Below the pieces are notes generated by a model. That model saw only the letters and a list, made by a program, of their open reading frames with translations, made no database searches and had not been told where the DNA came from. A program made the translations under genes and the position numbers. From an archaeon (GTDB taxonomy: Archaea > Nanobdellota > Nanobdellia > Pacearchaeales > GW2011-AR1), in the NCBI GenBank assembly GCA_043822125.1, contig JBDRCB010000004.1:8647-72646 (forward strand): DNA of 64,000 bases, given 5' to 3'. Positions 1 through 64,000 of the stretch are shown in pieces (position 1 is the stretch's first letter; every line of letters begins with the position of its first letter).

Positions 1-83
1 CTTTATTTTTTCTTGTTTTAACAATAAGGTATTTTTTCTTTAGTGCAACTGAATTTTCTGTCCATGAAAAAGCTGTTGTAAAG

Positions 84-686
84 ATGGGATTTTTACTAAT
101 ATTTATTTGGATTTGTTTTTGCGGTTCTCTTATGTATTTGTTTAGAGATAAGATAAAAAAATTTATACAAAAAATTCCTCTAGGGTGGAAAATTAAATTC
201 ATCTTATTCGCTATAATTTTGCTTTTAATAGAAGAGGCTATTGCTGTTAGTATGAGCAATCTCGCGCCATTTTTTGGTTCAGAAATAGGAAAGGCATATA
301 TAACAGCTTCGGCAAATTATTTCCACACAATTTTTTTCCATAGTGCAATAGTAATAATCCCTATGTTTTTTATCTGGGCCTTTTTTCTTTCAAGATACGA
401 CTTTAAGCCCACACAGGTTTTTCTGTTATTTGGATTATCAGGAAGCATAGGGGAAGCGACAATGGCTCCTGTAAATTTTATTATGGGTTTTTGGTTCTTT
501 ATTTACGGGCTGATGATTTATCTTCCTGCATATTCTCTGCCTGATGCTAAAAAAAGAGGGGCAGAAAAACCAAAATTAAGACATTATATTCTTTCTGTAA
601 TTGCTCCTCTTATATTTGCAATGTTATTTGGATTTTTAGCAAGAATTCTTCAGAATTTTTTTAGAATTGAATTATTTGTAAATTAA
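84..686 (+). CDS. polytopic membrane protein, unknown function
   Basis: 200-aa ORF with several long hydrophobic stretches (FLLIFIWICFCGSLMYL, ILFAIILLLIEEAIAV, FIWAFFL). No recognisable catalytic motif. Confidence 0.5.
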   Translation: MGFLLIFIWICFCGSLMYLFRDKIKKFIQKIPLGWKIKFILFAIILLLIEEAIAVSMSNLAPFFGSEIGKAYITASANYFHTIFFHSAIVIIPMFFIWAFFLSRYDFKPTQVFLLFGLSGSIGEATMAPVNFIMGFWFFIYGLMIYLPAYSLPDAKKRGAEKPKLRHYILSVIAPLIFAMLFGFLARILQNFFRIELFVN

Positions 687-719
687 AAAATCTTATAAAT
701 AACCCCTCTTTATCTTACT

Positions 720-1157
720 ATGGGAAAATATCGCAGTGCTGTATTTATCGTAACATATGCTAAAACAAAAAAAGAAGTTAAATATTTAATTCTAAAAAGA
801 AAACTCCACTGGAAAGGATGGGAGTTCCCGAAAGGAGGAAAAAAATTTTATGAAAGTCCGTCTATGACTACCCGAAGAGAGGTTAAGGAGGAAACAGGGC
901 TGAAAATTCTGAAAATGAAAAGATTCAACATTTCTGGAAAATACAAATATGATAAAAAATATTCTGATAGAAAAAATTTTATCGGACAGACATATGTTTT
1001 ATTTGTTGTGGAAGTGGAGAAAAATAAAGTCCTCATCGACATTAAAGAGCATTCTGATTATAGATGGGCTGGTTTTAAAGAAGCTGTTAAAAAATTAAAA
1101 TGGAAAAATCAGAAAAAATGCCTGAAAGTTGTTAATGATTTTCTGAAAAAGATTTAA
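720..1157 (+). CDS. NUDIX hydrolase
   Basis: Nudix box visible: GWEFPKGGKKFYESPSMTTRREVKEETGL (GX5EX7REUXEEXGU pattern). Confidence 0.8.
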   Translation: MGKYRSAVFIVTYAKTKKEVKYLILKRKLHWKGWEFPKGGKKFYESPSMTTRREVKEETGLKILKMKRFNISGKYKYDKKYSDRKNFIGQTYVLFVVEVEKNKVLIDIKEHSDYRWAGFKEAVKKLKWKNQKKCLKVVNDFLKKI

Positions 1158-1159
1158 TT

Positions 1160-1555
1160 TTATTTTCTGATTAAATAATTTAATCTGTAATTTTCAGCCT
1201 GAAAAAATTCTTTTGCAAATTCTGCAATTTCCTGAGGATTGTAAAAACTGCATGAAAACACATCGAGAAAAATATTATTTGTCTGGTTTACAAAATGAGC
1301 GGAAATCAAAGAAGTTTCAATAAGCTGTGTCATTGAAAAGCCAGAAACCCTCTCATCTTCTCCAAAATCGACTACAACAGTCTCGCCAAATCTTTTCATA
1401 TTTATTTTTTCGCAGAGTTTTTTCACAAATTCTTTTACTTTCTCCTCGCTTCTCACAAGTCCGGGATTGCATGAATGCAAATCTATTCCTGCCCAAAGCC
1501 CCCAGTAATTTCCAGAATCAAACTCTTTTTTTAATTTTATAAAATCTTTTTCCAT
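1160..1555 (-). CDS. S-adenosylmethionine decarboxylase-like (pyruvoyl, SpeH family) protein
   Basis: 131 aa. The LIETSLISAHF segment resembles the ES|S self-cleavage region (AESHISIHTWPE) of small archaeal/bacterial AdoMetDC. Confidence 0.5.
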   Translation of the reverse strand: MEKDFIKLKKEFDSGNYWGLWAGIDLHSCNPGLVRSEEKVKEFVKKLCEKINMKRFGETVVVDFGEDERVSGFSMTQLIETSLISAHFVNQTNNIFLDVFSCSFYNPQEIAEFAKEFFQAENYRLNYLIRK

Positions 1556-1616
1556 CTAAAAATAAAAATAAGCTCCTTTAAAAAGTTTACAATAAGTTTA
1601 AAATATTTCAAATCTT

Positions 1617-2012
1617 TTGCTGTTCATGAAATTCAGGGAATTTTTAACAACATCTGGAACCCAAGTATTTTTAGGAAGAAATGCTGAAAATAACGACGAA
1701 TTGGTACAGAAGTTTAAAGGAGAGGAAAATATAATTATGCATACTGCAGAACCTGGCAGTCCTTTTTGTGTAATAAATAATTTAACTCCTTCAAAAAGAG
1801 ATGTGGAGCAGGCAGCAGTATTTTGTGCAAGTAAAAGCCAAGATTGGAGAGATAATAAAGCAGATGTGATTGTCCATAGATTTAGCGGGAAAGATGTTGA
1901 AAAGAAAAGGAGTATGGAGACAGGCACATGGAGAATTAAAAAAACTCCGACGAAAATTAAAATAAAAAGAAAAGATATTGAGGAATTTCTTAAAAATGCA
2001 GAAAAAAGTTAG
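1617..2012 (+). CDS. NFACT-R / DUF814 RNA-binding domain protein
   Basis: FLGRNAENNDELVQKF...IIMHTAEPGSPFCVI matches the DUF814 signature (GkNa.eNd.L....d.w.H....pGs.vvi). Confidence 0.6.
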   Translation: MLFMKFREFLTTSGTQVFLGRNAENNDELVQKFKGEENIIMHTAEPGSPFCVINNLTPSKRDVEQAAVFCASKSQDWRDNKADVIVHRFSGKDVEKKRSMETGTWRIKKTPTKIKIKRKDIEEFLKNAEKS

Positions 2013-2016
2013 TCAT

Positions 2017-2250
2017 ATGCAGTTGGGAAAAAATGGGATTACTGAAAATTTTCTGTCGACTTTGAAATCTCATTTTGACAGGCATAAAACAGTGAGAATT
2101 TCTGTTCTGCGCTCAGCCTGTCGTGACAGAGATGAGCTGAAAAAAATCTCTCAAAAAATCCTGGAGAAACTCGGAGAAAATTTTTCTGCAAGGATAATTG
2201 GATTTGTGGTTATTATCAGAAAGCAAAAATTTCTGGAAAAGTTTAAATAG
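2017..2250 (+). CDS. CRM/YhbY-type RNA-binding protein
   Basis: The MQLGKNGITENFLSTLKSHFDRHKTVRISVL start is typical of the YhbY/CRS1 domain. The ORF track starts at 1978; alternative ATGs lie at 1996 and 2017. 2017 sits 4 nt after the upstream stop. Confidence 0.6.
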   Translation: MQLGKNGITENFLSTLKSHFDRHKTVRISVLRSACRDRDELKKISQKILEKLGENFSARIIGFVVIIRKQKFLEKFK

Positions 2251-2274
2251 TAATCTAGTATAAGGATTCTGCAT

Positions 2275-3411
2275 ATGACAGAATCTACTCAAACTTTAAA
2301 AGAAGAATCTGAACCTCCGGATCCTGATATTATCTGGAGAGAGATCTTAAGAAAGAGTATAATTCTTCCAAAAAAAATTTCTAAAATCTTTGGGTTAAAT
2401 GAAAATAAAATTCAGGAAGTCTGTAAAATTTATCCCATGAGAGTGAATCCTTACTATCTCTCGCTGATAAAAAATTTGGATGATGCAACATATAAGCAGT
2501 GCATCCCTTCTATTGAAGAAATTAAAGATTCTTTTGGAGAAGAAGATCCTCTTCGTGAAGAGCCTGAAAATCAGATGAGGGCAGGAGTTCCGTCGCTGAT
2601 AACACATAGATATCCGGACAGGGTTCTCTTCAGAATTTCAAATACCTGCGCAATGTACTGCAGATTCTGCACAAGAAAAAGAAAAGTTGGAGATATAAAC
2701 AAAAATCCAACCTGGAAAGATGTTGCAAAGGCAGTAAGATATATTGAGGTTCATTCTGAAATAAGAGACGTGATTCTTTCTGGAGGAGACCCGCTAGTGC
2801 TCTGCGACGAGGTTCTTGAAAAAATTATTTCAAGAGTATATTCAATAATTTCAAAAAGAGAGAATGGAATAATTAGAATCGGAACAAGAATTCCATGTGT
2901 TCTACCTCATAGAATAACTCCAAAACTCTGCGAGATGTTAAAAAAATACAATCCTATTTATATCAACACGCATTTCAACCACCCTGACGAAATTACCCCT
3001 GAAAGCAGAAGGGCGTGTAAGATGCTTGCTGATGCAGGAATCCCTCTCGGATGCCAGACAGTCCTGCTGAAGGGTGTAAATGACAGTCCAGAAGTTATGA
3101 AAAAACTTATGCAGGGGCTTGTGAGCATGCGTGTGCGTCCATATTATATTTATCAGTGCGATCCTGTGAAAGGGGCGAATCATTTCAGGACTCGTGTTGA
3201 AAAAGGACTAGAAATTTACAAAGCATTAAGGGGGTGGACATCGGGATTATGTGTCCCGCATTATGTTATTGACGCACCGGAAGGAGGTGGAAAAGTTCCA
3301 TTAATTCCAGAGTATATCCAATTCATCGATGGAAACAAAGTTGTGATGAAAAATTATTGTGGGAATATTCATGAGTATCCGCAGGTTGAAGAATTATCAG
3401 AAAATTTATAA
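2275..3411 (+). CDS. kamA: lysine 2,3-aminomutase family radical SAM enzyme
   Basis: CAMYCRFCTRKR (CxxxCxxC) plus the KamA-typical context (THRYPDRVLFRISNTC, SGGDPL, YYIYQCDPVKG). Confidence 0.85.
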   Translation: MTESTQTLKEESEPPDPDIIWREILRKSIILPKKISKIFGLNENKIQEVCKIYPMRVNPYYLSLIKNLDDATYKQCIPSIEEIKDSFGEEDPLREEPENQMRAGVPSLITHRYPDRVLFRISNTCAMYCRFCTRKRKVGDINKNPTWKDVAKAVRYIEVHSEIRDVILSGGDPLVLCDEVLEKIISRVYSIISKRENGIIRIGTRIPCVLPHRITPKLCEMLKKYNPIYINTHFNHPDEITPESRRACKMLADAGIPLGCQTVLLKGVNDSPEVMKKLMQGLVSMRVRPYYIYQCDPVKGANHFRTRVEKGLEIYKALRGWTSGLCVPHYVIDAPEGGGKVPLIPEYIQFIDGNKVVMKNYCGNIHEYPQVEELSENL

Positions 3412-3469
3412 ACCTTATTTTCCCATAATTTTTATCCAACAACTTTAAGTTGTTCTAACATCGTAAGAT

Positions 3470-3916
3470 GTGCTGAATATGACAGAAAAAATAAATTCAA
3501 TTTATAGTTTAAGTGCTCAGGAGTATAATTTAAAATTAGCTGAAGCTTTGAAAAAAATCCCTGAAATTAAATCACCTGAATGGGCTGAATTTGTAAAATC
3601 AGGTAGTGCAAAAGAGCGTCCTATTGACGACGAGGATTTCTGGTATAAAAGAACTGCGAGTGTTTTAAAACAGATTTACAAGAAAAAATCAATTGGTGTT
3701 GAAAGATTAAAGACAAAATATGGAAGCAAGAAAAACCGCGGAATGAAGCCGGAAAGATTCAGAAAAGCAGGAGGGAAGATTATAAGGACAATTCTGCAAC
3801 AGTGCGACGCTGCAGGATTTACTGAGATTCAAAAACCAGTAAGAGGTGTTAAAAGCAAAAAACCAGGAAGAATACTCACAGAAAAAGGAAAATCTTTTTT
3901 GGAAGAAGTTAATTAA
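3470..3916 (+). CDS. rps19e: ribosomal protein eS19
   Basis: PEWAEFVKSG...ERPIDDEDFWYKRTASVLKQIY is the conserved S19e core. Confidence 0.85.
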   Translation: MLNMTEKINSIYSLSAQEYNLKLAEALKKIPEIKSPEWAEFVKSGSAKERPIDDEDFWYKRTASVLKQIYKKKSIGVERLKTKYGSKKNRGMKPERFRKAGGKIIRTILQQCDAAGFTEIQKPVRGVKSKKPGRILTEKGKSFLEEVN

Positions 3917-3918
3917 AA

Positions 3919-4122
3919 ATGGGAATAAAAAATCCAGATAAAAAAGCGAAATTGTCCAAGAAGGCAAAACACACAAAGTGGGCTCCTGTCTGGGCTGTTT
4001 TAAAAAAATTCGGAAAAGGGAAAAAAGTCCATCCGTCCGCGATAACAAAATACAGAAGGAGCTGGAGAAGAACTAAACTTCACATTAAACCAAGAAAAAT
4101 CAGAAAATCACACTTTGGATAA
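3919..4122 (+). CDS. rpl39e: ribosomal protein eL39
   Basis: Small, very basic protein. APVWAVLK...RRSWRRTKLHIKP matches the L39e pattern (vPvWv..kt......RR.WRRtKL). Confidence 0.8.
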   Translation: MGIKNPDKKAKLSKKAKHTKWAPVWAVLKKFGKGKKVHPSAITKYRRSWRRTKLHIKPRKIRKSHFG

Positions 4123-4124
4123 GA

Positions 4125-4742
4125 ATGGCAAAAAAAACTGATAAAAAAACAGAAGAGAAAATTGAAAGAGAATATGTAATTCCGCTGAGATGGGAGTGGA
4201 AAAAAGTTCCGAGGTATAAACGGGCGAAGAAGGCAGTGAAGGCTATTCGGGAATTTTTAGTAAGGCATATGAAAATTTATGATAGAAATTTAAACAAAAT
4301 TAAAATTGATACTTATTTAAATGAATACATCTGGTTTAGAGGAATTAAAAAACCTCCTGCAAAAATTAAAGTTAAAGCTGTTCGCGAAGGGGAAATTGTA
4401 AAAGTTGAACTTGCTGAGCTTCCTGAAAAATTGAAATTCAAAAAGGCACGTGAGGAGAAAATTGAAGCTGTTGGAAAAGAAGCTGCAAAAAAGAAAAAAA
4501 GATCTGCTGAAAAAGAAACAGAAGAAAAAAGGCCAGAAGAAAGTGAGGAGAAAAAAGAAGAAGAGAGTCAAAAAGAAAAGCTTTTAGCTAGCTCGTCTGA
4601 AATCCAAGCTAAAGAAAAAAAAGCTGCTGTTATCGAGGCTGGAAAAGAAATGGAAAAGCAAAAAGCAAAAATGATGAAACATCAGGCAGGTGGCAAGACA
4701 AAAGAGCCGAAGAGACAGAAAAGAATGGCTTTAGCGAAATAA
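4125..4742 (+). CDS. rpl31e: ribosomal protein eL31 with long Lys/Glu-rich C-terminal extension
   Basis: The N-terminal ~95 aa (EREYVIPLR...RAKKAVKAIREFLVRHMK...PPAKIKVKAV) look like L31e. About 110 further aa are KE-rich low complexity. Confidence 0.8.
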   Translation: MAKKTDKKTEEKIEREYVIPLRWEWKKVPRYKRAKKAVKAIREFLVRHMKIYDRNLNKIKIDTYLNEYIWFRGIKKPPAKIKVKAVREGEIVKVELAELPEKLKFKKAREEKIEAVGKEAAKKKKRSAEKETEEKRPEESEEKKEEESQKEKLLASSSEIQAKEKKAAVIEAGKEMEKQKAKMMKHQAGGKTKEPKRQKRMALAK

Positions 4743-4797
4743 TTCTGCGACGGTTTGCTTCGAGAAACACGCCGGAAGAATGGCACTGGCAAAATAA

Positions 4798-4986
4798 TTA
4801 ATGTAGATATTTATTTGTATTCTTATAATGTTTCGAAGAAATGGATGAAATTTTCAAAACTCTCTCATAGACTTCTAAAACTTCATCTAAAACCTTTTCT
4901 CTTTTCTTGCACTCTTTAATTAAATCTTTGTGTCGCTCTCTCTCTTCTGGAGTTAATGTTTCAGCACAATCATCAATTGAACCCAT
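4798..4986 (-). CDS. hypothetical small protein
   Basis: 62-aa ORF filling an otherwise empty gap. Charged, helical-looking, no motif. Confidence 0.25.
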   Translation of the reverse strand: MGSIDDCAETLTPEERERHKDLIKECKKREKVLDEVLEVYERVLKISSISSKHYKNTNKYLH

Positions 4987-5033
4987 GATATCAAAAGCAG
5001 AAATACTTTAAAAGAATTTATCTTATTTATTAT

Positions 5034-5915
5034 ATGGTTCAAAAAAAATCAATTAAAGAAATCCTCGAATTTGGAATTATAAACATCGACAAGCCGTCAG
5101 GACCTACAAGTTTTAATGTTTCTGATTTTGTAAGAAAAAGTATGAAAGAGATTGGTGTGAGGAAGACTTCACATTTTGGTACTCTTGATCCGAAAGTTAC
5201 AGGAGTCCTGCCGATTGCACTGAATAGAGCTTGTAAATTAACTGGATTTTTTCTAGGAGAAGATAAAGAATATGTCGGAATTATGAGATTTCACAAAGAA
5301 ATTTCTATTAAAGATCTTAATAGAATAATAGAAGAAAAATTTTTAGGGAAGATTAAGCAGATACCTCCTGTAAAGTCAAGAGTCAAAAGGCAAGAGAGAG
5401 AAAGAGAAATTAAAAGTTTTAAAATTTTAGAGCAGGATAAAAATGATTTTTTATTCAGAGTTGAATGCGAAGGGGGAACTTATATCAGAAAGCTCGTTGA
5501 TGATTTAGGAAAAGAATTAGGAATAGGGGCGCACATGCTGGAGTTAAGGAGGATAAGAGCAGGAATTTTTTCAGAAGAAGATAAAGAGTATCCTTCTGTA
5601 AATTTATATGATTTTGAAAAAGCTGTTGAAGAATATAAAAAAGGAAATGAAAAATTATTAATAAAAATTTTAATTCCTGCTGAAGAAGCAATTAGGAAAA
5701 TATATCCTGTTGCAGAAATTAAAAAAGACAATTTAAAGCAGATTTTTACAGGAAAGCCGATTCACAGCAAAGATTTAATTGAAAAGAAGGGATTTGAAAA
5801 AGGGGAAATTATCTGTGTTTTTTGCAGGGGGAAATTTATAGGCATGTATGAAGTTATAAACAGCGACGGAGTTTTTGCAAAGCCGAAGTTTGTTATGCAA
5901 GAGATAAAGAAGTAG
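5034..5915 (+). CDS. cbf5: H/ACA RNP pseudouridine synthase Cbf5 (TruB family, with PUA domain)
   Basis: GIINIDKPSGPTS, HFGTLDPKVTGVLPI (catalytic Asp motif), GGTYIRKL, and a C-terminal PUA-like region. Confidence 0.9.
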   Translation: MVQKKSIKEILEFGIINIDKPSGPTSFNVSDFVRKSMKEIGVRKTSHFGTLDPKVTGVLPIALNRACKLTGFFLGEDKEYVGIMRFHKEISIKDLNRIIEEKFLGKIKQIPPVKSRVKRQEREREIKSFKILEQDKNDFLFRVECEGGTYIRKLVDDLGKELGIGAHMLELRRIRAGIFSEEDKEYPSVNLYDFEKAVEEYKKGNEKLLIKILIPAEEAIRKIYPVAEIKKDNLKQIFTGKPIHSKDLIEKKGFEKGEIICVFCRGKFIGMYEVINSDGVFAKPKFVMQEIKK

Positions 5916-6648
5916 CAATTTTTAATTCATTTTTAATTTTTTTATCTGTTTTTTCAGGATGATGTCTGCAGAAATATTCTATCTCACTTGCGGATTTATG
6001 CGCTGAAGTGTGATTATTTTCTTTATTCCACTCTTTAGTCATGAATCCAGAACCATAACCCGAACCCTTTGCCATTAAATTTCTTTCATGAATTTCATGA
6101 ATGAGCGCAAACTTACGTTCTTTTTGAGACATATCGTCATCAAGCCATATCTCTCCAGATGGAATAAAAGGATAAACTAAGTCGTGACCTCCCTCTGTAA
6201 AATCAATAAAGAAAAAACTTCTTACAAGCTTTCCGTCGACAATCCATACTCTAAGATTTTTATTTGAATATGTATGAAGAATTTTTTTGTGAACTTTCTT
6301 TATCATCTCAGCTTTATGTTTTTTTGTTTTAAAATCCATAATGATAAATTTGTTTTTCATTCGCTCTGCGCGTTCTGCTAAATCTGCTTTAGTAATCGCA
6401 TCAAAATATGATGCACCGGCTTCCATCATCTTATTCTCCACCAAAAGATGCTGTACAAAAAAATGCTCTTCTTTTCCTCCGTGCTCTTTATCTATCCAGA
6501 ATTCATTTTCAGGTATAAATTTAAATCTGTAATGCTGACCAAAATTGTTAAAATCAATGTCAATGTTCTTTCTTACAAAAGCACCGTCGACAATCCAAAT
6601 AACGAACTTTGAAATCCCACCGTATTTTTTTAGATAGGGCTTTTTCAT
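5893..6648 (-). CDS. hypothetical protein with two tandem copies of a ~100-aa domain
   Basis: Internal repeat: VIWIVDGAFVRKNIDIDFNNFGQHYRFKFIPENEFWID vs RVWIVDGKLVRSFFFIDFTEGGHDLVYPFIPSGEIWLD. Only the second copy carries HEIHE. Confidence 0.5.
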   Translation of the reverse strand: MKKPYLKKYGGISKFVIWIVDGAFVRKNIDIDFNNFGQHYRFKFIPENEFWIDKEHGGKEEHFFVQHLLVENKMMEAGASYFDAITKADLAERAERMKNKFIIMDFKTKKHKAEMIKKVHKKILHTYSNKNLRVWIVDGKLVRSFFFIDFTEGGHDLVYPFIPSGEIWLDDDMSQKERKFALIHEIHERNLMAKGSGYGSGFMTKEWNKENNHTSAHKSASEIEYFCRHHPEKTDKKIKNELKIATSLSLA

Positions 6649-6718
6649 TCATTATAAATTAAAAAGAAATTTATAAATTTATCATAAGATTTAAGAATAA
6701 AAAAATTCAAAATAAGAT

Positions 6719-7300
6719 ATGAAACACTTCATATATTTCTCAGCAAAAGCAGCTACGAGCGGGAAGGCACTTTCAGGAGGAGATTTAATGAAAGCGGGAA
6801 GGATGGATATTGCGATTCATTCTCTTATTCAGGGAGTTTTTTTATCTCATGATTTCAGAAAAGATGTAAAATTTCATTTTGTCTTTTATGGGATGCCAGA
6901 CCCGCCGAAGCATATTGAAATTCAGGTTAAAGAAGGAACTCCAATAAGCAAGAAAGATGTTGCAAAAATTATTCAGAAATTATTGTATAAATATAAAGAA
7001 GGTGAGAAGAATGAAGTTTTCCCTGGATGCTTTGTTGAAAAGAAAAGTTTCCTGAATGTTGTTGGTGAGCTAAGTGAAGAAAATGAGATTTTTATTTTAG
7101 ATAAAAGAGGAGAAGATATAAGAAAAGCAGAAATTCCTGAAAATTGTGTTTTTATAATTGGAGACCATGCAGGACTGCCGAAAAAAGAAATGAAAAGATT
7201 AAAGCAAATTGCGATTCCTGTTTCTGTGGGGACAAAAATGTATTTTGCTTCGCAGGTTGTGGCTATTGTGAATAACGAGCTTGATTATAGGGGGATTTAA
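6719..7300 (+). CDS. trmY: tRNA (pseudouridine54-N1)-methyltransferase TrmY (SPOUT, DUF358)
   Basis: GRMDIAIHSLIQGVFLSHDFRKDVKFHFVFYGMPDPPK parallels my recollection of M. jannaschii TrmY (GGRIDLLCR...LSHGIRKDV...YG.PNPPK). Confidence 0.75.
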   Translation: MKHFIYFSAKAATSGKALSGGDLMKAGRMDIAIHSLIQGVFLSHDFRKDVKFHFVFYGMPDPPKHIEIQVKEGTPISKKDVAKIIQKLLYKYKEGEKNEVFPGCFVEKKSFLNVVGELSEENEIFILDKRGEDIRKAEIPENCVFIIGDHAGLPKKEMKRLKQIAIPVSVGTKMYFASQVVAIVNNELDYRGI

Positions 7301-7362
7301 CAAGATTTATTTGCCTAGATAAACTCAACAAAATTAATAAACTCCTTCTCACTTCTCTAATT

Positions 7363-7638
7363 ATGAAAAAGTCCGTGAGAATTTACATTGAGGGAATAGT
7401 TCAGGGTTTATTCTTCAGGGCATTTGTAAAAGAGAATGCAGAGAGATATAATGTAAAGGGCTTTGTAAGAAATCTTGAAGATGGCAGAGTTGAGGTTTTT
7501 TTAGAAGGAAATACAAAAGAGGTAGATAAAATGATTGAACTCTGCAAAAAAGGACCCAAACATGCTCAAATTAAAAATGTTGAAATAAAACCAGAAAGAT
7601 TTCAGGATTTTAAGAACTTTAAAGTGATGTATATTTAA
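7363..7638 (+). CDS. acyP: acylphosphatase
   Basis: VRIYIEGIVQGLFFRAFVKENAERYNVKGFVRNLEDGRVEV is the classic V.G.VQGV.FR...G.V.N..DG.VE signature. Confidence 0.85.
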   Translation: MKKSVRIYIEGIVQGLFFRAFVKENAERYNVKGFVRNLEDGRVEVFLEGNTKEVDKMIELCKKGPKHAQIKNVEIKPERFQDFKNFKVMYI

Positions 7639-7639
7639 A

Positions 7640-7981
7640 ATGCAAACAAATACAGGGTTTCATCATTATAATATAAGAAAAAGAATACATAAAAAATATG
7701 AGCCATATCCTCATCCTGATAAACTAAAAAGAATTTTTGATAAAATAATTTACATTGCTGTTATTCTCGGTCCTATTATGAATCTTCCTCAGTTATACAA
7801 AATATGGCATTACAAAGAGGCTGCAGGAGTTTCTTTTATTTCCTGGGCGAGTTTTTCAGTCGGTTCTGCTACCTGGCTTTTATACGGGCTCTTGCACAAG
7901 GACAAACCAATTTTAATTATGAATTCTTTTTTAATAATAATCCAGGTTTTAATTGCAATTGGTGCTTTTTTATATAAATGA
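7640..7981 (+). CDS. PQ-loop / SemiSWEET-like 3-TM membrane protein
   Basis: 113 aa with three hydrophobic helices and an LPQLYKIW PQ motif after TM1. Confidence 0.55.
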   Translation: MQTNTGFHHYNIRKRIHKKYEPYPHPDKLKRIFDKIIYIAVILGPIMNLPQLYKIWHYKEAAGVSFISWASFSVGSATWLLYGLLHKDKPILIMNSFLIIIQVLIAIGAFLYK

Positions 7982-7987
7982 TTTAAA

Positions 7988-8413
7988 ATGATATATGTAA
8001 ATTCTGACGGCGGTGCCAGAGGGAATCCAGGGCCTGGGGCAATAGGAGTTGTAATACGAAATGAGGGGCAGATTTTAACAGTTCATAGTGAGTTTATTGG
8101 AATGAATGTAACAAATAATATTGCAGAATATAAGGCATTAATCAAGGCGCTTGAATTAACTTCTAAATTTGGAGATGAAATAACTTGTATTTTAGACTCT
8201 GAATTGGTTATCAAACAGCTTCTCGGGAAATATAAAGTGAGAAACCAGAAACTTTTGAAGCTTTTTTTAGAAGTGCAGAAACTTCAGGATAATTTTAAAA
8301 AAATTCATTATCTTCATAACAGCAGATGGAACCAGTTTCAGCAAATGGCAGACGAACTGGTGAACAGAGAGCTGGAGAAAAGAGGGTTTAGAAAATATAA
8401 AAATGAAATATAA
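7988..8413 (+). CDS. rnhA: ribonuclease HI-type protein
   Basis: YVNSDGGARGNPGPGAIGVVI and NNIAEYKALIKALE are typical RNase H1 motifs (catalytic D, E). Confidence 0.8.
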   Translation: MIYVNSDGGARGNPGPGAIGVVIRNEGQILTVHSEFIGMNVTNNIAEYKALIKALELTSKFGDEITCILDSELVIKQLLGKYKVRNQKLLKLFLEVQKLQDNFKKIHYLHNSRWNQFQQMADELVNRELEKRGFRKYKNEI

Positions 8414-8711
8414 TAAACTTATTAGAGACAAAATTCCAGGGATAATCAGAGACAAAGGGGCAGTTCCAATTACTCATAAAGCAAAAGATGAAGAATATTG
8501 GGAAAAATTAAAAGATAAACTTAAAGAGGAAGTTAATGAATTTCTTGAAAACAGCGACGAGGAAGAGTTAGCAGATATCTTAGAAGTAATTTATGCTATA
8601 TGCGACTTCAGAAAAATTGGTAGAGAAAGATTAGAATTTATCAGAAAGAAGAAGTTTGAAGGGAGAGGAGGATTTGAAGATAAAATAATTCTTGACGAAA
8701 TAAAAGATTAA
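8403..8711 (+). CDS. MazG-like nucleoside triphosphate pyrophosphohydrolase
   Basis: KLIRDKIPGII... followed by EEVNEFLE...EELADILEV, typical of small all-alpha NTP-PPase house-cleaning enzymes. Overlaps the upstream gene by 11 nt. Confidence 0.6.
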   Translation: MKYNKLIRDKIPGIIRDKGAVPITHKAKDEEYWEKLKDKLKEEVNEFLENSDEEELADILEVIYAICDFRKIGRERLEFIRKKKFEGRGGFEDKIILDEIKD

Positions 8712-8741
8712 ATATATAAAACTAATTTTCCTGTTTATAGA

Positions 8742-10196
8742 ATGTCGAGAGAAAATCAGATTATCAGCGAACGAATGAGAAAAATAAAAGAACTGGAAAA
8801 AATTAGAATCAACCCTTATCCTAATAAATTTGAAAAAACACACACTTGCGAAGACTGTCTTAAACTAAAAATTGGAAGTTCTGTAAAAACAGCTGGGAGA
8901 ATTATGACAAAAAGAGAGCTTGGAAATATTGCTTTTGCAAGACTGCGCGATGGATATGGAGAAATTCAGATAGTTATGCAGAAAAACGAGACACCTGAAA
9001 AAGAGAGGGAATTTTTTAAAAAATTTATTGATGCAGGAGATTTTATTGGCGTAGAAGGAAAAATTTTCAAGACAAAAACAAAAGAAATTTCAATTCTGGT
9101 AAAAAAATTAACAATGCTTTCAAAGAGCGTTCTGCCCCTGCCTGAAAAGTTTCACGGACTGCAGGACAAGGAGGAGAGATACAGAAAAAGGTATCTGGAT
9201 TTAATTATGAACCCTGAAGTTAAAGAGGTATTTGAAAGGCGTTCTGAAATTATAAATTCTATTAGAGGATTTCTAGATAAAAAAGGCTATATTGAAATTG
9301 ATTGTCCCATGCTTCAACCTATTTACGGTGGAGGTTCTGCCAGGCCTTTTGAAACTTCTCTCAATGCATTAAAGATGAATATTTATCTTTCTATCTCTAC
9401 TGAACTTTATTTGAAAAGATTAATTACAGGAGGATTTGAAAAGGTTTATGCAATGAACCGGGTTTTTAGAAATGAGGGAATTGATGCAACACACAATCCT
9501 GAATTTACAATTTTAGAAACAATGTTGGCCTATAATGATTATGTCACAAATATGGATTTATTTGAAGAGATGGTGGAATCTGTTGCAAAAAAAGTTTTAG
9601 GAAAAACTAAAATAAATTACCAGGGAAAAGAAATTGAATTAAAGAGACCTTGGAAAAGAATGTCTATGGTTGAATCAATAAAAAAGTTTGCTAAATTAGA
9701 TGTCGAGAAAATGTCTGACGAAGAATTAAGGAAAAAGATTAAAGAATTAAAGATAGAAATTCCTTTTTTTAAGAGAGGTATCGCAATTGAGGGAATTTTT
9801 TCTGAATTAGTTGAATCAAAATTAATTCAACCGACAATTATTTATGATTATCCTTATGAAACCTGCGGTCTTGCTAAACCAAAAGAAAATAATCCTCAAT
9901 GGGCAGAAAGATTTGAGCCTTTTATTAATGGTTGGGAAATGGGAAATAATTATTCAGAGCTGAATGATCCAAAAATATTAGAGAAATACTGGAAAGAACA
10001 AGAGAAAAATTCTAAACTTGATTCTGAAGCTCAAAAATACGACGAGGATTTTATTAATGCTTTGAAAATTGGTATGCCTCCTACAACAGGTCTTGGTTTG
10101 GGGGTAGATAGGTTAATTATGTTATTAACAAATTCTCCGTCGATAAGAGATGTTATTTTGTTTCCGTTTATGAAACCTGAAAGTATAAAGATTTAA
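8742..10196 (+). CDS. lysS: lysyl-tRNA synthetase, class II
   Basis: N-terminal OB anticodon-binding region, then RYRKRYLDLI, FRNEGID..HNPEFT (motif 2) and PPTTGLGLGVDRLIMLLT (motif 3). Confidence 0.9.
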   Translation: MSRENQIISERMRKIKELEKIRINPYPNKFEKTHTCEDCLKLKIGSSVKTAGRIMTKRELGNIAFARLRDGYGEIQIVMQKNETPEKEREFFKKFIDAGDFIGVEGKIFKTKTKEISILVKKLTMLSKSVLPLPEKFHGLQDKEERYRKRYLDLIMNPEVKEVFERRSEIINSIRGFLDKKGYIEIDCPMLQPIYGGGSARPFETSLNALKMNIYLSISTELYLKRLITGGFEKVYAMNRVFRNEGIDATHNPEFTILETMLAYNDYVTNMDLFEEMVESVAKKVLGKTKINYQGKEIELKRPWKRMSMVESIKKFAKLDVEKMSDEELRKKIKELKIEIPFFKRGIAIEGIFSELVESKLIQPTIIYDYPYETCGLAKPKENNPQWAERFEPFINGWEMGNNYSELNDPKILEKYWKEQEKNSKLDSEAQKYDEDFINALKIGMPPTTGLGLGVDRLIMLLTNSPSIRDVILFPFMKPESIKI

Positions 10197-10248
10197 TTAT
10201 GTTCTACATAATAATAAATTATAAAACCCTTCTTCAACTTCTTTTTTT

Positions 10249-10833
10249 ATGACTCTTCCTATTACACGACAGCAGGCACTTGAAGTTTTGAAAAAATTTC
10301 CGCAGAGTGATACTGATATGAACCATTATTTAGAAAGCGAGGCAATTATGCGAGCACTTGCTGAATATTTTAAAGAAAATGCTGATTATTGGGGCATGCT
10401 CGGACTTCTGCACGATGTGGATTGGGCGACAACTAAAGAAAATCCTTCTGAACATTTAAGCAGAGCTCCTGAAATTTTGAGAGAAGTTGGTTTTGACGAG
10501 GAATTTATTGAAATTATTTTGTCGCATGGATGGGGGCATGAAATTCTTCCTCAGTGGAAAGACAAACAGCGGGAGAAAAAAATTGAACACTGTCTTGCTG
10601 CTGCAGAAACGCTGACAGGAATAATTTATGCTTATGCTTTGATGCGAGGGAAGAAAATTTCAGATATGGAAATTTCTGGGCTGAAGAAAAAATTCAAAGA
10701 CAGAACATTTGCGGGAAATTGCAACCGCGATATTGTGAAAGAAATTGAAACAACAGATTTGAGTCTTGATGAGTTTTTTAGCATCTCAATCAAAGCACTG
10801 AAAAATATAAAAAGAGAAATTGGCTTGGAATAG
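10249..10833 (+). CDS. HD-domain phosphohydrolase
   Basis: LGLLHDVDW (HD dyad) and SHGWGH. Confidence 0.7.
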   Translation: MTLPITRQQALEVLKKFPQSDTDMNHYLESEAIMRALAEYFKENADYWGMLGLLHDVDWATTKENPSEHLSRAPEILREVGFDEEFIEIILSHGWGHEILPQWKDKQREKKIEHCLAAAETLTGIIYAYALMRGKKISDMEISGLKKKFKDRTFAGNCNRDIVKEIETTDLSLDEFFSISIKALKNIKREIGLE

Positions 10834-10834
10834 A

Positions 10835-11026
10835 ATGCCGGGACTAATAATAAAATCAAACATAAAGAAAGTTGTGAAAGAACTGCAAAAGGATAATGAA
10901 GAAGTCACTAGTGTTGCAGAAGAAGTTGGGAGGGCACTTGACAGAAAAGTTGAAGAGATGCTCGAGCATGCAATAAAAAGGGCGAAGGAAAACCACAGAC
11001 GGACTTTGCATGCGAGGGATTTATAG
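10835..11026 (+). CDS. histone-fold-like (DUF1931-type) small protein
   Basis: IIKSNIKKVVKE...VTSVAEEVGRALDRKVEEMLEHAIKRAKENHRRTLHARDL resembles the DUF1931/histone-fold C-terminus (..A...A...gRkTv...Dl). Start moved to the ATG just after the upstream stop (ORF track: 10820). Confidence 0.45.
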   Translation: MPGLIIKSNIKKVVKELQKDNEEVTSVAEEVGRALDRKVEEMLEHAIKRAKENHRRTLHARDL

Positions 11027-11080
11027 TTTTAGTTCTAGAGAAAAGGAAAATAATAAAAATCTATATCCCTTTCTTTTTTT

Positions 11081-11626
11081 ATGAAAAGAATCAAAAAAGA
11101 GAATAAAGAAAAAATCATGGAGATGATTGAAAAAGCAGGGAGTGATGATTATGACACCGAATGGATAGATGAGAAAGGAAAACTTTCTATTTCTAAAGAT
11201 AAAACTAAAATTAAAGAGGGTAAACGAAGTCGCACAGCAGGTGTTAGGTTTGAATTACAAATCAGAAAAGATTTGGAAAATAAAGAGAGAACAGTTGATA
11301 AATGGAATAATAATGTTGATTTAGAAAAAGGAGTTCTTGTGCAAGCAAAGAGGAAATATAACCCTTTCAAGAAAATGCTTGTTGTTGGAACAGGGTTTCC
11401 AGATTTTATCTCTATTAAAAATATTCATAATGAATTATATAGTGTTATTGGAGTAGAAGTAAAGATGAATGGGATTCTCTCAAGAATAGAAAAAGAGAAG
11501 TGTAGATGGTTGCTTGATAAGAAAGTTTTCTCACAAATATGGATTGCAAAAAAAGGCAAAAAACGAGGGGAAATAGTGTATGATGATTTTCAAGAGAAGT
11601 ATGGTAAAAAACACAATAAAACTTAA
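11081..11626 (+). CDS. PD-(D/E)xK nuclease, Hjc/restriction-endonuclease-like
   Basis: GVRFELQIRKDLE ... GFPDFISIK ... VIGVEVKMNG gives an E...D...E-x-K arrangement like archaeal Holliday junction resolvases. It also has an extra N-terminal charged region. Confidence 0.45.
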   Translation: MKRIKKENKEKIMEMIEKAGSDDYDTEWIDEKGKLSISKDKTKIKEGKRSRTAGVRFELQIRKDLENKERTVDKWNNNVDLEKGVLVQAKRKYNPFKKMLVVGTGFPDFISIKNIHNELYSVIGVEVKMNGILSRIEKEKCRWLLDKKVFSQIWIAKKGKKRGEIVYDDFQEKYGKKHNKT

Positions 11627-11650
11627 AATTGATATTTCTTTTATTAATTT

Positions 11651-12196
11651 ATGAAAAAAGCGGTTGTGTTATTATTTTTAATAATTTTAATTTTCCCTAT
11701 GTATAAAGCAATCTGTGAGGAAGGACAGATAAACATTAATACAGCATCGCTGGAAGAGTTGGACAAATTATCAGGAATCGGGCCTGTAAAAGCACAGGAA
11801 ATAATTGACACCAGACCATTCAAATCTGTTGATGAACTTATTAATGTTTATGGAATCGGCGAGATAACTCTTGAAAAAATAAAAGACCAAGGATTAGCAT
11901 GTGTTGAGGAAGAAGAAACTGAAGATAAAGAAGAGAAAATTGAAGAAAAAGAAGAAGATGAAAAACCTGAAGAAAGTAGGGTTGTTTCAAATATTCAAAC
12001 AGGTGCGGTGATTAAAGAAGAAAATAAAACAATGGAGATAATCAAACTTTCTCCGCAAAATATAAAAAGAGATGAAGGCAAAAGTTTTTCATTGAGAAAT
12101 TATGCAAAGTATGGATTTGCAGGATTTTGTGTTCTGCTGATTTTTTTGCTGATTACAAGGAGGAAATTATTTGAAAAAAATGAGTTCGATGAATGA
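11651..12196 (+). CDS. ComEA-like helix-hairpin-helix DNA-binding protein, secreted and membrane-anchored
   Basis: Signal-like N-terminus. ININTASLEELDKLSGIGPVKAQEIIDTRPFKSVDELINVYGIGEITLEKIKD is a ComEA (HhH)2 module. An acidic linker and a C-terminal TM (FAGFCVLLIFLLI) followed by RRK complete it. Confidence 0.7.
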   Translation: MKKAVVLLFLIILIFPMYKAICEEGQININTASLEELDKLSGIGPVKAQEIIDTRPFKSVDELINVYGIGEITLEKIKDQGLACVEEEETEDKEEKIEEKEEDEKPEESRVVSNIQTGAVIKEENKTMEIIKLSPQNIKRDEGKSFSLRNYAKYGFAGFCVLLIFLLITRRKLFEKNEFDE

Positions 12197-12197
12197 C

Positions 12198-12665
12198 ATG
12201 GAAACAAAGGGAATAAAAGCAGTAATGATAGTTGAGGTTATTGGAAAACCACCTGAGCATCTTACTGAAACACTGGAAAAGATAATTGCTGATATAGACG
12301 CTGAAAAAGGTGTGCAAGTTATGAATAAAAATTTAAAAGAACCTGCGGAGATAGAAAAGCAAAAAGGTTTTTACAGCAGTTTTGCTGAGATAGAAGTTGA
12401 AGTTGAAGAAGTTTTATATCTCGCTGTTCTGATGTTCAAGTATATGCCTGCAAATATTGAGATTATTTCTCCTGAATTAATTGCGCTCTCCAACAACGGC
12501 TGGAATGATATTTTTAATGAGCTGACAAGAAGATTGCATGGATACGATGAAGTTGCGAAAATACTCCAGTATGAAAAATATATTCTTGAAAAAAAATTAA
12601 GAGGAGTTTTAGAAGAGCAAAAACCCTCTGAGAAAAAGGGAAAAAAACAATCTAAGAAAAAATAA
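12198..12665 (+). CDS. hypothetical protein
   Basis: The ORF track starts at 12171. The ATG at 12198 lies just after the upstream stop. No motif recognised. Confidence 0.4.
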   Translation: METKGIKAVMIVEVIGKPPEHLTETLEKIIADIDAEKGVQVMNKNLKEPAEIEKQKGFYSSFAEIEVEVEEVLYLAVLMFKYMPANIEIISPELIALSNNGWNDIFNELTRRLHGYDEVAKILQYEKYILEKKLRGVLEEQKPSEKKGKKQSKKK

Positions 12666-13886
12666 TTATTTTTTTCTTTTAAATAAATCTATAGGACCTG
12701 TTCCTGCTTTTTTATATTTTTTAAAATAAAACCAGACTAAACCGCCAACTATTAAAGCCAGCAAACTCCAGCCGATAATTTTTCCTGTTGAAGATTTTTC
12801 GTTTGCAATTGTCTGATTTTGAGAAGAAGGGCCTCCTCCATTTTCTTCGAAGCTTTCATTCGCAGGGGGAATGTAATCTTTTATGAAGTTCAAAGTAAGA
12901 AAGTAATAAGTTAAAATAGTTTCATTATCTTTTAATTCTGCTTTTATATATCCTTCAATTGTGCCTTCCTCTTCGGAAAACAAGTCAAAATCTATTTTCA
13001 TTTTTGAGCCTGCTTCAAGTTCTTCTATTTCCTCAACTGAAAGAGTCAGATAACTGCTTAATTCTTCTGAAACAGACAAAGTGATATCTTTTAGAGTTTC
13101 TTCTCCCAGATTATGCAAATACACAAATCTTGTTTTTTCATCTCCTGTTGCAACAGAAATATTTGATTCAGAAAAATCAAATTTCATTCCTCCTTTTTCC
13201 ACTTCAGCTGATTTATTAGCATAAACATAAATAGGAATTTCGTAGCTTAAATTTGAAGAGGAGAACTTGATTTTTTTCAAAGAAGTTTTTGTTATCCCAT
13301 TTACTTCAAAATTTATTTTTTTTATTTCCCCTGATTTTAAATTAAAGAAGTAATCATCTGAATCTGAAATTGCTTTTTCAAACAGCGACGAGAAAAATCC
13401 CTCAGAGCTGCTTCCTGAAACAGTGTCTGTTTTTACATTGATAGTTATAAGATACGCCTGAAGATTCTGAACCTGAATCGAAAAATCCCCGCTAGTTATT
13501 ACAAACCCTTTGTCAATTGAAAAAAGAGCTGTCTCGCCTTTAATTGTGAAATTTCTTTCCAAGTCAGCACTCTCTGTTTTTCCTCCAATCATATATTCAA
13601 CTTCTTTTATCATCAGAGTGTAATTGCTCTCTGTTTTTCCGAGGAGGGAAATCGCAATATAATAATCATCTTCAATTTTTGCAACAGAAGGGTCTGCAGA
13701 AACTCTGACATGCCCGCGATAAAGGTAAATATTTTCCTTAAGAATCGGCTTGATGAAATTTCCTGATATTTTTGCTGTGAGCATTTCTCCCTGCTGAAAT
13801 TCTGTTTTCATATCCCACTCAACTGCCTGTATTAATGGAAATAAAAATAAAATCAAAATAATCACTGCACTTTTTTTCATATTCAA
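12666..13886 (-). CDS. secreted protein with C-terminal TM anchor
   Basis: Signal peptide (SAVIILILFLFPLIQA), beta-rich body, C-terminal TM (IIGWSLLALIVGGLVWFYF) plus a basic tail. Confidence 0.55.
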   Translation of the reverse strand: MNMKKSAVIILILFLFPLIQAVEWDMKTEFQQGEMLTAKISGNFIKPILKENIYLYRGHVRVSADPSVAKIEDDYYIAISLLGKTESNYTLMIKEVEYMIGGKTESADLERNFTIKGETALFSIDKGFVITSGDFSIQVQNLQAYLITINVKTDTVSGSSSEGFFSSLFEKAISDSDDYFFNLKSGEIKKINFEVNGITKTSLKKIKFSSSNLSYEIPIYVYANKSAEVEKGGMKFDFSESNISVATGDEKTRFVYLHNLGEETLKDITLSVSEELSSYLTLSVEEIEELEAGSKMKIDFDLFSEEEGTIEGYIKAELKDNETILTYYFLTLNFIKDYIPPANESFEENGGGPSSQNQTIANEKSSTGKIIGWSLLALIVGGLVWFYFKKYKKAGTGPIDLFKRKK

Positions 13887-13915
13887 ATAAAAGAAAAAGG
13901 GTTAATAAAGTTTTT

Positions 13916-15757
13916 TTATTTGCTCATTTCTTTTAATTTTTTAAGAACATCGTCTAATTCAGGAGAAGGTTTTCTGATTTTTCTTTCTGAAAAATGAGCA
14001 GACATCTGTGGTCTAGAAATAGGGACTATTGTCCTTGGAATAGGACGCCTGATTGGAATTCTTGAGGACGGAGGCAGGTTGCTTGGTTTAGAAGGGGGTT
14101 TCCCTCTTTTAAATTTAGAGGTTATTCTATACCAATAAGGTCTTATTTTGTCTCTAAAAATAATTCCAAAAATCACAAGAATAATCAATATACCTAAAAT
14201 CCAAATCCACCAGTAGCTTTTTTCTGGTTTTTTCATACAGCATAAATACGTAGAAGAATCACAAGAATATTCTGAATTTGCTTCATATCCTTCGTCACAT
14301 TCAAAAAGATTGCAAGTCCCTCCAAAAGTTTCGCAATCTGATTCTCTCTCATCTGATTCATAGCAACTTCCAATACAGCATGTCTGTCCATATTCTAAAT
14401 CTGACGCAGAAAAAGTTGTTCCGTCGCATTTTTCATTTGAACTGCAAACCTCTCCTCCTTGCTCTGAGCATGTTTTTAGTTTTAATTTTTCATTGCAACA
14501 AATATTCGGGAAAGAACAACCAGTGTATTCTGTTAATTCTGTTCCTCCTGAATCTGTGCAGTCTGCCCTTGACAGGCAATAAAATCCTGCGTTAATGCAA
14601 TCAATTTTTGTAGTTGTAGTTCCACCAGTAGTTGAAGTTCTCGGCCATATTGAATATAGCACAAAAGCATTATTTCTTATGCTTCCTCTCCAGCATCCTG
14701 TGCTCTCGTCCTGTATTTCCAAGAGCCAGTTTTTTGAATTTGTTTTTTGTGAAACATCCTCGTATTTGAACGGGTAAAGTGCAAGAGCAGTGTCGTAAAA
14801 CTTGTCGCCTGATTCGTCCCAGTAAGAACTTGCTTTTTGCATTTCAAGAACATTCTGCTTGAAACCGTCATCTCCAGTCAGAACATATAAAAATGATTCT
14901 GGAATGTATTTTTGGTTTTCTTTTGCCATGGCGATTAAATAAGGAAGATATTCAGAAACATCTTCTTTAAGATAATCTAAAACTAATGCAGCCCATAAAC
15001 TTCCCTCGTATGTGCAAGTTCCTCCTTGAGAAAAGCATGCAGAATTAACTTTTTCTTTTGTTGTTCCTTCTGCTGATGCCTCGCTTGTTTTTTCAAGTAC
15101 ATGAATTACAGGAGAATCTTTTTTCTTAAACAGCAATGATGTTAAAAATCTCTCACTGCATTTTATTTCAAATTCATGCTGATAGCAGGACGGAGAAACT
15201 CTCAGCCACCATCCTCCTTCTTCAACAGACAAACAGCTTCCTGCTGATGAAATTATTTTTTTATCCTCTCCAATAGAAATTTGATAAGAAGAACCAGCAT
15301 AAGTTATTGAACATGTTGTTGCACCAGGGCTTTCTATCTGCAGATACCAGATTAATTCAGGTGGTGTTGATTTTTGCGAGAGCAACCATTCCTGCCCATC
15401 AGTAGTTGAACTTCCAGATTCATGTATTGCGAGAACTGCCTGAGCAGTTGATTTTATTGTGCATCCGGTTTTAGGCCAGCAGTCAGAATCACTTTTCTCG
15501 TCAGAAACTTCTTTTTTACATTTGCCGATTGCAAGCAGAGTGAAAATATTATCTTCAAGAGAAGAGGAACACTCTTCTTCTACCTGGTTCTCAAGACACT
15601 GATATGCTTTGTCAATCTTAGCATACTCGCTGTCAGACTCAGCAATAGTTATATTTACTTCGTCTGTTTCATTCTCCTCTGAAAAAATCACTGGTGCTAA
15701 AAAGATTACTAAAAATAAAATACAAATAAACAACGCCCTCTTTTTCATGATTAACAA
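13916..15757 (-). CDS. secreted protein: alpha/alpha-toroid-like N-region, Cys-rich modules, TM, Pro/Arg-rich tail
   Basis: Signal peptide (probable start at the MKKRALF ATG, 15748). Repeats such as GSLWAALVLDYL, FYDTALALYPF and NNAFVLYSIWP resemble prenyltransferase/terpene-cyclase repeats. Three C-rich modules end in CC (ICCNEK, TCCIGSC, LCCMKK). TM segment WWIWILGILIILVIFGIIF. Confidence 0.55.
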   Translation of the reverse strand: MLIMKKRALFICILFLVIFLAPVIFSEENETDEVNITIAESDSEYAKIDKAYQCLENQVEEECSSSLEDNIFTLLAIGKCKKEVSDEKSDSDCWPKTGCTIKSTAQAVLAIHESGSSTTDGQEWLLSQKSTPPELIWYLQIESPGATTCSITYAGSSYQISIGEDKKIISSAGSCLSVEEGGWWLRVSPSCYQHEFEIKCSERFLTSLLFKKKDSPVIHVLEKTSEASAEGTTKEKVNSACFSQGGTCTYEGSLWAALVLDYLKEDVSEYLPYLIAMAKENQKYIPESFLYVLTGDDGFKQNVLEMQKASSYWDESGDKFYDTALALYPFKYEDVSQKTNSKNWLLEIQDESTGCWRGSIRNNAFVLYSIWPRTSTTGGTTTTKIDCINAGFYCLSRADCTDSGGTELTEYTGCSFPNICCNEKLKLKTCSEQGGEVCSSNEKCDGTTFSASDLEYGQTCCIGSCYESDERESDCETFGGTCNLFECDEGYEANSEYSCDSSTYLCCMKKPEKSYWWIWILGILIILVIFGIIFRDKIRPYWYRITSKFKRGKPPSKPSNLPPSSRIPIRRPIPRTIVPISRPQMSAHFSERKIRKPSPELDDVLKKLKEMSK

Positions 15758-15819
15758 AGTTAAATGTGATTTATAAATATTTTTAAAATTTTTTCTTGAA
15801 AAACTCGCTAGACTATCAG

Positions 15820-17070
15820 TTATTTATTTTTCTCTCCTATTAAACTTTTCTTAATTGTATAGTTAACAGGGTTCTTTACTTTTCTGCAAAGCTCGTCGGG
15901 TGTGCAGATTCCGACTCCCTGATAAAATTCTCTGCAGTTTGGAGGCATGATTGGTTTTCTTTTGTAAGCCCAGGCTAACTGAGATTGGATATATCCTTTT
16001 TTCAGAGGAGGATTGTTTTTTTCATTCCAGTCATAAATTCTTTTTTCTAATTCTTCCTTTTCCATTCCGACAGAACGGAATAAATTTATAAGAATAAAAA
16101 CAGCTCTTTTTCTTCCGTCAGAAAGTCCGTTTAAAATTCTCTGCACACAAGGAGGGAAATTTTTTTCAGAAAGATTTTCAAGCTTAATTATTTTAAAATC
16201 AAAATTTTTCTTTTCATCCTCGCTTTTGCTGTTTTCTTTGTGCCAGTCAAGAGCCTGCATTAAAAGTTCTGATGCTTCTCCTTCTTCTGCATCAGGAAGA
16301 AAATTCTTTATCTGAATCTTCATTGTGTCTGCATCTTTGATTTCAAAAGATTTTATTTCTTCTGGCTCTATAACAACACTTGCAAGAGCGGTTTTCTCGT
16401 GAAGAGAATAAGGTGTTCTGAATAAATGTCTAGGAGAAACAAGAACCAAGTCAGGCATTACTTCTTTTGGAGCTTTGAAATCTTTTATGTATTTATTCGG
16501 CTTTTCCAAATCAGAAATTCTTTCTATGAGCTCTTTTTTCGTCGCATGTATTATATACTTTGTTATTATTCTCGGCCATTCAGGAAACATATCAGAAGTT
16601 TTTATTTCATTGACAAATTTAGGAAAAGCTTTCCACGGAACAATAATATGAAACCCCTTGCTTCCTGAAAACTTCACTCCTAAATTTTTAATTCCATGAA
16701 ATTTTAAAATTCTGATTATTATTTCAGCCATGATTTTCGAATAATCAATATATTTGCTGTCAATATCTACAAGCAAATCCCATCCCTCTCTCAACTCATT
16801 TGCTTGCTGTTCTGTCATGCCTGTGATAATTTTCAGAGGTTCATTCCAGATCTCTTCTGAGCAGTGAAAAGAAGTTGCTCCACGACGAACAAGCTCAAAA
16901 ATATCATTAGGATACTGAAAAGAATCAGGGCGTTTGCCGAAACCTTCAAAATACCTCGGGCAGATTTCCCTTTTTTTGCAGAATTCAAAAATTGCTTTCT
17001 GAACATCAGGACGGGAGTAGTAGAGGTGAGTGATTTTTCTAACTCTCTGCTCTTTAAGTGATTCTGACAT
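15820..17070 (-). CDS. DNA primase, fused PriS catalytic domain and PriL C-terminal Fe-S domain
   Basis: PriS motifs LLVDIDSKY (DxD) and FSGSKGFHIIVPW. The C-terminal NFPPCVQRILNG..GRKRAVFILINLF plus PPNCREFYQGVGICTPDELC resembles the PriL Fe-S domain. Start moved to MSESLKEQ (ORF track: 17145), leaving a 106-nt divergent promoter region. Confidence 0.75.
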   Translation of the reverse strand: MSESLKEQRVRKITHLYYSRPDVQKAIFEFCKKREICPRYFEGFGKRPDSFQYPNDIFELVRRGATSFHCSEEIWNEPLKIITGMTEQQANELREGWDLLVDIDSKYIDYSKIMAEIIIRILKFHGIKNLGVKFSGSKGFHIIVPWKAFPKFVNEIKTSDMFPEWPRIITKYIIHATKKELIERISDLEKPNKYIKDFKAPKEVMPDLVLVSPRHLFRTPYSLHEKTALASVVIEPEEIKSFEIKDADTMKIQIKNFLPDAEEGEASELLMQALDWHKENSKSEDEKKNFDFKIIKLENLSEKNFPPCVQRILNGLSDGRKRAVFILINLFRSVGMEKEELEKRIYDWNEKNNPPLKKGYIQSQLAWAYKRKPIMPPNCREFYQGVGICTPDELCRKVKNPVNYTIKKSLIGEKNK

Positions 17071-17176
17071 AAACAAAGAAAATCCCAAAGATTTATATTG
17101 TTTGTTGTGAAAAATCTTATTCTTTATATTTCTTAAAAACAACAATCCTTAAAAACAGGGTATATTTTTTAGTTTA

Positions 17177-17902
17177 ATGAAGGCTAAACTTGAAAATCCT
17201 GCCTTGCTTTCAAAAGCAGTTGAATTAATTTCAGAACTTGTTACAGAAGTGAGAATAAAAGCCAATGAATTTGGAATGAGTATCACTGCAATTGACCCTG
17301 CTAATGTGGCGATGGTGAGTTTTAAAATCCCAAAGAGTATTTTTTCTCAGTTTGAGGCAGACAATGAAATTCTCGGGGTTAATCTTGACAACTTAAAAAA
17401 AATCTTAAAAAGATGCGGAATTGCGAGCAACCTAATTTTAGAAAGAGAAGAGAATATGCTGAAAATCCAGATTGAAGACAGAATAAAAAGAAATTTCACT
17501 CTTAATTTAATTGACATTGAAGGAGAGGAAAAAAATCTTCCTAATCTTGATTATTCTGCAAGAGTTGAGCTAAACTCCCTCGATATGACTGCATCTATTG
17601 AGGACTGTGCTGTTGTAGCAGACGCATGCTCATTTATAATAAAAGACGGGAAATTTATAATTGAAGCAAAAGGAATTAATTCTGCACGCTCAGAATTTTC
17701 AACAGATGAAGCAAAAATCGATGCTGAAGAGTGCAAAGCAAGATACAGTCTTGAATATCTGCAGAAATTCTCAAAAGCATCCAAACTTTCTGAAAAAACA
17801 ATTCTTCACTTTGCAAATGACCATCCTCTAAGGATAGACATCAGAACAGCGAATATGGAATTTAATTTTATTCTGGCTCCGAGAGTTGAGACTGAAGATT
17901 AA
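17177..17902 (+). CDS. pcn: DNA polymerase sliding clamp PCNA
   Basis: 241 aa. The AVELISELVTEVRIKANEFGMSITAIDPANVAMVSF start, and the length, are typical of archaeal PCNA. Confidence 0.9.
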   Translation: MKAKLENPALLSKAVELISELVTEVRIKANEFGMSITAIDPANVAMVSFKIPKSIFSQFEADNEILGVNLDNLKKILKRCGIASNLILEREENMLKIQIEDRIKRNFTLNLIDIEGEEKNLPNLDYSARVELNSLDMTASIEDCAVVADACSFIIKDGKFIIEAKGINSARSEFSTDEAKIDAEECKARYSLEYLQKFSKASKLSEKTILHFANDHPLRIDIRTANMEFNFILAPRVETED

Positions 17903-18051
17903 TACGAAGACAAAGAAAATATCAATAGCGAGTGTTGGGCTGAGTTGAGGATTGAAATTCTGCAATTTATCAAAACATTTATATAAAGCATTTTAGTAGT
18001 CTTACTAAATAAGATAAAATATACTTTATAATATAAAATAATACTTTTAAA

Positions 18052-18186
18052 ATGAAAGAGAGAATATCAGCGACAATAGACAAAGAAACACTGTCAATAA
18101 TAAAAGAACTTTTGAAAAAAGGAAAATACAGGAATAAATCACATATTATTGAAGAGGCAATAAAAATAATGAAAAAAAATGAATAA
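18052..18186 (+). CDS. ribbon-helix-helix (CopG/Arc-like) small DNA-binding protein, 44 aa
   Basis: Hand-translated: MKERISATIDKETLSIIKELLKKGKYRNKSHIIEEAIKIMKKNE. This is a beta-strand-helix-helix pattern with the RHH-typical (R/K)S.(I/V)I.EAI. It is below the 60-aa ORF-track cutoff. Its stop overlaps the next gene's ATG (18179) by 8 nt. Confidence 0.55.
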   Translation: MKERISATIDKETLSIIKELLKKGKYRNKSHIIEEAIKIMKKNE

Positions 18187-18952
18187 AAGAGGGCAGGTAA
18201 CAATTTTTATTGTAATAGGATTAATTTTAGTAGGAGCAGTGGTTTTATTTTTTGTGGTAAGAAGCGGTTTTGTTTTAAATCTGTTCAAGGAAAAAGAAAT
18301 TAATTCTGCTTCTTTTTTAGATTTGTGCATAGAGGAAAAATTAAGAGAAGGTGTCCAGATGATTTCAATGAGAGGGGGGCATATAACAAACCCTTTAAAC
18401 AGAACATTTCAGTTTATAGGAGAAAAATCCAATGACATTTCTTATTTATGCTACAATCAGAATTATTATCTTCCCTGTATAAATCAGGAGCCTATGCTGA
18501 TACAGCACCTAAAAAAAGAAATAAAAGAATACATAAATCAGGATGTTGAAGAGTGTTTTAACAAGTTGTCAGCAAGTTTAGAAAAGCAGAATTATGAAGT
18601 TGAAAAAATTTACCGCGATTTTGATGTTGAATTTGCTCCTGGAAAAATTATTCTGAATATCGACGCTGAGCTGTCTCTTAAGAAGAATGAAGAAGTGTCA
18701 ATAGAAAAAGGCTTCAAAATTATAAAACTGAGCAATTTTTATGATACGGCAGTTGTTGTTCAAGAAATTATCAGTCAGGAGGCGCAGTATTGCAATTTTG
18801 AATATACTGGTTATATGCTTCTATATCCTAAATTTAAAATAGAAAAATTCACAACAGGAGACTCAACTGAGATTTACAGAGTAGAGCATAAAAACTCAAA
18901 AGAAAAATTTCAGTTTGCAGTAAGAAGCTGTGTGATTCCTCCAGGAGTTTAA
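18179..18952 (+). CDS. class-III signal peptide (archaeal type IV pilin-like) protein, module copy 1
   Basis: N-terminus MNKRGQ|VTIFIVIGLILVGAVVLFFVV (K/R-G-Q then a hydrophobic helix). Paralog of 22930-23712. Confidence 0.6.
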   Translation: MNKRGQVTIFIVIGLILVGAVVLFFVVRSGFVLNLFKEKEINSASFLDLCIEEKLREGVQMISMRGGHITNPLNRTFQFIGEKSNDISYLCYNQNYYLPCINQEPMLIQHLKKEIKEYINQDVEECFNKLSASLEKQNYEVEKIYRDFDVEFAPGKIILNIDAELSLKKNEEVSIEKGFKIIKLSNFYDTAVVVQEIISQEAQYCNFEYTGYMLLYPKFKIEKFTTGDSTEIYRVEHKNSKEKFQFAVRSCVIPPGV

Positions 18953-21900
18953 ATGAAGAAAAATAATTTCAAAAAAATAAAACCAAGTATTTTAATCTGT
19001 GCAGTGGTTCAGATATTTTTGCTGATAAACTTAATGACAGCGCAGAATTATTTTCTGAGCAAAACTTACGACGACAAAACAGAAGCGAATAATCAAGATA
19101 TTTTTTCAAAAAAAATTTTAGGAGTTTTTTTAAAAATAATTTCAATAAAACAAATTAAAACTGTATCTGCATATTGGGTTCCAAGTGGTTTCTGCTGTCC
19201 TAAAACAGAAGATGGAGAATTATGCAGAACTCTAAAAAGCGAAGATATTAATTATGTAAACTGCTCTTATGAATTAATTCTTGGTTCATGCGAAGAAGTG
19301 TTCTGCCTCAAATGTTGTCCAAGAACAAAAAATGGGGAAATATGCAAAAACACAATTCTTCCTGAAAAAGACATGTGTGCTGAAAATATTGTTTATGGCT
19401 CATGCGAGGCTGTGAACTGCAAAATTTTAAATCAGTTTGAAGGGAACAGCGGAGAAAAAATTGAAATAGATGCTTCGTGGAACTGCTGTCTAAAAACAAA
19501 AGGAGGAGCAATATGCCAGGACTTTCTGCCGACAGATGAAGACAAATGTGAAACTTCTGTTCCAACAGAATGCAGTCAGGTTTCAGAATGCAAACTCGGA
19601 TGCTGTATTGACGACGACGAAGGTTTGTGCACACCGAGAGCACCAAAGCAAAAATGTGAGGATAATGGAGGAAAATGGGATAGTGAGGAAAACTGTGCTT
19701 TGGAAGAATGCCAAAAAGGATGCTGTGTTTTAGGAGAGCAGGCTTCATTTGTCACAGAAAAAAGATGCGAGGTTTTATCCTTAATCTTCAGCACTGAAAA
19801 AGATTTTAGAAAAGGGGAATCAGAATTTTCATGTCTATTGCTAGCGAAGAGCCAAGCAAAAGGAGCATGTGTTTATGATGAAGGTATCTGCAAAAGTTTA
19901 ACAGAAGAATCCTGCTTAGGAACAGGCGGAAGATTCTACAAAAATTATTTGTGTTCTCATCCTGATTTAAACACAATATGCGAAAGGCAAAGTGAAGTAA
20001 AATGTGATGATTCAGAGAACAATTTCGAAATATACTGGTTTGACAACTGTGGAAACAAGGAAAATATTTATTCTTCTGACAAGGAAAAATCATGGAATAA
20101 TGGAATGATTCTAAAAAAAGAAGACAGCTGTAATCCTGATTTGTCAAATATTGGTTCTAAAACATGCGGGAACTGCAATTATTATCTTGGAAGCAAATGC
20201 GTGCAATCAGATGAAGAAAATGGAAAAAAAGTTGAAGATGGAAATTACATCTGCAAAAACCTCAACTGCATAGATGACGACGGAAAAGAATGGAAAAACG
20301 GAGAAAGCTGGTGCGAATATGATTCTTATATTGGAGATGGAAAGGACACTGTTGGAAGCAGGCACTGGATTAAAACCTGCACAGAAGGAGAGATAATCAC
20401 AAGAGGCTGTGCTGATTACAGAGGAGAAATCTGCGTTCAGTCAAAAATGGAAGAAAGTGAAAAAGAATTTTCAGTAGCATCCTGCGTTATGAATGAAGCT
20501 ACAAAATGTCTTGAATACAACACAAGAAGCAACATGGCTGAACTCTGCAATGAAAATCCATACTGCATGATAAAAAATATTGCTATAAGCAAGTATTTTA
20601 AATTTGACATCTGCGTCGGAGAATATCCAAAAGGATTTGATTTAAGAGATTCAGGACAAGAACAATTATGCGGTCTTGCAACTCAAACCTGCACTGTTTA
20701 TTATCAGAAAAACTGGAAAGGTGGTTGGGACTGCATTGCTAACTGCGAATGCAAAACAGAAGCATTTGTTCAACAGATGAATGACTTCTGCATTTCCCTC
20801 GGAGATTGCGGAAGCTATATTAATTATATAGGAGAGGGGACAAGCAGTTCAAAATTAAATGGAGCAGATGTGCCGTGGAGCCAATATAAAGAATTTGCAA
20901 ATCCAGTTGAAGGAAAATATGCTGTTCCACGAAATATAAGTGAATCCTCTTATGCTCTTGTTGGAGCAGGAGAACCATATGTTCCTGAAGAAGGAAGTGA
21001 AATTGAAAAAACAATTGAACTCCTCGGACAAATTTCAGGTGCTTCAGGACTTTTAATTCAAGGTGCTGGGTATTTTTTTCCTGAGTTAATTAAAACTGCA
21101 GCAGTAGAAGCAGGTAATTCTGCGTCCCTAGCAACCGCAACCACCCTCGGAGCAATAGGCAGTGCAGCAGTAGGAGCAGGAATTGGAATGTTTGCTGCGA
21201 AATATTTAGGAGAATTATTTGGTGTGAAAGGCGACGGGCTTGCAGTAATGACTTTTGCAGGGGGTGTTTCTGGTGCTGCTGCAGGATATATGATTGCAAC
21301 ACAGGCAACAACAGTCGGATGGGTTTTTTTCTGGGGAGGCATTGCTTTGATGCTTTATATTATTATAATTGGGTGGGGTGAGACAAAAGAAGAAAAAATT
21401 GAATTCAAGTGTATGATGTGGGAAGCTCCATTAGGAGGAAGTGACTGCAAAAAGTGCAATGAGAATTCTGAAAAACCGTGCACAAAATACAGGTGCGAAA
21501 GTTTAGGGCAGGCATGCAAAATTTTAAATGAAGAGGTTGTTGAGAATCCTGTATGCGAAAACATTCCTTATGAAACAAATCCACCTGTGATAACTCCTGG
21601 AGAAAACATAACAGAAGAATATAAATTTCAGAATGAAGAAAACAAAAGAGTTGAGATAAGAAAAGAAGATGGTAGCTGTATTCAGGAATTTACTCCTATT
21701 TTATTTGAACTTGAAACAGATGAATATGCGCAGTGCAAATTCAGTTTTGAAAAAAAGAGTGATTATGAAAACATGGGTGATAATTATCCTATTGAGCAGA
21801 ATTTATTTACATTAAAGCATAATTTTGGATTTTTTATGCCTAGTCTGGAAAGCCTGGAAGTTTATGATGTTGAGGGAGATTTAATAGAAATGTTTGGAAA

Positions 21901-22900
21901 AACAGACATGTATATCAAGTGCCAGGATTCATGGGGCAATAAAAATTTAGAAGAGTATATTGTTAATTTCTGCATTCACTCAGGACCTGATGTCACTCCT
22001 GTTAATCATATTTATACTACTGCAAATCCTTCAGATAATATTTTCCTTAGATACGGAACTAATGAAACCCCAATGACTTTGTGGGTAAATGAACCAGCAG
22101 AATGCAAATATGATTCATCTCCTAATAAAGAATATAATAAAATGCTTTATTCTATGGATTGTAGAACAGGGTTAAATCAGAGCCAGACAAATGGATGGCC
22201 GTGCTACACCACACTCACAAATTTAAAAGCAGGTGAAAATAAATTTTACTTTAAGTGCAAAGACCAGCCGTGGAAAAGTCCTGAAGAGCAGAATCTGAGG
22301 AATATTAATTCGCAGGATTATGAATATACAATTAACATCCCTGAAAAAATATTAAAAATAAATTCAATTTTCCCTGAGGGAGAAATTGAAAAAGGATTTG
22401 AACCTGTTCCAATAAATCTTGAAGTAAAAACTTCAGAAGGTTCTGAAAACGGAAAATCAAAATGCTATTACAGCTTTGCGGGATACGGAAATATTTATGA
22501 ATTTTTTGAAACAAGAAGCAATATACATCTGCAGAATTTTAATCTAATGAGGGGAAGCTACAAGATATATGTAAAATGCACAGATGATGCAGGGGATTCT
22601 GCTACAGGGGAGACGAGTTTTAAAATAAAAATTGACAAGTCGCCTCCGAATGTTGTGAATGTTTATTATGAAAACAATAAATTAAAACTAAAAACTGACG
22701 AAGACGCTGAATGTTATTATGATTTCAACACATGCAATTACAATCCTGCAAATGCAAATAGAATGACAACCGCCTTTTCAATAACCCACAGTGCAGAGTG
22801 GATTCCAGGAAAAGTGTATTATATTAAATGTTTTGATGTGTGGGGGAATGGAGGAAGCGGATGTAGTATTGAAGTTGCTGCGAGCTCAATAACAAAATAA
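18953..22900 (+). CDS. 1315-aa cysteine-rich multi-domain membrane/surface protein, unknown family
   Basis: Signal anchor; tandem CC-containing Cys modules; central Gly/Ala-rich hydrophobic block (GAIGSAAVGAGIGMFAA...VGWVFFWGGIALMLYIIIIGWG); then four repeats of a ~110-aa domain. Starts 1 nt after the upstream stop. Confidence 0.7.
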   Translation: MKKNNFKKIKPSILICAVVQIFLLINLMTAQNYFLSKTYDDKTEANNQDIFSKKILGVFLKIISIKQIKTVSAYWVPSGFCCPKTEDGELCRTLKSEDINYVNCSYELILGSCEEVFCLKCCPRTKNGEICKNTILPEKDMCAENIVYGSCEAVNCKILNQFEGNSGEKIEIDASWNCCLKTKGGAICQDFLPTDEDKCETSVPTECSQVSECKLGCCIDDDEGLCTPRAPKQKCEDNGGKWDSEENCALEECQKGCCVLGEQASFVTEKRCEVLSLIFSTEKDFRKGESEFSCLLLAKSQAKGACVYDEGICKSLTEESCLGTGGRFYKNYLCSHPDLNTICERQSEVKCDDSENNFEIYWFDNCGNKENIYSSDKEKSWNNGMILKKEDSCNPDLSNIGSKTCGNCNYYLGSKCVQSDEENGKKVEDGNYICKNLNCIDDDGKEWKNGESWCEYDSYIGDGKDTVGSRHWIKTCTEGEIITRGCADYRGEICVQSKMEESEKEFSVASCVMNEATKCLEYNTRSNMAELCNENPYCMIKNIAISKYFKFDICVGEYPKGFDLRDSGQEQLCGLATQTCTVYYQKNWKGGWDCIANCECKTEAFVQQMNDFCISLGDCGSYINYIGEGTSSSKLNGADVPWSQYKEFANPVEGKYAVPRNISESSYALVGAGEPYVPEEGSEIEKTIELLGQISGASGLLIQGAGYFFPELIKTAAVEAGNSASLATATTLGAIGSAAVGAGIGMFAAKYLGELFGVKGDGLAVMTFAGGVSGAAAGYMIATQATTVGWVFFWGGIALMLYIIIIGWGETKEEKIEFKCMMWEAPLGGSDCKKCNENSEKPCTKYRCESLGQACKILNEEVVENPVCENIPYETNPPVITPGENITEEYKFQNEENKRVEIRKEDGSCIQEFTPILFELETDEYAQCKFSFEKKSDYENMGDNYPIEQNLFTLKHNFGFFMPSLESLEVYDVEGDLIEMFGKTDMYIKCQDSWGNKNLEEYIVNFCIHSGPDVTPVNHIYTTANPSDNIFLRYGTNETPMTLWVNEPAECKYDSSPNKEYNKMLYSMDCRTGLNQSQTNGWPCYTTLTNLKAGENKFYFKCKDQPWKSPEEQNLRNINSQDYEYTINIPEKILKINSIFPEGEIEKGFEPVPINLEVKTSEGSENGKSKCYYSFAGYGNIYEFFETRSNIHLQNFNLMRGSYKIYVKCTDDAGDSATGETSFKIKIDKSPPNVVNVYYENNKLKLKTDEDAECYYDFNTCNYNPANANRMTTAFSITHSAEWIPGKVYYIKCFDVWGNGGSGCSIEVAASSITK

Positions 22901-22929
22901 TTTATAAATTAAAAAAACATAAAAGAAAT

Positions 22930-23712
22930 ATGAAAAAGGGTGAAAATAAGAAAGCACAGGTTACTATTTTTATAATCGTCGCTGTGATTGCAGTTTCATT
23001 GGGAATTTTAGTTTATATGTATTACCCGCAGATAAAAGCGACTTTTGGTTTTGAGGAGAAAAATCCTTCGGCATTTATTCAGGATTGCCTTGAAAGAGAA
23101 ATAAAAACAACTACTGAAAAATTATCTCTGCAGGGGGGGAGCATAAATCCAGAGCATTATTTCTTATATGGAGGAGAGAAAATAAAATATCTATGCTATT
23201 CTGAAAGCTACTACGCAAGATGTGTTGTGCAGGAACCTATGCTGATACAGAGTTTTGAATCTGAAATTAAAAATGAAATTGAAGATGAAGTAGAAAAATG
23301 CTTTGACTCTATGGAGGAAAATTACGAAAAAAGAGGATATGGTGTGGATTTGAAAAGAGGAGATTTTTATGTTGAACTTCTTCCGAAAAAGATCAGTGTA
23401 ACTTTCAACAGCACAATTGTTCTTTCAAAAGACAGCTCTGAAAAATACGACTCATTTAAAATAATTTTGAACAATAATCTTTATGAATTGCTGTCTATTG
23501 CGAATAATATTTTAGAATGGGAGGCACGGTACGGAGAAGCTGAAACAACTGTTTATATGGATTATTACAGCAATTTAAAAGTTGAAAAGAAAAAGCAGTC
23601 AGACGGGACAACGATTTATATTTTAACAGACAGCAACACAAAAGACAAGTTTCAGTTTGCGTCGAGAAGTATTGCATGGGCGCCGGGCTACGGCACAGGA
23701 GGAGTTTACTGA
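22930..23712 (+). CDS. class-III signal peptide (pilin-like) protein, module copy 2
   Basis: NKKAQ|VTIFIIVAVIAVSLGILVYMY. Shares YLCY..YY..C..QEPMLIQ, E.CF and K.KFQFA.RS with 18179-18952. Confidence 0.6.
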   Translation: MKKGENKKAQVTIFIIVAVIAVSLGILVYMYYPQIKATFGFEEKNPSAFIQDCLEREIKTTTEKLSLQGGSINPEHYFLYGGEKIKYLCYSESYYARCVVQEPMLIQSFESEIKNEIEDEVEKCFDSMEENYEKRGYGVDLKRGDFYVELLPKKISVTFNSTIVLSKDSSEKYDSFKIILNNNLYELLSIANNILEWEARYGEAETTVYMDYYSNLKVEKKKQSDGTTIYILTDSNTKDKFQFASRSIAWAPGYGTGGVY

Positions 23713-25232
23713 TGAAAAAAATATTTTTATTAACTGCATTAATACTATTATTAGCAGTGCCTGTTTTTGTTTCAGGAGAAGTTTCTTATTGTTGTGAAAA
23801 AACAACCAGCGGAGACTGGTGTTTGAATGCCCCTCTTGAAAAATGCGACGATAACTTCAGAAAAATTCCTGCTTCGTGCGAGGCAACTTCTTACTGCAGA
23901 TTAGGATGCTGTTACAACAGCAGAGAAGGAACCTGTATGCCGAACACACCTCAAAAAACCTGCGAAGACAAAGGAGGTGTATGGGATGGAAATGCTGAAT
24001 GCGACATTCCTCAGTGCAGTCTCGGGTGCTGTTTAATAGGAGACCAAACATCATTTGTAACACAAGTGAGATGTAAAAGATTATCTTCACTATACGGACT
24101 TGAAACAAATTTCAGAACAGACATTACAAGTGAAGTAATGTGCATCTTGAGTGCAGTGTCTGATGTCAAAGGAGCATGTGTATATGAAAAAGAATTTGAA
24201 AAAACCTGCGAGTTTATAACAAAAAAAGACTGCCTTGAAAAAATAGATGAAGAACTGGGTGCAGAATTTCACGAGGGATATTTATGCTCTGCTGAATCAC
24301 TTGGAACAAACTGTGGAGCGAGCAAAAAAACAACCTGCGTCGAGGGGAAAGATGAAGTTTATTTTGTTGACACCTGCGGAAATTTAGCAAATATTTATGA
24401 TGCCTCAAAAATAAACAGTGCAGAATACTGGACAAAAGTTTATATAAAATCAGACAGCTGTGGTTCTGGTTCGTCAAATGCAAATTCTGCAACATGCGGA
24501 AACTGCGATTATTATCTTGGAAGCACATGCAAAGAATATAAAAGAGGAACAGACAGAGCACCGAATTATGGGGATAATATATGCAGGGATTTGGGCTGTG
24601 AATACAAGGGAGTGAGGTATGAGCACGGAGAAACATGGTGTGCAGGAGGAGAGCACGGGAATGAAGGTGTAAGTGTGATTATTTCTGAAAGCGAAGAAGT
24701 ACCTGATGCGAAAACAGAAAATCTCCCTGGTAGCAGATATTTTAGAATGATTTGCTACAACAATGAAATAAGTGTCGAGCCATGTGCTGATTTCAGACAG
24801 GAAGTTTGCATTGAATCAGAAGTGAATGGATTTTCAACTGCTGCGTGCAGAGTAAATATGTGGCAGGACTGCTCTACTCAAACAACAGAATCTGACTGCG
24901 GAAACACAGATAGAAGAGATTGTATGTGGAAGCCAGTTGAAATAGGAGGGGTTGTTATGAATCTTTCTTGTTTTCCAAAATATTCTCCTGGATTTAATTT
25001 CTGGGAAGCTGGAGGAGATGCTGAATCAACATGCTCGCAGTCAAACAGCATTTGTGTTGTTAAATATGAAAAACAAAAAGGAATTTTTGGAGTTGGAGAG
25101 GGGAATTGGAATTGCATTGAAAATTGCCATTGTTTAGGAGAAGGCTTCAAAGATTCAATGAATAATGTATGCACAGCACTTGGCGATTGCGGAGTAAAAG
25201 TAAATTATATTGGAGTTGAAGGTTACAAATGA
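23712..25232 (+). CDS. 506-aa Cys-rich secreted protein, paralog of the N-terminal half of 18953-22900
   Basis: Signal peptide MKKIFLLTALILLLAVPVFVSG. The start is taken at the ATG overlapping the upstream TGA (TGATG); the ORF track gives 23676. Collinear similarity to the 1315-aa protein from CRLGCC... to GDCG..NYIG. Confidence 0.7.
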   Translation: MKKIFLLTALILLLAVPVFVSGEVSYCCEKTTSGDWCLNAPLEKCDDNFRKIPASCEATSYCRLGCCYNSREGTCMPNTPQKTCEDKGGVWDGNAECDIPQCSLGCCLIGDQTSFVTQVRCKRLSSLYGLETNFRTDITSEVMCILSAVSDVKGACVYEKEFEKTCEFITKKDCLEKIDEELGAEFHEGYLCSAESLGTNCGASKKTTCVEGKDEVYFVDTCGNLANIYDASKINSAEYWTKVYIKSDSCGSGSSNANSATCGNCDYYLGSTCKEYKRGTDRAPNYGDNICRDLGCEYKGVRYEHGETWCAGGEHGNEGVSVIISESEEVPDAKTENLPGSRYFRMICYNNEISVEPCADFRQEVCIESEVNGFSTAACRVNMWQDCSTQTTESDCGNTDRRDCMWKPVEIGGVVMNLSCFPKYSPGFNFWEAGGDAESTCSQSNSICVVKYEKQKGIFGVGEGNWNCIENCHCLGEGFKDSMNNVCTALGDCGVKVNYIGVEGYK

Positions 25233-25594
25233 TAAAAGCAGATTTTGAAGAATGGATTAAATTCGCAGAGGAAGATTTAGAAACTGCAAGTTATAATATC
25301 AATGGCGGGAAAACTGGCGCTGGACTTTTTTTCCTGCAACAGTGTGCTGAAAAATCACTGAAAGCAGTTTATATGAAAAGATTTGAAAATATGTTCAGGA
25401 CACATGACTTGGTTCTTCTTGCAAAAAAGTTGAATGTTCCTAATGCAATTATGAAATACTGCAAAGAGCTGAATCCTGCTTATCTTTATACAAGATATCC
25501 TGATGTTCCAGAGGTGAAAAATCTCAATGAGATGGGGAAAAACCTGCATTTTTATGCTAAAGAAATTTTAAAATGGGCAAAGAAGAATACATAA
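25229..25594 (+). CDS. HEPN domain protein (toxin-like partner of adjacent nucleotidyltransferase)
   Basis: 121 aa. AEKSLKAVYMKRFENMFRTHDLVLLAKKL matches the classical HEPN (PF05168-type) helix pattern. ATGA overlap with the upstream stop. Confidence 0.75.
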   Translation: MIKADFEEWIKFAEEDLETASYNINGGKTGAGLFFLQQCAEKSLKAVYMKRFENMFRTHDLVLLAKKLNVPNAIMKYCKELNPAYLYTRYPDVPEVKNLNEMGKNLHFYAKEILKWAKKNT

Positions 25595-25890
25595 GGATAT
25601 TGAAAAAATTCAAGGAGAAATTAAAAGGAAAAATAAAAGTGGAAAAAATGATTTTGTTTGGTAGCAGGGCTGTTGGAGATAATAGAAAAGACAGCGACAT
25701 AGATTTGCTAATAGTTTCTTCTTCATTCAATGGAAAAAACTTTTTTGACAGAGTAAAAAAAATGTATAATTACTGGGATTTGGATTATGCAGTTGATTTT
25801 CTGTGCTATACTCCTGAAGAATTTGAAAAACTCAGCAAAAAAATCAGCATTGTTACAGAGGCACTGAAAACAGGAGTTGAGATAAAATGA
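25573..25890 (+). CDS. minimal nucleotidyltransferase (MNT)
   Basis: LFGSRAVGDNRKDSDIDLLIV is the GSxxxGxxxxxSDxDLLV Pol-beta-type NTase motif. Confidence 0.8.
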   Translation: MGKEEYIRILKKFKEKLKGKIKVEKMILFGSRAVGDNRKDSDIDLLIVSSSFNGKNFFDRVKKMYNYWDLDYAVDFLCYTPEEFEKLSKKISIVTEALKTGVEIK

Positions 25891-26171
25891 GAAAAGAGGA
25901 AATAATTCAAAAAATTGAAAGAGCAAAGGAGAAAATAAAAAGTAGTGGTGCAAAGAAGATTGGTGTTTTTGGCTCTGCAATTAAAGGGGGAAAAAATCCA
26001 AAAGATATTGACATACTTGTTGAGTTTGACGAAGTAAGTTTTGACAAGTATATAGATTTATTATTATTTTTAGAGAAATTGCTTAAGAAAAAAGTAGATT
26101 TAGTGATTGAATCTAATTTGCGTCCTGAACTAAATTATGTAAAAAAAGAGGCAAAATATGTCAAACTATAA
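25887..26171 (+). CDS. minimal nucleotidyltransferase (MntA-like antitoxin)
   Basis: GVFGSAIKGGKNPKDIDILVEF NTase motif. 4-nt overlap with the upstream gene. Confidence 0.8.
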   Translation: MRKEEIIQKIERAKEKIKSSGAKKIGVFGSAIKGGKNPKDIDILVEFDEVSFDKYIDLLLFLEKLLKKKVDLVIESNLRPELNYVKKEAKYVKL

Positions 26172-26490
26172 TTTGTATATTAATTTAATTTTAGAAACAA
26201 TTGAAAAAATAGAAAAATCTTGCAAAGAAAAAAAACAAATTATCAACAATATAAATTTGCAGGATGCAACTTTAATGAGGCTCCAGATTATTGGAGAAAA
26301 CATAAAGAAAATTCCTTTAGAATTAAAAAGAAAAAATAAAGAGTTTAAATGGAAAAAATTTGGGAGATTAAGGAATTTAATAAGTCACAGATATGAAACA
26401 ATAAATTATGAACTTATCTGGAGTTTTATAAAAACTAATTTGCCTGAATTAAAAAAAGAAATATTAAGATTAAAAAATGAAATTAAATAA
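26158..26490 (+). CDS. HEPN/DUF86 (HepT-like toxin)
   Basis: RLRNLISHRYE contains the Rx4-6H HEPN RNase motif as found in DUF86. Overlaps both neighbours. Confidence 0.8.
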   Translation: MSNYNLYINLILETIEKIEKSCKEKKQIINNINLQDATLMRLQIIGENIKKIPLELKRKNKEFKWKKFGRLRNLISHRYETINYELIWSFIKTNLPELKKEILRLKNEIK

Positions 26491-28735
26491 TCGCGGAAAA
26501 CTTGCAGTTATGCAGATTGGAGTTTTATTAATTGGAATTATCGCAACGACATGGATGATTGGTGGAGTTAGTGGAAATCAACTTAGTTATCCTTTACCAG
26601 CAAAACCTGCAAGTGGAGGTGGGATAACAATAGATAGAACAAAAATGTTGAATGCACTTAATGTAGAAGAAAAACCAACAGAATATGGGAACTATAATAT
26701 ATTAAATAAATTACAGACATTAGATAGCAAAGAGGATATTATTGGAGTTTGGAGAAAAAGTGATGGAACTTTTCAATTAATACAAACAACAAACCCTGAG
26801 AGTATTTATACCTCAAAGGTTAATTATCTCCCTGTCGACAAATCAGTAATAGAAAAAATGGGTTTATTCAAGGGCTCGTCTAAATTATCAGAACTTCTTG
26901 GATTATCTAAAGGAACTTATTGGGATGCAATTGCTACTGGTCTTCAATGGGGCGGGATAGCATATGCTGTGGCAAAATTCGGAGGAGAAATGCTCGGACT
27001 TGATAAAAAACAAGCTGATGCTCTTGCTACTGCGTCGTTCTGGGGGCTTTCAACAGGCATGGGACTCAATACTTTACTTAAAGAAGGAGGGGCTGGACAT
27101 AAGTGGTTTATGGGTATGACTAAAGGAAAAGTAGATTGGCTTACTCCAGGAAGAGTAAGTGCCATTGCAGGTGTTGCGATTGGGCTTTATCTTTTTATGA
27201 AAAACAACAAAGAAGAAAAAGCTGAAACAGTTAGTTACACTTGTGTGCCTTGGGATGCTCCTTCAGGAGGAAATGATTGTGAGAAATGCAATTCTCAGGA
27301 ATTGCCCTGCAGTGAATATCAGTGCAGAAGTTTGGGGCAGTCATGTCAGTTGATAAATTCAGAAGACCCTGTTGAAGCAAGATGTGTTTGGGTAAATCGT
27401 CATGATGTAAATCCTCCGATAATACAGCCGTGGGAAGATGCACTTACAAAAGAACACATATACACTCCGAATACAGCAGTTTCCCCACCAGATAGAGGAG
27501 TAAAAATAGAATTTACACAATCTTCTGACAAATGTGTAAAAACATTCACACCATTATCATTTGGAATAACAACAGACGAGCCGTCGAGGTGCAAAATTGA
27601 TTATGAAAGAAAAAGTAAATTAGAAGAAATGCAGTTTTATTTTGGAGACAGCTCTACATTCAAATATGAACATATACAAATACTGAATCTTCCAGGTCCA
27701 AGTGCTGAATCAAATGAATCTGTAATAATTCCAAGTGGAGGGGATTTTGATTTGTATGTTAAATGCACAGATGCTAATGGAAATGAAAACACAGCTGATT
27801 TTGTGTTTAGTTTCTGCGTCGACGAGGGACCTGACACAACACCGCCGTTGATAGTTTCAACGAGTTTAATGAATAATATGCCAATAGCATATAACCAGAC
27901 TTCTGTGGATATTTCTGTTTATGTGAATGAACCAGCAGAATGCAAATGGAGTCACAAAGACCAGTCCTACGACAGCATGGAGCAGGAGATGAAATGCTCG
28001 ACGAGGGTTTTAGAAATGAATGCACAGATGCTATATGAATGCAAGACAACACTGACAGGATTAAAAAGCAGATTTGAAAATAAATTTTATTTTAAGTGCA
28101 AAGATAATCCAGGAAAGCAGGATGCAGACAGAAATGCAAATACAGAATCCTATGATTTCACAATAATCGGAACACAGCCGTTGGTAATTGATTCTGTAAA
28201 TCCAGACGGAGATAAAATAAAAGATTCAACAGACAGTGTAAAAGTTCTTTTTGAAGCAAAAACTTCAGCAGGATACAGTGAAGGGAAAGCATATTGCTAT
28301 TTCAGTAAAACAGACAAAGACAGTGACTATGTTTTATTTGACAAAACAAATTCTCATCAGCATGAGCAGGAATTATGGTTTTTGAGTGGAAGCTACACTT
28401 ATTATCTTAAATGTGTTGATCTAGGAGGAAATTCTGATAAGAGAATAATAAATTTCGAGGTAGAGACAGATTCAAGTCCGCCAATTGTTGTGAGAATCTA
28501 TAAAGAAGACAGTTACTTAAAAATTCAGACAAATGAAAAAGCAGAATGCGTCTATGACACTCAAGGATGCAGTTACTTATTTGACGACGGAATCAGCATG
28601 ACAACAACAGAAGAAACTCTGCACTACACTAACTGGAATCCAGGAATTAATTATTACATAAAATGCAGAGACGAATACAGCAACCAACCTTCTCCAGATG
28701 AGTGCAATATTGTTGTAAAACCACTTGAGATTTAA
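26477..28735 (+). CDS. 752-aa membrane/surface protein, paralog of the C-terminal half of 18953-22900
   Basis: Own hydrophobic N-terminus (NRGKLAVMQIGVLLIGIIATTWMIGG) and Gly-rich TM block. YTCVPWDAPSGGNDCEKCN...YQCRSLGQSCQLIN aligns to FKCMMWEAPLGGSDCKKCN...YRCESLGQACKILN. The same four-fold repeat domain follows. Confidence 0.7.
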   Translation: MKLNNRGKLAVMQIGVLLIGIIATTWMIGGVSGNQLSYPLPAKPASGGGITIDRTKMLNALNVEEKPTEYGNYNILNKLQTLDSKEDIIGVWRKSDGTFQLIQTTNPESIYTSKVNYLPVDKSVIEKMGLFKGSSKLSELLGLSKGTYWDAIATGLQWGGIAYAVAKFGGEMLGLDKKQADALATASFWGLSTGMGLNTLLKEGGAGHKWFMGMTKGKVDWLTPGRVSAIAGVAIGLYLFMKNNKEEKAETVSYTCVPWDAPSGGNDCEKCNSQELPCSEYQCRSLGQSCQLINSEDPVEARCVWVNRHDVNPPIIQPWEDALTKEHIYTPNTAVSPPDRGVKIEFTQSSDKCVKTFTPLSFGITTDEPSRCKIDYERKSKLEEMQFYFGDSSTFKYEHIQILNLPGPSAESNESVIIPSGGDFDLYVKCTDANGNENTADFVFSFCVDEGPDTTPPLIVSTSLMNNMPIAYNQTSVDISVYVNEPAECKWSHKDQSYDSMEQEMKCSTRVLEMNAQMLYECKTTLTGLKSRFENKFYFKCKDNPGKQDADRNANTESYDFTIIGTQPLVIDSVNPDGDKIKDSTDSVKVLFEAKTSAGYSEGKAYCYFSKTDKDSDYVLFDKTNSHQHEQELWFLSGSYTYYLKCVDLGGNSDKRIINFEVETDSSPPIVVRIYKEDSYLKIQTNEKAECVYDTQGCSYLFDDGISMTTTEETLHYTNWNPGINYYIKCRDEYSNQPSPDECNIVVKPLEI

Positions 28736-28770
28736 TAAAACTTTATAAGTAAATAATTCTTGATTTTAGA

Positions 28771-29265
28771 ATGAAAAGAGGGCAGATGCAATTGTCTTTT
28801 GGAATGATTTTTTCAATAATCCTTATAGTAATTTTTATTTCTGTTGCTTTTTATGCTATTTTAAAATTTCTTGATGTGCAAAATTCAATGAAAGTTGGAA
28901 AATTCCTAAATGATTTTCAGACAGATGTTGACAGGATGTGGAAGGGCTCGCACGGCTCGCAGGAAGTTGAATATTATCTGCCGTCGAAGATAGAATATGT
29001 CTGCTTTATTGATTATTCTTTGCAATCGAAGGGGAGCAGGGCAGATATTTACAATAAAATGAAGCAGGTTTATTATGAACATGAAAATATTTTCTTTTAT
29101 CCTCTTGGTTCTGCAGAAGGGATGGATGCGAGTGAGATAGAGCATATAAATCTTGAAAAAATCACAGAAAGCGAAAATCCTTACTGCGTTCAAAATGTCG
29201 ACGGGAAAATAAAATTTACCCTAAAGAAAAATTACGACGAGGCGACAGTTGATGTTACAAGATGA
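28771..29265 (+). CDS. class-III signal peptide (pilin-like) protein
   Basis: MKRGQ|MQLSFGMIFSIILIVIFISVAFYAI. Confidence 0.55.
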   Translation: MKRGQMQLSFGMIFSIILIVIFISVAFYAILKFLDVQNSMKVGKFLNDFQTDVDRMWKGSHGSQEVEYYLPSKIEYVCFIDYSLQSKGSRADIYNKMKQVYYEHENIFFYPLGSAEGMDASEIEHINLEKITESENPYCVQNVDGKIKFTLKKNYDEATVDVTR

Positions 29266-30182
29266 GAAAAAAAGGTTTTATTCAGATTCCATTTGGATGG
29301 CTTTTTGCAATTCTCGTCGGAGCAGTTATTCTTTTTATTGCAGTTTATGGAATCACAAAATTAATCAGCACAGAGGAAGAAACTCAGGCACTGAAAACAG
29401 GAATTGAAATCGGAATATTACTAAACCCTCTTGAAACAAGTTTTCAGACAGCGCAGTCTTTGTCAGTCACGATTCCAGCTGAAACAAGAATTTACAGTGG
29501 GTGTAGTGTTGAAAATATTTTTGGAAGACAGTTGATTCAAATCTCGCAGAGGAGTTTGGGAAAATGGACTAAAAAATCAGAATCAGTTGGTTTTTCAAAT
29601 AAATATATTTTCTCAGAGAGCCCTGCTGAGGGGAAAAAATTTCACTTATTTTCAAAACCATTTGAATTTCCATTTAAAGTCGCGGATTTAATTTACTTAA
29701 CATCATCTTCGGAAAAATACTGCTTCAAAAATGCCCCTGAAGATATAAAAGATGAAATCTCAAGATTAAGCCAGGAAAATTTTATGGTTGAAAACTGCCA
29801 AGGAGAGCAGGTGAATATTTGTTTTGAAGATGGTGCAAACTGCGATGTGAATGTAAAAAGAAATTTAGGTTATCTGGAAAAAGGTGGGGAAAGAATGTAT
29901 TTTGAAGTAGATGCTTTAATGTATGCGGGGATTTTTTCACCAAAAGAAATTTACGAATGCCAGTTAAAAAGGCTTATGCAGAGAACAGAACAGCTTGCTG
30001 TGATTTACGACGAGAAAGCGAGTTTTATCCTGCAGACAGCAGAGTGCGAGTCAAATCTTAATTTAGAAGACTTAATTTCTTCTGCAAGGAATTTTAAAGA
30101 TTCCACTGATATTAGTTCAGTAAAAATAATTGCTGATGAAATTCAGAAGAAAAACGACTTGGCGGGGTGCAAATTATGGTAA
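29262..30182 (+). CDS. pilin-like protein with N-terminal hydrophobic helix
   Basis: MRKKG|FIQIPFGWLFAILVGAVILFIAVYGI. 4-nt overlap with the upstream gene. Confidence 0.5.
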   Translation: MRKKGFIQIPFGWLFAILVGAVILFIAVYGITKLISTEEETQALKTGIEIGILLNPLETSFQTAQSLSVTIPAETRIYSGCSVENIFGRQLIQISQRSLGKWTKKSESVGFSNKYIFSESPAEGKKFHLFSKPFEFPFKVADLIYLTSSSEKYCFKNAPEDIKDEISRLSQENFMVENCQGEQVNICFEDGANCDVNVKRNLGYLEKGGERMYFEVDALMYAGIFSPKEIYECQLKRLMQRTEQLAVIYDEKASFILQTAECESNLNLEDLISSARNFKDSTDISSVKIIADEIQKKNDLAGCKLW

Positions 30183-30682
30183 AAGGGCAGTTAAAAATAC
30201 AGCAGATGGCTTTTATGCTCATGGCAATAACTTTATTTTTCGTGCTAGCAGGAATGTTTGTGATGGTTTTTAAATTTTCAGGGTTAAAAGAAGCAGCGAC
30301 GGCACTTGAAGAAAAAAATGCAATTTTAACAATAACAAAACTCGCGAACTCTGCTGAATTCTCATGTGAAGAAGCATTTGACACAAGAAAAACAAACTGC
30401 GTTGATTTTGATAAGGTGATGATTTTGAAAAAAAACATAGACAAATATGAAGATTTTTGGGGGGTAAAAAATATAGAGATAAAAAAAATTTACCCATCTG
30501 GAGAAAGATTATGCACTTCCAGTAATTATCCAGACTGTGAAATTGTTAAACTGCATGACAGCGAAAGCACAGGATTTACAGCCACCAGCTTTGTTTCATT
30601 GTGCAGAAAAACAGCGTCGGAAGGCGGGGCTCAAAATAAATGCGAACTAGCAAAATTAATTGTAAGTTATGAAACAAGATGA
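30167..30682 (+). CDS. pilin-like protein
   Basis: MVKGQ|LKIQQMAFMLMAITLFFVLAGMFVMVF. Overlaps the upstream gene by 16 nt. Confidence 0.5.
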   Translation: MQIMVKGQLKIQQMAFMLMAITLFFVLAGMFVMVFKFSGLKEAATALEEKNAILTITKLANSAEFSCEEAFDTRKTNCVDFDKVMILKKNIDKYEDFWGVKNIEIKKIYPSGERLCTSSNYPDCEIVKLHDSESTGFTATSFVSLCRKTASEGGAQNKCELAKLIVSYETR

Positions 30683-31161
30683 TAAATAGAAATTTAAAGA
30701 AGGCTCAGGAGGAAATTATAGGATTTGTTTTGATAATTATACTTGTGTCAGTGATTCTTCTTATTTTTCTTTTGTTCTCTCTGAAAACCTCGCAGAAAGA
30801 GCCGGTTGAGAGCTATGAAGTTGAGAATTTTTTACAGGCAATGCTACAATACACAACTGAATGTGAAAGTTATACTGGGTTTTTCTCAGTTCAAAATCTT
30901 ATTGTCAAGTGTTATGAAGATTATATCTGCCTGAATGGAAAAAATGCATGTGATGCTTTGGAGACAACTTTAAGTGAAATGATAGAAGAAAGCTGGAAAG
31001 TAGGGGAAGACAGAACTGCAAAAGGATATATGATGAATATAACTGCTGAAAATAAACAGATAATTTCTCTGAAAAATGGGAATGTAACTGGAAATTCTCG
31101 GGGGGCTGTACAGTTTTTAGGTGCGAGGAGTGCAGAAGTTTATTTTGTTGTTTACTCTTAA
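30679..31161 (+). CDS. pilin-like protein
   Basis: NLKKAQ|EEIIGFVLIIILVSVILLIFLLF. 4-nt overlap with the upstream gene. Confidence 0.5.
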   Translation: MINRNLKKAQEEIIGFVLIIILVSVILLIFLLFSLKTSQKEPVESYEVENFLQAMLQYTTECESYTGFFSVQNLIVKCYEDYICLNGKNACDALETTLSEMIEESWKVGEDRTAKGYMMNITAENKQIISLKNGNVTGNSRGAVQFLGARSAEVYFVVYS

Positions 31162-31511
31162 ATTTTAAGATGAATTGTTATTGAATCCACAACAATCTCT
31201 GGCTTGTGTCTTGTTCTGTTATTTACTTTTTCCTCCACCAGTTCAATAAATCCAAATCTCTGCAGAAGTTTTATGTCATCGTTTACAGATTTAAATCCGC
31301 GGTTCAGTTTTCTGGCAAGTTCATAAATTGAACCAGGCTTCTGATTTTTAATCACATCCAATATTCTTGCTTTCTCGTTGCTCAAAAGCTGTCTTAAAGA
31401 AAGTATTCCTGAAAAATCATAATCTTTTTTTGAACTCCCTGATTTTTTAAAAACATGAAAAGTCCCTTTGGATTCTTTAATAGTAATTTCTCTTATTTTT
31501 GTTTTTGGCAT
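31158..31511 (-). CDS. winged-helix DNA-binding protein (HVO_A0114-like)
   Basis: LSNEKARILDVIKNQKPGSIYELARKLNRGFKSVNDDIKLLQRFGFIELVEE is a wHTH. It is convergent with the operon's last gene and overlaps it by 4 nt. Confidence 0.55.
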   Translation of the reverse strand: MPKTKIREITIKESKGTFHVFKKSGSSKKDYDFSGILSLRQLLSNEKARILDVIKNQKPGSIYELARKLNRGFKSVNDDIKLLQRFGFIELVEEKVNNRTRHKPEIVVDSITIHLKI

Positions 31512-31849
31512 TTGATTAATACTAATATCTATAAATTTTTAATATATATTATAAAAAGTTTCCATATATTAATAAATGTTTTGTTTTAAAAATCATTAGA
31601 TGTGTATTCATATTATAGTGACATAGCAATATTTATAAATAAAACCTATTAAACAGGCATTTTTAGTCGCGAAAAGAATAAGGGAAGGGGTAAGCTTTTT
31701 AAAGGAAAATTGATTTTTATGGATACTCACATTGAGTATCTATATAGGGGATTCATGTTCAACCAATAGATAGCTACCCTATACTATCAATTGGGTTGAT
31801 GGTTGTCATAGACAACATATAATTATAGAGTTGAAAGGAGGTTAAAAAA
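31512..31849 (+). promoter_or_regulatory. promoter region and long structured 5' leader of the S-layer gene
   Basis: 338-nt gap, the largest in the window. TATA-like atttataaat at 31631-31640. Perfect hairpins at 31722-31740 (GATACTCA/TGAGTATC) and 31802-31816 (GTTGTC/GACAAC). Strong SD AGGAGGT at 31836-31842. Confidence 0.35.
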
Positions 31850-34240
31850 ATGAGATTAAATTTCAAAAAAATTACAGCAATCGCGACTAGTGCTTTGATG
31901 ATTGGTATGACAGCTGGTATTGCTGCTGCAGCAAATTATCCTAAACCGTTTGTAGATGGAGGTGTTGCAAATGTAGCAATTGTTTATGGTACTGGAGAAG
32001 GTGTTTCTGTTCTGGACGGAATCCATGCAGGAAACATTCAGACAAATCTTCAGTCATTCATGGGCTCAGCTACAACAACAACTAGTGGCTCTGTCGCTGG
32101 AGGAGATAGTGTTAAATTCGAAAAATCTTCTACAAAATTCCAATTAGGAAAGGGAGTTACAGATGTTATCTCAACGTCTATTACTGACGATAGTCCTGGA
32201 GAAGGACTTACAGTTCTTTTAGCTGATGGAAAATATGTAGATGATGATAATGATGAAAAAGACTATACCCAAAAGATTGATGTGGCTAACATGACATTAG
32301 GTATGTTTGATGATGATGACTATAAAGCAGACACTCCTACAGTTGGTTTTAAAATTAATAGTGCGTCTCATGTATTAAATTATACATTAGATTTTACTGA
32401 TGAACCAGAGTGGGCAGACCTAACAGCAACAAATATTGAAATTATGGGAAAAACATATTTCATATTGAGTGTTACACCAAACACAACAATAAATCTTCTT
32501 GACTCAGCAAATACTGCAACAGTATCAGAAGGTGAAACAGCAAGTGTTACTGTAGAAGGAACAACTTATGAAGTTTCTATCCAATATATTAGTTCTACAG
32601 AAGTAAAACTAACAATTAACGGAGAGAATACAAATAGTCTGCAAGAATCACATACTCAAAAATTGAGTAATGGAGCTTATGTCGGTATTAAAGATATTAT
32701 GCATGATTCAAAAACAGGAAGTGTGAGTAGTGTAGAGTTTAGTATTGGAACAGGAAAATTAATTCTTAAACATGCGACTGATATTGAGATTAATGACGCA
32801 TCTATATCTAATATGAAAACATATATTACTACAACAGTTTCAGGCACTCCTACAATTGGAAAAATTGTTATTGAATGGAAAGCAGATGATGAATTATTTA
32901 TAGCACCAGATAATGAAGTCACAATGCCAGGATTTAAAGCAGTTAAATTCTCTTTTACTGGAATGTTATATCCTGCAGAAGAAGTAATTACTGTTAAAGG
33001 AGAGAGTACTACTTATGCAGCACTTGATAACTTCCCTTTAAAAGATAGCACAGAAGACATTGTATTCCTTTACGGGGATAGTGCTAACTGGACTGGTATT
33101 GGTAAAGATTCAACTCATGTGTTAAGAACTGTCGGATCAGGAGATTTAACATTTGACAAAGACACTGACGAATATTTTGTGGCATCATTTAATGATGGAA
33201 GTAATTCAGAATCATATCTAATGAAAGCTACTGATTTTGGACAGGTTGGTACTTCAACTGCAAACAGAACTGACATCCAGTATAAGAAGGATGGTGCTTG
33301 GACTACAATAAAAGACGATGCTAAGGTGGGAGATGTTGTTACAGTTGGAAATGTGCAATTAACTGTTGGAACAATTGCAAGATCTGCAGAGAACACAGTT
33401 GTTCTTTCACCAGGAACAAATTGTAACTTCCATACACTTTACTCTAAAGAAGGAATGCAAGTATATCTTCCATTTGATAGTGGGACTCTTACAGGATCAG
33501 GTGCAATTAATTTAACTGCTACCCCTGTACCTTCAACAACAACATGGAACATGATTTTTGTAGAAGAAGATAAGAATGGAAATATGGGTGCAGGAAATAA
33601 TATAACAGCAACTATGGGCTGGAATTCTGCTACAACCAAAGAAGCATATGTAAGTACTGTAAGCGGTAATGCTGTATCCTTTGCAGAAGATGGTGATGGC
33701 ACTAAAAAATGGGTAAGTTATGTATATAGTGCACTTGCATCTAAATTGTTGTGGGATAAAACAGGAGACCAGTATGAACTCCAGATAACATATCATGGGG
33801 AGGAATCATATGGAGAAGTTTATTTAACATCGCCTCTAGCTACTGTAACAGGAGGCACAACAACAGTAGGTGGTGCAACACAGCTTGGAAAAGTATTAGT
33901 TAAAGACACTGAAATCAGCTCTGTAAGTTCTAAGAACTTAATTATTGTTGGTGGAAGTTGTATTAACTCAGCTGCTGCTAAAGTATTAGGATTCAGCGGA
34001 GCTACATGTGGAGCTGCATTTACAGAAAAAACTGGAGTTGGTTCAGGAGAATTCCTGATAGAAAGTGTAGCAGATGCTTACACATCTGGAAAAATTGCTC
34101 TGGTTGTTGCTGGTTATGATGCTGCAGATACTGCTAATGCTGCTACATTCCTAACTACACAGACAGTTGACACAACTGCTGGCAAAAAGTACAAAGGTAC
34201 ATCAGCTACAAGTGCTACTCTAGTTACAACAAGCGAGTAA
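31850..34240 (+). CDS. putative S-layer protein
   Basis: Signal peptide ending AGIAAAANYPKPFVDGG..VAIVYGTGEG...DGIHAGNI, and C-terminal NLIIVGGSCINSAAAKVLG, both reminiscent of euryarchaeal S-layer proteins. T/S/G/A-rich with no internal Cys-rich regions. Strong SD and long leader. Confidence 0.65.
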   Translation: MRLNFKKITAIATSALMIGMTAGIAAAANYPKPFVDGGVANVAIVYGTGEGVSVLDGIHAGNIQTNLQSFMGSATTTTSGSVAGGDSVKFEKSSTKFQLGKGVTDVISTSITDDSPGEGLTVLLADGKYVDDDNDEKDYTQKIDVANMTLGMFDDDDYKADTPTVGFKINSASHVLNYTLDFTDEPEWADLTATNIEIMGKTYFILSVTPNTTINLLDSANTATVSEGETASVTVEGTTYEVSIQYISSTEVKLTINGENTNSLQESHTQKLSNGAYVGIKDIMHDSKTGSVSSVEFSIGTGKLILKHATDIEINDASISNMKTYITTTVSGTPTIGKIVIEWKADDELFIAPDNEVTMPGFKAVKFSFTGMLYPAEEVITVKGESTTYAALDNFPLKDSTEDIVFLYGDSANWTGIGKDSTHVLRTVGSGDLTFDKDTDEYFVASFNDGSNSESYLMKATDFGQVGTSTANRTDIQYKKDGAWTTIKDDAKVGDVVTVGNVQLTVGTIARSAENTVVLSPGTNCNFHTLYSKEGMQVYLPFDSGTLTGSGAINLTATPVPSTTTWNMIFVEEDKNGNMGAGNNITATMGWNSATTKEAYVSTVSGNAVSFAEDGDGTKKWVSYVYSALASKLLWDKTGDQYELQITYHGEESYGEVYLTSPLATVTGGTTTVGGATQLGKVLVKDTEISSVSSKNLIIVGGSCINSAAAKVLGFSGATCGAAFTEKTGVGSGEFLIESVADAYTSGKIALVVAGYDAADTANAATFLTTQTVDTTAGKKYKGTSATSATLVTTSE

Positions 34241-34248
34241 ATCTAAAA

Positions 34249-34290
34249 TTTTTATTTTTTCTTTTTCTTTATTTTTTTATCTCATAGCAG
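34249..34290 (+). terminator. oligo-T tracts downstream of the S-layer gene
   Basis: tttttattttttctttttctttattttttt directly after the stop codon. Archaeal terminators are typically T-runs. Confidence 0.3.
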
Positions 34291-34333
34291 AAGCTATGCG
34301 ATATATTTTTATATTGCAAAAAATTTTTAATTT

Positions 34334-34903
34334 ATGAGAAAAATAATTTCAAAAAAAGCAAGTGACAGGAAAAAAAGAAAAAATCAGATTATTGTTGGAA
34401 TCGTGCTTGTTTTTTTAATGTTAGTCAGTGTTGTAGGATATTCATTTCAAGGCACAGAAGGAGACCAAGAGAATCAAAAAATAGATTATAATGGATTTGA
34501 ATTTGTAAAAATAAATGATTTGTGGTTTTTAAGCACAGGTAATTATGAATTTTCATTTAAGTATAATCCTCTGCAGACAGAAAACATAAATTCGGAGCTT
34601 AAAAAAATAAGCAATTATCAAGGAAATCCATTATATTATTCTTCTGAAAATAATGAAGCACTCTCTGAAATTTACATTAATTTAAACATGATTGTTCAAA
34701 GATTCCAACCTGCTTGTCTCGAGGGAGAAGAATGTGATGAAAATATTCCTGTAAAAAACTGCGGAGATAATTTTATTCTGATAAAAGAGAAAAATAACAG
34801 CAGAATTTATCAAGATGAAAACTGTGTTTTCATAGAAGGGCAGAAAGGAGATTTAACAAAACTTTCAGATGAATTTTTATTTAAAATAATAGGGGTAAAA
34901 TAA
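34334..34903 (+). CDS. N-terminally anchored hypothetical protein
   Basis: Basic N-terminus plus a single TM (IIVGIVLVFLMLVSVVGY). No motif. Confidence 0.45.
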   Translation: MRKIISKKASDRKKRKNQIIVGIVLVFLMLVSVVGYSFQGTEGDQENQKIDYNGFEFVKINDLWFLSTGNYEFSFKYNPLQTENINSELKKISNYQGNPLYYSSENNEALSEIYINLNMIVQRFQPACLEGEECDENIPVKNCGDNFILIKEKNNSRIYQDENCVFIEGQKGDLTKLSDEFLFKIIGVK

Positions 34904-34934
34904 ATTTATAAACCAAAAAAGAGTATATTTTAAA

Positions 34935-35675
34935 ATGAGTAAAAAAGAAAAAAAACCGTCGTCGCCGGCAGAAAAGAAAGCAGATAAGGAAAAAACCTGC
35001 CAATATTTTGAAACTGAAAAAAAAGGGGGGAACAAAAAAATTTTCACTTGCGGAGAAGACGAAATAAAAACCGAGACAAAAGAGCAGAGAGACAGAGAAA
35101 ATAAAATATTAAGAAATCTTTTTATAGGAATAATCTCTCTTATAGTTTTAATTATATTTATTGTTTTACTTCTGAACTATGCTAAAAGTTTTGAATATGA
35201 AGGGGTGAAATTCAAAATTGTTGAAGAAGGTAATTTAATATTTTATAAAACTTCATTCCCTTTGTATTCTGAACTTACCGGAAAACATACTGCAGATTAT
35301 AATTTTTATATAAGAAATGACCCTCGGAAACTAGCAGAAGAAGTTCAGTTTAAGGGAATATTATTTCTGCTTGAAAATTTTGTAATAAATTCAACAGAAA
35401 GTTTTCACTGCAATGGCGACGGGATTATAGCAGGTGCAAACATGATTATCCCACTGCAGGTTTTAAATGCTAACATAATTAAAAATGAAAATATGAGTTG
35501 TGATGACAAAGGAGAATATATTTTTGTGAGTATAGAATCAGGAGAGAAAACTGAAATAATACAAACAGGAGTCACATGCTACAGTATAAAGGTTGCAGAC
35601 TGCGAGATACTTAAGGCAACAGAAAGATTTATGCTAGAAATTTTTATTGAATTCAATAAACATGCACAAAAATAA
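34935..35675 (+). CDS. single-pass membrane hypothetical protein
   Basis: Charged N-terminal ~60 aa, one TM (LFIGIISLIVLIIFIVLLL), then an extracytoplasmic domain. Confidence 0.45.
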   Translation: MSKKEKKPSSPAEKKADKEKTCQYFETEKKGGNKKIFTCGEDEIKTETKEQRDRENKILRNLFIGIISLIVLIIFIVLLLNYAKSFEYEGVKFKIVEEGNLIFYKTSFPLYSELTGKHTADYNFYIRNDPRKLAEEVQFKGILFLLENFVINSTESFHCNGDGIIAGANMIIPLQVLNANIIKNENMSCDDKGEYIFVSIESGEKTEIIQTGVTCYSIKVADCEILKATERFMLEIFIEFNKHAQK

Positions 35676-36290
35676 TCATCTTCTTCTGAACACATAAAAT
35701 AAAACTGCAATTCCTGACAAAATAAAAACTGCTAATGAAATGTAATTCATATTGCTGTTAATCCATTCTGAATTCACCCCGAAAAAATATCCTATTCCTA
35801 TTAAAATTGCTGTCCATATTCCTGCACCAATTGCAGTAAAAATACAGAATTTAAAGAAGTTCATTCTTGAAAATCCTGCTGGAAGTGAAATAAGCTGTCG
35901 AATTACAGGAATTAATCTTGCTGTAAAGATAGTCATCTCTCCATGTTTTTTAAAAAACTCGTCGGATTTTTCAATATTTTTTTTCTTTATAAAAAATATT
36001 TTTCCATATTTATCCACAAGGAAATCAATTGTGGTTCTTCCTAAAAACAAAGCTAAAAAATAATTAAACACTGCTCCTGCCAGACTTCCTAAAAGTCCTG
36101 CGAGAAAAACAAGAATAAAACTCATCTGCCCTTTTGCGATGAGGGCTCCTGCAGGAATTAAAACTATCTCACTTGGAAAAGGAATAAAAGAACTCTCTAT
36201 AGTCATGCCGATAAAAATTCCAAGATATCCTAATTCGTTTACGAGGGCCAGAACAATCGCTACTAATTGAGACAACAAATCTCCTATCAT
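35676..36290 (-). CDS. DedA/SNARE-associated family membrane protein
   Basis: GYLGIFIGMTIESSFIPFPSEIVLIPAGAL and RLIPVIRQLISLPAG are DedA signatures. Confidence 0.8.
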   Translation of the reverse strand: MIGDLLSQLVAIVLALVNELGYLGIFIGMTIESSFIPFPSEIVLIPAGALIAKGQMSFILVFLAGLLGSLAGAVFNYFLALFLGRTTIDFLVDKYGKIFFIKKKNIEKSDEFFKKHGEMTIFTARLIPVIRQLISLPAGFSRMNFFKFCIFTAIGAGIWTAILIGIGYFFGVNSEWINSNMNYISLAVFILSGIAVLFYVFRRR

Positions 36291-36817
36291 TTTTTAAAAT
36301 TAGATTTTTTATATAAAAATTTAATGTCAGAATAAAACGGGATTTCTTTTATTCTGAAAATCTTAACTTCTGAAAACCAAATTGCTACGACAAAAACTGT
36401 GCTTAATACATACCAAAAAACAGCATGAGTTATATCAAATCCAGGAGAGCTGTAAAAAGCAAGCAGTCCGAGAGAAAATATCCTCAATATGTTCACAATT
36501 AAAAGAACAGCGAAGGATAGTGCAATCATTTTTATTCTTTTAGGAAGTTTTATATTTGGTGTTGAAAGATTCAGTATAAGCAATAGATAATAAGCAGAGC
36601 CTGCCACACATGCCTCAACGACCTCAATTATAGGGTAATTGCTAACTGAAATACTCACACCTGACAAAGAAGTTTCAAAAAAAACACTGAAGAGCAGATA
36701 AACAGGATAAATCGTAAGAGGGGTGAAGATAAAATAAAATATCCAGAGATTTGGAATTGCAACTGCGATAAGAACAAGATATCTTATTAAAATACTCCTG
36801 ACACTTATCTTTTTCAT
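36287..36817 (-). CDS. exosortase/archaeosortase-family membrane protein (putative)
   Basis: 176 aa, polytopic. Candidate Cys-Arg-His triad in family-typical contexts: VVEACVAGSAYY, IVNILRIFSLG, FDITHAVFWY. Confidence 0.5.
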   Translation of the reverse strand: MKKISVRSILIRYLVLIAVAIPNLWIFYFIFTPLTIYPVYLLFSVFFETSLSGVSISVSNYPIIEVVEACVAGSAYYLLLILNLSTPNIKLPKRIKMIALSFAVLLIVNILRIFSLGLLAFYSSPGFDITHAVFWYVLSTVFVVAIWFSEVKIFRIKEIPFYSDIKFLYKKSNFKK

Positions 36818-36856
36818 AAATAATAATAAGAAATTACCTTTAAATAAGTTTAGAAT

Positions 36857-38479
36857 TTATTTTCTTGCAATTCTTACTGCTACAAAAATAATTACAACTA
36901 CAAGAATTATATTAAGAAATGCAATTCCCCACAGCCATGCATTCTCGCTGATTGCTGCACCAGTAATTCCGCTGAAATATCCTCTTGATGATGATTCTTC
37001 AATTAAAACTGAAACAGGCTGAGTCAAAACTAATTCAGTCCCTGACATTAATTCAAAATTGAAAATCTGCTCTCCTGAAACATCTTCTTTTACATTGAAT
37101 GTATAAAATAACTCTCTTGACTGCCCTTTATCTAGTGTAAATGTGTTCTGGCTTGCACTTGAAGATGCCCATGATGTATAACCTGCTGCACTAAGAACAT
37201 AAGTTGCTGTTGCGTCGCCTGTGTTTGTAACTGTTGCTTTAATTATTAATTCTCCCCCTGCTTTTCCTCCTGATTCTACTGAAGCAGAGATTAACGCCTT
37301 CGCATTAACTGCACAACCACCTTCTATCCTTAACTCTCTCTCAAAGACAGATTTCTTATCTTTAAAATTACTTTCATAAACATCATTATATTCATCACGA
37401 ACTTCAAAGACCAAATTGTAAGATTTTTCTTTTGCATTTGCTGGAATTTTTATTAAAACATCTAATTTTGCGTCATCAAATTCATCCATATCCCCAATTT
37501 TAAAAACCTTATCAATTCCAAGTTCAGAATTATAAATTCTTACTGAAACATCATCTTGTTCATTGTCTCCAATGTTCCACACTTCTGCTGTAATTCTCAT
37601 TTCATCTCCACATCTGTTCACTTCTGGAAATTGAATATTGTTTAAGATTACAAAATCAGATTCATCTTCTACTGAAATTGTGCTGTCGAAATCACTTGCA
37701 CAGGCAAAATATTCACCTGCATCATCATCAACCTCGCCTGTTGCCCTCACATAAAGTACAAGATTCCCATTTGCAATTTCCTCTAAATCTTCATCAAGCT
37801 CATCGTCAAGTTTAAAAGAAAGTATAATAGTTTCATCTGTATTTTTCTTTAAATCAATTTCTTCTTCCTCGTCAACTTCAATTACCCATCCACCTGTTTC
37901 AGAGTTATAAATACCCCATTCAACAGAGATATCCCTTATTTTATAATCATCATTTTCATTTTTAACTCTTAATTCAACTTCTATTTCATCAAACAGCAAC
38001 CACTCTTCATCTTTTCCAAAGCCAGATTTTACATTAATATTTCTTATTTCCATTTCCAAGTCATCATTTAGATTAGAATATTCATTTCCGTCGAATATGC
38101 AAAATCCTGTGTTCTTTGCAAAAGAAACTAACTGAGAACCGCCTGTTGATGCAGAGAGAGTGGTAGAATATGGTTTTTCAAATTCAAAATTAAATCCAGT
38201 TTGAACATTATAATTAATTATTATTGTAGTAGGTGTATTTTCAATAAGAGCCTCAGAAGTAGGAGTAAATGTAATTAGTTTTCCAGTGGAATCTATAATC
38301 TGTGTTGCGGAAAAAGTTACTGATTCGTTTACGTCACTCGTAGCAGTTATTGTAAATGAAGTTCCTGTTTGAGATAAAGTCGGAACATTTGAAAATGTAA
38401 CTATAGCACTTGCAAAACTTGTTAATAGAACTAATGCAAAAATGCCTGCTGTCAATAGTGTGAAAATTTTTGTTTTCAT
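36857..38479 (-). CDS. surface protein with CARDB-like domains and C-terminal TM plus basic tail
   Basis: Signal peptide. Segments VWNIGDNEQDDVSVRIYN and ATVTNTGDATATYVLSA look like CARDB-type beta-sandwiches. C-terminus GITGAAISENAWLWGIAFLNIILVVVIIFVAVRIARK. Confidence 0.6.
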   Translation of the reverse strand: MKTKIFTLLTAGIFALVLLTSFASAIVTFSNVPTLSQTGTSFTITATSDVNESVTFSATQIIDSTGKLITFTPTSEALIENTPTTIIINYNVQTGFNFEFEKPYSTTLSASTGGSQLVSFAKNTGFCIFDGNEYSNLNDDLEMEIRNINVKSGFGKDEEWLLFDEIEVELRVKNENDDYKIRDISVEWGIYNSETGGWVIEVDEEEEIDLKKNTDETIILSFKLDDELDEDLEEIANGNLVLYVRATGEVDDDAGEYFACASDFDSTISVEDESDFVILNNIQFPEVNRCGDEMRITAEVWNIGDNEQDDVSVRIYNSELGIDKVFKIGDMDEFDDAKLDVLIKIPANAKEKSYNLVFEVRDEYNDVYESNFKDKKSVFERELRIEGGCAVNAKALISASVESGGKAGGELIIKATVTNTGDATATYVLSAAGYTSWASSSASQNTFTLDKGQSRELFYTFNVKEDVSGEQIFNFELMSGTELVLTQPVSVLIEESSSRGYFSGITGAAISENAWLWGIAFLNIILVVVIIFVAVRIARK

Positions 38480-38587
38480 TTGTTGTAATTTCGGAGTTAC
38501 ATTGGTTTATAAATATTTCTGTTTTTCAAAATATAGTTTACATTAGTGATTAAAAACATTTATATATTTATAGTGGTAATAAATAAA

Positions 38588-38977
38588 ATGGTTATTAAAG
38601 CAAGGGAGAACTATCTTAGTGCGTGGGCCTTTCTCATTGGTGTTATCTTAGCAATAATTATTGGAATAAGTACTTCATCTTTCTTGTCAATAGATATTGT
38701 AAAAAAATACAGCTCTCAAATCTATGCTGTATTGATTATACTTGGAATTGTTGTTGGTTTTATGAATGTGACTGGAAGAGACTCGCAGACATTTCTTCTT
38801 TCTGGAACAGTTTTAGTAATAGTCAGCAGATTTGGAATGGAAAGTGTCAGGGGCTCTTTAATAGGAATAGGAGTGGGTGATGTTGTCTCCTCGACGTTTG
38901 CAGCACTTCTGGCATTGTTTGTTCCTGCCACAATTATAGTTGCATTAAAAACAGTGTTTTCAATTGCAAAAGTTTAA
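38588..38977 (+). CDS. small polytopic membrane protein
   Basis: Start taken at MVIKARENY (ORF track: 38546). Four hydrophobic helices. Confidence 0.45.
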   Translation: MVIKARENYLSAWAFLIGVILAIIIGISTSSFLSIDIVKKYSSQIYAVLIILGIVVGFMNVTGRDSQTFLLSGTVLVIVSRFGMESVRGSLIGIGVGDVVSSTFAALLALFVPATIIVALKTVFSIAKV

Positions 38978-39594
38978 TTTTTATAGATATTTCTTATGTC
39001 ATCTAAATTTATGATTTTTGGACTGCTCATATCAAGTCTTGTGCATGCAGTATTTACCCATGACTCAATTTCAGGAAAATTCTCAAATTCCCCTGCATGT
39101 ATATTATTTGCTATAAATAAATAGGAGTTTTTGCTCCTGAGTTTTTTCTTTAAATTGACGGCTCTATCAAATCTCTGCTGTCCTGGCTTAATTGAAATGA
39201 GGATTCCTATTTTCTGTGCATTTAGAAATCTCACATATGAAACTTTTTTATTTTTTTCAAGAGATTGCAGGTCTTCTTTAGATATTCTCACAAATGAATC
39301 TCTGCTTAACATATAAATAGGAAGTTTTATCTTCTGAGCAAGAGAAACAGCATGAAATTTTCCGTCGCTGAGAAGTAAAACTGCTTTTGTATTTTTTGGA
39401 AATTCCGGCTTTGAACATCCCAGAACCTGCAAGAAGTTTGTAATGTGATGGGTTTCTGACAGAATATTTTTCACCTGCTCTGCCTGTTTTTTATACTGAA
39501 TAGAATACACTACTGCAAGATTTTTCGGAAGTTTTGGGAGATCTTTCAAAGAAATATTTAATTTTGATTCTGCTGGGATAAACAAAGTTTTCAT
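38974..39594 (-). CDS. Dph2-like (diphthamide synthesis) protein, short form
   Basis: VLGCS, LLLSDGKFHAVSLA and WVNTACTRLD resemble Dph2 (vLGC; G.FH; tACPRi). At 206 aa it is shorter than my recollection of ~330 aa for archaeal Dph2. Confidence 0.5.
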   Translation of the reverse strand: MKTLFIPAESKLNISLKDLPKLPKNLAVVYSIQYKKQAEQVKNILSETHHITNFLQVLGCSKPEFPKNTKAVLLLSDGKFHAVSLAQKIKLPIYMLSRDSFVRISKEDLQSLEKNKKVSYVRFLNAQKIGILISIKPGQQRFDRAVNLKKKLRSKNSYLFIANNIHAGEFENFPEIESWVNTACTRLDMSSPKIINLDDIRNIYKN

Positions 39595-39627
39595 ATAATG
39601 GTAAAGAAAAGAGAATTTTAAATGTTA

Positions 39628-40023
39628 TTAATAATCAAACTTGCTCTTTTTTTCTTCAGTTGTTTTTTCAACTTCCTTAGAGATTTTAGCAAAAGAAGGA
39701 GTTACAATAACAATATTTTCTCCGAAACCTGCTATGCTTCCTTCAAGAGCGTCTGTTGTTTTCTTAATCTTTGAAACTGCTCTTTTTAATTCAATTGAAT
39801 CTTTCTGCCTCAAAACTTTAATATCAATAATTGCAATTGTGTATCCTTCTCTTAATGCATTCAAAATATCATTAACATCCTCGTACTGCTTCAGAACAAA
39901 TAATTTCACAAGGATTTTATTTTGTTTTTCTTCCTGCCCTAAATCTATCTCAAGATATTCGTGCTCAGAATCATCTTTTCCAAAAGAATCTGAAAAAGCT
40001 CTTTTTAATTTTTTGAAGACCAT
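39628..40023 (-). CDS. sepF: cell division protein SepF (DUF552)
   Basis: YLEIDL...ILVKLFVLKQYEDVNDILNALREGYTIAIIDIKVL...LKRAVSKIKKTTDALEGSIAGFGENIVIVTP is the SepF core. Confidence 0.75.
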   Translation of the reverse strand: MVFKKLKRAFSDSFGKDDSEHEYLEIDLGQEEKQNKILVKLFVLKQYEDVNDILNALREGYTIAIIDIKVLRQKDSIELKRAVSKIKKTTDALEGSIAGFGENIVIVTPSFAKISKEVEKTTEEKKSKFDY

Positions 40024-40081
40024 AGTAAATTTAACTTGATGATATTTATAAAGATTTCGTAATTATTTTAGATATTTATAT

Positions 40082-40396
40082 CTATTTATTTACAATTTCT
40101 TTTCTAATCCCATTTAACCTTTCCTTAATAGAATTCTCCTGTTTCTCAATAGTTTTCATCCTCAAATTAAGGGCTTTTTCTTTATCCAGCAGTTCTTTTT
40201 TTATTTTTGGTTTTTCTGATTTTATCATCAGCTGTCCTATTATCTTAAAAACTTCGTCTCCTGACTTTTCAATCTCTTCTAGGGCTGCACGAGTTTCAGT
40301 CAGCTCTATCTGAAAAGCCTGCTTTTGAAACAAAAAATTCTGAATGTTCTGCTCTAAAAAATGTATCTCCTGGATTTTTTTATCTTGCTCAGACAT
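40082..40396 (-). CDS. pfdB: prefoldin beta subunit
   Basis: 104 aa, coiled-coil/beta-hairpin/coiled-coil layout: QAFQIELTETRAALEEIEKSGDEVFKIIGQLMIK. Confidence 0.8.
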   Translation of the reverse strand: MSEQDKKIQEIHFLEQNIQNFLFQKQAFQIELTETRAALEEIEKSGDEVFKIIGQLMIKSEKPKIKKELLDKEKALNLRMKTIEKQENSIKERLNGIRKEIVNK

Positions 40397-40397
40397 T

Positions 40398-40535
40398 TTA
40401 AATTGCTTTTATCTTTTTTACTTTTGTCCTTGGTTTGTAGAAAATTTTGCTTCCACAATAAGGGCAGACAAATCTCTTGTCAGTTTCTTCTTTTTTAATT
40501 TTCTTCTCGCATTTGAAACATTTGTATGTTATCAT
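40398..40535 (-). CDS. rpoP: RNA polymerase subunit Rpo12/RpoP, 45 aa
   Basis: Hand-translated: MITYKCFKCEKKIKKEETDKRFVCPYCGSKIFYKPRTKVKKIKAI. CxxC...CPYCG zinc ribbon, ending 1 nt before the pfdB start. Below the ORF-track cutoff. Confidence 0.75.
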   Translation of the reverse strand: MITYKCFKCEKKIKKEETDKRFVCPYCGSKIFYKPRTKVKKIKAI

Positions 40536-40566
40536 TTTATATTCTATAAATCAAGCATTAAAAACT

Positions 40567-40788
40567 TTACTCATTAAGATAATAAGTATTTGATGCAAAT
40601 TTTTTTCCGCATTTTCTGCAGTGCCAAATTCCACTTGACAATCTTTTAACTCCTATTTTAGAACAGTAAGGGCATTTTTGTTTTTTTCTTTGTTTCTCCT
40701 CTACTTTAACAAGTCGTGCTTTTACTGTTTTTCCGTATCTTGCTCCGAATCTTCCTGCTGATTTTATTTTTTTTAATTTGCTTGGCAT
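40567..40788 (-). CDS. rpl37ae: ribosomal protein eL43 (L37Ae)
   Basis: GRFGARYGKTVKARLVKVEEKQRKKQKCPYCSK...WHCRKCGKKFA, a zinc ribbon typical of L37Ae. Confidence 0.85.
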   Translation of the reverse strand: MPSKLKKIKSAGRFGARYGKTVKARLVKVEEKQRKKQKCPYCSKIGVKRLSSGIWHCRKCGKKFASNTYYLNE

Positions 40789-40895
40789 TTTATTATTATA
40801 TCTATTCTCTATGAAAATTTTGTCAATTTAGATGAGATTTGAGATTTAATTATTCTTGATTTTCTCAAACCCGAAGGGATTTTCAGTTTAGTATA

Positions 40896-40968
40896 TGGGG
40901 CTGCCCGGATTTGAACCGGGGTCGTCAGGTCCCAAACCTGAAAGGCTACCAGGCTACCCCACAGCCCC
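40896..40968 (-). tRNA. tRNA-Pro (anticodon UGG)
   Basis: Minus-strand read GGGGCTGTGGGGTAGCCTGGTAGCCTTTCAGGTTTGGGACCTGACGACCCCGGTTCAAATCCGGGCAGCCCCA folds as a cloverleaf. 7-bp acceptor, anticodon arm TCAGG/TTTGGGA/CCTGA, T arm CCCGG/TTCAAAT/CCGGG. No encoded CCA. Confidence 0.85.
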
Positions 40969-40999
40969 TTATCAAAAAAGGGTTATGGGAATTTATAAA

Positions 41000-41611
41000 C
41001 TATTTCTTTTTAACATCTTTCGCTTCCTTAGATTCCTGAGCCATCTGCTCCTGCTTTAAAATTTTATCCTGCTCTGCTTTTAATTTTGAAAAATAAGCAT
41101 CAAGTTCTTCTTTCTTTTCAGAAGGAGTTTCTGTTTTCTCTGCTTTAATTTCCTTATCATATTTCCCTTCTGAAACTTCTTTTGCAACTTCAACAGCAGG
41201 CTTACCTTCAATTAAAACTCCCAACGATGCACAGCTCCCGACAATTGTTTTTACAGCTGATTTCAAATCTTTGCACAGGAGATTTGGCATTTTTGTTTTT
41301 GCAATTGCAATTATCTGCTCAATTGAAGCATTTCCTGTTTTGATTTTTTTGTGGTCTCCTGAACCTTTTGTTATTTTTAATTCATTCTTTAATAATTCAG
41401 ATACAGGCGGAGAAAAAACCTGAACAGAAACTTCTTTTGTGTTTAAATCAATATCAACTTCCACAGGAACTTTCATTCCTTTAAAATCTGCTGTGGCTTC
41501 ATTTATTTTCTGAATAACTTGATTCATACCAATTCCTGTAGGCCCAAGCTTCTGGCTGAGTGCAGGACCTGGCTTCATATTTCCTCCTTCTGCTAAAAGT
41601 TTAATCTGCAT
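41000..41611 (-). CDS. rpl11: ribosomal protein uL11 with Lys/Glu-rich C-terminal extension
   Basis: KLLAEGGNMKPGPALSQKLGPTGIGMNQVIQKINEAT is the L11 N-domain. At 203 aa it is ~40 aa longer than I expect, owing to a charged tail. Confidence 0.85.
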   Translation of the reverse strand: MQIKLLAEGGNMKPGPALSQKLGPTGIGMNQVIQKINEATADFKGMKVPVEVDIDLNTKEVSVQVFSPPVSELLKNELKITKGSGDHKKIKTGNASIEQIIAIAKTKMPNLLCKDLKSAVKTIVGSCASLGVLIEGKPAVEVAKEVSEGKYDKEIKAEKTETPSEKKEELDAYFSKLKAEQDKILKQEQMAQESKEAKDVKKK

Positions 41612-42053
41612 TTTCCTCCTCCCTTCTTATTATTCTTACATTATCCAATTTAATTGTGACTGGCAGTGGAACAACTGCTCCAAGCAAACTTACAACTACT
41701 TCTTCTTTTTGTTTGTCTACTCTTAAAACTTTCGCTTTTTCTTTCTTGAATGCTTCTGAGATTATTTCCACTATGTCTCCTTCTTTTATTGAAACAGCAT
41801 CCACCGACGGCTCAATCATATTTTTTATCTCCTCGTAGCCTATTGTTTTTCCGATTATCCCTTTGACATACGGTAAGTTAAAGACAGCCTCTTCTGCAGA
41901 TTCCCTGTTTTCTGCTTCAAGAAGAATATATCCTCTTAATCCATGCGGACGAGAGATAGAATATACATTAAGATTTTTCTTTTCTGCTCTTTCAGCTATC
42001 ATATCAACAGCTTTTTCTTCCTTATTCGTCGTGACTTTAATGATAAATATCAT
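41601..42053 (-). CDS. spt5: transcription elongation factor Spt5 (NusG)
   Basis: NGN domain (IFIIKVTTNKEEKAVDMI...GYILLEA) and KOW (GDIVEIISEAFKKEKAKVLRVD). Sits in the conserved secE-spt5-rpl11 order. Confidence 0.8.
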   Translation of the reverse strand: MIFIIKVTTNKEEKAVDMIAERAEKKNLNVYSISRPHGLRGYILLEAENRESAEEAVFNLPYVKGIIGKTIGYEEIKNMIEPSVDAVSIKEGDIVEIISEAFKKEKAKVLRVDKQKEEVVVSLLGAVVPLPVTIKLDNVRIIRREEENAD

Positions 42054-42144
42054 TTTATATAAGTTATTTAGTTCACTCTACAACTCAACTTTTTGAGAAG
42101 TAGTATAATTATTTAAAATTAAGAGTTTATAAAATTTTGGTTGC

Positions 42145-42324
42145 TTATGATATGAAAACTTTCATTGCGATTGAAATGAAAAAACCAATTGCCCCTATAA
42201 TCAAAATTCCTATTGCTGATACTTTAGCAACTGTTTCAAATTCTTTTCTCGTGGGTTTTTTCAAAACTTGCCAGACTCTCCTGCATTTGAACAAAAAAGA
42301 TTTCGTAGGTGTTAAAAATTTCAT
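42145..42324 (-). CDS. secE: preprotein translocase SecE / Sec61-gamma, 59 aa
   Basis: Hand-translated: MKFLTPTKSFLFKCRRVWQVLKKPTRKEFETVAKVSAIGILIIGAIGFFISIAMKVFIS. KP.r.EF motif plus a single TM, at the expected position upstream of spt5. Below the ORF-track cutoff. Confidence 0.65.
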   Translation of the reverse strand: MKFLTPTKSFLFKCRRVWQVLKKPTRKEFETVAKVSAIGILIIGAIGFFISIAMKVFIS

Positions 42325-42352
42325 GGATTAAACAATAAAAAAGAGTTTTTAA

Positions 42353-44227
42353 TTATTTCGTCATTAATTCAAACACCCCATCCCATTCTTTTTTTGGGGG
42401 ATTTTTTATATATTCCCCGCAGCGTTTTACAAATATTTTTGAGGGACAATCATCTGGGCTAATCTTCAGAATATCTTCAAATTCTTTTTTTGCATCTTTA
42501 AAATTTGATTTAAAATAGAGAGTCAATGCTTTTTCATATTTTTTAATTAATTCTTTATCAGGTTTAGCACAGAGCTCATATATTGCTACAGGAATTTTTT
42601 TGCCTTTTACTTTTACTAAATCCAATTTTCTCGTCGTAAATTCTCCCTCTATTAAATTTTTAGTTGAATCTGAAATGATTATATCAACTCCATATTGCTT
42701 TGTAAGCCCTTCCAGTCTTGAAGCTAAATTCACAGAGTCGCCTATCGCAGTATAATCAAATCTGTCTTCAGAACCCATATTTCCGATAATTGCATCTCCT
42801 GTATTTATCCCGCATCCTATTTTTATTTCAGGGTGTCCTTTTTTATTCCATTCTTTTTTCAAACAATTCAATGCATCTATCTGCTCAATTGCACTCTTGC
42901 ATGCTAATTTAGAATGATTCTCTTCGAGAAGAGGTGCATTCCAAAAAGCCATTATTGCGTCTCCAATAAATTTATCTACTGTACCATTGTTCTTTAAAAT
43001 TATCTCAGTCATTTTAGTCAGATAATCATTCATCAAGCCAACTAAATCCTCTGGAGAGAGTTTTTCGCTGATTGAAGTAAATCCCCTTATATCGCTGAAA
43101 AAAATAGTGATTTGTCTTTTTGCGCCACCAAGTTTCATCTGATGTTTTTTTTCCAGAATCTCTTTCAGTAAATCTTTGCTGATATATTTTCCAAAGGCAT
43201 TTGTAAGATAAATATTTTGCTTTTTCTCCTCGAGATAATTAGCAGCTATTCCTGCTCCTGTAAAAAACAAAACCGAGACAGGAAAGAAAAACAAATCAAT
43301 CAAATAATTGTAATTATTAAACAAAAAAATTGAAGCAATAAAATAACTAAATAAAAATAAAAGAACAACAGGGATAATATAATAAATTTTTAATTTTGAC
43401 AGAAAGAAATAGCATATCACAGAGGATAAAAAGACGAGCAAGATAATGCTATATTTTTTCTGTTTTTCAAGAAAATTATTTAATATTAAATTCTGAATTA
43501 TATTTGCATGAATTTCCACACCATACATTGCAACCCCTTCTGAAGTGGGGACATAAAATAAATCATGAAGATTAGGTGCAGTCGCCCCTATCAGCACAAT
43601 TTTGTTTTTAAAATCAAAAAAATCTTCCCTGCTAAGAACATCATAAATACTTATTGAATTAAAAGTGCCGGGGCTCCCTGCGAAATTAATGAGATAATTT
43701 TTATTTTCTAATATCTCTTTTCCAGAATATTTTTTGTATATCTGAAAAGAAAACGGCAGTTCATTTGAGATGATTCCCGAATCAACACTTCTTGTAACTC
43801 CATCAGAATCTGTAGCAAGATTGACATAGCCGTGTTCAGAATCAAAAATCGGCTTTATTAAAACCCCTTCATTAATCTCAGACGCTAGAATCGTGTTTTT
43901 AGAAGATTCTAAAAAAGATTTTAAGTTCTCATCACTATCACTCTCCTCAAAAAAAGAAACATCAACTCCAATTACTTTTGCTTCATTCAACTTGGATAAA
44001 ACATCTGCAAAAACATCCCGATTCCACGGCCATCTTCCGATTTTGCCTATGCTCTCGTCATCAATTTTTAAAATAACAATATTATCCAAAGAAGATTTTC
44101 CACTGTAAATCCTATCTGAAATTGAAGCATTGAGATAATAAAAAAAATTAAAGGAAATCAAAAGAGAAAACAGCAAAAATAAAACTGCATAAATAATTAA
44201 ATTTCTAATAGAAAAACTCTCTTTCAT
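42353..44227 (-). CDS. CHASE2 sensor domain / class III adenylate (guanylate) cyclase
   Basis: N-terminal TM plus CHASE2 (IVILKIDDESIGKIGRWPWNRDVFADVLSKLNEAKVIGVDVSFFE). A TM bundle follows, then the cyclase core (ITIFFSDIRGFTSISE...GTVDKFIGDAIMAFWNAP...GDSVNLASRLE). Confidence 0.8.
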   Translation of the reverse strand: MKESFSIRNLIIYAVLFLLFSLLISFNFFYYLNASISDRIYSGKSSLDNIVILKIDDESIGKIGRWPWNRDVFADVLSKLNEAKVIGVDVSFFEESDSDENLKSFLESSKNTILASEINEGVLIKPIFDSEHGYVNLATDSDGVTRSVDSGIISNELPFSFQIYKKYSGKEILENKNYLINFAGSPGTFNSISIYDVLSREDFFDFKNKIVLIGATAPNLHDLFYVPTSEGVAMYGVEIHANIIQNLILNNFLEKQKKYSIILLVFLSSVICYFFLSKLKIYYIIPVVLLFLFSYFIASIFLFNNYNYLIDLFFFPVSVLFFTGAGIAANYLEEKKQNIYLTNAFGKYISKDLLKEILEKKHQMKLGGAKRQITIFFSDIRGFTSISEKLSPEDLVGLMNDYLTKMTEIILKNNGTVDKFIGDAIMAFWNAPLLEENHSKLACKSAIEQIDALNCLKKEWNKKGHPEIKIGCGINTGDAIIGNMGSEDRFDYTAIGDSVNLASRLEGLTKQYGVDIIISDSTKNLIEGEFTTRKLDLVKVKGKKIPVAIYELCAKPDKELIKKYEKALTLYFKSNFKDAKKEFEDILKISPDDCPSKIFVKRCGEYIKNPPKKEWDGVFELMTK

Positions 44228-44230
44228 AAT

Positions 44231-45046
44231 TTAATAATTTTTTATTTTTTGGATTAACTCTGTGATTTGGATAATTTTTTCCAGAGATTTTAAATTCAAA
44301 GGAGATTTATCCCTCATCTCTTTCAAATCTAGCCTTCCCTCATCTGCATCTTCAAAAGCCTTCTGAATATCCTCGTCGGTGATTTTATATGTTTTTTTAA
44401 CTAACCCGACTATTTTTTTATGTTTTTCAATCTCCATCTGCCTCAATATTTTAAGTTGTTGTATTATTCTTTCTCTCACAGCAATTATTTTCTGTTTTTC
44501 AGATTCTGTCAAATCCCTATATGTTAATTCATCTAAAAGTTTCTCAACAGCTTTCCCCTCTAAAACTAAAAATTCCTCTCCATCTATTGTATATCTTACT
44601 TTTCCTTCTCCGACAATAATTTTATTTTCAGAAATACCAAAACCAGTCCCCCTCACTGATGCTACGCTGTTTCCTGTTTTTATTGTGTAATCCTCAATTC
44701 CTAATAGCCTTGTAAGCTGATTCCATGTTTCTCCTTTTTTCTGAAAGACAACAGAATTTGACTCAGCCAGGTTATCTATTAATATTTCTGTATCTGGTTC
44801 CAGAATCACAAGTATGCTTTCATAAAGAATAACTGTCGCAAGCCCCTCGGCAGAAGTCTTTATCATATCTCCTTCTCGCAGCTTCACATTTCCAGACACC
44901 TCTAATTCATTTACATAAACTTTTTCTTTTTCAACATTTAATTGCGCCTTGATAGTTTTTGAAGAAACAATAGAAGAATATGCTACAATTAATAAGAGCA
45001 ATAAAATTGAAAAAATAATTATCGGAATCAAAACTTTTCTCCTCAT
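44231..45046 (-). CDS. FecR-domain-like membrane-anchored protein
   Basis: N-terminal TM. GNVKLREGDMIKTSAEGLATVILYESILVILEPDTEILI...YTIKTGNSVASVRGTGFGI resembles the FecR beta-domain. Separated from the cyclase by 3 nt. Confidence 0.5.
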   Translation of the reverse strand: MRRKVLIPIIIFSILLLLLIVAYSSIVSSKTIKAQLNVEKEKVYVNELEVSGNVKLREGDMIKTSAEGLATVILYESILVILEPDTEILIDNLAESNSVVFQKKGETWNQLTRLLGIEDYTIKTGNSVASVRGTGFGISENKIIVGEGKVRYTIDGEEFLVLEGKAVEKLLDELTYRDLTESEKQKIIAVRERIIQQLKILRQMEIEKHKKIVGLVKKTYKITDEDIQKAFEDADEGRLDLKEMRDKSPLNLKSLEKIIQITELIQKIKNY

Positions 45047-45115
45047 AAAAGTTAAATGTAAAAAGAGTTTTTAAAATATTCTAATTTTAGAATTTAATAA
45101 TTAATTTATTCTTGC

Positions 45116-46222
45116 TTATTCAAAAAATTCTATCCCAAGTTCTTCTTCTATTTCTCTGTGTTTAATATTCTCAATTGACTCTTTATGTCCTAATATCTGC
45201 GAGCTTTTTACTCCTGTAACAATAAGCAAAACTCTAATTGCTTTGTCCATGTCGTCTGAAATTTGCGCACCCCAGATTAATTTGGCATCAGGATTTAATT
45301 TATTTCCTACTGTTTCAATTATTAATTTGCATTCATCTAAGCTCATGTTCGGTCCTCCTATTATATTTACTAAAGCTCCAGCTGCATTAGAGATATCCAC
45401 ATCAAGCAAAGGATTATTAATTGCTTTCTCAACTGATTCTAGTGCACGGTTCGTGCTATCTGACTCTCCCATTCCTATAAGCGAAACACCTCCGTTAACC
45501 ATGACTGCTTTAATGTCTGCAAAATCAAGATTAACCAAGCCAGAAGTTGTTACAAGCTCTGTTGTTCCTTTTACTGCATTTGTTAAAATTTCGTCGGCAA
45601 TTTTAAATGCGGTGTGCAGAGGTAAGTCAGGAGCTAATTCCAGCAGTTTGTCATTTGGAATAACAATCAAAGTATCAACTACTGACTCCATTCTTTCAAG
45701 CCCCTCCATTGCATTTTCAATTCTTTTTTTCCCTTCAATAGTAAACGGCAGAGTCACAACACCAATAGTAAGTGCTCCTTGTTTCTTTGCAAGAGACGCA
45801 ACCACAGGAGCTGCACCTGTTCCTGTTCCACCTCCTAAACCACAAGTAATAAATATCATATCTGAACCTGCTATTTTTTTCTTAATTTCAGATTCTGATT
45901 CTTTTGCTGCTTCTGCTCCTATTTTTGGATTGCTTCCTGCTCCAAGCCCCTGCGTTAATTCCCTTCCTATCAGAATTTTTTGGTCTGCACTTGCATAAAG
46001 AAGGTCCTGTGCATCTGTATTAATTGCTATAAGCTCCCCTCCCCTAATTCCAATCTCCCTCATTCTGCTCAAAGAATTATTTCCTCCGCCTCCAACACCA
46101 ATAACTTTTATCTTTGCTGCCTGTTTCTTCAAAAGCTCTGCCAATTCCTGGTCTATTTTCTCAACTTCTGGAGACAAATCAGAAGGAAAACCACTTTTTT
46201 CATTAAAAACACTCATGCCCAA
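45116..46222 (-). CDS. ftsZ: cell division GTPase FtsZ
   Basis: IKVIGVGGGGNNSLSRM, GLGGGTGTGAAPVVA (tubulin signature), NLDFADIKAVM. Confidence 0.92.
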   Translation of the reverse strand: MGMSVFNEKSGFPSDLSPEVEKIDQELAELLKKQAAKIKVIGVGGGGNNSLSRMREIGIRGGELIAINTDAQDLLYASADQKILIGRELTQGLGAGSNPKIGAEAAKESESEIKKKIAGSDMIFITCGLGGGTGTGAAPVVASLAKKQGALTIGVVTLPFTIEGKKRIENAMEGLERMESVVDTLIVIPNDKLLELAPDLPLHTAFKIADEILTNAVKGTTELVTTSGLVNLDFADIKAVMVNGGVSLIGMGESDSTNRALESVEKAINNPLLDVDISNAAGALVNIIGGPNMSLDECKLIIETVGNKLNPDAKLIWGAQISDDMDKAIRVLLIVTGVKSSQILGHKESIENIKHREIEEELGIEFFE

Positions 46223-46270
46223 AAAAAGAGATTTCAGTTTATAAGTATTATTGTGATTTTAATAAGAAAT

Positions 46271-46924
46271 TTATGAATTATCCTTACTTATCTCCTCTTT
46301 ATCATTTTCAAGCACCTCTAAATTCAAATTAAAAATTTCCTTGAATTTATCTTCAAATAACTTTACAAAATTAGACAATGATTTTTCCATTTTCAAAATC
46401 AATTTACTTTCTTTAACCTCAAAAGGAAAATCTTTCTTAAATAAAAAGTTTATAAAAGATTTTATTTTCTCATTTAAATCTTCAACTTTTCTAAGAACAT
46501 TTATTTTGTAAACTACCTGCTTTCCAGCAAGAGGATTATTAAAGTCCACAATTACCCTGCCTCCTGAAACTGTCAGAACTCTTCCAATTCTGCTGTCAAA
46601 ATTTAAAACCATCCCCTGCACAGGACGTATTTTCTGCTCTGCAAAAAATTTCATAGGAACAATCTGTATTAACTGCGAACTCCTTTTTCCAAAAGCTTCT
46701 TCAGGTTCAAGCCCAATCTCATATTTTCCTATTTCTTTTCCAATCAAAAAATCTTCAATTCCTTTTAAGAACATCCCTTCTCCCAAACAAAAAATAAACG
46801 GCTCTGATCTTAAATTCAAATTTGCTTTCTCCAAATCCTCTTTTATATTTGAGTCAAACAATTCTCCATCTTTAACTCTTCCAGTGAATTCAATTTCTAT
46901 AAAATCTTTTTTTTGCATAGCCAT
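46271..46924 (-). CDS. FKBP-type peptidyl-prolyl isomerase (SlyD-like)
   Basis: FIEIEFTGRVKDGELFDSN and NPLAGKQVVYKINVLRV are typical of archaeal short FKBPs with an insert-in-flap. Confidence 0.75.
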   Translation of the reverse strand: MAMQKKDFIEIEFTGRVKDGELFDSNIKEDLEKANLNLRSEPFIFCLGEGMFLKGIEDFLIGKEIGKYEIGLEPEEAFGKRSSQLIQIVPMKFFAEQKIRPVQGMVLNFDSRIGRVLTVSGGRVIVDFNNPLAGKQVVYKINVLRKVEDLNEKIKSFINFLFKKDFPFEVKESKLILKMEKSLSNFVKLFEDKFKEIFNLNLEVLENDKEEISKDNS

Positions 46925-46972
46925 TTATTTCATCTGTAAAAATGTTTATAAATGTATTTTTTTTGTTAATTT

Positions 46973-47362
46973 ATGGTCTTAAAAATTATTGATGCAACAG
47001 AGGTGAAAGTTGGGACAAATATTCTTATAGAAAAAGAACCTTATACTGTTAAAAAAATAGACATATCAAAAACAGGGAAGCACGGACATGCAAAATGCAG
47101 AATAGAGGCGTCAGGCATAATCAACGGACAAAAAAAAGTTTTCGTGGTTCCAGGACATGATAGATTCGAAGTTCCTATGATTTACAAAAAGAAGGGACAG
47201 GTTCTTTCAATTCTCGAAGGAAAAGTCAGCGTAATGGACTTAGAAAATTTTGAAACATTAGAGGTGCCGTGCACAGAAGAAATAAAATCAGAACTGCAGG
47301 AAAATTCAAATGTGGAATACTGGGATGTTGAAGGAGTCCTAATAATTAAAAGAAAACTTTAA
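46973..47362 (+). CDS. eif5a: translation initiation factor 5A (aIF5A)
   Basis: Hypusination loop SKTGKHGHAKCRIEA. Confidence 0.9.
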   Translation: MVLKIIDATEVKVGTNILIEKEPYTVKKIDISKTGKHGHAKCRIEASGIINGQKKVFVVPGHDRFEVPMIYKKKGQVLSILEGKVSVMDLENFETLEVPCTEEIKSELQENSNVEYWDVEGVLIIKRKL

Positions 47363-47394
47363 TAAACATTACCTATTCATTCTTTACAAATAAA

Positions 47395-47559
47395 AATGGC
47401 GACTAAAATACCTGAAGCACAGAAGAGACTATTCATAAATATATTTGTATGTAAAAAGTGCCTAACAAAAGTTAGGTCAGACCCACAAAGAATCCTTAAG
47501 GGAAAAGTCAAATGCAGAAAATGTAAGAAAAGTGCATTCAGGCCTCTAAAGAAAAAATA
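47395..47559 (+). CDS. rpl40e: ribosomal protein eL40, 54 aa
   Basis: Hand-translated: MATKIPEAQKRLFINIFVCKKCLTKVRSDPQRILKGKVKCRKCKKSAFRPLKKK. CxxC...CRKC zinc ribbon typical of L40e. Below the ORF-track cutoff. Confidence 0.7.
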
Positions 47560-47569
47560 AATTAAACAG

Positions 47570-48994
47570 GTGAAAATGAATTTTATAATATATGATATAG
47601 GGCTATTAGTAATCTTCGCGGTATTCTCTTCAATTCTCCTTTATAAAAAAAGAAAAAAATTAATCTATGAGGGGGCTTTTATTTTATATAAAACAAAATG
47701 GGGAATTAACTTAATAGACAGAATTGGAAAAAACCACAAAAAAACACTGAATGCATTAAGTTATCTTTCAATTTCTCTCGGCTATCTGTTAATGATTAGT
47801 GTAATCTATCTTATGATTAAAACAACTTATCTTTATTTTACCACTTCTATCGCAAAGCAGATAAAAGTCCCTCCTATAATGCCGATTGTTCCTTACATTG
47901 ACAAATTAATTCCTGGCTTTCCTTCTTTTTATTTTGTTTATTTTATCGTCGCGATAGTTATTGTTGCGACAGTGCATGAATTTGCGCATGGAATTTTTGC
48001 AAGATGTTATAACATAAAAATAAAAAGCACCGGCTTTGCGTTTTTAAAATATTTTCCTGCATTTTTTGGGGCATTTGTAGAGCAAGATGAAAAACAGATG
48101 CCTAAAAGGAAAAAATTAGAGCAAATGAGTGTACTTTCAGCAGGAGTTTTTGCAAATTTATTGACTGCTATTTTATTTTTAATCGCACTAGTGTTATTTT
48201 TCTCACTAACTTTTTCTTCAGGCGGAGTTATGTTTACAACATATTCATATTCTATTGTTAATATAAGTGATATTTATTCTGTAAACGGAATTTCTATTGA
48301 CGAGCCAGATTATGAAAAAATCCTTCTAAATACAGAAGAAGGTGTTTTAAATAATATCTCCTCGAAAGAAAGAAATTATCTAATTACAAGAGAAGATTTA
48401 GGAAAACAGAAAAGCGATTATGGGATTTTGGTTTTATACGACGATGCCCCTGCAATAAGAGAGAATATCAGCAATTTAATCAGCGAGATTAATGGAGTGG
48501 AAATAAAAAGCCTGAAAGAACTTGAAAATGAAATTTCAAAATATTCTCCAGGTGATTCAATAAAAATAAAAAGCAAAAAAGAAGATTTTAGCAGAGAATA
48601 TGAGATTATCTTAGAGGAAAATCCCCACAACAACAAACCATGGATAGGAATTGGATTTGAATCAATAGACAGTTCAGGAATATTGGGAAAAATAAGATGG
48701 TTAATTTCTTATTTTAAGAATCCTTATGTTTATTATAAACCTGATTTTAAAATAAGTTTATTTGTCTATGATTTTCTTTGGTGGATAATTCTTATAAATT
48801 TTGCAGTGGCTCTATTCAATATGCTTCCGATAGGGGCTCTCGACGGAGGAAGGTTCTTCTATTTGACGCTATTAGGGCTGACAAAATCAGAAAAAATAGC
48901 AAAAAAATGTTTTTCACTCGCGACATTTTTTATATTTTTCTTGTTTTTATTATTAATGGTTAGATGGATTTCAATTTTTTTATTTAAGCTGTAA
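47570..48994 (+). CDS. site-2 protease (M50 family) with PDZ-like insert
   Basis: HEFAHGIFA (HExxH) within a TM helix, and a distal NMLPIGALDGG (NxxPxxxLDG) motif. Confidence 0.75.
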   Translation: MKMNFIIYDIGLLVIFAVFSSILLYKKRKKLIYEGAFILYKTKWGINLIDRIGKNHKKTLNALSYLSISLGYLLMISVIYLMIKTTYLYFTTSIAKQIKVPPIMPIVPYIDKLIPGFPSFYFVYFIVAIVIVATVHEFAHGIFARCYNIKIKSTGFAFLKYFPAFFGAFVEQDEKQMPKRKKLEQMSVLSAGVFANLLTAILFLIALVLFFSLTFSSGGVMFTTYSYSIVNISDIYSVNGISIDEPDYEKILLNTEEGVLNNISSKERNYLITREDLGKQKSDYGILVLYDDAPAIRENISNLISEINGVEIKSLKELENEISKYSPGDSIKIKSKKEDFSREYEIILEENPHNNKPWIGIGFESIDSSGILGKIRWLISYFKNPYVYYKPDFKISLFVYDFLWWIILINFAVALFNMLPIGALDGGRFFYLTLLGLTKSEKIAKKCFSLATFFIFFLFLLLMVRWISIFLFKL

Positions 48995-49054
48995 TTCAGA
49001 AAAGTATTTAAAATATAATTACATATTTTTTTCAATTAAAAAGAGGTTATTAAT

Positions 49055-49123
49055 ATGGCAAAGAAAAAAGCTGCTAAGAAAAAAACAGCTAAAAAAACAA
49101 CAAAGAAGAAAAAGAAAAAATAA
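49055..49123 (+). CDS. 22-codon poly-lysine micro-ORF (speculative)
   Basis: MAKKKAAKKKTAKKTTKKKKKK, preceded by aagagg 8 nt upstream. It could equally be chance in A-rich DNA. Confidence 0.2.
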   Translation: MAKKKAAKKKTAKKTTKKKKKK

Positions 49124-49169
49124 TTTCTTTGTTGTAAAGATTTAAAATATATTTTGTTTTTATGTTTCT

Positions 49170-50174
49170 ATGATCCCCGATAAGGTGAGAAAAATTTTGA
49201 AAAAGCAACATTATGAAATTGTTGGAAAAAATTCTGCTGTCCAGATATGTCACTGGACTAAAAAATCATTAAGAGAAGAGGGTGTCTGCTGGAAAGAAAA
49301 GTTTTATGGAATAAAAAGCCATCGATGCTGTCAATTTTCTCCGTCGGTGATGTGGTGTGAAAATCAATGTCTGCACTGCTGGCGCCCGATTGAAATGAAT
49401 CTTGGAACAGATTTGGGAGAAATTGATGAGCCAGAAGAAATCATCAAAGGTGTGATTAACGCAAGAAAAAAATTATTAATGGGTTTTAAGAGCAACAAAA
49501 AAACATCTGCAAGAAAATTCAAAGAATCTTTGGAGCCGACGCTGTTTACAATGTCATTGTCAGGGGAGCCGACGTTGTATTCTAAAATTTCTGGGTTAAT
49601 TAAAGAAATAAAAAAAAGAAAAGCAGTTTCTTTTCTTGTCACCAACGGGCTCAATCCAGAAATTCTAAAAAAACTTGCAGAAGAAAAAAATTTTCCTACA
49701 CAGATCACTGTTTCTACAAACACCCCTAATGAAAAACTCTTTAACTCCTGGCACTGCTCTTCAAAAAAAAATGCGTGGAAAAAATTCAATGATACTCTTA
49801 AATTATTAAAATCCTTAAAAGGAAGAACACGAAGAGTTATTCGGCTCACCCTTGTAAAAGAAGGCGACAGCAAAGAAAAATTCAAAGAGATATCTAATAT
49901 GAAAGATGAACATATTTTAGAATATGCTGTTTTAATCCGTAAAGCAGAGCCTGATTTTATCCATGTCAAAGGTTTTAAGTCCTTAGGTTATTCCCGTCAG
50001 AGAATGGGTTACAGCAAACAGCCATTTTACGATGAGGTTTTAGAATTTGCAAAAAAACTTGCCAAAGAATTAAAATCAGAAAAATATAAAATTCTTGCAA
50101 AAGATGAATTGTCGTGTGTTGTTTTAATTGGAAAAGACAAAAAAATGATGAAGATTAAGAAAAAAGAGGGTTAA
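49170..50174 (+). CDS. taw1: tRNA 4-demethylwyosine synthase Taw1/TYW1 (radical SAM)
   Basis: VQICHWTKKSL...GVCWKEKFYGIKSHRCCQFSP..WCENQCLHCWRP is the TYW1 double-cluster signature. Confidence 0.8.
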   Translation: MIPDKVRKILKKQHYEIVGKNSAVQICHWTKKSLREEGVCWKEKFYGIKSHRCCQFSPSVMWCENQCLHCWRPIEMNLGTDLGEIDEPEEIIKGVINARKKLLMGFKSNKKTSARKFKESLEPTLFTMSLSGEPTLYSKISGLIKEIKKRKAVSFLVTNGLNPEILKKLAEEKNFPTQITVSTNTPNEKLFNSWHCSSKKNAWKKFNDTLKLLKSLKGRTRRVIRLTLVKEGDSKEKFKEISNMKDEHILEYAVLIRKAEPDFIHVKGFKSLGYSRQRMGYSKQPFYDEVLEFAKKLAKELKSEKYKILAKDELSCVVLIGKDKKMMKIKKKEG

Positions 50175-50175
50175 A

Positions 50176-50580
50176 TTATTGTTCTCTATCTATTATAATA
50201 AAAGTACTGCTATCTTTTTCAGATGAAAATTTATATGATCCTGAAGGTAACGCTCCACACATTTCTTGTTCATAGTCTTGAAGTATCTTGTGAGGACTTT
50301 TTCCAGTTGAAAGCTCCAACCAAACCATATCTTTTATTTCATTTGGATGGATTTCTTTTTTGGGACTAGCATTATTAACTTCAAAAATATCTTCTGTTAA
50401 AAAAATGTTTCTATTACTTGTTGGATACAAAACTCCAACAACTCCAATAGATGGATTAAATCTGGCGACTCTAACTATTTTTTTCTGATCAAGATATCGA
50501 ACATATAAAACATCATCTAATTTTCTAACCGGAGGTATACCAGAATCCTTTAATGTTTTTGGGATATATTGTTTACTCAT
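50176..50580 (-). CDS. hypothetical protein (third gene of a small operon)
   Basis: Start taken at MSKQYIPK, 1 nt downstream of the preceding stop (ORF track: 50631). No motif. Confidence 0.4.
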   Translation of the reverse strand: MSKQYIPKTLKDSGIPPVRKLDDVLYVRYLDQKKIVRVARFNPSIGVVGVLYPTSNRNIFLTEDIFEVNNASPKKEIHPNEIKDMVWLELSTGKSPHKILQDYEQEMCGALPSGSYKFSSEKDSSTFIIIDREQ

Positions 50581-50581
50581 T

Positions 50582-50932
50582 TCACAAATCAATAACTCCT
50601 TCTTTTGTAAGTGCTGCGAAGCGTATTCCAACAGGCAGATTTATCAGAGCAGAAATCAACGCCATATGCTCTTTGCCGTCACCAGATGCAATGCTTAATG
50701 CAACCTCAGTTCCTTCAAATTTTCCTTTTAATTTTTCCTTGAACTCCTGCTGAAGCTCTTTTATTTTTTTATCCAAATCAACTTTGATGAATTCAAATTT
50801 TTTTTCATGCTTGAATTCTTTTGCAAAATCCCCTCCGAGAACAACTATTTTTTCCCAATCGCCGTACTTCATTAAGCCAGACACCTGCGCCCACGAACCT
50901 TTTCCAGATGATAAAAGTGCAACGAGTTCCAT
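50582..50932 (-). CDS. hypothetical small Rossmann-like protein
   Basis: Start taken at MELVALLSSGKGSW (ORF track: 50974). The beta-strand/Gly-loop/helix start and SIASGDGKEHMALISAL are weakly reminiscent of CARF-type ligand-binding folds. Confidence 0.4.
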   Translation of the reverse strand: MELVALLSSGKGSWAQVSGLMKYGDWEKIVVLGGDFAKEFKHEKKFEFIKVDLDKKIKELQQEFKEKLKGKFEGTEVALSIASGDGKEHMALISALINLPVGIRFAALTKEGVIDL

Positions 50933-50933
50933 T

Positions 50934-51230
50934 TTAGTATAATTTAACCTCTTCCACAAAATTCCGAGGAACATTTACAATAGTAAGAATAGTGCTTATC
51001 AATGAACCTTCTTTTCTTCGATCTTCAATTTCATGTTTAGTTAGGGGGGTTTCTACGGTGACTTTCCCTCCTCCCTGATCTTCAAATAAAACAAAATCTC
51101 CTTTATTATAAGGCCCCCCAAGAGTATCAAAACTTTCCACAACAACACCTATTGTACCTTCATAAGGAATCCTATCTTTTTTCATTCTCTTGAGACAATA
51201 TATTGCTGTTTTAAAATCAAGAGTTCGCAT
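50934..51230 (-). CDS. hypothetical protein (first gene of a small operon)
   Basis: 98-aa ORF, no motif. Its stop lies 1 nt from the next start. Confidence 0.4.
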   Translation of the reverse strand: MRTLDFKTAIYCLKRMKKDRIPYEGTIGVVVESFDTLGGPYNKGDFVLFEDQGGGKVTVETPLTKHEIEDRRKEGSLISTILTIVNVPRNFVEEVKLY

Positions 51231-51326
51231 GATTAAAAAGAGAAATTGATTATTTTTAAGTATTATTATAATAGATTTAAACCAAATAATTTATAAACTT
51301 TCTTTTTCTGGAATTTTTACCGTAAA

Positions 51327-51376
51327 CTACATCGTTGCGAGATATTTTCTATGCTCACAGCGCATAATGTAGGAGG
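51327..51376 (+). promoter_or_regulatory. GC-enriched stem-loop in the rpl1 leader, overlapping the SD (possible L1 autoregulatory site)
   Basis: CTACAT(51327-32)/ATGTAG(51367-72), inner TGCG(51336-39)/CGCA(51361-64) and GAG/CTC pairs. SD AGGAGG lies at 51371-76. Confidence 0.25.
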
Positions 51377-51381
51377 ATGAA

Positions 51382-52017
51382 ATGGAAGAAGAAATTAAGA
51401 AAAAAATAATTAATGCATTAGATGAACTTAGAAAAGAAAAAGAAAGAAAATTCAATCAGACAGCTGATTTAATCATAAATCTGCAAAAATTTGATGTGAA
51501 AAAAACACCTATTAATTTATTTGTAAATATTCCTTACAAAATAAAGGAAAAAAGTGTTGCTGGTTTTTTAGAATCAAAAAATAAAAATATAGATGCAATA
51601 ACTCCTGAGGAATTTAAGAAATATTCTGACAAAAAAGAATTAAAAAAAATTGTCAGTAAATATGATTTTTTTATTGCGCAGGGAAAGTTAATGCCCAATG
51701 TTGCTACAACTTTCGGAAGGGCTCTGGGTCCTGCAGGGAAAATGCCTTCTCCTCAGATGGGAATAATTCTAAATGCCGACGACAAAACAATAAAAGAGTT
51801 GAAGGAAAAAATAAATAATATGATTAAAGTGAGAGTAAAAGAGGCTAGTGTGAAGCTTGCGATAGGAAAGCAGGACATGAAAAATGAAGAGATTGTTGAG
51901 AATGTTGGTGTTTTTTACGATGCTTTGGAAAAGGCACTCCCAAAAGGAAAAGATAATATAAAAAATATTGAGATAAAATTCACTATGACTAAACCACGTA
52001 AGATACAGATAAGATGA
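51382..52017 (+). CDS. rpl1: ribosomal protein uL1
   Basis: FNQTADLIINLQKFDVKK, IAQGKLMPNVATTFGRALGPAGKMPSP. Confidence 0.9.
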   Translation: MEEEIKKKIINALDELRKEKERKFNQTADLIINLQKFDVKKTPINLFVNIPYKIKEKSVAGFLESKNKNIDAITPEEFKKYSDKKELKKIVSKYDFFIAQGKLMPNVATTFGRALGPAGKMPSPQMGIILNADDKTIKELKEKINNMIKVRVKEASVKLAIGKQDMKNEEIVENVGVFYDALEKALPKGKDNIKNIEIKFTMTKPRKIQIR

Positions 52018-52832
52018 CGCAAAAAAGACCTGTCCCAGAATACAAGAAAAAAATCGTGAATGATTTAATGAATTTGATTAAAAGCAAAAAGACAATTATG
52101 ATTACCTCAATAAAAAACATTCCTGCTTCGCAGTTCCAGGCAATAGGGAAAAAACTTAGAGAAAAAGCAGTAATAAAAGTCCCTAAAAAGAACCTTATTT
52201 TCAAGGCAATAGATTCTTCTGGTAGCGAAGCTGTAAAAAAATTAAAAGAGCATGTTGGAGACAGTTCTGCAATTTTATTCTCAGAACTAGATGCCTTTGA
52301 GCTCGCAGGAGAATTGGTTAAAAATACAAGTCCTGCAAAAGCAAAAGCAGGACAGGAAGCTCCTTTTGATATTGAAATTGAAGCTGGACCTACAAATCTG
52401 ACCCCGGGTCCTGCAATCAGCGAGCTTGGTGCATTAGGGATTGAAATTCAAATTGAAAAGGGAAAAATCAATATTAAATCTTCAAAGGTGATTGTGCAAA
52501 AAGGAAAAAAAATCTCCCAGAACGCAGCAGAAGTTATGAATAAACTTGACATTAAACCATTTTCAGTTGGATTCATTCCTTTAGCAGCATTTGATACAGC
52601 AGAAGAGAAGCTTTACCTTGATATTAAAATCGATAGAGAAAAAACATTGGAAAAATTAAAAGATGCTTATAAAAAAGCACTTGGGTTTGCCGTCGCTGTT
52701 GGTTATGTTTCAGAGAGTACAATAAAATTTTTAATCAATAAAGCATATACTCATGGAAAAGCAATTGAGAATCTTCAGGGTGCAAAACAAAAAAGTGAAA
52801 GTAGCGGGGAGGAAGTTAAAAATGGAGAATAA
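52014..52832 (+). CDS. rpl10: ribosomal stalk protein uL10 (P0), short form
   Basis: PEYKKKIVNDLMNLIKSKKTIMITSIKNIPASQFQAIGKKLR is the archaeal P0 N-domain. It is 272 aa and ends ...SGEEVKNGE, without a GLxALFG-type tail. Confidence 0.85.
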   Translation: MTQKRPVPEYKKKIVNDLMNLIKSKKTIMITSIKNIPASQFQAIGKKLREKAVIKVPKKNLIFKAIDSSGSEAVKKLKEHVGDSSAILFSELDAFELAGELVKNTSPAKAKAGQEAPFDIEIEAGPTNLTPGPAISELGALGIEIQIEKGKINIKSSKVIVQKGKKISQNAAEVMNKLDIKPFSVGFIPLAAFDTAEEKLYLDIKIDREKTLEKLKDAYKKALGFAVAVGYVSESTIKFLINKAYTHGKAIENLQGAKQKSESSGEEVKNGE

Positions 52833-53040
52833 TTATCTAAAAGGAAATTTAGAAGGTGCCAAAAGAAGGTATGAAGAAGGAATTAGAATATATGAAATTG
52901 ATTTAAAGAGTGGTAATCCTGTTATATCACAAAATGCGAGAATTGTCGTAGATAAATTAAAAAAAATGAAAAATATAACAGAAAAAGAATTAGAAAACTT
53001 GCTTACTCAAGAAATTAAATTTTCTGGAGGAGATAAATAA
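52822..53040 (+). CDS. 72-aa hypothetical ORF between P0 and P1
   Basis: [20 protein letters not shown]...FSGGDK. Its ATG lies inside the last codons of P0. Its TAA is fused to the P1 start (TAATG). Confidence 0.4.
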
Positions 53041-53327
53041 TGGAAAACATATATGCAGCACTTTTGTTGCACAAAATCGGGAAAGAAATTAATGAAGCAA
53101 ATCTGAAAAGTGTTGTTGCAGCTGCTGGTGCAGAGATTGAGGAATCAAAGATAAAATCTCTTATTGCCAGTTTGAAAGGTGTTGACATCGCAAAAGAATT
53201 GGAAAACGCGAGTTTGGTTGCATCTGCTCCTGCAAGTGCTCCTGCACAAGCAAAGAAAGAAGAAGTAAAACCAAAGGAAGAAAAGAAAGAAGCTGCAGCA
53301 GAAGGTCTATCTGCCCTATTTGGTTAA
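53040..53327 (+). CDS. rpl12: ribosomal stalk protein P1 (L12e)
   Basis: [26 protein letters not shown]... Ala/Lys/Glu hinge and C-terminal EGLSALFG. Confidence 0.85.
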
Positions 53328-53435
53328 ATTTTTTAAGAGCAGATGGACTTAGCTTTTAATAGTTCTTACTTTAGTGATAACAAATATTTATAACTCCATT
53401 TTTCTGAAAATTATTATTAAATTAATTTTTAAAAG

Positions 53436-55358
53436 ATGTGGAGTCTCTATGAAAACAATAAATTTCTCGCACCTTTGAAGTTCTCCAACAGCAAAACACA
53501 GGAAGATGTTGTGAGAGAAGTTCTCGATGCTGTGAAACAAGGGGAAAAAATAATTTTTATTAAGGGTGTTTGTGGAACAGGAAAATCAGCAATTGCTTTG
53601 AATATTGCAAAGAAGCTTGGGAAAACTTCAGTAATTGTGCCGATAAAAAGCCTGCAATCGCAATATAAAAAAGATTATGAAAATAAAAAATATGTCTTAA
53701 AAGAAAATGGGGAGAAACTTAAAATTAGTATAATCACAGGAAGAAGCAACCACAAATGCAGATTTCTTGAGGAGAACCAAAAAACAATTCCGAAGATTAA
53801 AAAAGAAATTGATGCAAAACTTCATGATATATTTTACGGAAAAAGAGAAGAAATAAAAAAATTAGTCAGCGGGGATTTTTCTGCAAATAATAAAAATATT
53901 CCGTGTAAGATAGAAATAAGAGAAAGAAACTGGGATAAAATAAAAAAATATCTAAAACAGAACGAAAAAATCAATATAAATGATTTTAACAGCATCAAAG
54001 ATGTGAAAAGAATGTCTATTGCTACAATCTGCCCTTACTGGTGCCCTGTTCTGCCCGAAGAGTATGAAGCAAAAATTCTAGGAAAAACAGAAAAAAAATC
54101 TTACAAAGGATTAGACAAAAAAAAATTCACAATACACCAAAGAAAATCCGGATGCAGATTTTACGAGCAGTTTAATTCTTTTGTAGAATCAGATGTAATT
54201 GTTTTTAATTCAATGAAATATCTACTGGAATCTGTCTTAAACAGAAAACCCCTAACTGAAGTGGAGATTATAGATGAGTGCGACGAATTTCTTGATAATT
54301 TTTCAAATTACAAAACTATAAATATTGATAGATTGCAAAACTCGCTGATTCGTGCGGTTGTCAGTGGAGATGCAGAAAAAAATGCAAAAGAAATCGCAGA
54401 GGTTCTAAAGCAAATCAAAAAAAATTCAAAAATCAGGGAATCTGTTTTCTCGAGGGAGATTCTCCCATTAAAGGCAACAGGAATTTATGATTTGTTCAGA
54501 ATTTTCTTGGATTATCCTAATTTTCTTGAAGAGATAGATGAAGAGAGTTATATTTTTGATGTTCAGGAAACTGCTTTGGCCTTTAGGGATTTTCTCGATG
54601 AATCTTATGTCACTTTCAGCAAAAAAGAAGACAATCTCGTCGCTGAAATCGTAACAACTAATCTTGCTAAAAAATTTAAAGAGATGGCTGATAAAAATAA
54701 ATTAATTGTTTTGATGTCAGGAACACTTCATTCAGAAGAAGTGCTAAAAAATATCTTCGGTTTGGAGAATTTTAAAATAATAGAAGCTGAAACTGAAAGT
54801 CAAGGAAGAATCAGTGTTCTAAGAACAGGGTTGGAAATGGACTGTAAATATTCAAAAATGTCAAACAGCAATCGCGGAGATTATCTTAAAGCATTAAGCA
54901 GATGTGTGGAGATTTCCAAAAAGCCGGTTTTAATTCATGTCAACAGCTTCGGTGATCTACCTTCTGAAAATGAATTAGAAGAATTTAAAATAAAAAATTT
55001 AACCAGCAGAGAAAAATTAAAAGAAGTGCAGGAAGGAGATAAAATTGGAAGAGGTATTGATGAATTTAAAAATGGGAGTTTTAATATTTTATTCTCGACA
55101 AAATGCTCAAGAGGAATTGATTTTCCAGGAGAGCAGTGCAACAGCATTATTTTTACAAAATACCCATATCCTAATGTACAGGATGCTTTTTGGAAAATTC
55201 TCGCGAAGACAAAACCTCAGCAGTACTGGGCATTTTACAAAGATAAAGCACACAGAGAATTATGGCAGAAAATTTACAGAGGATTGAGGTCTAAAAAAGA
55301 TCATGTTTATGTTTTAAGCCCTGACTCGAGGGTGCTGGAAGAGTTTGAGAAAAAATAA
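53436..55358 (+). CDS. XPD/Rad3/DinG-like superfamily 2 helicase
   Basis: Walker A GVCGTGKSAIA, DExD-like IIDECDEF, a Cys-containing insert (HKCRF, IPCK, CPYWCP, GCRFY) consistent with an Fe-S domain, and C-terminal FSTKCSRGIDFPG. Confidence 0.7.
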   Translation: MWSLYENNKFLAPLKFSNSKTQEDVVREVLDAVKQGEKIIFIKGVCGTGKSAIALNIAKKLGKTSVIVPIKSLQSQYKKDYENKKYVLKENGEKLKISIITGRSNHKCRFLEENQKTIPKIKKEIDAKLHDIFYGKREEIKKLVSGDFSANNKNIPCKIEIRERNWDKIKKYLKQNEKININDFNSIKDVKRMSIATICPYWCPVLPEEYEAKILGKTEKKSYKGLDKKKFTIHQRKSGCRFYEQFNSFVESDVIVFNSMKYLLESVLNRKPLTEVEIIDECDEFLDNFSNYKTINIDRLQNSLIRAVVSGDAEKNAKEIAEVLKQIKKNSKIRESVFSREILPLKATGIYDLFRIFLDYPNFLEEIDEESYIFDVQETALAFRDFLDESYVTFSKKEDNLVAEIVTTNLAKKFKEMADKNKLIVLMSGTLHSEEVLKNIFGLENFKIIEAETESQGRISVLRTGLEMDCKYSKMSNSNRGDYLKALSRCVEISKKPVLIHVNSFGDLPSENELEEFKIKNLTSREKLKEVQEGDKIGRGIDEFKNGSFNILFSTKCSRGIDFPGEQCNSIIFTKYPYPNVQDAFWKILAKTKPQQYWAFYKDKAHRELWQKIYRGLRSKKDHVYVLSPDSRVLEEFEKK

Positions 55359-55426
55359 ATTAGAACGCCCGCCATAATTTAATCCTAGGGTTTAAATTAA
55401 CTACAATTTCCTAAACTGAGTAGAGA

Positions 55427-56134
55427 TCAAACATTAATCAACCTTTCAATATTCCCTGAAGTAACTAAAGCATAATCTTTTTTACTTAAGTTGAGAGTGT
55501 CAATCATAGCTAAAGAAACTCGTGGGTCACCAAAAGGATAATCACTTCCAAAAATTATTCTCTTAGATCCGAACCTTTGATGAATTTTTTTCAATATTAA
55601 AGCATATTGAATCCCAGAAATTTCAAAATAAACATTTTTAGGAAATTCATAATTATCTAAATTAAAAAAAGTTTTTGTTACAGAACCAGAATGAACGGCA
55701 ATAACCGGAACAGTTACTTTTCTTGCAAGATTTGATATCCTTAAAAGAGAAGAATATTCCTTGCTCTCGTTGGTATGAACAAATACAGGTTTGTTAATAT
55801 GATTAATAAAATCTAAAACTCTTGTATCATCAATATTGATCTGGCCTATATCTGGATGGAACTTAATTGCTTTATATCTTTCATCAATGAATTCAGGTAA
55901 GTCAAATACATTAAACCAATACACGGGAATAATTTTTCTATCTTTTTTTGATTCTCTAAGAACAGAATTATTATCCGGAGTTGTTTTTTCTGAAAAATTC
56001 TCAGATTTTCCAATAGGTGCTAGACAATACTTTTTAACTCCATTTTTTAGGGCTATATTTTTATATTCTTGAAAGCTTCCCCAAAGTTTTCCGCCTTGTG
56101 GTAAACCCCCAAAATGAACATGCGCATCAATCAT
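55427..56134 (-). CDS. amidohydrolase-fold metal-dependent hydrolase
   Basis: MIDAHVHFG start (HxH), later FHP and VHT/AVHSG histidines, GSDYPFGD near the C-terminus. Confidence 0.65.
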   Translation of the reverse strand: MIDAHVHFGGLPQGGKLWGSFQEYKNIALKNGVKKYCLAPIGKSENFSEKTTPDNNSVLRESKKDRKIIPVYWFNVFDLPEFIDERYKAIKFHPDIGQINIDDTRVLDFINHINKPVFVHTNESKEYSSLLRISNLARKVTVPVIAVHSGSVTKTFFNLDNYEFPKNVYFEISGIQYALILKKIHQRFGSKRIIFGSDYPFGDPRVSLAMIDTLNLSKKDYALVTSGNIERLINV

Positions 56135-56221
56135 ATTCTATTAATAAAAACCAAGATTATAAAACTTATCACAAATCATGCAACAATTTGTATATTAAAA
56201 TATGTAACAAAAAGTATGACA

Positions 56222-56313
56222 CGCCCCCGCCAGGAATCGAACCTGGATGCCCGTAGGCCCCGGTTGCTTGAAAAATTCTCAAGCCGGGTGCAATACCATT
56301 ATGCGACGGAGGC
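56222..56313 (-). tRNA. tRNA-Ser (anticodon UGA) with 13-nt intron at the canonical 37/38 position
   Basis: Minus-strand read: GCCTCCG TC GCATAATGGTATTGC A CCCGG CTTGAG[AATTTTTCAAGCA]A CCGGG GCCTACGGGCAT CCAGGTTCGATTCCTGG CGGGGGC G. It has a 12-nt variable arm and a G discriminator. Exon CTTG pairs with intron CAAG, leaving two 3-nt bulges (AG|A and CA|A), a relaxed bulge-helix-bulge. Confidence 0.7.
56265..56277 (-). other. tRNA-Ser intron (13 nt)
   Basis: Derived from the fold above. The upper helix is essentially absent (4-nt T loop), so this is a BHL-type motif. Confidence 0.6.
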
Positions 56314-56377
56314 GTAAGACGCTGAAGACGCGTATGTTGAACCACCTGCAAAACCGTGAGGCTTATGCGACGGAGGC
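56299..56377 (-). repeat. 15-nt perfect direct repeat of the tRNA-Ser 5' end, flanking a GC-rich 49-nt spacer
   Basis: ttatgcgacggaggc occurs at 56299-56313 (tRNA positions 1-15) and again at 56363-56377. The spacer contains a tandem aagacgc(t/g) duplication at 56316-56331. Confidence 0.8.
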
Positions 56378-56434
56378 AAATTTTTTTGAAATTTAATACT
56401 CAATTAAGAATCAATTAATATATTTTAAGGTTTT

Positions 56435-56710
56435 CTATAAACCAAGAAATCTTTTCCACAAGGGTTTTTTCACAACAAGAACAGGTTTATTTTCTGAATC
56501 ATAAAGTTCATGAGTTATCTTAGGTTTTTCCTTAAAGACAGGTGCTTTTTGTGCTAATTCCTGGTGTGCTTTCTCGAGAGAACCTTCAACCAAAACCCTT
56601 GAATACCCTTGATTTAGAAGCGCATATCTCAGTGTCTGGGAAGAATATCCTTTTTTCAGATTCTTCTTACAATAGTCAATAAGATTTCTTTTATATTCTC
56701 CTTCGCGCAT
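56435..56710 (-). CDS. hypothetical small protein
   Basis: 91-aa ORF. KKGYSSQTLRYALLNQGYSRVLVEGSLEKA resembles a small helical module common in uncultivated archaea. No function known to me. Confidence 0.35.
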   Translation of the reverse strand: MREGEYKRNLIDYCKKNLKKGYSSQTLRYALLNQGYSRVLVEGSLEKAHQELAQKAPVFKEKPKITHELYDSENKPVLVVKKPLWKRFLGL

Positions 56711-56740
56711 GTTATATTTATATAGAATGGGTTTAAAAAA

Positions 56741-58219
56741 TTAATTATTGATTTTTATTATCTTATTCTCTTCGTAGAATTTTGACGCCTGTTTTAATCT
56801 TGAGCGATTTTCAGAATAAATAGTGATTATCTTTTCCCCTTTTCTTACTTTCTCTCCTGCATTGAAATGCAAATAAACTCCAGCCCTTTTGTCTGACGGG
56901 CATCCTACAATTCTTGCAAGAAGATTTATTTTTTTATTATCTATTTCAGAAATTCTTCCGGATTTTGCTGAGTAAAAATCTTTTTTTAATTTTGCGGGCT
57001 GAAGTTTTTTAAAATCAAGGTCCCCTTCCTGAGCTTTAATTATCTGTTTAAATTTTTCAAATGCTTTTCCAGAATATAAAATATCCAGCGCCATCTTAAG
57101 CCCTTCTCCTTTTTTTGCTTTCCCTGTCATCTCCAAAAGTTCTGCTGAAAGGATTAATGCTCTTTTCTCGAGGAGCTTCGGCCCTTTTTGGTTCGGGTCT
57201 AAAATTTTTATTACATCAATCATTTCCAGAACAGGTCCTACTCCTTTTCCAACAGGGCCATTGTTTTTATTGATATTGCACTTTAATTTTTTGTTAAAAT
57301 ATTTTCCTAATTTTTCAAATTTTTTTTTGAGAGCCACTGCTTTTTGTCTATTTACTTTTGCTGTCCTTCCATATGGAATGTGTATTAATATATAGTTGCT
57401 TCCGACTGCGAGTTTTTTTGCCATGATTGAGGCGAGCATCTGTGATTCAGGGTCGATATTCAAAACTTTTTCAATCTGGATAATTATACTATCCGCAGGA
57501 ACCATTTCCAACCCTCCGCCCCACACCATGCATGCCCCTGTTTTCTGGATTATTTTTCTCAATTCCTTCATGGAAAAATCAACTCTTGCAATTGTTTCTA
57601 TAACATCTGCAGTTCCAGCCGGAGTTGTGATTGCTCTTGAAGATGTTTTTGGAAAAATCAGTCCGGCAGAAGCGCAGATTGAGACCACAATAGGGGTTGT
57701 CCTTCCAGGAACACCTCCGATAGAATGCTTATCGGCAATAAATTTTTTCTTAAGATTCAATAACTCTCCTGTTTTAAGAATCGCCTCAATTAAAAAAATA
57801 GTTTCATTCATGTTCAAGCCATATTTATACATCGCTGACACAAACATTGCAATTTCTGATTCAGACAAAGAATTATTGACTATGTCTCCTATTATTTCTT
57901 CAATTTCTTTTTTGCTTAATCTTCCATTGTTAAGTTTCTTTTTTATAAATGATAGGCTTTTGGGCGGCATTGCCAAAACAGCGTCGATTTTCTGTCCTTT
58001 TTTAAGGTTCAGTCTTTTTTTTATTTTATTTGAAACTGCTATTTCATCTTCCTTAACCCACTTATCTACTGTATTTACTATTGTAGACATCTCATGAGAA
58101 TTTGATTTCAAAAAAATTCTGTCTTTTATATGAACTCCTATCCGCTCAGCTGTTTTTTGATTTAGCATTGCTACTGGAACATCTGCATACCATTCAAGAA
58201 ATTTAACTTTTAACTCCAT
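56741..58219 (-). CDS. deoA: AMP phosphorylase (archaeal thymidine-phosphorylase family, DeoA-like)
   Basis: ~490 aa with the extra N-terminal domain typical of AMPpase. DKHSIGGVPGRTTPIVVSICASAGL and TGACMVWGG match family motifs. Confidence 0.8.
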   Translation of the reverse strand: MELKVKFLEWYADVPVAMLNQKTAERIGVHIKDRIFLKSNSHEMSTIVNTVDKWVKEDEIAVSNKIKKRLNLKKGQKIDAVLAMPPKSLSFIKKKLNNGRLSKKEIEEIIGDIVNNSLSESEIAMFVSAMYKYGLNMNETIFLIEAILKTGELLNLKKKFIADKHSIGGVPGRTTPIVVSICASAGLIFPKTSSRAITTPAGTADVIETIARVDFSMKELRKIIQKTGACMVWGGGLEMVPADSIIIQIEKVLNIDPESQMLASIMAKKLAVGSNYILIHIPYGRTAKVNRQKAVALKKKFEKLGKYFNKKLKCNINKNNGPVGKGVGPVLEMIDVIKILDPNQKGPKLLEKRALILSAELLEMTGKAKKGEGLKMALDILYSGKAFEKFKQIIKAQEGDLDFKKLQPAKLKKDFYSAKSGRISEIDNKKINLLARIVGCPSDKRAGVYLHFNAGEKVRKGEKIITIYSENRSRLKQASKFYEENKIIKINN

Positions 58220-58261
58220 CTTTTTTAAATATTATTCAAAAGGATTTTTATATTTATCTGA

Positions 58262-59287
58262 TTAACTATTAAAAATTCCTTTCCCCTGCTTTCCTCTGTA
58301 TAATTCAAGAATTATCAACAAATAAGCCAGAATCAGAGGGCCTAGTAAAAATCCTAAAATTCCAAAGAGGAAAAATCCCCCTATCATGCCTATTAAAATT
58401 AATGAAGAAGGTATGTGGGTTCTTTTTGAAACAATTATCGGCCTGAGGAAATTATCCATTGACGAGGAGAAAATTCCAAAAACTACAATTCCGACTGTCG
58501 CAAAACTATCTCCTGCTAAAATAAAATAAAGTGTAACAGGCAGCCAAATAAGTGCAGTTCCAATAATAGGGAGTATTCCCACGAGACATGCAAGAGCAGT
58601 TAAAAGCAGGGCATTCGGAACACCGAAAATATAAAACCCGATTCCAACCACAATTCCCTGGGCAAGCCCGATTAAAATCTGTCCATAGATAACTGCAGCT
58701 GTAATTGTTTTTGAAGAATCAAATAATTTTTTTTCAACATCTTTGGAAAAAGGCGATAAGCTCTTAAGATAGGAAATAAAAATCTCTTTATCCCTCAAAG
58801 CAAAAAAGAATGTAAAAAAAACCACCATAAGATGAAGTGCTATCTTAGGAAAATTCAAAATTAAATTTGAAAAAGAATTCATCAGAGAATTTGTTGTCTT
58901 TGTTACAAAAGAATGAGTTATAGAACCCATTTCATTTGCAAATGTATCTGAAGCAAACAGCGATGGAAATATGTTTTTAAGGATTCCCACAAAATCAATC
59001 TGCTGCGAAGCCATGTAAACTTTCAGCGACTGCTCGACAAATATCGGAGTGAGAAACCACATAGGCAGAACAATCAGCAAAATAAGAAGAACACACAAAA
59101 TAAATGCTGAGATATTTCCTGATTTTATATGCTTGTTGATAAAATTATAAACAGGAGCAAATGTAAATGCCATAATTAATCCCAATAAAATTGAAAGAAG
59201 AATTGGTTTGATTAAAAAAAAAGATAAAACTAGCAAGGCAACCAAAACAATCATCGTCACAATTTTTCTAAAATAATTCTCATCCAT
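58262..59287 (-). CDS. AI-2E (PerM/UPF0118) family transporter
   Basis: Eight-TM-like profile with GQILIGLAQGIVVGIGFYIFGVPNALLLTALACLVGILPIIGTALIWLP. Confidence 0.8.
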   Translation of the reverse strand: MDENYFRKIVTMIVLVALLVLSFFLIKPILLSILLGLIMAFTFAPVYNFINKHIKSGNISAFILCVLLILLIVLPMWFLTPIFVEQSLKVYMASQQIDFVGILKNIFPSLFASDTFANEMGSITHSFVTKTTNSLMNSFSNLILNFPKIALHLMVVFFTFFFALRDKEIFISYLKSLSPFSKDVEKKLFDSSKTITAAVIYGQILIGLAQGIVVGIGFYIFGVPNALLLTALACLVGILPIIGTALIWLPVTLYFILAGDSFATVGIVVFGIFSSSMDNFLRPIIVSKRTHIPSSLILIGMIGGFFLFGILGFLLGPLILAYLLIILELYRGKQGKGIFNS

Positions 59288-59363
59288 TCTTAAAAAATAA
59301 AGCAGTTCAAATTTATAAAGGTTTGGAGTAAAGTTTTATAAATAAAATTTATTATGAAGAAAT

Positions 59364-60059
59364 ATGAATTTCATAAAAAAATTATTTGATGGTAAAAAAG
59401 ATAAGATGATTCATCTGCAGTTTCAAAAATTTAGCAGAGGAGAATTCAGAAACCGAGCTATGATTGATGCAAAAAATTCAAAGGGAAATTACACTATTAA
59501 AACTTCTTCGGAATTTGCTAATGAATTAGTCAAGATTGCTGCTGAAAAAACAAAAAATGAAAAAACCAAAATTACAGGAGCGATTATATCCACAGGAGAT
59601 TTAACTGGAAAAATTGATTTCAAAGATAAAAAGCAATTTCAAGGAGTAAAAAAATATTTAATTGATAAAGAAATGTGTGGTGATGAAATTTTGAAAATTA
59701 TCGAAGAATTTCCAAAAGCTTTTTTTGCCTTAAGTTTTGAGGCAAGAGATGTAAAATTAAAAATAAAACCAAAAGCTCCAAAATCCGGCAAGCCAGGAAA
59801 AGAAAATGAAAATATTAAAGTGGATTTTTGCGTCTTAAAAACATCTGATGGAAATTTAGGGAGTAGTTTTGTTTTTGAAAAGCCGGATTTTAAAGAAGCA
59901 AAAATCTCCCATGTTTTTATTATTAATGAATTAATTGTTCCTCGTGAAGAAAAAGATTTTGAGAAAATAAGGGAAATAGCAAAAAGAAAGGGGAAGATAA
60001 TCAGGCACGCTGTTATTGACAGCGAAGAAATAATTTCAGAAAAGGAATTTGAAGCGTAA
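59364..60059 (+). CDS. hypothetical cytoplasmic protein
   Basis: 231-aa ORF, Lys-rich, no motif recognised. Confidence 0.45.
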   Translation: MNFIKKLFDGKKDKMIHLQFQKFSRGEFRNRAMIDAKNSKGNYTIKTSSEFANELVKIAAEKTKNEKTKITGAIISTGDLTGKIDFKDKKQFQGVKKYLIDKEMCGDEILKIIEEFPKAFFALSFEARDVKLKIKPKAPKSGKPGKENENIKVDFCVLKTSDGNLGSSFVFEKPDFKEAKISHVFIINELIVPREEKDFEKIREIAKRKGKIIRHAVIDSEEIISEKEFEA

Positions 60060-60096
60060 CAATAATCTTTAAAAACTTTAATTATCTATTTTAATA

Positions 60097-60729
60097 ATGA
60101 AAAGAGGATGTAAAAAAAATAAAATTTCAAACAGATTAAGTTATACTCTAATTGCAATAACAATAATAATTCTTGCTGGTGTCGGGGTTTATGCTGTTGT
60201 TGGTGTTAGCCACACTGCCGACGAACTTACAGGGGTTTGCAAAACCGACGGAACTGGCTGTTCTTGGGCTGTTTCTGGAAGCAATATTTACAGAAGTTCT
60301 GGGAATGTGGGGATTGGGACGAGTAGTCCAACAAAAGAATTAGATGTAATTGGAGATATTAACGCTGAACACATTAATGCCCAATATGGTATTACTGCTC
60401 AAAGAATTAGTGCTATGATTTTCTACGACCAAGATAATCAAAATTATCATCTTGACCCATATGGAACTTCTTATGTTTTAAATATCCAATCTAATGGTTA
60501 TTTTTATGGTAAGTTCAATTGTAGAACAGTAACTGCTAGTGGAACTAATTGGGCAACTGCTTCATGTAACTCTAATGAATTTTTAATGAATGGGGGATGC
60601 TACTCGCCTGGAGGGAATATGGCACAATGTGGCCCTCAAATGACTCCCTTCAACCCCAATATATGGATTGTAGGAGGGTCTGGAACTGTTAAAGCCTATA
60701 TTCAATGTTGTCGCACTTCTTTAAGTTAA
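60097..60729 (+). CDS. N-terminally anchored secreted protein with tail-fibre-like Gly-rich motif and Cys-rich C-terminus
   Basis: TM (LSYTLIAITIIILAGVGVYAVVGV). SGNVGIGTSSPTKELDVIGDI resembles a motif common in phage fibre-like and surface proteins. Six C-terminal Cys. Confidence 0.45.
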   Translation: MKRGCKKNKISNRLSYTLIAITIIILAGVGVYAVVGVSHTADELTGVCKTDGTGCSWAVSGSNIYRSSGNVGIGTSSPTKELDVIGDINAEHINAQYGITAQRISAMIFYDQDNQNYHLDPYGTSYVLNIQSNGYFYGKFNCRTVTASGTNWATASCNSNEFLMNGGCYSPGGNMAQCGPQMTPFNPNIWIVGGSGTVKAYIQCCRTSLS

Positions 60730-60845
60730 CAATATATAAGCTAAATTTAACCTTATCCAATATCAAACAAAAACCTTTATAAATTAACTTTTTTTCTGTA
60801 TCATATCCAGGGTAGATAAAATGTTTTCCGCAAAAACTTTAAGAA

Positions 60846-61784
60846 ATGCCTACAAGAAAATCACCGAGAAAAGGAAGTTTGCAGTTTTGGCCGAGAAAAA
60901 GAGCCAGTAAATTTTTGCCTAGAGTGAACTGGAATGCAATTAATTCTGGAAAAAATCTTAAAGGATTTATCTGCTATAAGGCAGGCATGGTTTCTGTAAT
61001 AGTAAAAGACAATACTCCTAATTCTATGACAAAGGGAAAAAACATCGCAGTTCCGGCGACAATTTTAGAATGTCCGCCGATGAAAATACTTTCAGTCAGA
61101 TTTTACAAAAATAAAAAAGTAATCGGAGAAGTGTTGGCTGACAATCTTGAAAAAGAAATTAAAAAGAAAATTAAAATTCCAAAAAATAAAAAAAAGAAAA
61201 TTGAAGATTTCAGCGATTATGACGATGTTAAAATCATCTGCTACTCTATTGTAAAAAAAACAGGAATTAAAAAAAATCCTGACATAAGTGAAATTGGACT
61301 TGCAGGAAATTTAGATGAGAAAATTAAACTAGTAAAGGAAAATTTAGGAAAAGAAATTTCTGCATTAAATGTTTTTGAAAAAGGGCAGTTAGTTGATTTA
61401 AGGGGCTTGACAAAAGGCAAGGGACTTCAGGGGCCTGTTAAAAGATTTGGTATTACACTTAAATCCCACAAATCAGAAAAAGGAGTCAGAAAACCAGGAA
61501 GCATAGGACCTTGGCATCCTGCACGAGTTACTTTTAGAGTTCCAATGGCAGGACAAATGGGGATGCAAACAAGAGCAGTTTACAACAGCAAGATAATTGA
61601 TATTGGAAAATCTGAAGAAAAATTCAAAAGTATAATTCACTTCGGAGACATTAAAACAGATTATGTAATTATATCTGGTTCTGTTCAGGGACCTGCAAAA
61701 AGACAACTGATTATTACTGCTCCATTAAGAGAAACAAAAGAGCAAAAAAAGAAAAATTTTGAATTGGTAGAGGTTTTGAGATGA
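60846..61784 (+). CDS. rpl3: ribosomal protein uL3
   Basis: PRKGSLQFWPRKRA, GYKAGM, TKGKGLQGPVKRFG. Confidence 0.9.
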   Translation: MPTRKSPRKGSLQFWPRKRASKFLPRVNWNAINSGKNLKGFICYKAGMVSVIVKDNTPNSMTKGKNIAVPATILECPPMKILSVRFYKNKKVIGEVLADNLEKEIKKKIKIPKNKKKKIEDFSDYDDVKIICYSIVKKTGIKKNPDISEIGLAGNLDEKIKLVKENLGKEISALNVFEKGQLVDLRGLTKGKGLQGPVKRFGITLKSHKSEKGVRKPGSIGPWHPARVTFRVPMAGQMGMQTRAVYNSKIIDIGKSEEKFKSIIHFGDIKTDYVIISGSVQGPAKRQLIITAPLRETKEQKKKNFELVEVLR

Positions 61785-61999
61785 GATCAACTAGCAACAC
61801 AATCCCAGAATTTAATCTAAAAAAAATAATTGAACTTAGAGATGAAATTTTAGAGAGATATAATACAGAGGAAACAATTACCCAAAGAAGAATAGATTTT
61901 TTAACAGAACAATATAGAAATATTTACTTCAAAGCAAGTAGGATGGGAAGAGATTTATCTAATTACCCCGCACCAGAAAATTTATGGAGCAAACAATGA
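61781..61999 (+). CDS. 72-aa hypothetical ORF between uL3 and uL4
   Basis: MRSTSNTIPEFNLKKIIELRDEILERYN...NLWSKQ. Its ATG overlaps the uL3 TGA, and its TGA overlaps the uL4 ATG at 61996 (ATGA). Confidence 0.4.
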   Translation: MRSTSNTIPEFNLKKIIELRDEILERYNTEETITQRRIDFLTEQYRNIYFKASRMGRDLSNYPAPENLWSKQ

Positions 62000-62790
62000 A
62001 AACAAGTATATTAACTATCGACGGAAAAGAAAAAGAGATAATTGAACTGCCGGGATGTTTTTCAAAAAATATCAGGGAAGATATAGTTGCGAGAGTTCTT
62101 GAACTTCAGAAAACAAGACAGCCATATGCTCCGTCTCTTGTTGCAGGAAGCATGTATTCTGCGAGTGGAAAAATTGTTCATAGAAGAAAAGTCTGGAAGA
62201 GTCAATATGGGAGAGGTATGTCAAGAATTCCCAGAAAAATAATGTCCAGAAGAGGAACGCAGTTTAATTGGGTGGGTGCAACAATTCCAAGTGCAAGAGG
62301 AGGAAGAAGAGCACATCCCCCGAAAACCCTAGCAATGATAAACACCAAGAAGATAAATAAAAAAGAATTGAAAATTGCACTTGTGTCTGCATTGAGTGCA
62401 ACAGCCTCGGAAAAATTCATTACAAAGAGATATTCAAAACTAAAAGATAAAAAAATAGAAAAACTTCCTTTTGTTGTTGAATCAAAATTTACTTCATTAA
62501 AAACAAAAGATATGCTGAAAAGTCTGGAAAAAATCCTCGGAAAAGAATTGTTTGAAATTGCAGTAAGAAAAAAGAGCGTAAGGAGTGGTAAAGGAAAACT
62601 TAGGGGAAGAAAATATAAAAGCAGTGCAGGTTTGCTGTTTGTAACAGGAAAAGACGAGAAATTAAAAACAACTGCGTTTGAAATTGCAAATGTGAAAAGA
62701 CTGGGAATAAAAAACCTAGCAAAAGGCGGGCTCGGAAGATTAACTGTTTATACTAAAAATGCAATTAAAAATTTAGAGGAATTGAAATGA
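61996..62790 (+). CDS. rpl4: ribosomal protein uL4
   Basis: ARVLELQKTRQPYAPS...GRGMSRIPR...GGRRAHPPK. An alternative ATG lies at 61984. Confidence 0.9.
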   Translation: MKTSILTIDGKEKEIIELPGCFSKNIREDIVARVLELQKTRQPYAPSLVAGSMYSASGKIVHRRKVWKSQYGRGMSRIPRKIMSRRGTQFNWVGATIPSARGGRRAHPPKTLAMINTKKINKKELKIALVSALSATASEKFITKRYSKLKDKKIEKLPFVVESKFTSLKTKDMLKSLEKILGKELFEIAVRKKSVRSGKGKLRGRKYKSSAGLLFVTGKDEKLKTTAFEIANVKRLGIKNLAKGGLGRLTVYTKNAIKNLEELK

Positions 62791-63023
62791 AGCCAATAGC
62801 AACTGAAAAAGCAGTCATGAAAATTGAAACAGAGAATATTCTGACATTTCAGGCAAAAAAACAGAAAACAAAAGAAGAAATCAAAAAAGAAATTGAAGAA
62901 ATATTTGGAGTAAAAATTGAGAGGGTAAGAACATTGATTCGCGGGAACAAAAAATATGCTTATGTTAAATTAAAAAAAGAATTTCCTGCTATTGATTTAG
63001 CAACGAAATTAGGAATGATGTAA
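62787..63023 (+). CDS. rpl23: ribosomal protein uL23
   Basis: PIATEKAVMKIETENILTFQAKKQKTKEEIKKEIEEIFGVKIERVRTL. Confidence 0.85.
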   Translation: MKPIATEKAVMKIETENILTFQAKKQKTKEEIKKEIEEIFGVKIERVRTLIRGNKKYAYVKLKKEFPAIDLATKLGMM

Positions 63024-63024
63024 G

Positions 63025-63723
63025 ATGGGAAAGAGAATAATTCAACAGCGAAGAGGAAGAGGAACAAGTACTTACAGAGTTAAAAGAAAAGCATTTAAGT
63101 ATAAAATAAAATATCCTAAAAAATTAGAGGGAGAAGGAAATGTTATTAGGTTAATTAATTCTCCTGCTCATACATTCCCGTTGGCAAAAGTAAAATACAG
63201 CGAGGGGTTTTTCTACATCCCTGCATTTACAGGAATGGTGGAGAAGCAGAAAATAAAATTAAGAGGAGGAGAAATCAAAGACGGAAACATAATGGAACTG
63301 GAAAAAATTCCAGTAAAAACAAAAATCTACAACATTGAATCAAGGCCGGGAGACGGAGGTAGATTCATCAGAAGTGGAGGGAATTCTGCAATAGTAAACA
63401 GAATATTCGGAGAAAATGTTTTTGTATTAATGCCCTCTAAAAAAGAAAAAAAATTTAATTTAAAATGCAGAGCGACAATCGGAGTCATCGCAGGTGCTGG
63501 AAGACTTGATAAGCCTGTTTTAAAAGCAGGAAAAAAGCATCATATTAAAAAATCAAAAAATAAATTATGGCCGAGAACTTCAGCAGTAAAAATGAATGCA
63601 GTAGATCATCCATTTGGTTCAGGGCGTTCAAAAAATCCTAAGAGCAAAATTGCGAAGAGGAATGCACCTCCTGGAAGAAAAGTCGGTTTAATCAGGCCGA
63701 GAAGAACAGGTAAGAGAAAATAA
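63025..63723 (+). CDS. rpl2: ribosomal protein uL2
   Basis: GKRIIQQRRGRG, IESRPGDGGRFIRSGGNSA, VDHPFGSGR. Confidence 0.92.
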   Translation: MGKRIIQQRRGRGTSTYRVKRKAFKYKIKYPKKLEGEGNVIRLINSPAHTFPLAKVKYSEGFFYIPAFTGMVEKQKIKLRGGEIKDGNIMELEKIPVKTKIYNIESRPGDGGRFIRSGGNSAIVNRIFGENVFVLMPSKKEKKFNLKCRATIGVIAGAGRLDKPVLKAGKKHHIKKSKNKLWPRTSAVKMNAVDHPFGSGRSKNPKSKIAKRNAPPGRKVGLIRPRRTGKRK

Positions 63724-63724
63724 A

Positions 63725-64000
63725 ATGAAAGAAGAATTTACAAAAAAACAATTTACATACAGGGGAAAAACAATAGATGAGTTGAAAACTCTTAATGTAA
63801 GGGAATTTTCAAAATTAGTCAAAGCAAAAGAACGGAGAAATATTTTAAGAGACTTCCAGAAAATTGAAGATTTCGTCAACAGGTCAAAAGTAAAGCTTGA
63901 AAAAAACAAGACAATAAAAACACACGATAGGGATTTGGTTATTGTTCCGCATATGATAGGATGGAAAATTTATATTCATAGTGGAAATAAATTTGCTCCA
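63725..64000 (+). CDS. rps19: ribosomal protein uS19 (3' end truncated by window edge)
   Basis: FTYRGKTIDELKTLNVREFSKLVKAKERR...IKTHDRDLVIVPHMIGWKIYIHSGNKF. The open frame runs to the window edge. Confidence 0.85.
   Translation, partial: MKEEFTKKQFTYRGKTIDELKTLNVREFSKLVKAKERRNILRDFQKIEDFVNRSKVKLEKNKTIKTHDRDLVIVPHMIGWKIYIHSGNKFAP

Follow-up and report, generated by a model that had tools for sequence, protein, structure and literature searches.

A conserved DPANN archaeal operon of prepilin-like and giant cysteine-rich membrane proteins that probably encodes an undescribed cell-surface structure

Architecture of the operon

Fourteen open reading frames (ORFs) occupy the + strand at 18052-31161 of the window, the whole 64-kb stretch of DNA that was analysed, and their coordinates bear out the original prediction that each junction either overlaps or is no longer than 35 nt. 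Ten of them form the core cluster: RHH, A1-B1, A2-B2N-B2C and C1-C4. The first gene (18052..18186) encodes a 44-residue CopG-type DNA-binding protein (Pfam RHH_1, E = 7.8e-6), as had been predicted, and is probably the regulator of the operon; it overlaps A1 by 8 nt. A1 (257 aa; 18179..18952) abuts B1 (1,315 aa; 18953..22900), and a 29-nt gap leads to A2 (260 aa; 22930..23712). With the ATG at 23712 as the probable start of an ORF that opens at 23676, A2 overlaps B2N (about 506 aa; 23712..25232) by 1 nt. B2C (752 aa; 26477..28735) is separated by a 35-nt gap from C1 (164 aa; 28771..29265), which is followed by C2 (306 aa; 29262..30182), C3 (171 aa; 30167..30682) and C4 (160 aa; 30679..31161) through overlaps of 4, 16 and 4 nt, respectively. 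Beyond C4 lie a convergent winged-helix regulator on the - strand (31158..31511; Pfam HVO_A0114, E = 5.5e-16) and, on the + strand, the gene for a 796-residue S-layer-like protein (31850..34240; Pfam S_layer_C, E = 1.1e-9).

Between B2N and B2C are four genes (25229-26490; Pfam E values of 1e-22 to 1e-8) that the original prediction overlooked inside its second module. A HEPN-domain protein (25229..25594; Pfam HEPN, E = 9.6e-22), overlapping B2N by 4 nt, and a minimal nucleotidyltransferase (25573..25890; NTP_transf_2, E = 5.8e-14) form one toxin-antitoxin pair; a second minimal nucleotidyltransferase (25887..26171; NTP_transf_2, E = 9.5e-9) and a HepT-like HEPN ribonuclease (26158..26490; Pfam HepT-like, E = 2.4e-19) form another, the successive junctions from HEPN through B2C being overlaps of 22, 4, 14 and 14 nt. 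The two HEPN/MNT pairs are best explained as a local insertion at the B2N/B2C junction, that is, as passengers rather than parts of the apparatus; this junction is free of the insert in the relatives L002 and L004. B2N is its own gene of about 500 aa also in relatives that lack the insert, and the split of B2 into B2N and B2C is ancestral.

Synteny and distribution

About two dozen species-level MAGs, bearing the names Pacearchaeota, Woesearchaeota or Nanoarchaeota, share the order PCNA-[RHH]-A1-B1-A2-B2N-B2C-C1-C2-C3-C4-HTH(-)-S-layer. The source was correctly predicted to be a DPANN archaeon, and the loss of synteny that had been named as refuting the prediction was not encountered, gene order being strongly conserved. 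More widely, B1 has relatives in 288 stretches from the species-representative genomes of GTDB, and the A-B core is present in more than 60 of 79 distinct loci. The A gene lies directly 5′ of the B gene in all cases, A2 orthologues occur in nearly all related loci, and about 20 relatives have an RHH orthologue (53-78% identity) immediately 5′ of A1. Additional B1-like copies, most with their own A gene upstream, are found in L017, L020, L028, L038 and L067. At the 3′ end, the HVO_A0114 gene always stands between C4 and the S-layer gene, a position kept in relatives; the S-layer neighbour was also detected in L002 (S_layer_C, weak) and, by tblastn, in other relatives. A second clade has RHH-A1-B1-A2-B2N-B2C with no C1-C4 downstream, indicating that the A-B core can stand without an adjacent pilin set; in the loci examined, this clade lacks both the upstream primase/PCNA and the downstream C1-C4-HTH-S-layer segment.

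Six proteins with prepilin-like N termini

A1, A2 and C1-C4 each begin with [KR]-[G/A], then Q (F in C2) and a run of some 20 hydrophobic residues: MNKRG↓QVTIF... in A1, ...NKKA↓QVTIF... in A2, MKRG↓QMQLSFGMIFS... in C1, MRKKG↓FIQIPFGWLFA... in C2, ..VKG↓QLKIQQMAFML... in C3 and ..KKA↓QEEIIGF... in C4 (arrows, putative cleavage positions). Orthologues of all six keep the [KR]-[G/A/S]-Q N terminus after a leader of variable length, with conservation in the A and C families beginning at -3/-2, in keeping with the pilin-like N termini originally predicted from their sequences. In a scan of all ORFs of the window, such N termini proved nearly limited to the operon, and comparison by hhalign revealed that five otherwise unrelated families have in common just this motif and the hydrophobic helix.

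The N-terminal helix is the best-conserved segment of C1-C4 (0.68-0.74 versus 0.45-0.54 for the rest). C1 (0.68 versus 0.45) keeps the motif in 25 orthologues and has conserved C78 and C139. C2 (0.71 versus 0.54) contains eight conserved Cys and had no match in a PDB-sequence search. C3 (0.74 versus 0.54) has Q at +1 and K at +3 without exception in 21 orthologues, and the few named proteins among its 1,877 homologues are all 'hypothetical protein'. For C4 (0.68 versus 0.47), which has four invariant Cys, the 20 orthologues have E at +3 throughout and Q at +1 in all but one. Type IV pilin families conserve the N-terminal helix most, whereas a plain signal anchor is expected to conserve hydrophobicity alone. 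Of 66 proteins from the A and C families, none was matched by curated pilin or class III signal models, even at E ≤ 10.

A1 and A2 are paralogous (39% identity, E = 7e-53) and belong to a family of 5,282 representatives (E ≤ 1e-3). C50, C91, C100 and C126 of A1 are invariant and, opposite to C1-C4, conservation in A is higher in the ectodomain than in the N-terminal helix. The AF2 model of A1 (pLDDT 88.5) comprises a helix (residues 4-28), a disordered segment (32-39) and a globular region (43-257), for which searches of PDB and BFVD returned no fold match. A1 does not resemble a canonical pilin: in the model a disordered linker separates a membrane helix of 25 residues from the globular region, in place of the continuous long helix of pilins, and there is no pilin-like neighbour. 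The A proteins are best explained, on this model, as membrane-tethered proteins with a disulfide-bonded α/β ectodomain.

Giant cysteine-rich B proteins

B1 was originally described as a Cys-rich protein of about 1,300 aa with a central Gly/Ala-rich block, which agrees with its 1,315 residues, 79 of them Cys (6.0%); its more than 390 homologues are nearly all unnamed or 'hypothetical'. In the AF2 model (pLDDT 79.6), residues 176-660 (19478..20932, +) form a β-rich, disulfide-rich ectodomain (pLDDT mostly 75-95) with about 45 Cys, most of them invariant in the family, and a 42-member profile of this region had no PDB-sequence or Pfam match. Residues 683-806 (20999..21370, +) constitute a Gly/Ala/Ser/Thr-rich block that is predicted as four helices (683-708, 731-755, 760-783 and 787-806; model numbering +115), with support from hydropathy. 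Among B proteins, this block measures about 110-150 aa and is nearly without charges (fewer than about 1.2 K/R per segment in 61 homologues), and we infer that it crosses the membrane. Residues 810-1315 (21380..22897, +) begin with an invariant Cys knot, C..PW.AP.GG..C.KCN...PC..YRC.SLGQ.C, and continue into tandem Ig-like β-sandwich domains that repeat an 'ECKY ... KC.D..GN' motif. Foldseek matched B1 solely to generic proteins with tandem Ig/FnIII domains (E = 3e-12 to 3e-8), the 50 best fold matches in PDB all being generic β-sandwich proteins, mostly of the tandem Ig/FnIII type, and Pfam gave sub-threshold Big_13 and Y_Y_Y matches in the C-terminal part.

B2N, a Sec signal peptide plus a Cys-rich ectodomain (45 Cys), is 35% identical to B1 178-627 (E = 2e-81), and B2C is 34% identical to B1 676-1313 (E = 9e-99), with a Sec-type signal or anchor, a spacer of about 110 aa, a Gly-rich helical block, a Cys knot and Ig-like domains; in B2C orthologues the N terminus ends in VSG/VSA instead of [KR]G↓Q. 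The proposal of two module copies holds for the paralogy of A1/A2 and B1/B2, but the second large protein is encoded by two genes, not by one of about 1,300 aa. B proteins are less conserved than A proteins (40-53% versus 49-61% identity to the window protein). Taken as a whole, B is best explained as a giant protein whose two large ectodomains, a disulfide-knotted β-rich domain on the N-terminal side and an Ig-like stalk on the C-terminal side, flank an uncharged, Gly/Ala-rich helical block in the membrane. An extracytoplasmic location of the components is indicated by the Sec-type signals on B1, B2N and B2C, invariant Cys in every component and the surface-type Ig-like domains.

Comparison with known systems

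Neither the 258-aa nor the large proteins could originally be placed in a named family, and the searches then proposed agree: none of the nine core proteins A1, B1, A2, B2N, B2C and C1-C4 has a Pfam, NCBIfam or PDB-sequence match. In the structure prediction and fold search that were also proposed, A1 lacked a neighbour and B1 matched generic tandem Ig/FnIII proteins. As predicted, the window ORFs of at least 180 aa include no assembly ATPase, platform protein or prepilin peptidase, and six relatives have none of these up to 10 kb from the cluster.

Tips of bacterial type IVa pili and type II secretion systems combine four minor pilins, FimU-PilVWX or GspHIJK, with PilY1, and Myxococcus PilY1 clusters contain paralogous modules. 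The predicted echo of such tips stands as a likeness of gene layout between components that look unrelated, and by analogy only: C1-C4 are four minor-pilin-sized genes in fixed order, C2 being large (306 aa), and very large non-pilin surface proteins adjoin them in paralogous modules. In contrast to PilY1, B is itself membrane-embedded and has no PilY1-like domain by Pfam search or Foldseek (vWA and β-propeller absent); neither sequence nor fold evidence (sequence alone for C1-C4) points to homology, and the source is an archaeon.

Archaeal type IV filament (TFF) loci are another comparison, in the passages of two accounts considered here (Makarova, Koonin & Albers 2016, PMC4858521; 2026 TFF census, bioRxiv 10.64898/2026.04.22.720090). 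There, too, several different small proteins that share a basic leader, [KR]-[G/A] and an N-terminal helix of hydrophobic character are encoded together, apart from ATPase/TadC genes and with S-layer-like/Ig-domain proteins and large adhesins nearby; in the relevant part of the 2016 survey, pilin sets are often placed beside S-layer-like Ig-domain proteins, and nanoarchaeal ATPases are listed without identified cognate pilins (PMC4858521). The cluster departs from TFF loci in its non-pilin A1 fold, its lack of matches to curated pilin or class III signal models and its lack of nearby assembly genes, and the same passages hold no counterpart of the giant Cys-rich polytopic B proteins.

Two further systems share traits with the locus. 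The 'enigmatic' NEQ255 family comprises DPANN-restricted secreted proteins linked to Ig-domain and S-layer-like genes (2019, PMC6393860), and the very large, uniform A family could be the same one; a single family was described there, not a 10-gene cluster. The putative secretion system around arCOG01314 (Makarova, Galperin & Koonin 2015, PMC5898192) likewise groups membrane and secreted proteins having Ig-like domains and 2-4 transmembrane helices with S-layer-like proteins, but its signature DUF4350 protein, MoxR-type AAA+ ATPase and vWA protein are absent from the window.

Proposed mechanism and alternatives

Our leading, still tentative reading (probability roughly 0.45) is a type-IV-filament-related, disulfide-stabilised surface complex that is assembled by machinery encoded elsewhere. 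All components would be exported, and the six [KR]-[G/A/S]↓Q proteins would be cleaved by a prepilin-type (class III) signal peptidase whose gene lies in another part of the genome. Their conserved N-terminal helices could then pack together as a heteromeric stem or tip, short and pilus-like, that resembles the minor-pilin complexes of type IV filaments. Coupled to this stem, the membrane-embedded B proteins would extend their Ig-like stalks and cysteine-rich heads to or through the neighbouring S-layer, and the resulting surface complex, stabilised by disulfides, would serve adhesion or contact.

Possible, although less probable, is an S-layer-associated envelope scaffold or biogenesis complex unrelated to type IV filaments, in which uncleaved [KR]-G-Q signal anchors tether the six ectodomain proteins and polytopic B anchors, their Ig-like stalks spanning the pseudo-periplasm, hold or organise the S-layer lattice. 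In every full-length relative the cluster is fixed beside the S-layer gene and HTH regulator amid housekeeping genes, a setting more suggestive of a core envelope function than of an accessory appendage; the absence of filament assembly genes, the unmatched pilin models and the tethered globular form modelled for A1 suit this reading as well, and for other DPANN archaea it has been proposed that membrane proteins with Ig domains anchor the S-layer (bioRxiv 10.1101/2023.10.27.564410). Against it stand the residue-specific helix conservation and invariant +1 Q in five unrelated families, unexpected of plain anchors, the lack of similarity between B2C and the S-layer protein, and the second clade, where the A-B core lies outside this setting.

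An episymbiont cell-cell contact, pore or fusion apparatus is unlikely. Here the B block would be a glycine-zipper channel or a fusion-peptide-like segment entering the partner's membrane, with a cysteine-rich head recognising the host on a pilin-like stem. The block, nearly uncharged and rich in small-xxx-small motifs, does have an apparently extracellular domain on either side; the two paralogous modules, the additional copies that some genomes carry and the weaker conservation of B than of A fit surface-recognition proteins; and DPANN archaea are believed to require contact structures for which the genes are unknown. It is nevertheless simpler to read the block as an ordinary four-helix membrane anchor, the profile searches are empty, none of the 50 best fold matches in PDB is a fusogen or pore-former, and these lineages have no known host. 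That the cluster is no functional unit, whether because unrelated genes for secreted proteins happen to lie side by side or because it is a mobile or viral island, is effectively refuted by synteny: although toxin-antitoxin cassettes and other small genes insert within it, order and content persist at the same chromosomal site, between PCNA and the S-layer gene, in genomes with orthologues just 30-60% identical. In addition, GC content and skew match those of the flanks, and no integrase or capsid gene was found.

The locus is best explained as a conserved chromosomal cell-envelope operon of DPANN archaea (Pacearchaeota, Woesearchaeota and Nanoarchaeota by record name). As its core proteins match no known family, it probably encodes an undescribed cell-surface structure, for which host attachment is a plausible candidate role suggested by lifestyle; the position beside the S-layer gene would fit a general envelope role equally well.

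Architecture and genomic setting of the operon

The cluster is a conserved, co-oriented and tightly coupled envelope operon whose products are extracytoplasmic and disulfide-rich; six of them share a conserved prepilin-like N-terminus, two paralogous A–B modules are present, and no family is known for any of these proteins. Fourteen open reading frames occupy 18052-31161 on the + strand and, as the original prediction held, every junction overlaps or leaves a gap of at most 35 nt. The leading RHH regulator gene overlaps A1 by 8 nt, A1 abuts B1, and a gap of 29 nt separates B1 from A2, which overlaps B2N by 1 nt when the B2N ATG is taken at 23712. B2N overlaps an inserted HEPN gene by 4 nt, and the next four junctions, across the inserted genes to B2C, overlap by 22, 4, 14 and 14 nt. 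Beyond a gap of 35 nt after B2C, the four small prepilin-like genes C1–C4 are joined by overlaps of 4, 16 and 4 nt. The predicted layout, a ~258-aa protein and then one of ~1300 aa in each of two modules, holds for the first module (A1, 257 aa; B1, 1315 aa) but not for the second, in which the large protein is encoded by two genes, B2N and B2C.

GC content and skew of the operon match those of its flanks, which consist of housekeeping genes. On the upstream side are a fused primase and PCNA; on the downstream side come a convergent HVO_A0114-type regulator and a protein of the S_layer_C family; and farther out in the window are FtsZ, ribosomal proteins and an aminoacyl-tRNA synthetase. The primase (15820-17145, − strand) is a single 441-aa protein with small- and large-subunit domains (a PriS–PriL fusion), and its tblastn match is split in two in many relatives, suggesting an insertion. 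It is followed on the same strand by two conserved genes without a family (12666-15757, − strand; 406 and 613 aa), whose position after the primase is kept in L002, L004 and L084–L086, loci from other genomes that carry a B1 relative. About 6 kb upstream of the operon, a ComEA-like helix-hairpin-helix DNA-binding domain (HHH_3, E 1e-17) is found in a protein of 181 aa (11651-12196, + strand). Near the S-layer gene, a 540-aa CARDB-domain protein (36857-38479, − strand; E 5e-5) is probably another surface protein. Adjoining ftsZ, a fusion of a CHASE2 sensor with an adenylate/guanylate cyclase (624 aa) and a FecR-domain protein (271 aa; together 42353-45046, − strand) form a cyclic-nucleotide signalling pair that is unexpected in a reduced genome.

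B1 is identical to GenBank entry ABH804_00400, from an uncultivated archaeon metagenome-assembled genome (MAG); an exact-sequence look-up of the B1 and S-layer proteins of the window returned no record. The source organism is a DPANN archaeon, because B1 homologues sit in MAGs named Pacearchaeota, Woesearchaeota or Nanoarchaeota.

The core proteins match no named family

Searches of the nine core proteins (A1, B1, A2, B2N, B2C and C1–C4) against Pfam and NCBIfam gave no match that reached threshold and none above noise, in agreement with the original view that neither the large nor the 258-aa proteins could be placed in a named family. When 42 B2N-type and 66 A/C-type proteins were scanned one by one against Pfam, only scattered chance matches resulted, and profiles of the A, C1, C2, C3, C4 and B2N families found no significant match among PDB sequences, the best being C1 against the N-terminal helix of the pilin PilE1 (E 0.14, not significant). 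One NCBI record names a B homologue (P0048) a ‘GRP family sugar transporter’; the name looks spurious, since the protein has no match in the current NCBIfam library. No account of the cluster emerged from searches of the literature.

Predicted structure of the B proteins

Residues 116-1315 of B1 were modelled from a 61-sequence alignment with a mean pLDDT of 79.6. The model comprises a β-rich ectodomain (about 176-660) containing about 45 cysteines, most of them invariant in the family, followed by a block of 110–150 residues rich in Gly, Ala, Ser and Thr that is nearly charge-free across the family. Four helices are predicted in the block (683-708, 731-755, 760-783 and 787-806), the first of which falls within a low-confidence stretch (663-732); B1 matches the original description of a Cys-rich protein with a central Gly/Ala-rich block. 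Downstream of the block, the model places an invariant cysteine knot and then tandem β-sandwich domains. B1, B2N and B2C have Sec-type N-termini and, given these, the Cys-rich domains and Ig domains of surface-protein type, both large B domains would lie outside the cell, with the block crossing the membrane an even number of times (four). N-glycosylation sequons, which are not enriched and if anything depleted, are uninformative on topology.

In the Foldseek search B1 matched nothing beyond generic Ig/FnIII arrays, among them PTP-delta, contactin, titin and the GhpA grappling hook (E 3e-12 to 3e-8; query TM-scores of at most 0.15), and the best 50 matches were all generic β-sandwich proteins, mostly tandem Ig/FnIII. 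These arrays dominate the whole-protein search and mask whatever signal the N-domain may give; a profile built from 42 B N-domains found nothing in PDB sequences or Pfam. No S-layer family in Pfam matched B, and B2C showed no similarity to the neighbouring S-layer protein (E 1.3).

The start of B1 (18953-19530, residues 80-190) carries three tandem ‘CC-x-[KR]-T-x-x-G-x-[IL]-C’ modules, at residues 81, 121 and 178, in a region of low confidence in the model; B2N has one copy. Most B1 homologues span only about 86% of B1, without the N-terminal ~170 residues.

Prepilin-like N-termini and a proposed assembly

The N-termini read MNKRG/QVTIF.. in A1, ..NKKA/QVTIF.. in A2, MKRG/QMQLSFGMIFS.. in C1, MRKKG/FIQIPFGWLFA.. 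in C2, ..VKG/QLKIQQMAFML.. in C3 and ..KKA/QEEIIGF.. in C4, the slash separating positions −1 and +1. All six have the class III pattern of a short basic leader, K/R at −2, G/A/S at −1 and about 20 hydrophobic residues, and a scan of all open reading frames in the window found such N-termini nearly confined to this operon. The motif is kept in 20–70 orthologues per family, behind leaders of 2 to about 40 residues. The A, C1, C2, C3 and C4 families share only this N-terminal segment, to which their hhalign matches are confined at probabilities below 50%.

The predicted class III, pilin-like character stands as a sequence pattern conserved in orthologues, but it finds no counterpart in curated models or in the A1 fold. 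The Class_IIIsignal (PF04021), Pilin_N (PF07790) and NCBIfam archaeal pilin N-terminal models did not match the window proteins at E≤1, nor did curated pilin or class III models match any of 66 A/C family members at E≤10, although these models are short and HMMER filters may hide weak matches. The AlphaFold2 model of A1 (51-sequence alignment, mean pLDDT 88.5) consists of a membrane helix (4-28), a disordered stretch (32-39) and an α/β domain (43-257), with cysteines 50, 91, 100 and 126 invariant in the family; the long continuous N-terminal helix of pilins, packed on a β-sheet or β-sandwich, is not seen in this predicted structure. Foldseek identified no neighbour of the model in the PDB or in BFVD, the best PDB match having E 0.011 and TM-scores lying mostly below 0.3; no pilin was among the matches. 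The A C-terminus (18926-18949) ends in a nearly invariant ‘..FAVR[GS]C[VI]IPPG’ (C251, I253, P255, G256), which suggests a docking or sorting motif.

We favour, with a probability of about 45%, a reading in which a class III peptidase encoded elsewhere would process the six prepilin-like proteins, their N-terminal helices would assemble into a short heteromeric stem, and the stem would be joined to the B proteins embedded in the membrane, with their Ig-like stalks and Cys-rich heads reaching the S-layer. A less probable alternative, which we regard as unlikely while giving it appreciable weight, is that the complex has no link to type IV filaments and serves to anchor or build the S-layer, the N-termini being plain anchors. 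The A1 fold and the empty curated-model searches are compatible with this alternative. In the A family the ectodomain is better conserved than the helix (0.70 versus 0.62). The C proteins point the other way. A plain signal anchor is expected to keep hydrophobicity only, and in type IV pilin families the N-terminal segment is the best conserved. In C1–C4, positions −2 to +25 are conserved better than anything else in the protein (0.68–0.74 versus 0.45–0.54 for the rest), with leader conservation of 0.26–0.35 in C2–C4 and 0.75 in C1, where the leader is only two residues. All 21 C3 orthologues have Q at +1 and K at +3; of the 20 C4 orthologues, 19 have Q at +1 and all have E at +3.

The assembly ATPase, platform protein and prepilin peptidase that the original prediction had reported missing were indeed not found among the open reading frames of at least 180 aa in the 64-kb window, and none was found in the 10-kb flanks of the cluster in six relatives.

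A contact, pore or fusion machine using the Gly-rich block is improbable. The nearly charge-free helical block would suit such a role; for a likeness of the Cys-rich ectodomain to class II fusogens (HAP2/fusexin) or pore-formers, PDB-sequence and Pfam profiles came back empty, and the whole-protein fold search was Ig-dominated. Host attachment is compatible both with this possibility and with the filament-type stem that we prefer.

Conservation across related archaea

B1 relatives were sought in one genome per GTDB species, giving 288 stretches from which 79 distinct loci were retained, and gene order was compared by tblastn of all window proteins against the related loci. The order primase(−), PCNA, [RHH], A1, B1, A2, B2N, B2C, C1, C2, C3, C4, HTH(−) (the convergent regulator) and S-layer gene is kept in about two dozen sufficiently long loci, at orthologue identities of just 30–60%, and independent gene calls confirmed it in L002 and L004 and, for the upstream part, in L084–L086; the gene-order check proposed at the outset was thereby passed. 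Such synteny essentially excludes the idea that the cluster is not a functional unit. A mobile or viral island was likewise rejected, on synteny and composition.

In the related loci a B gene is always directly preceded by an A-family gene in the tblastn comparison. Extra B1-like copies occur in L017, L020, L028, L038 and L067, mostly with their own A gene upstream, and L086 has an additional B1-type gene without one. A second, more divergent clade (L044, L048, L052, L060, L074 and L075) has A1-B1-A2-B2N-B2C without primase and PCNA upstream and without C1–C4 downstream, an RHH match being present upstream only in L074 and L075. Because this clade has A and B without C1–C4, the A–B pair is the core, to which C1–C4 are linked in one large clade.

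The A family numbers 5282 representatives (50% clustering, E≤1e-3), 519 of them at E≤1e-30, and nearly all among the matches listed are about 255 aa long; the C3 family forms 1877 clusters at 90% identity, and the B1 family has at least 390 homologues. Most A, B1 and C3 family members are unnamed in any source, the named ones are nearly all ‘hypothetical protein’, and none carries a Pfam domain.

A split B gene and toxin–antitoxin inserts

B2N (23676-25232, probable start 23712) aligns with B1 residues 178-627 (35% identity, E 2e-81) and B2C (26477-28735) with residues 676-1313 (34% identity, E 9e-99). By their domain matches, the four small genes between them (25229-26490) are two HEPN/MNT toxin–antitoxin pairs: a HEPN gene (E 9.6e-22), two minimal nucleotidyltransferases (NTP_transf_2, E 5.8e-14 and 9.5e-9) and a HepT-like gene (E 2.4e-19). 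We considered and rejected the possibility that this insertion broke an intact B gene, as L002 and L004, which have no insert, also encode B2N (about 525 aa) and B2C (712–766 aa) separately, in genes that overlap. The two-gene arrangement is thus the ancestral one, and the cassettes entered at the junction between the genes without disrupting either. A fused B2N–B2C form (1366 aa) occurs in L058 alone.

HEPN/MNT genes recur within the operon in 12 of 81 related loci, the sites being window 25229-26490 and relatives L005, L007, L014, L016, L018, L027, L028, L035, L036, L056, L067, L077 and L086. All 25 in-operon matches are on the operon strand (14 at A2/B2N, nine at B2N/B2C and two at B2C/C1), as against seven outside (binomial P 0.012), and gene boundaries overlap in the window and in L086, as if co-translated. 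HEPN/MNT genes have been described in a ‘housekeeping context’ in DPANN archaea (Makarova 2019). The B2N/B2C junction is an insertion hot spot (window 25229-26490; L001 17496-22328; L085 16109-18690): the L001 insert holds six reverse-strand genes (dCMP deaminase, NUDIX, glycosyltransferase 2, radical SAM and two unknowns) and that of L085 six small genes.

Relation to known systems and significance

The nearest known kind of locus is the archaeal type IV filament pilin/adhesin locus, which the operon resembles in the type of signal present and in being associated with S-layer or Ig-domain proteins, but from which it differs in the curated-model and A-fold comparisons and in adding a new class of partner protein. 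PMC4858521 describes archaeal pilin sets as often unlinked from assembly genes and adjoining S-layer-like proteins, and nanoarchaeal ATPases as having no identified cognate pilins. The suggested echo of bacterial minor-pilin/PilY1 tip complexes holds as an analogy only: B1, B2N and B2C have no Pfam match to a PilY1/PilC β-propeller or a vWA domain. The signature genes of the arCOG01314 putative secretion system are absent here. A DPANN-specific ‘enigmatic’ secreted family, cls.004306/NEQ255, adjoins Ig-domain and S-layer-like genes (PMC6393860) and may overlap A or one of the C families.

That the cluster is a categorically new contact organelle is a long shot. Such a surface organelle of Pacearchaeota/Woesearchaeota-type DPANN archaea would have a six-subunit stem carrying two giant disulfide-armoured proteins, with the block forming a channel in, or inserting into, the partner membrane; if so, this would be the contact or bridge machinery long sought in these episymbionts, built from folds without known relatives.

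In groundwater, lakes and sediments, few uncultivated archaea are as abundant as those labelled Pacearchaeota and Woesearchaeota. For their cell architecture and cell–cell contact the operon provides a concrete, lineage-wide target, with ten conserved genes at a fixed chromosomal site adjoining an S-layer gene and an A fold that is confidently predicted yet has no structural neighbour. Should the six N-termini prove to be genuine class III signal peptides, these archaea would have their ‘missing’ pilin set in this cluster, and type IV filament biology would gain a new kind of partner protein; otherwise the operon is a new envelope complex.
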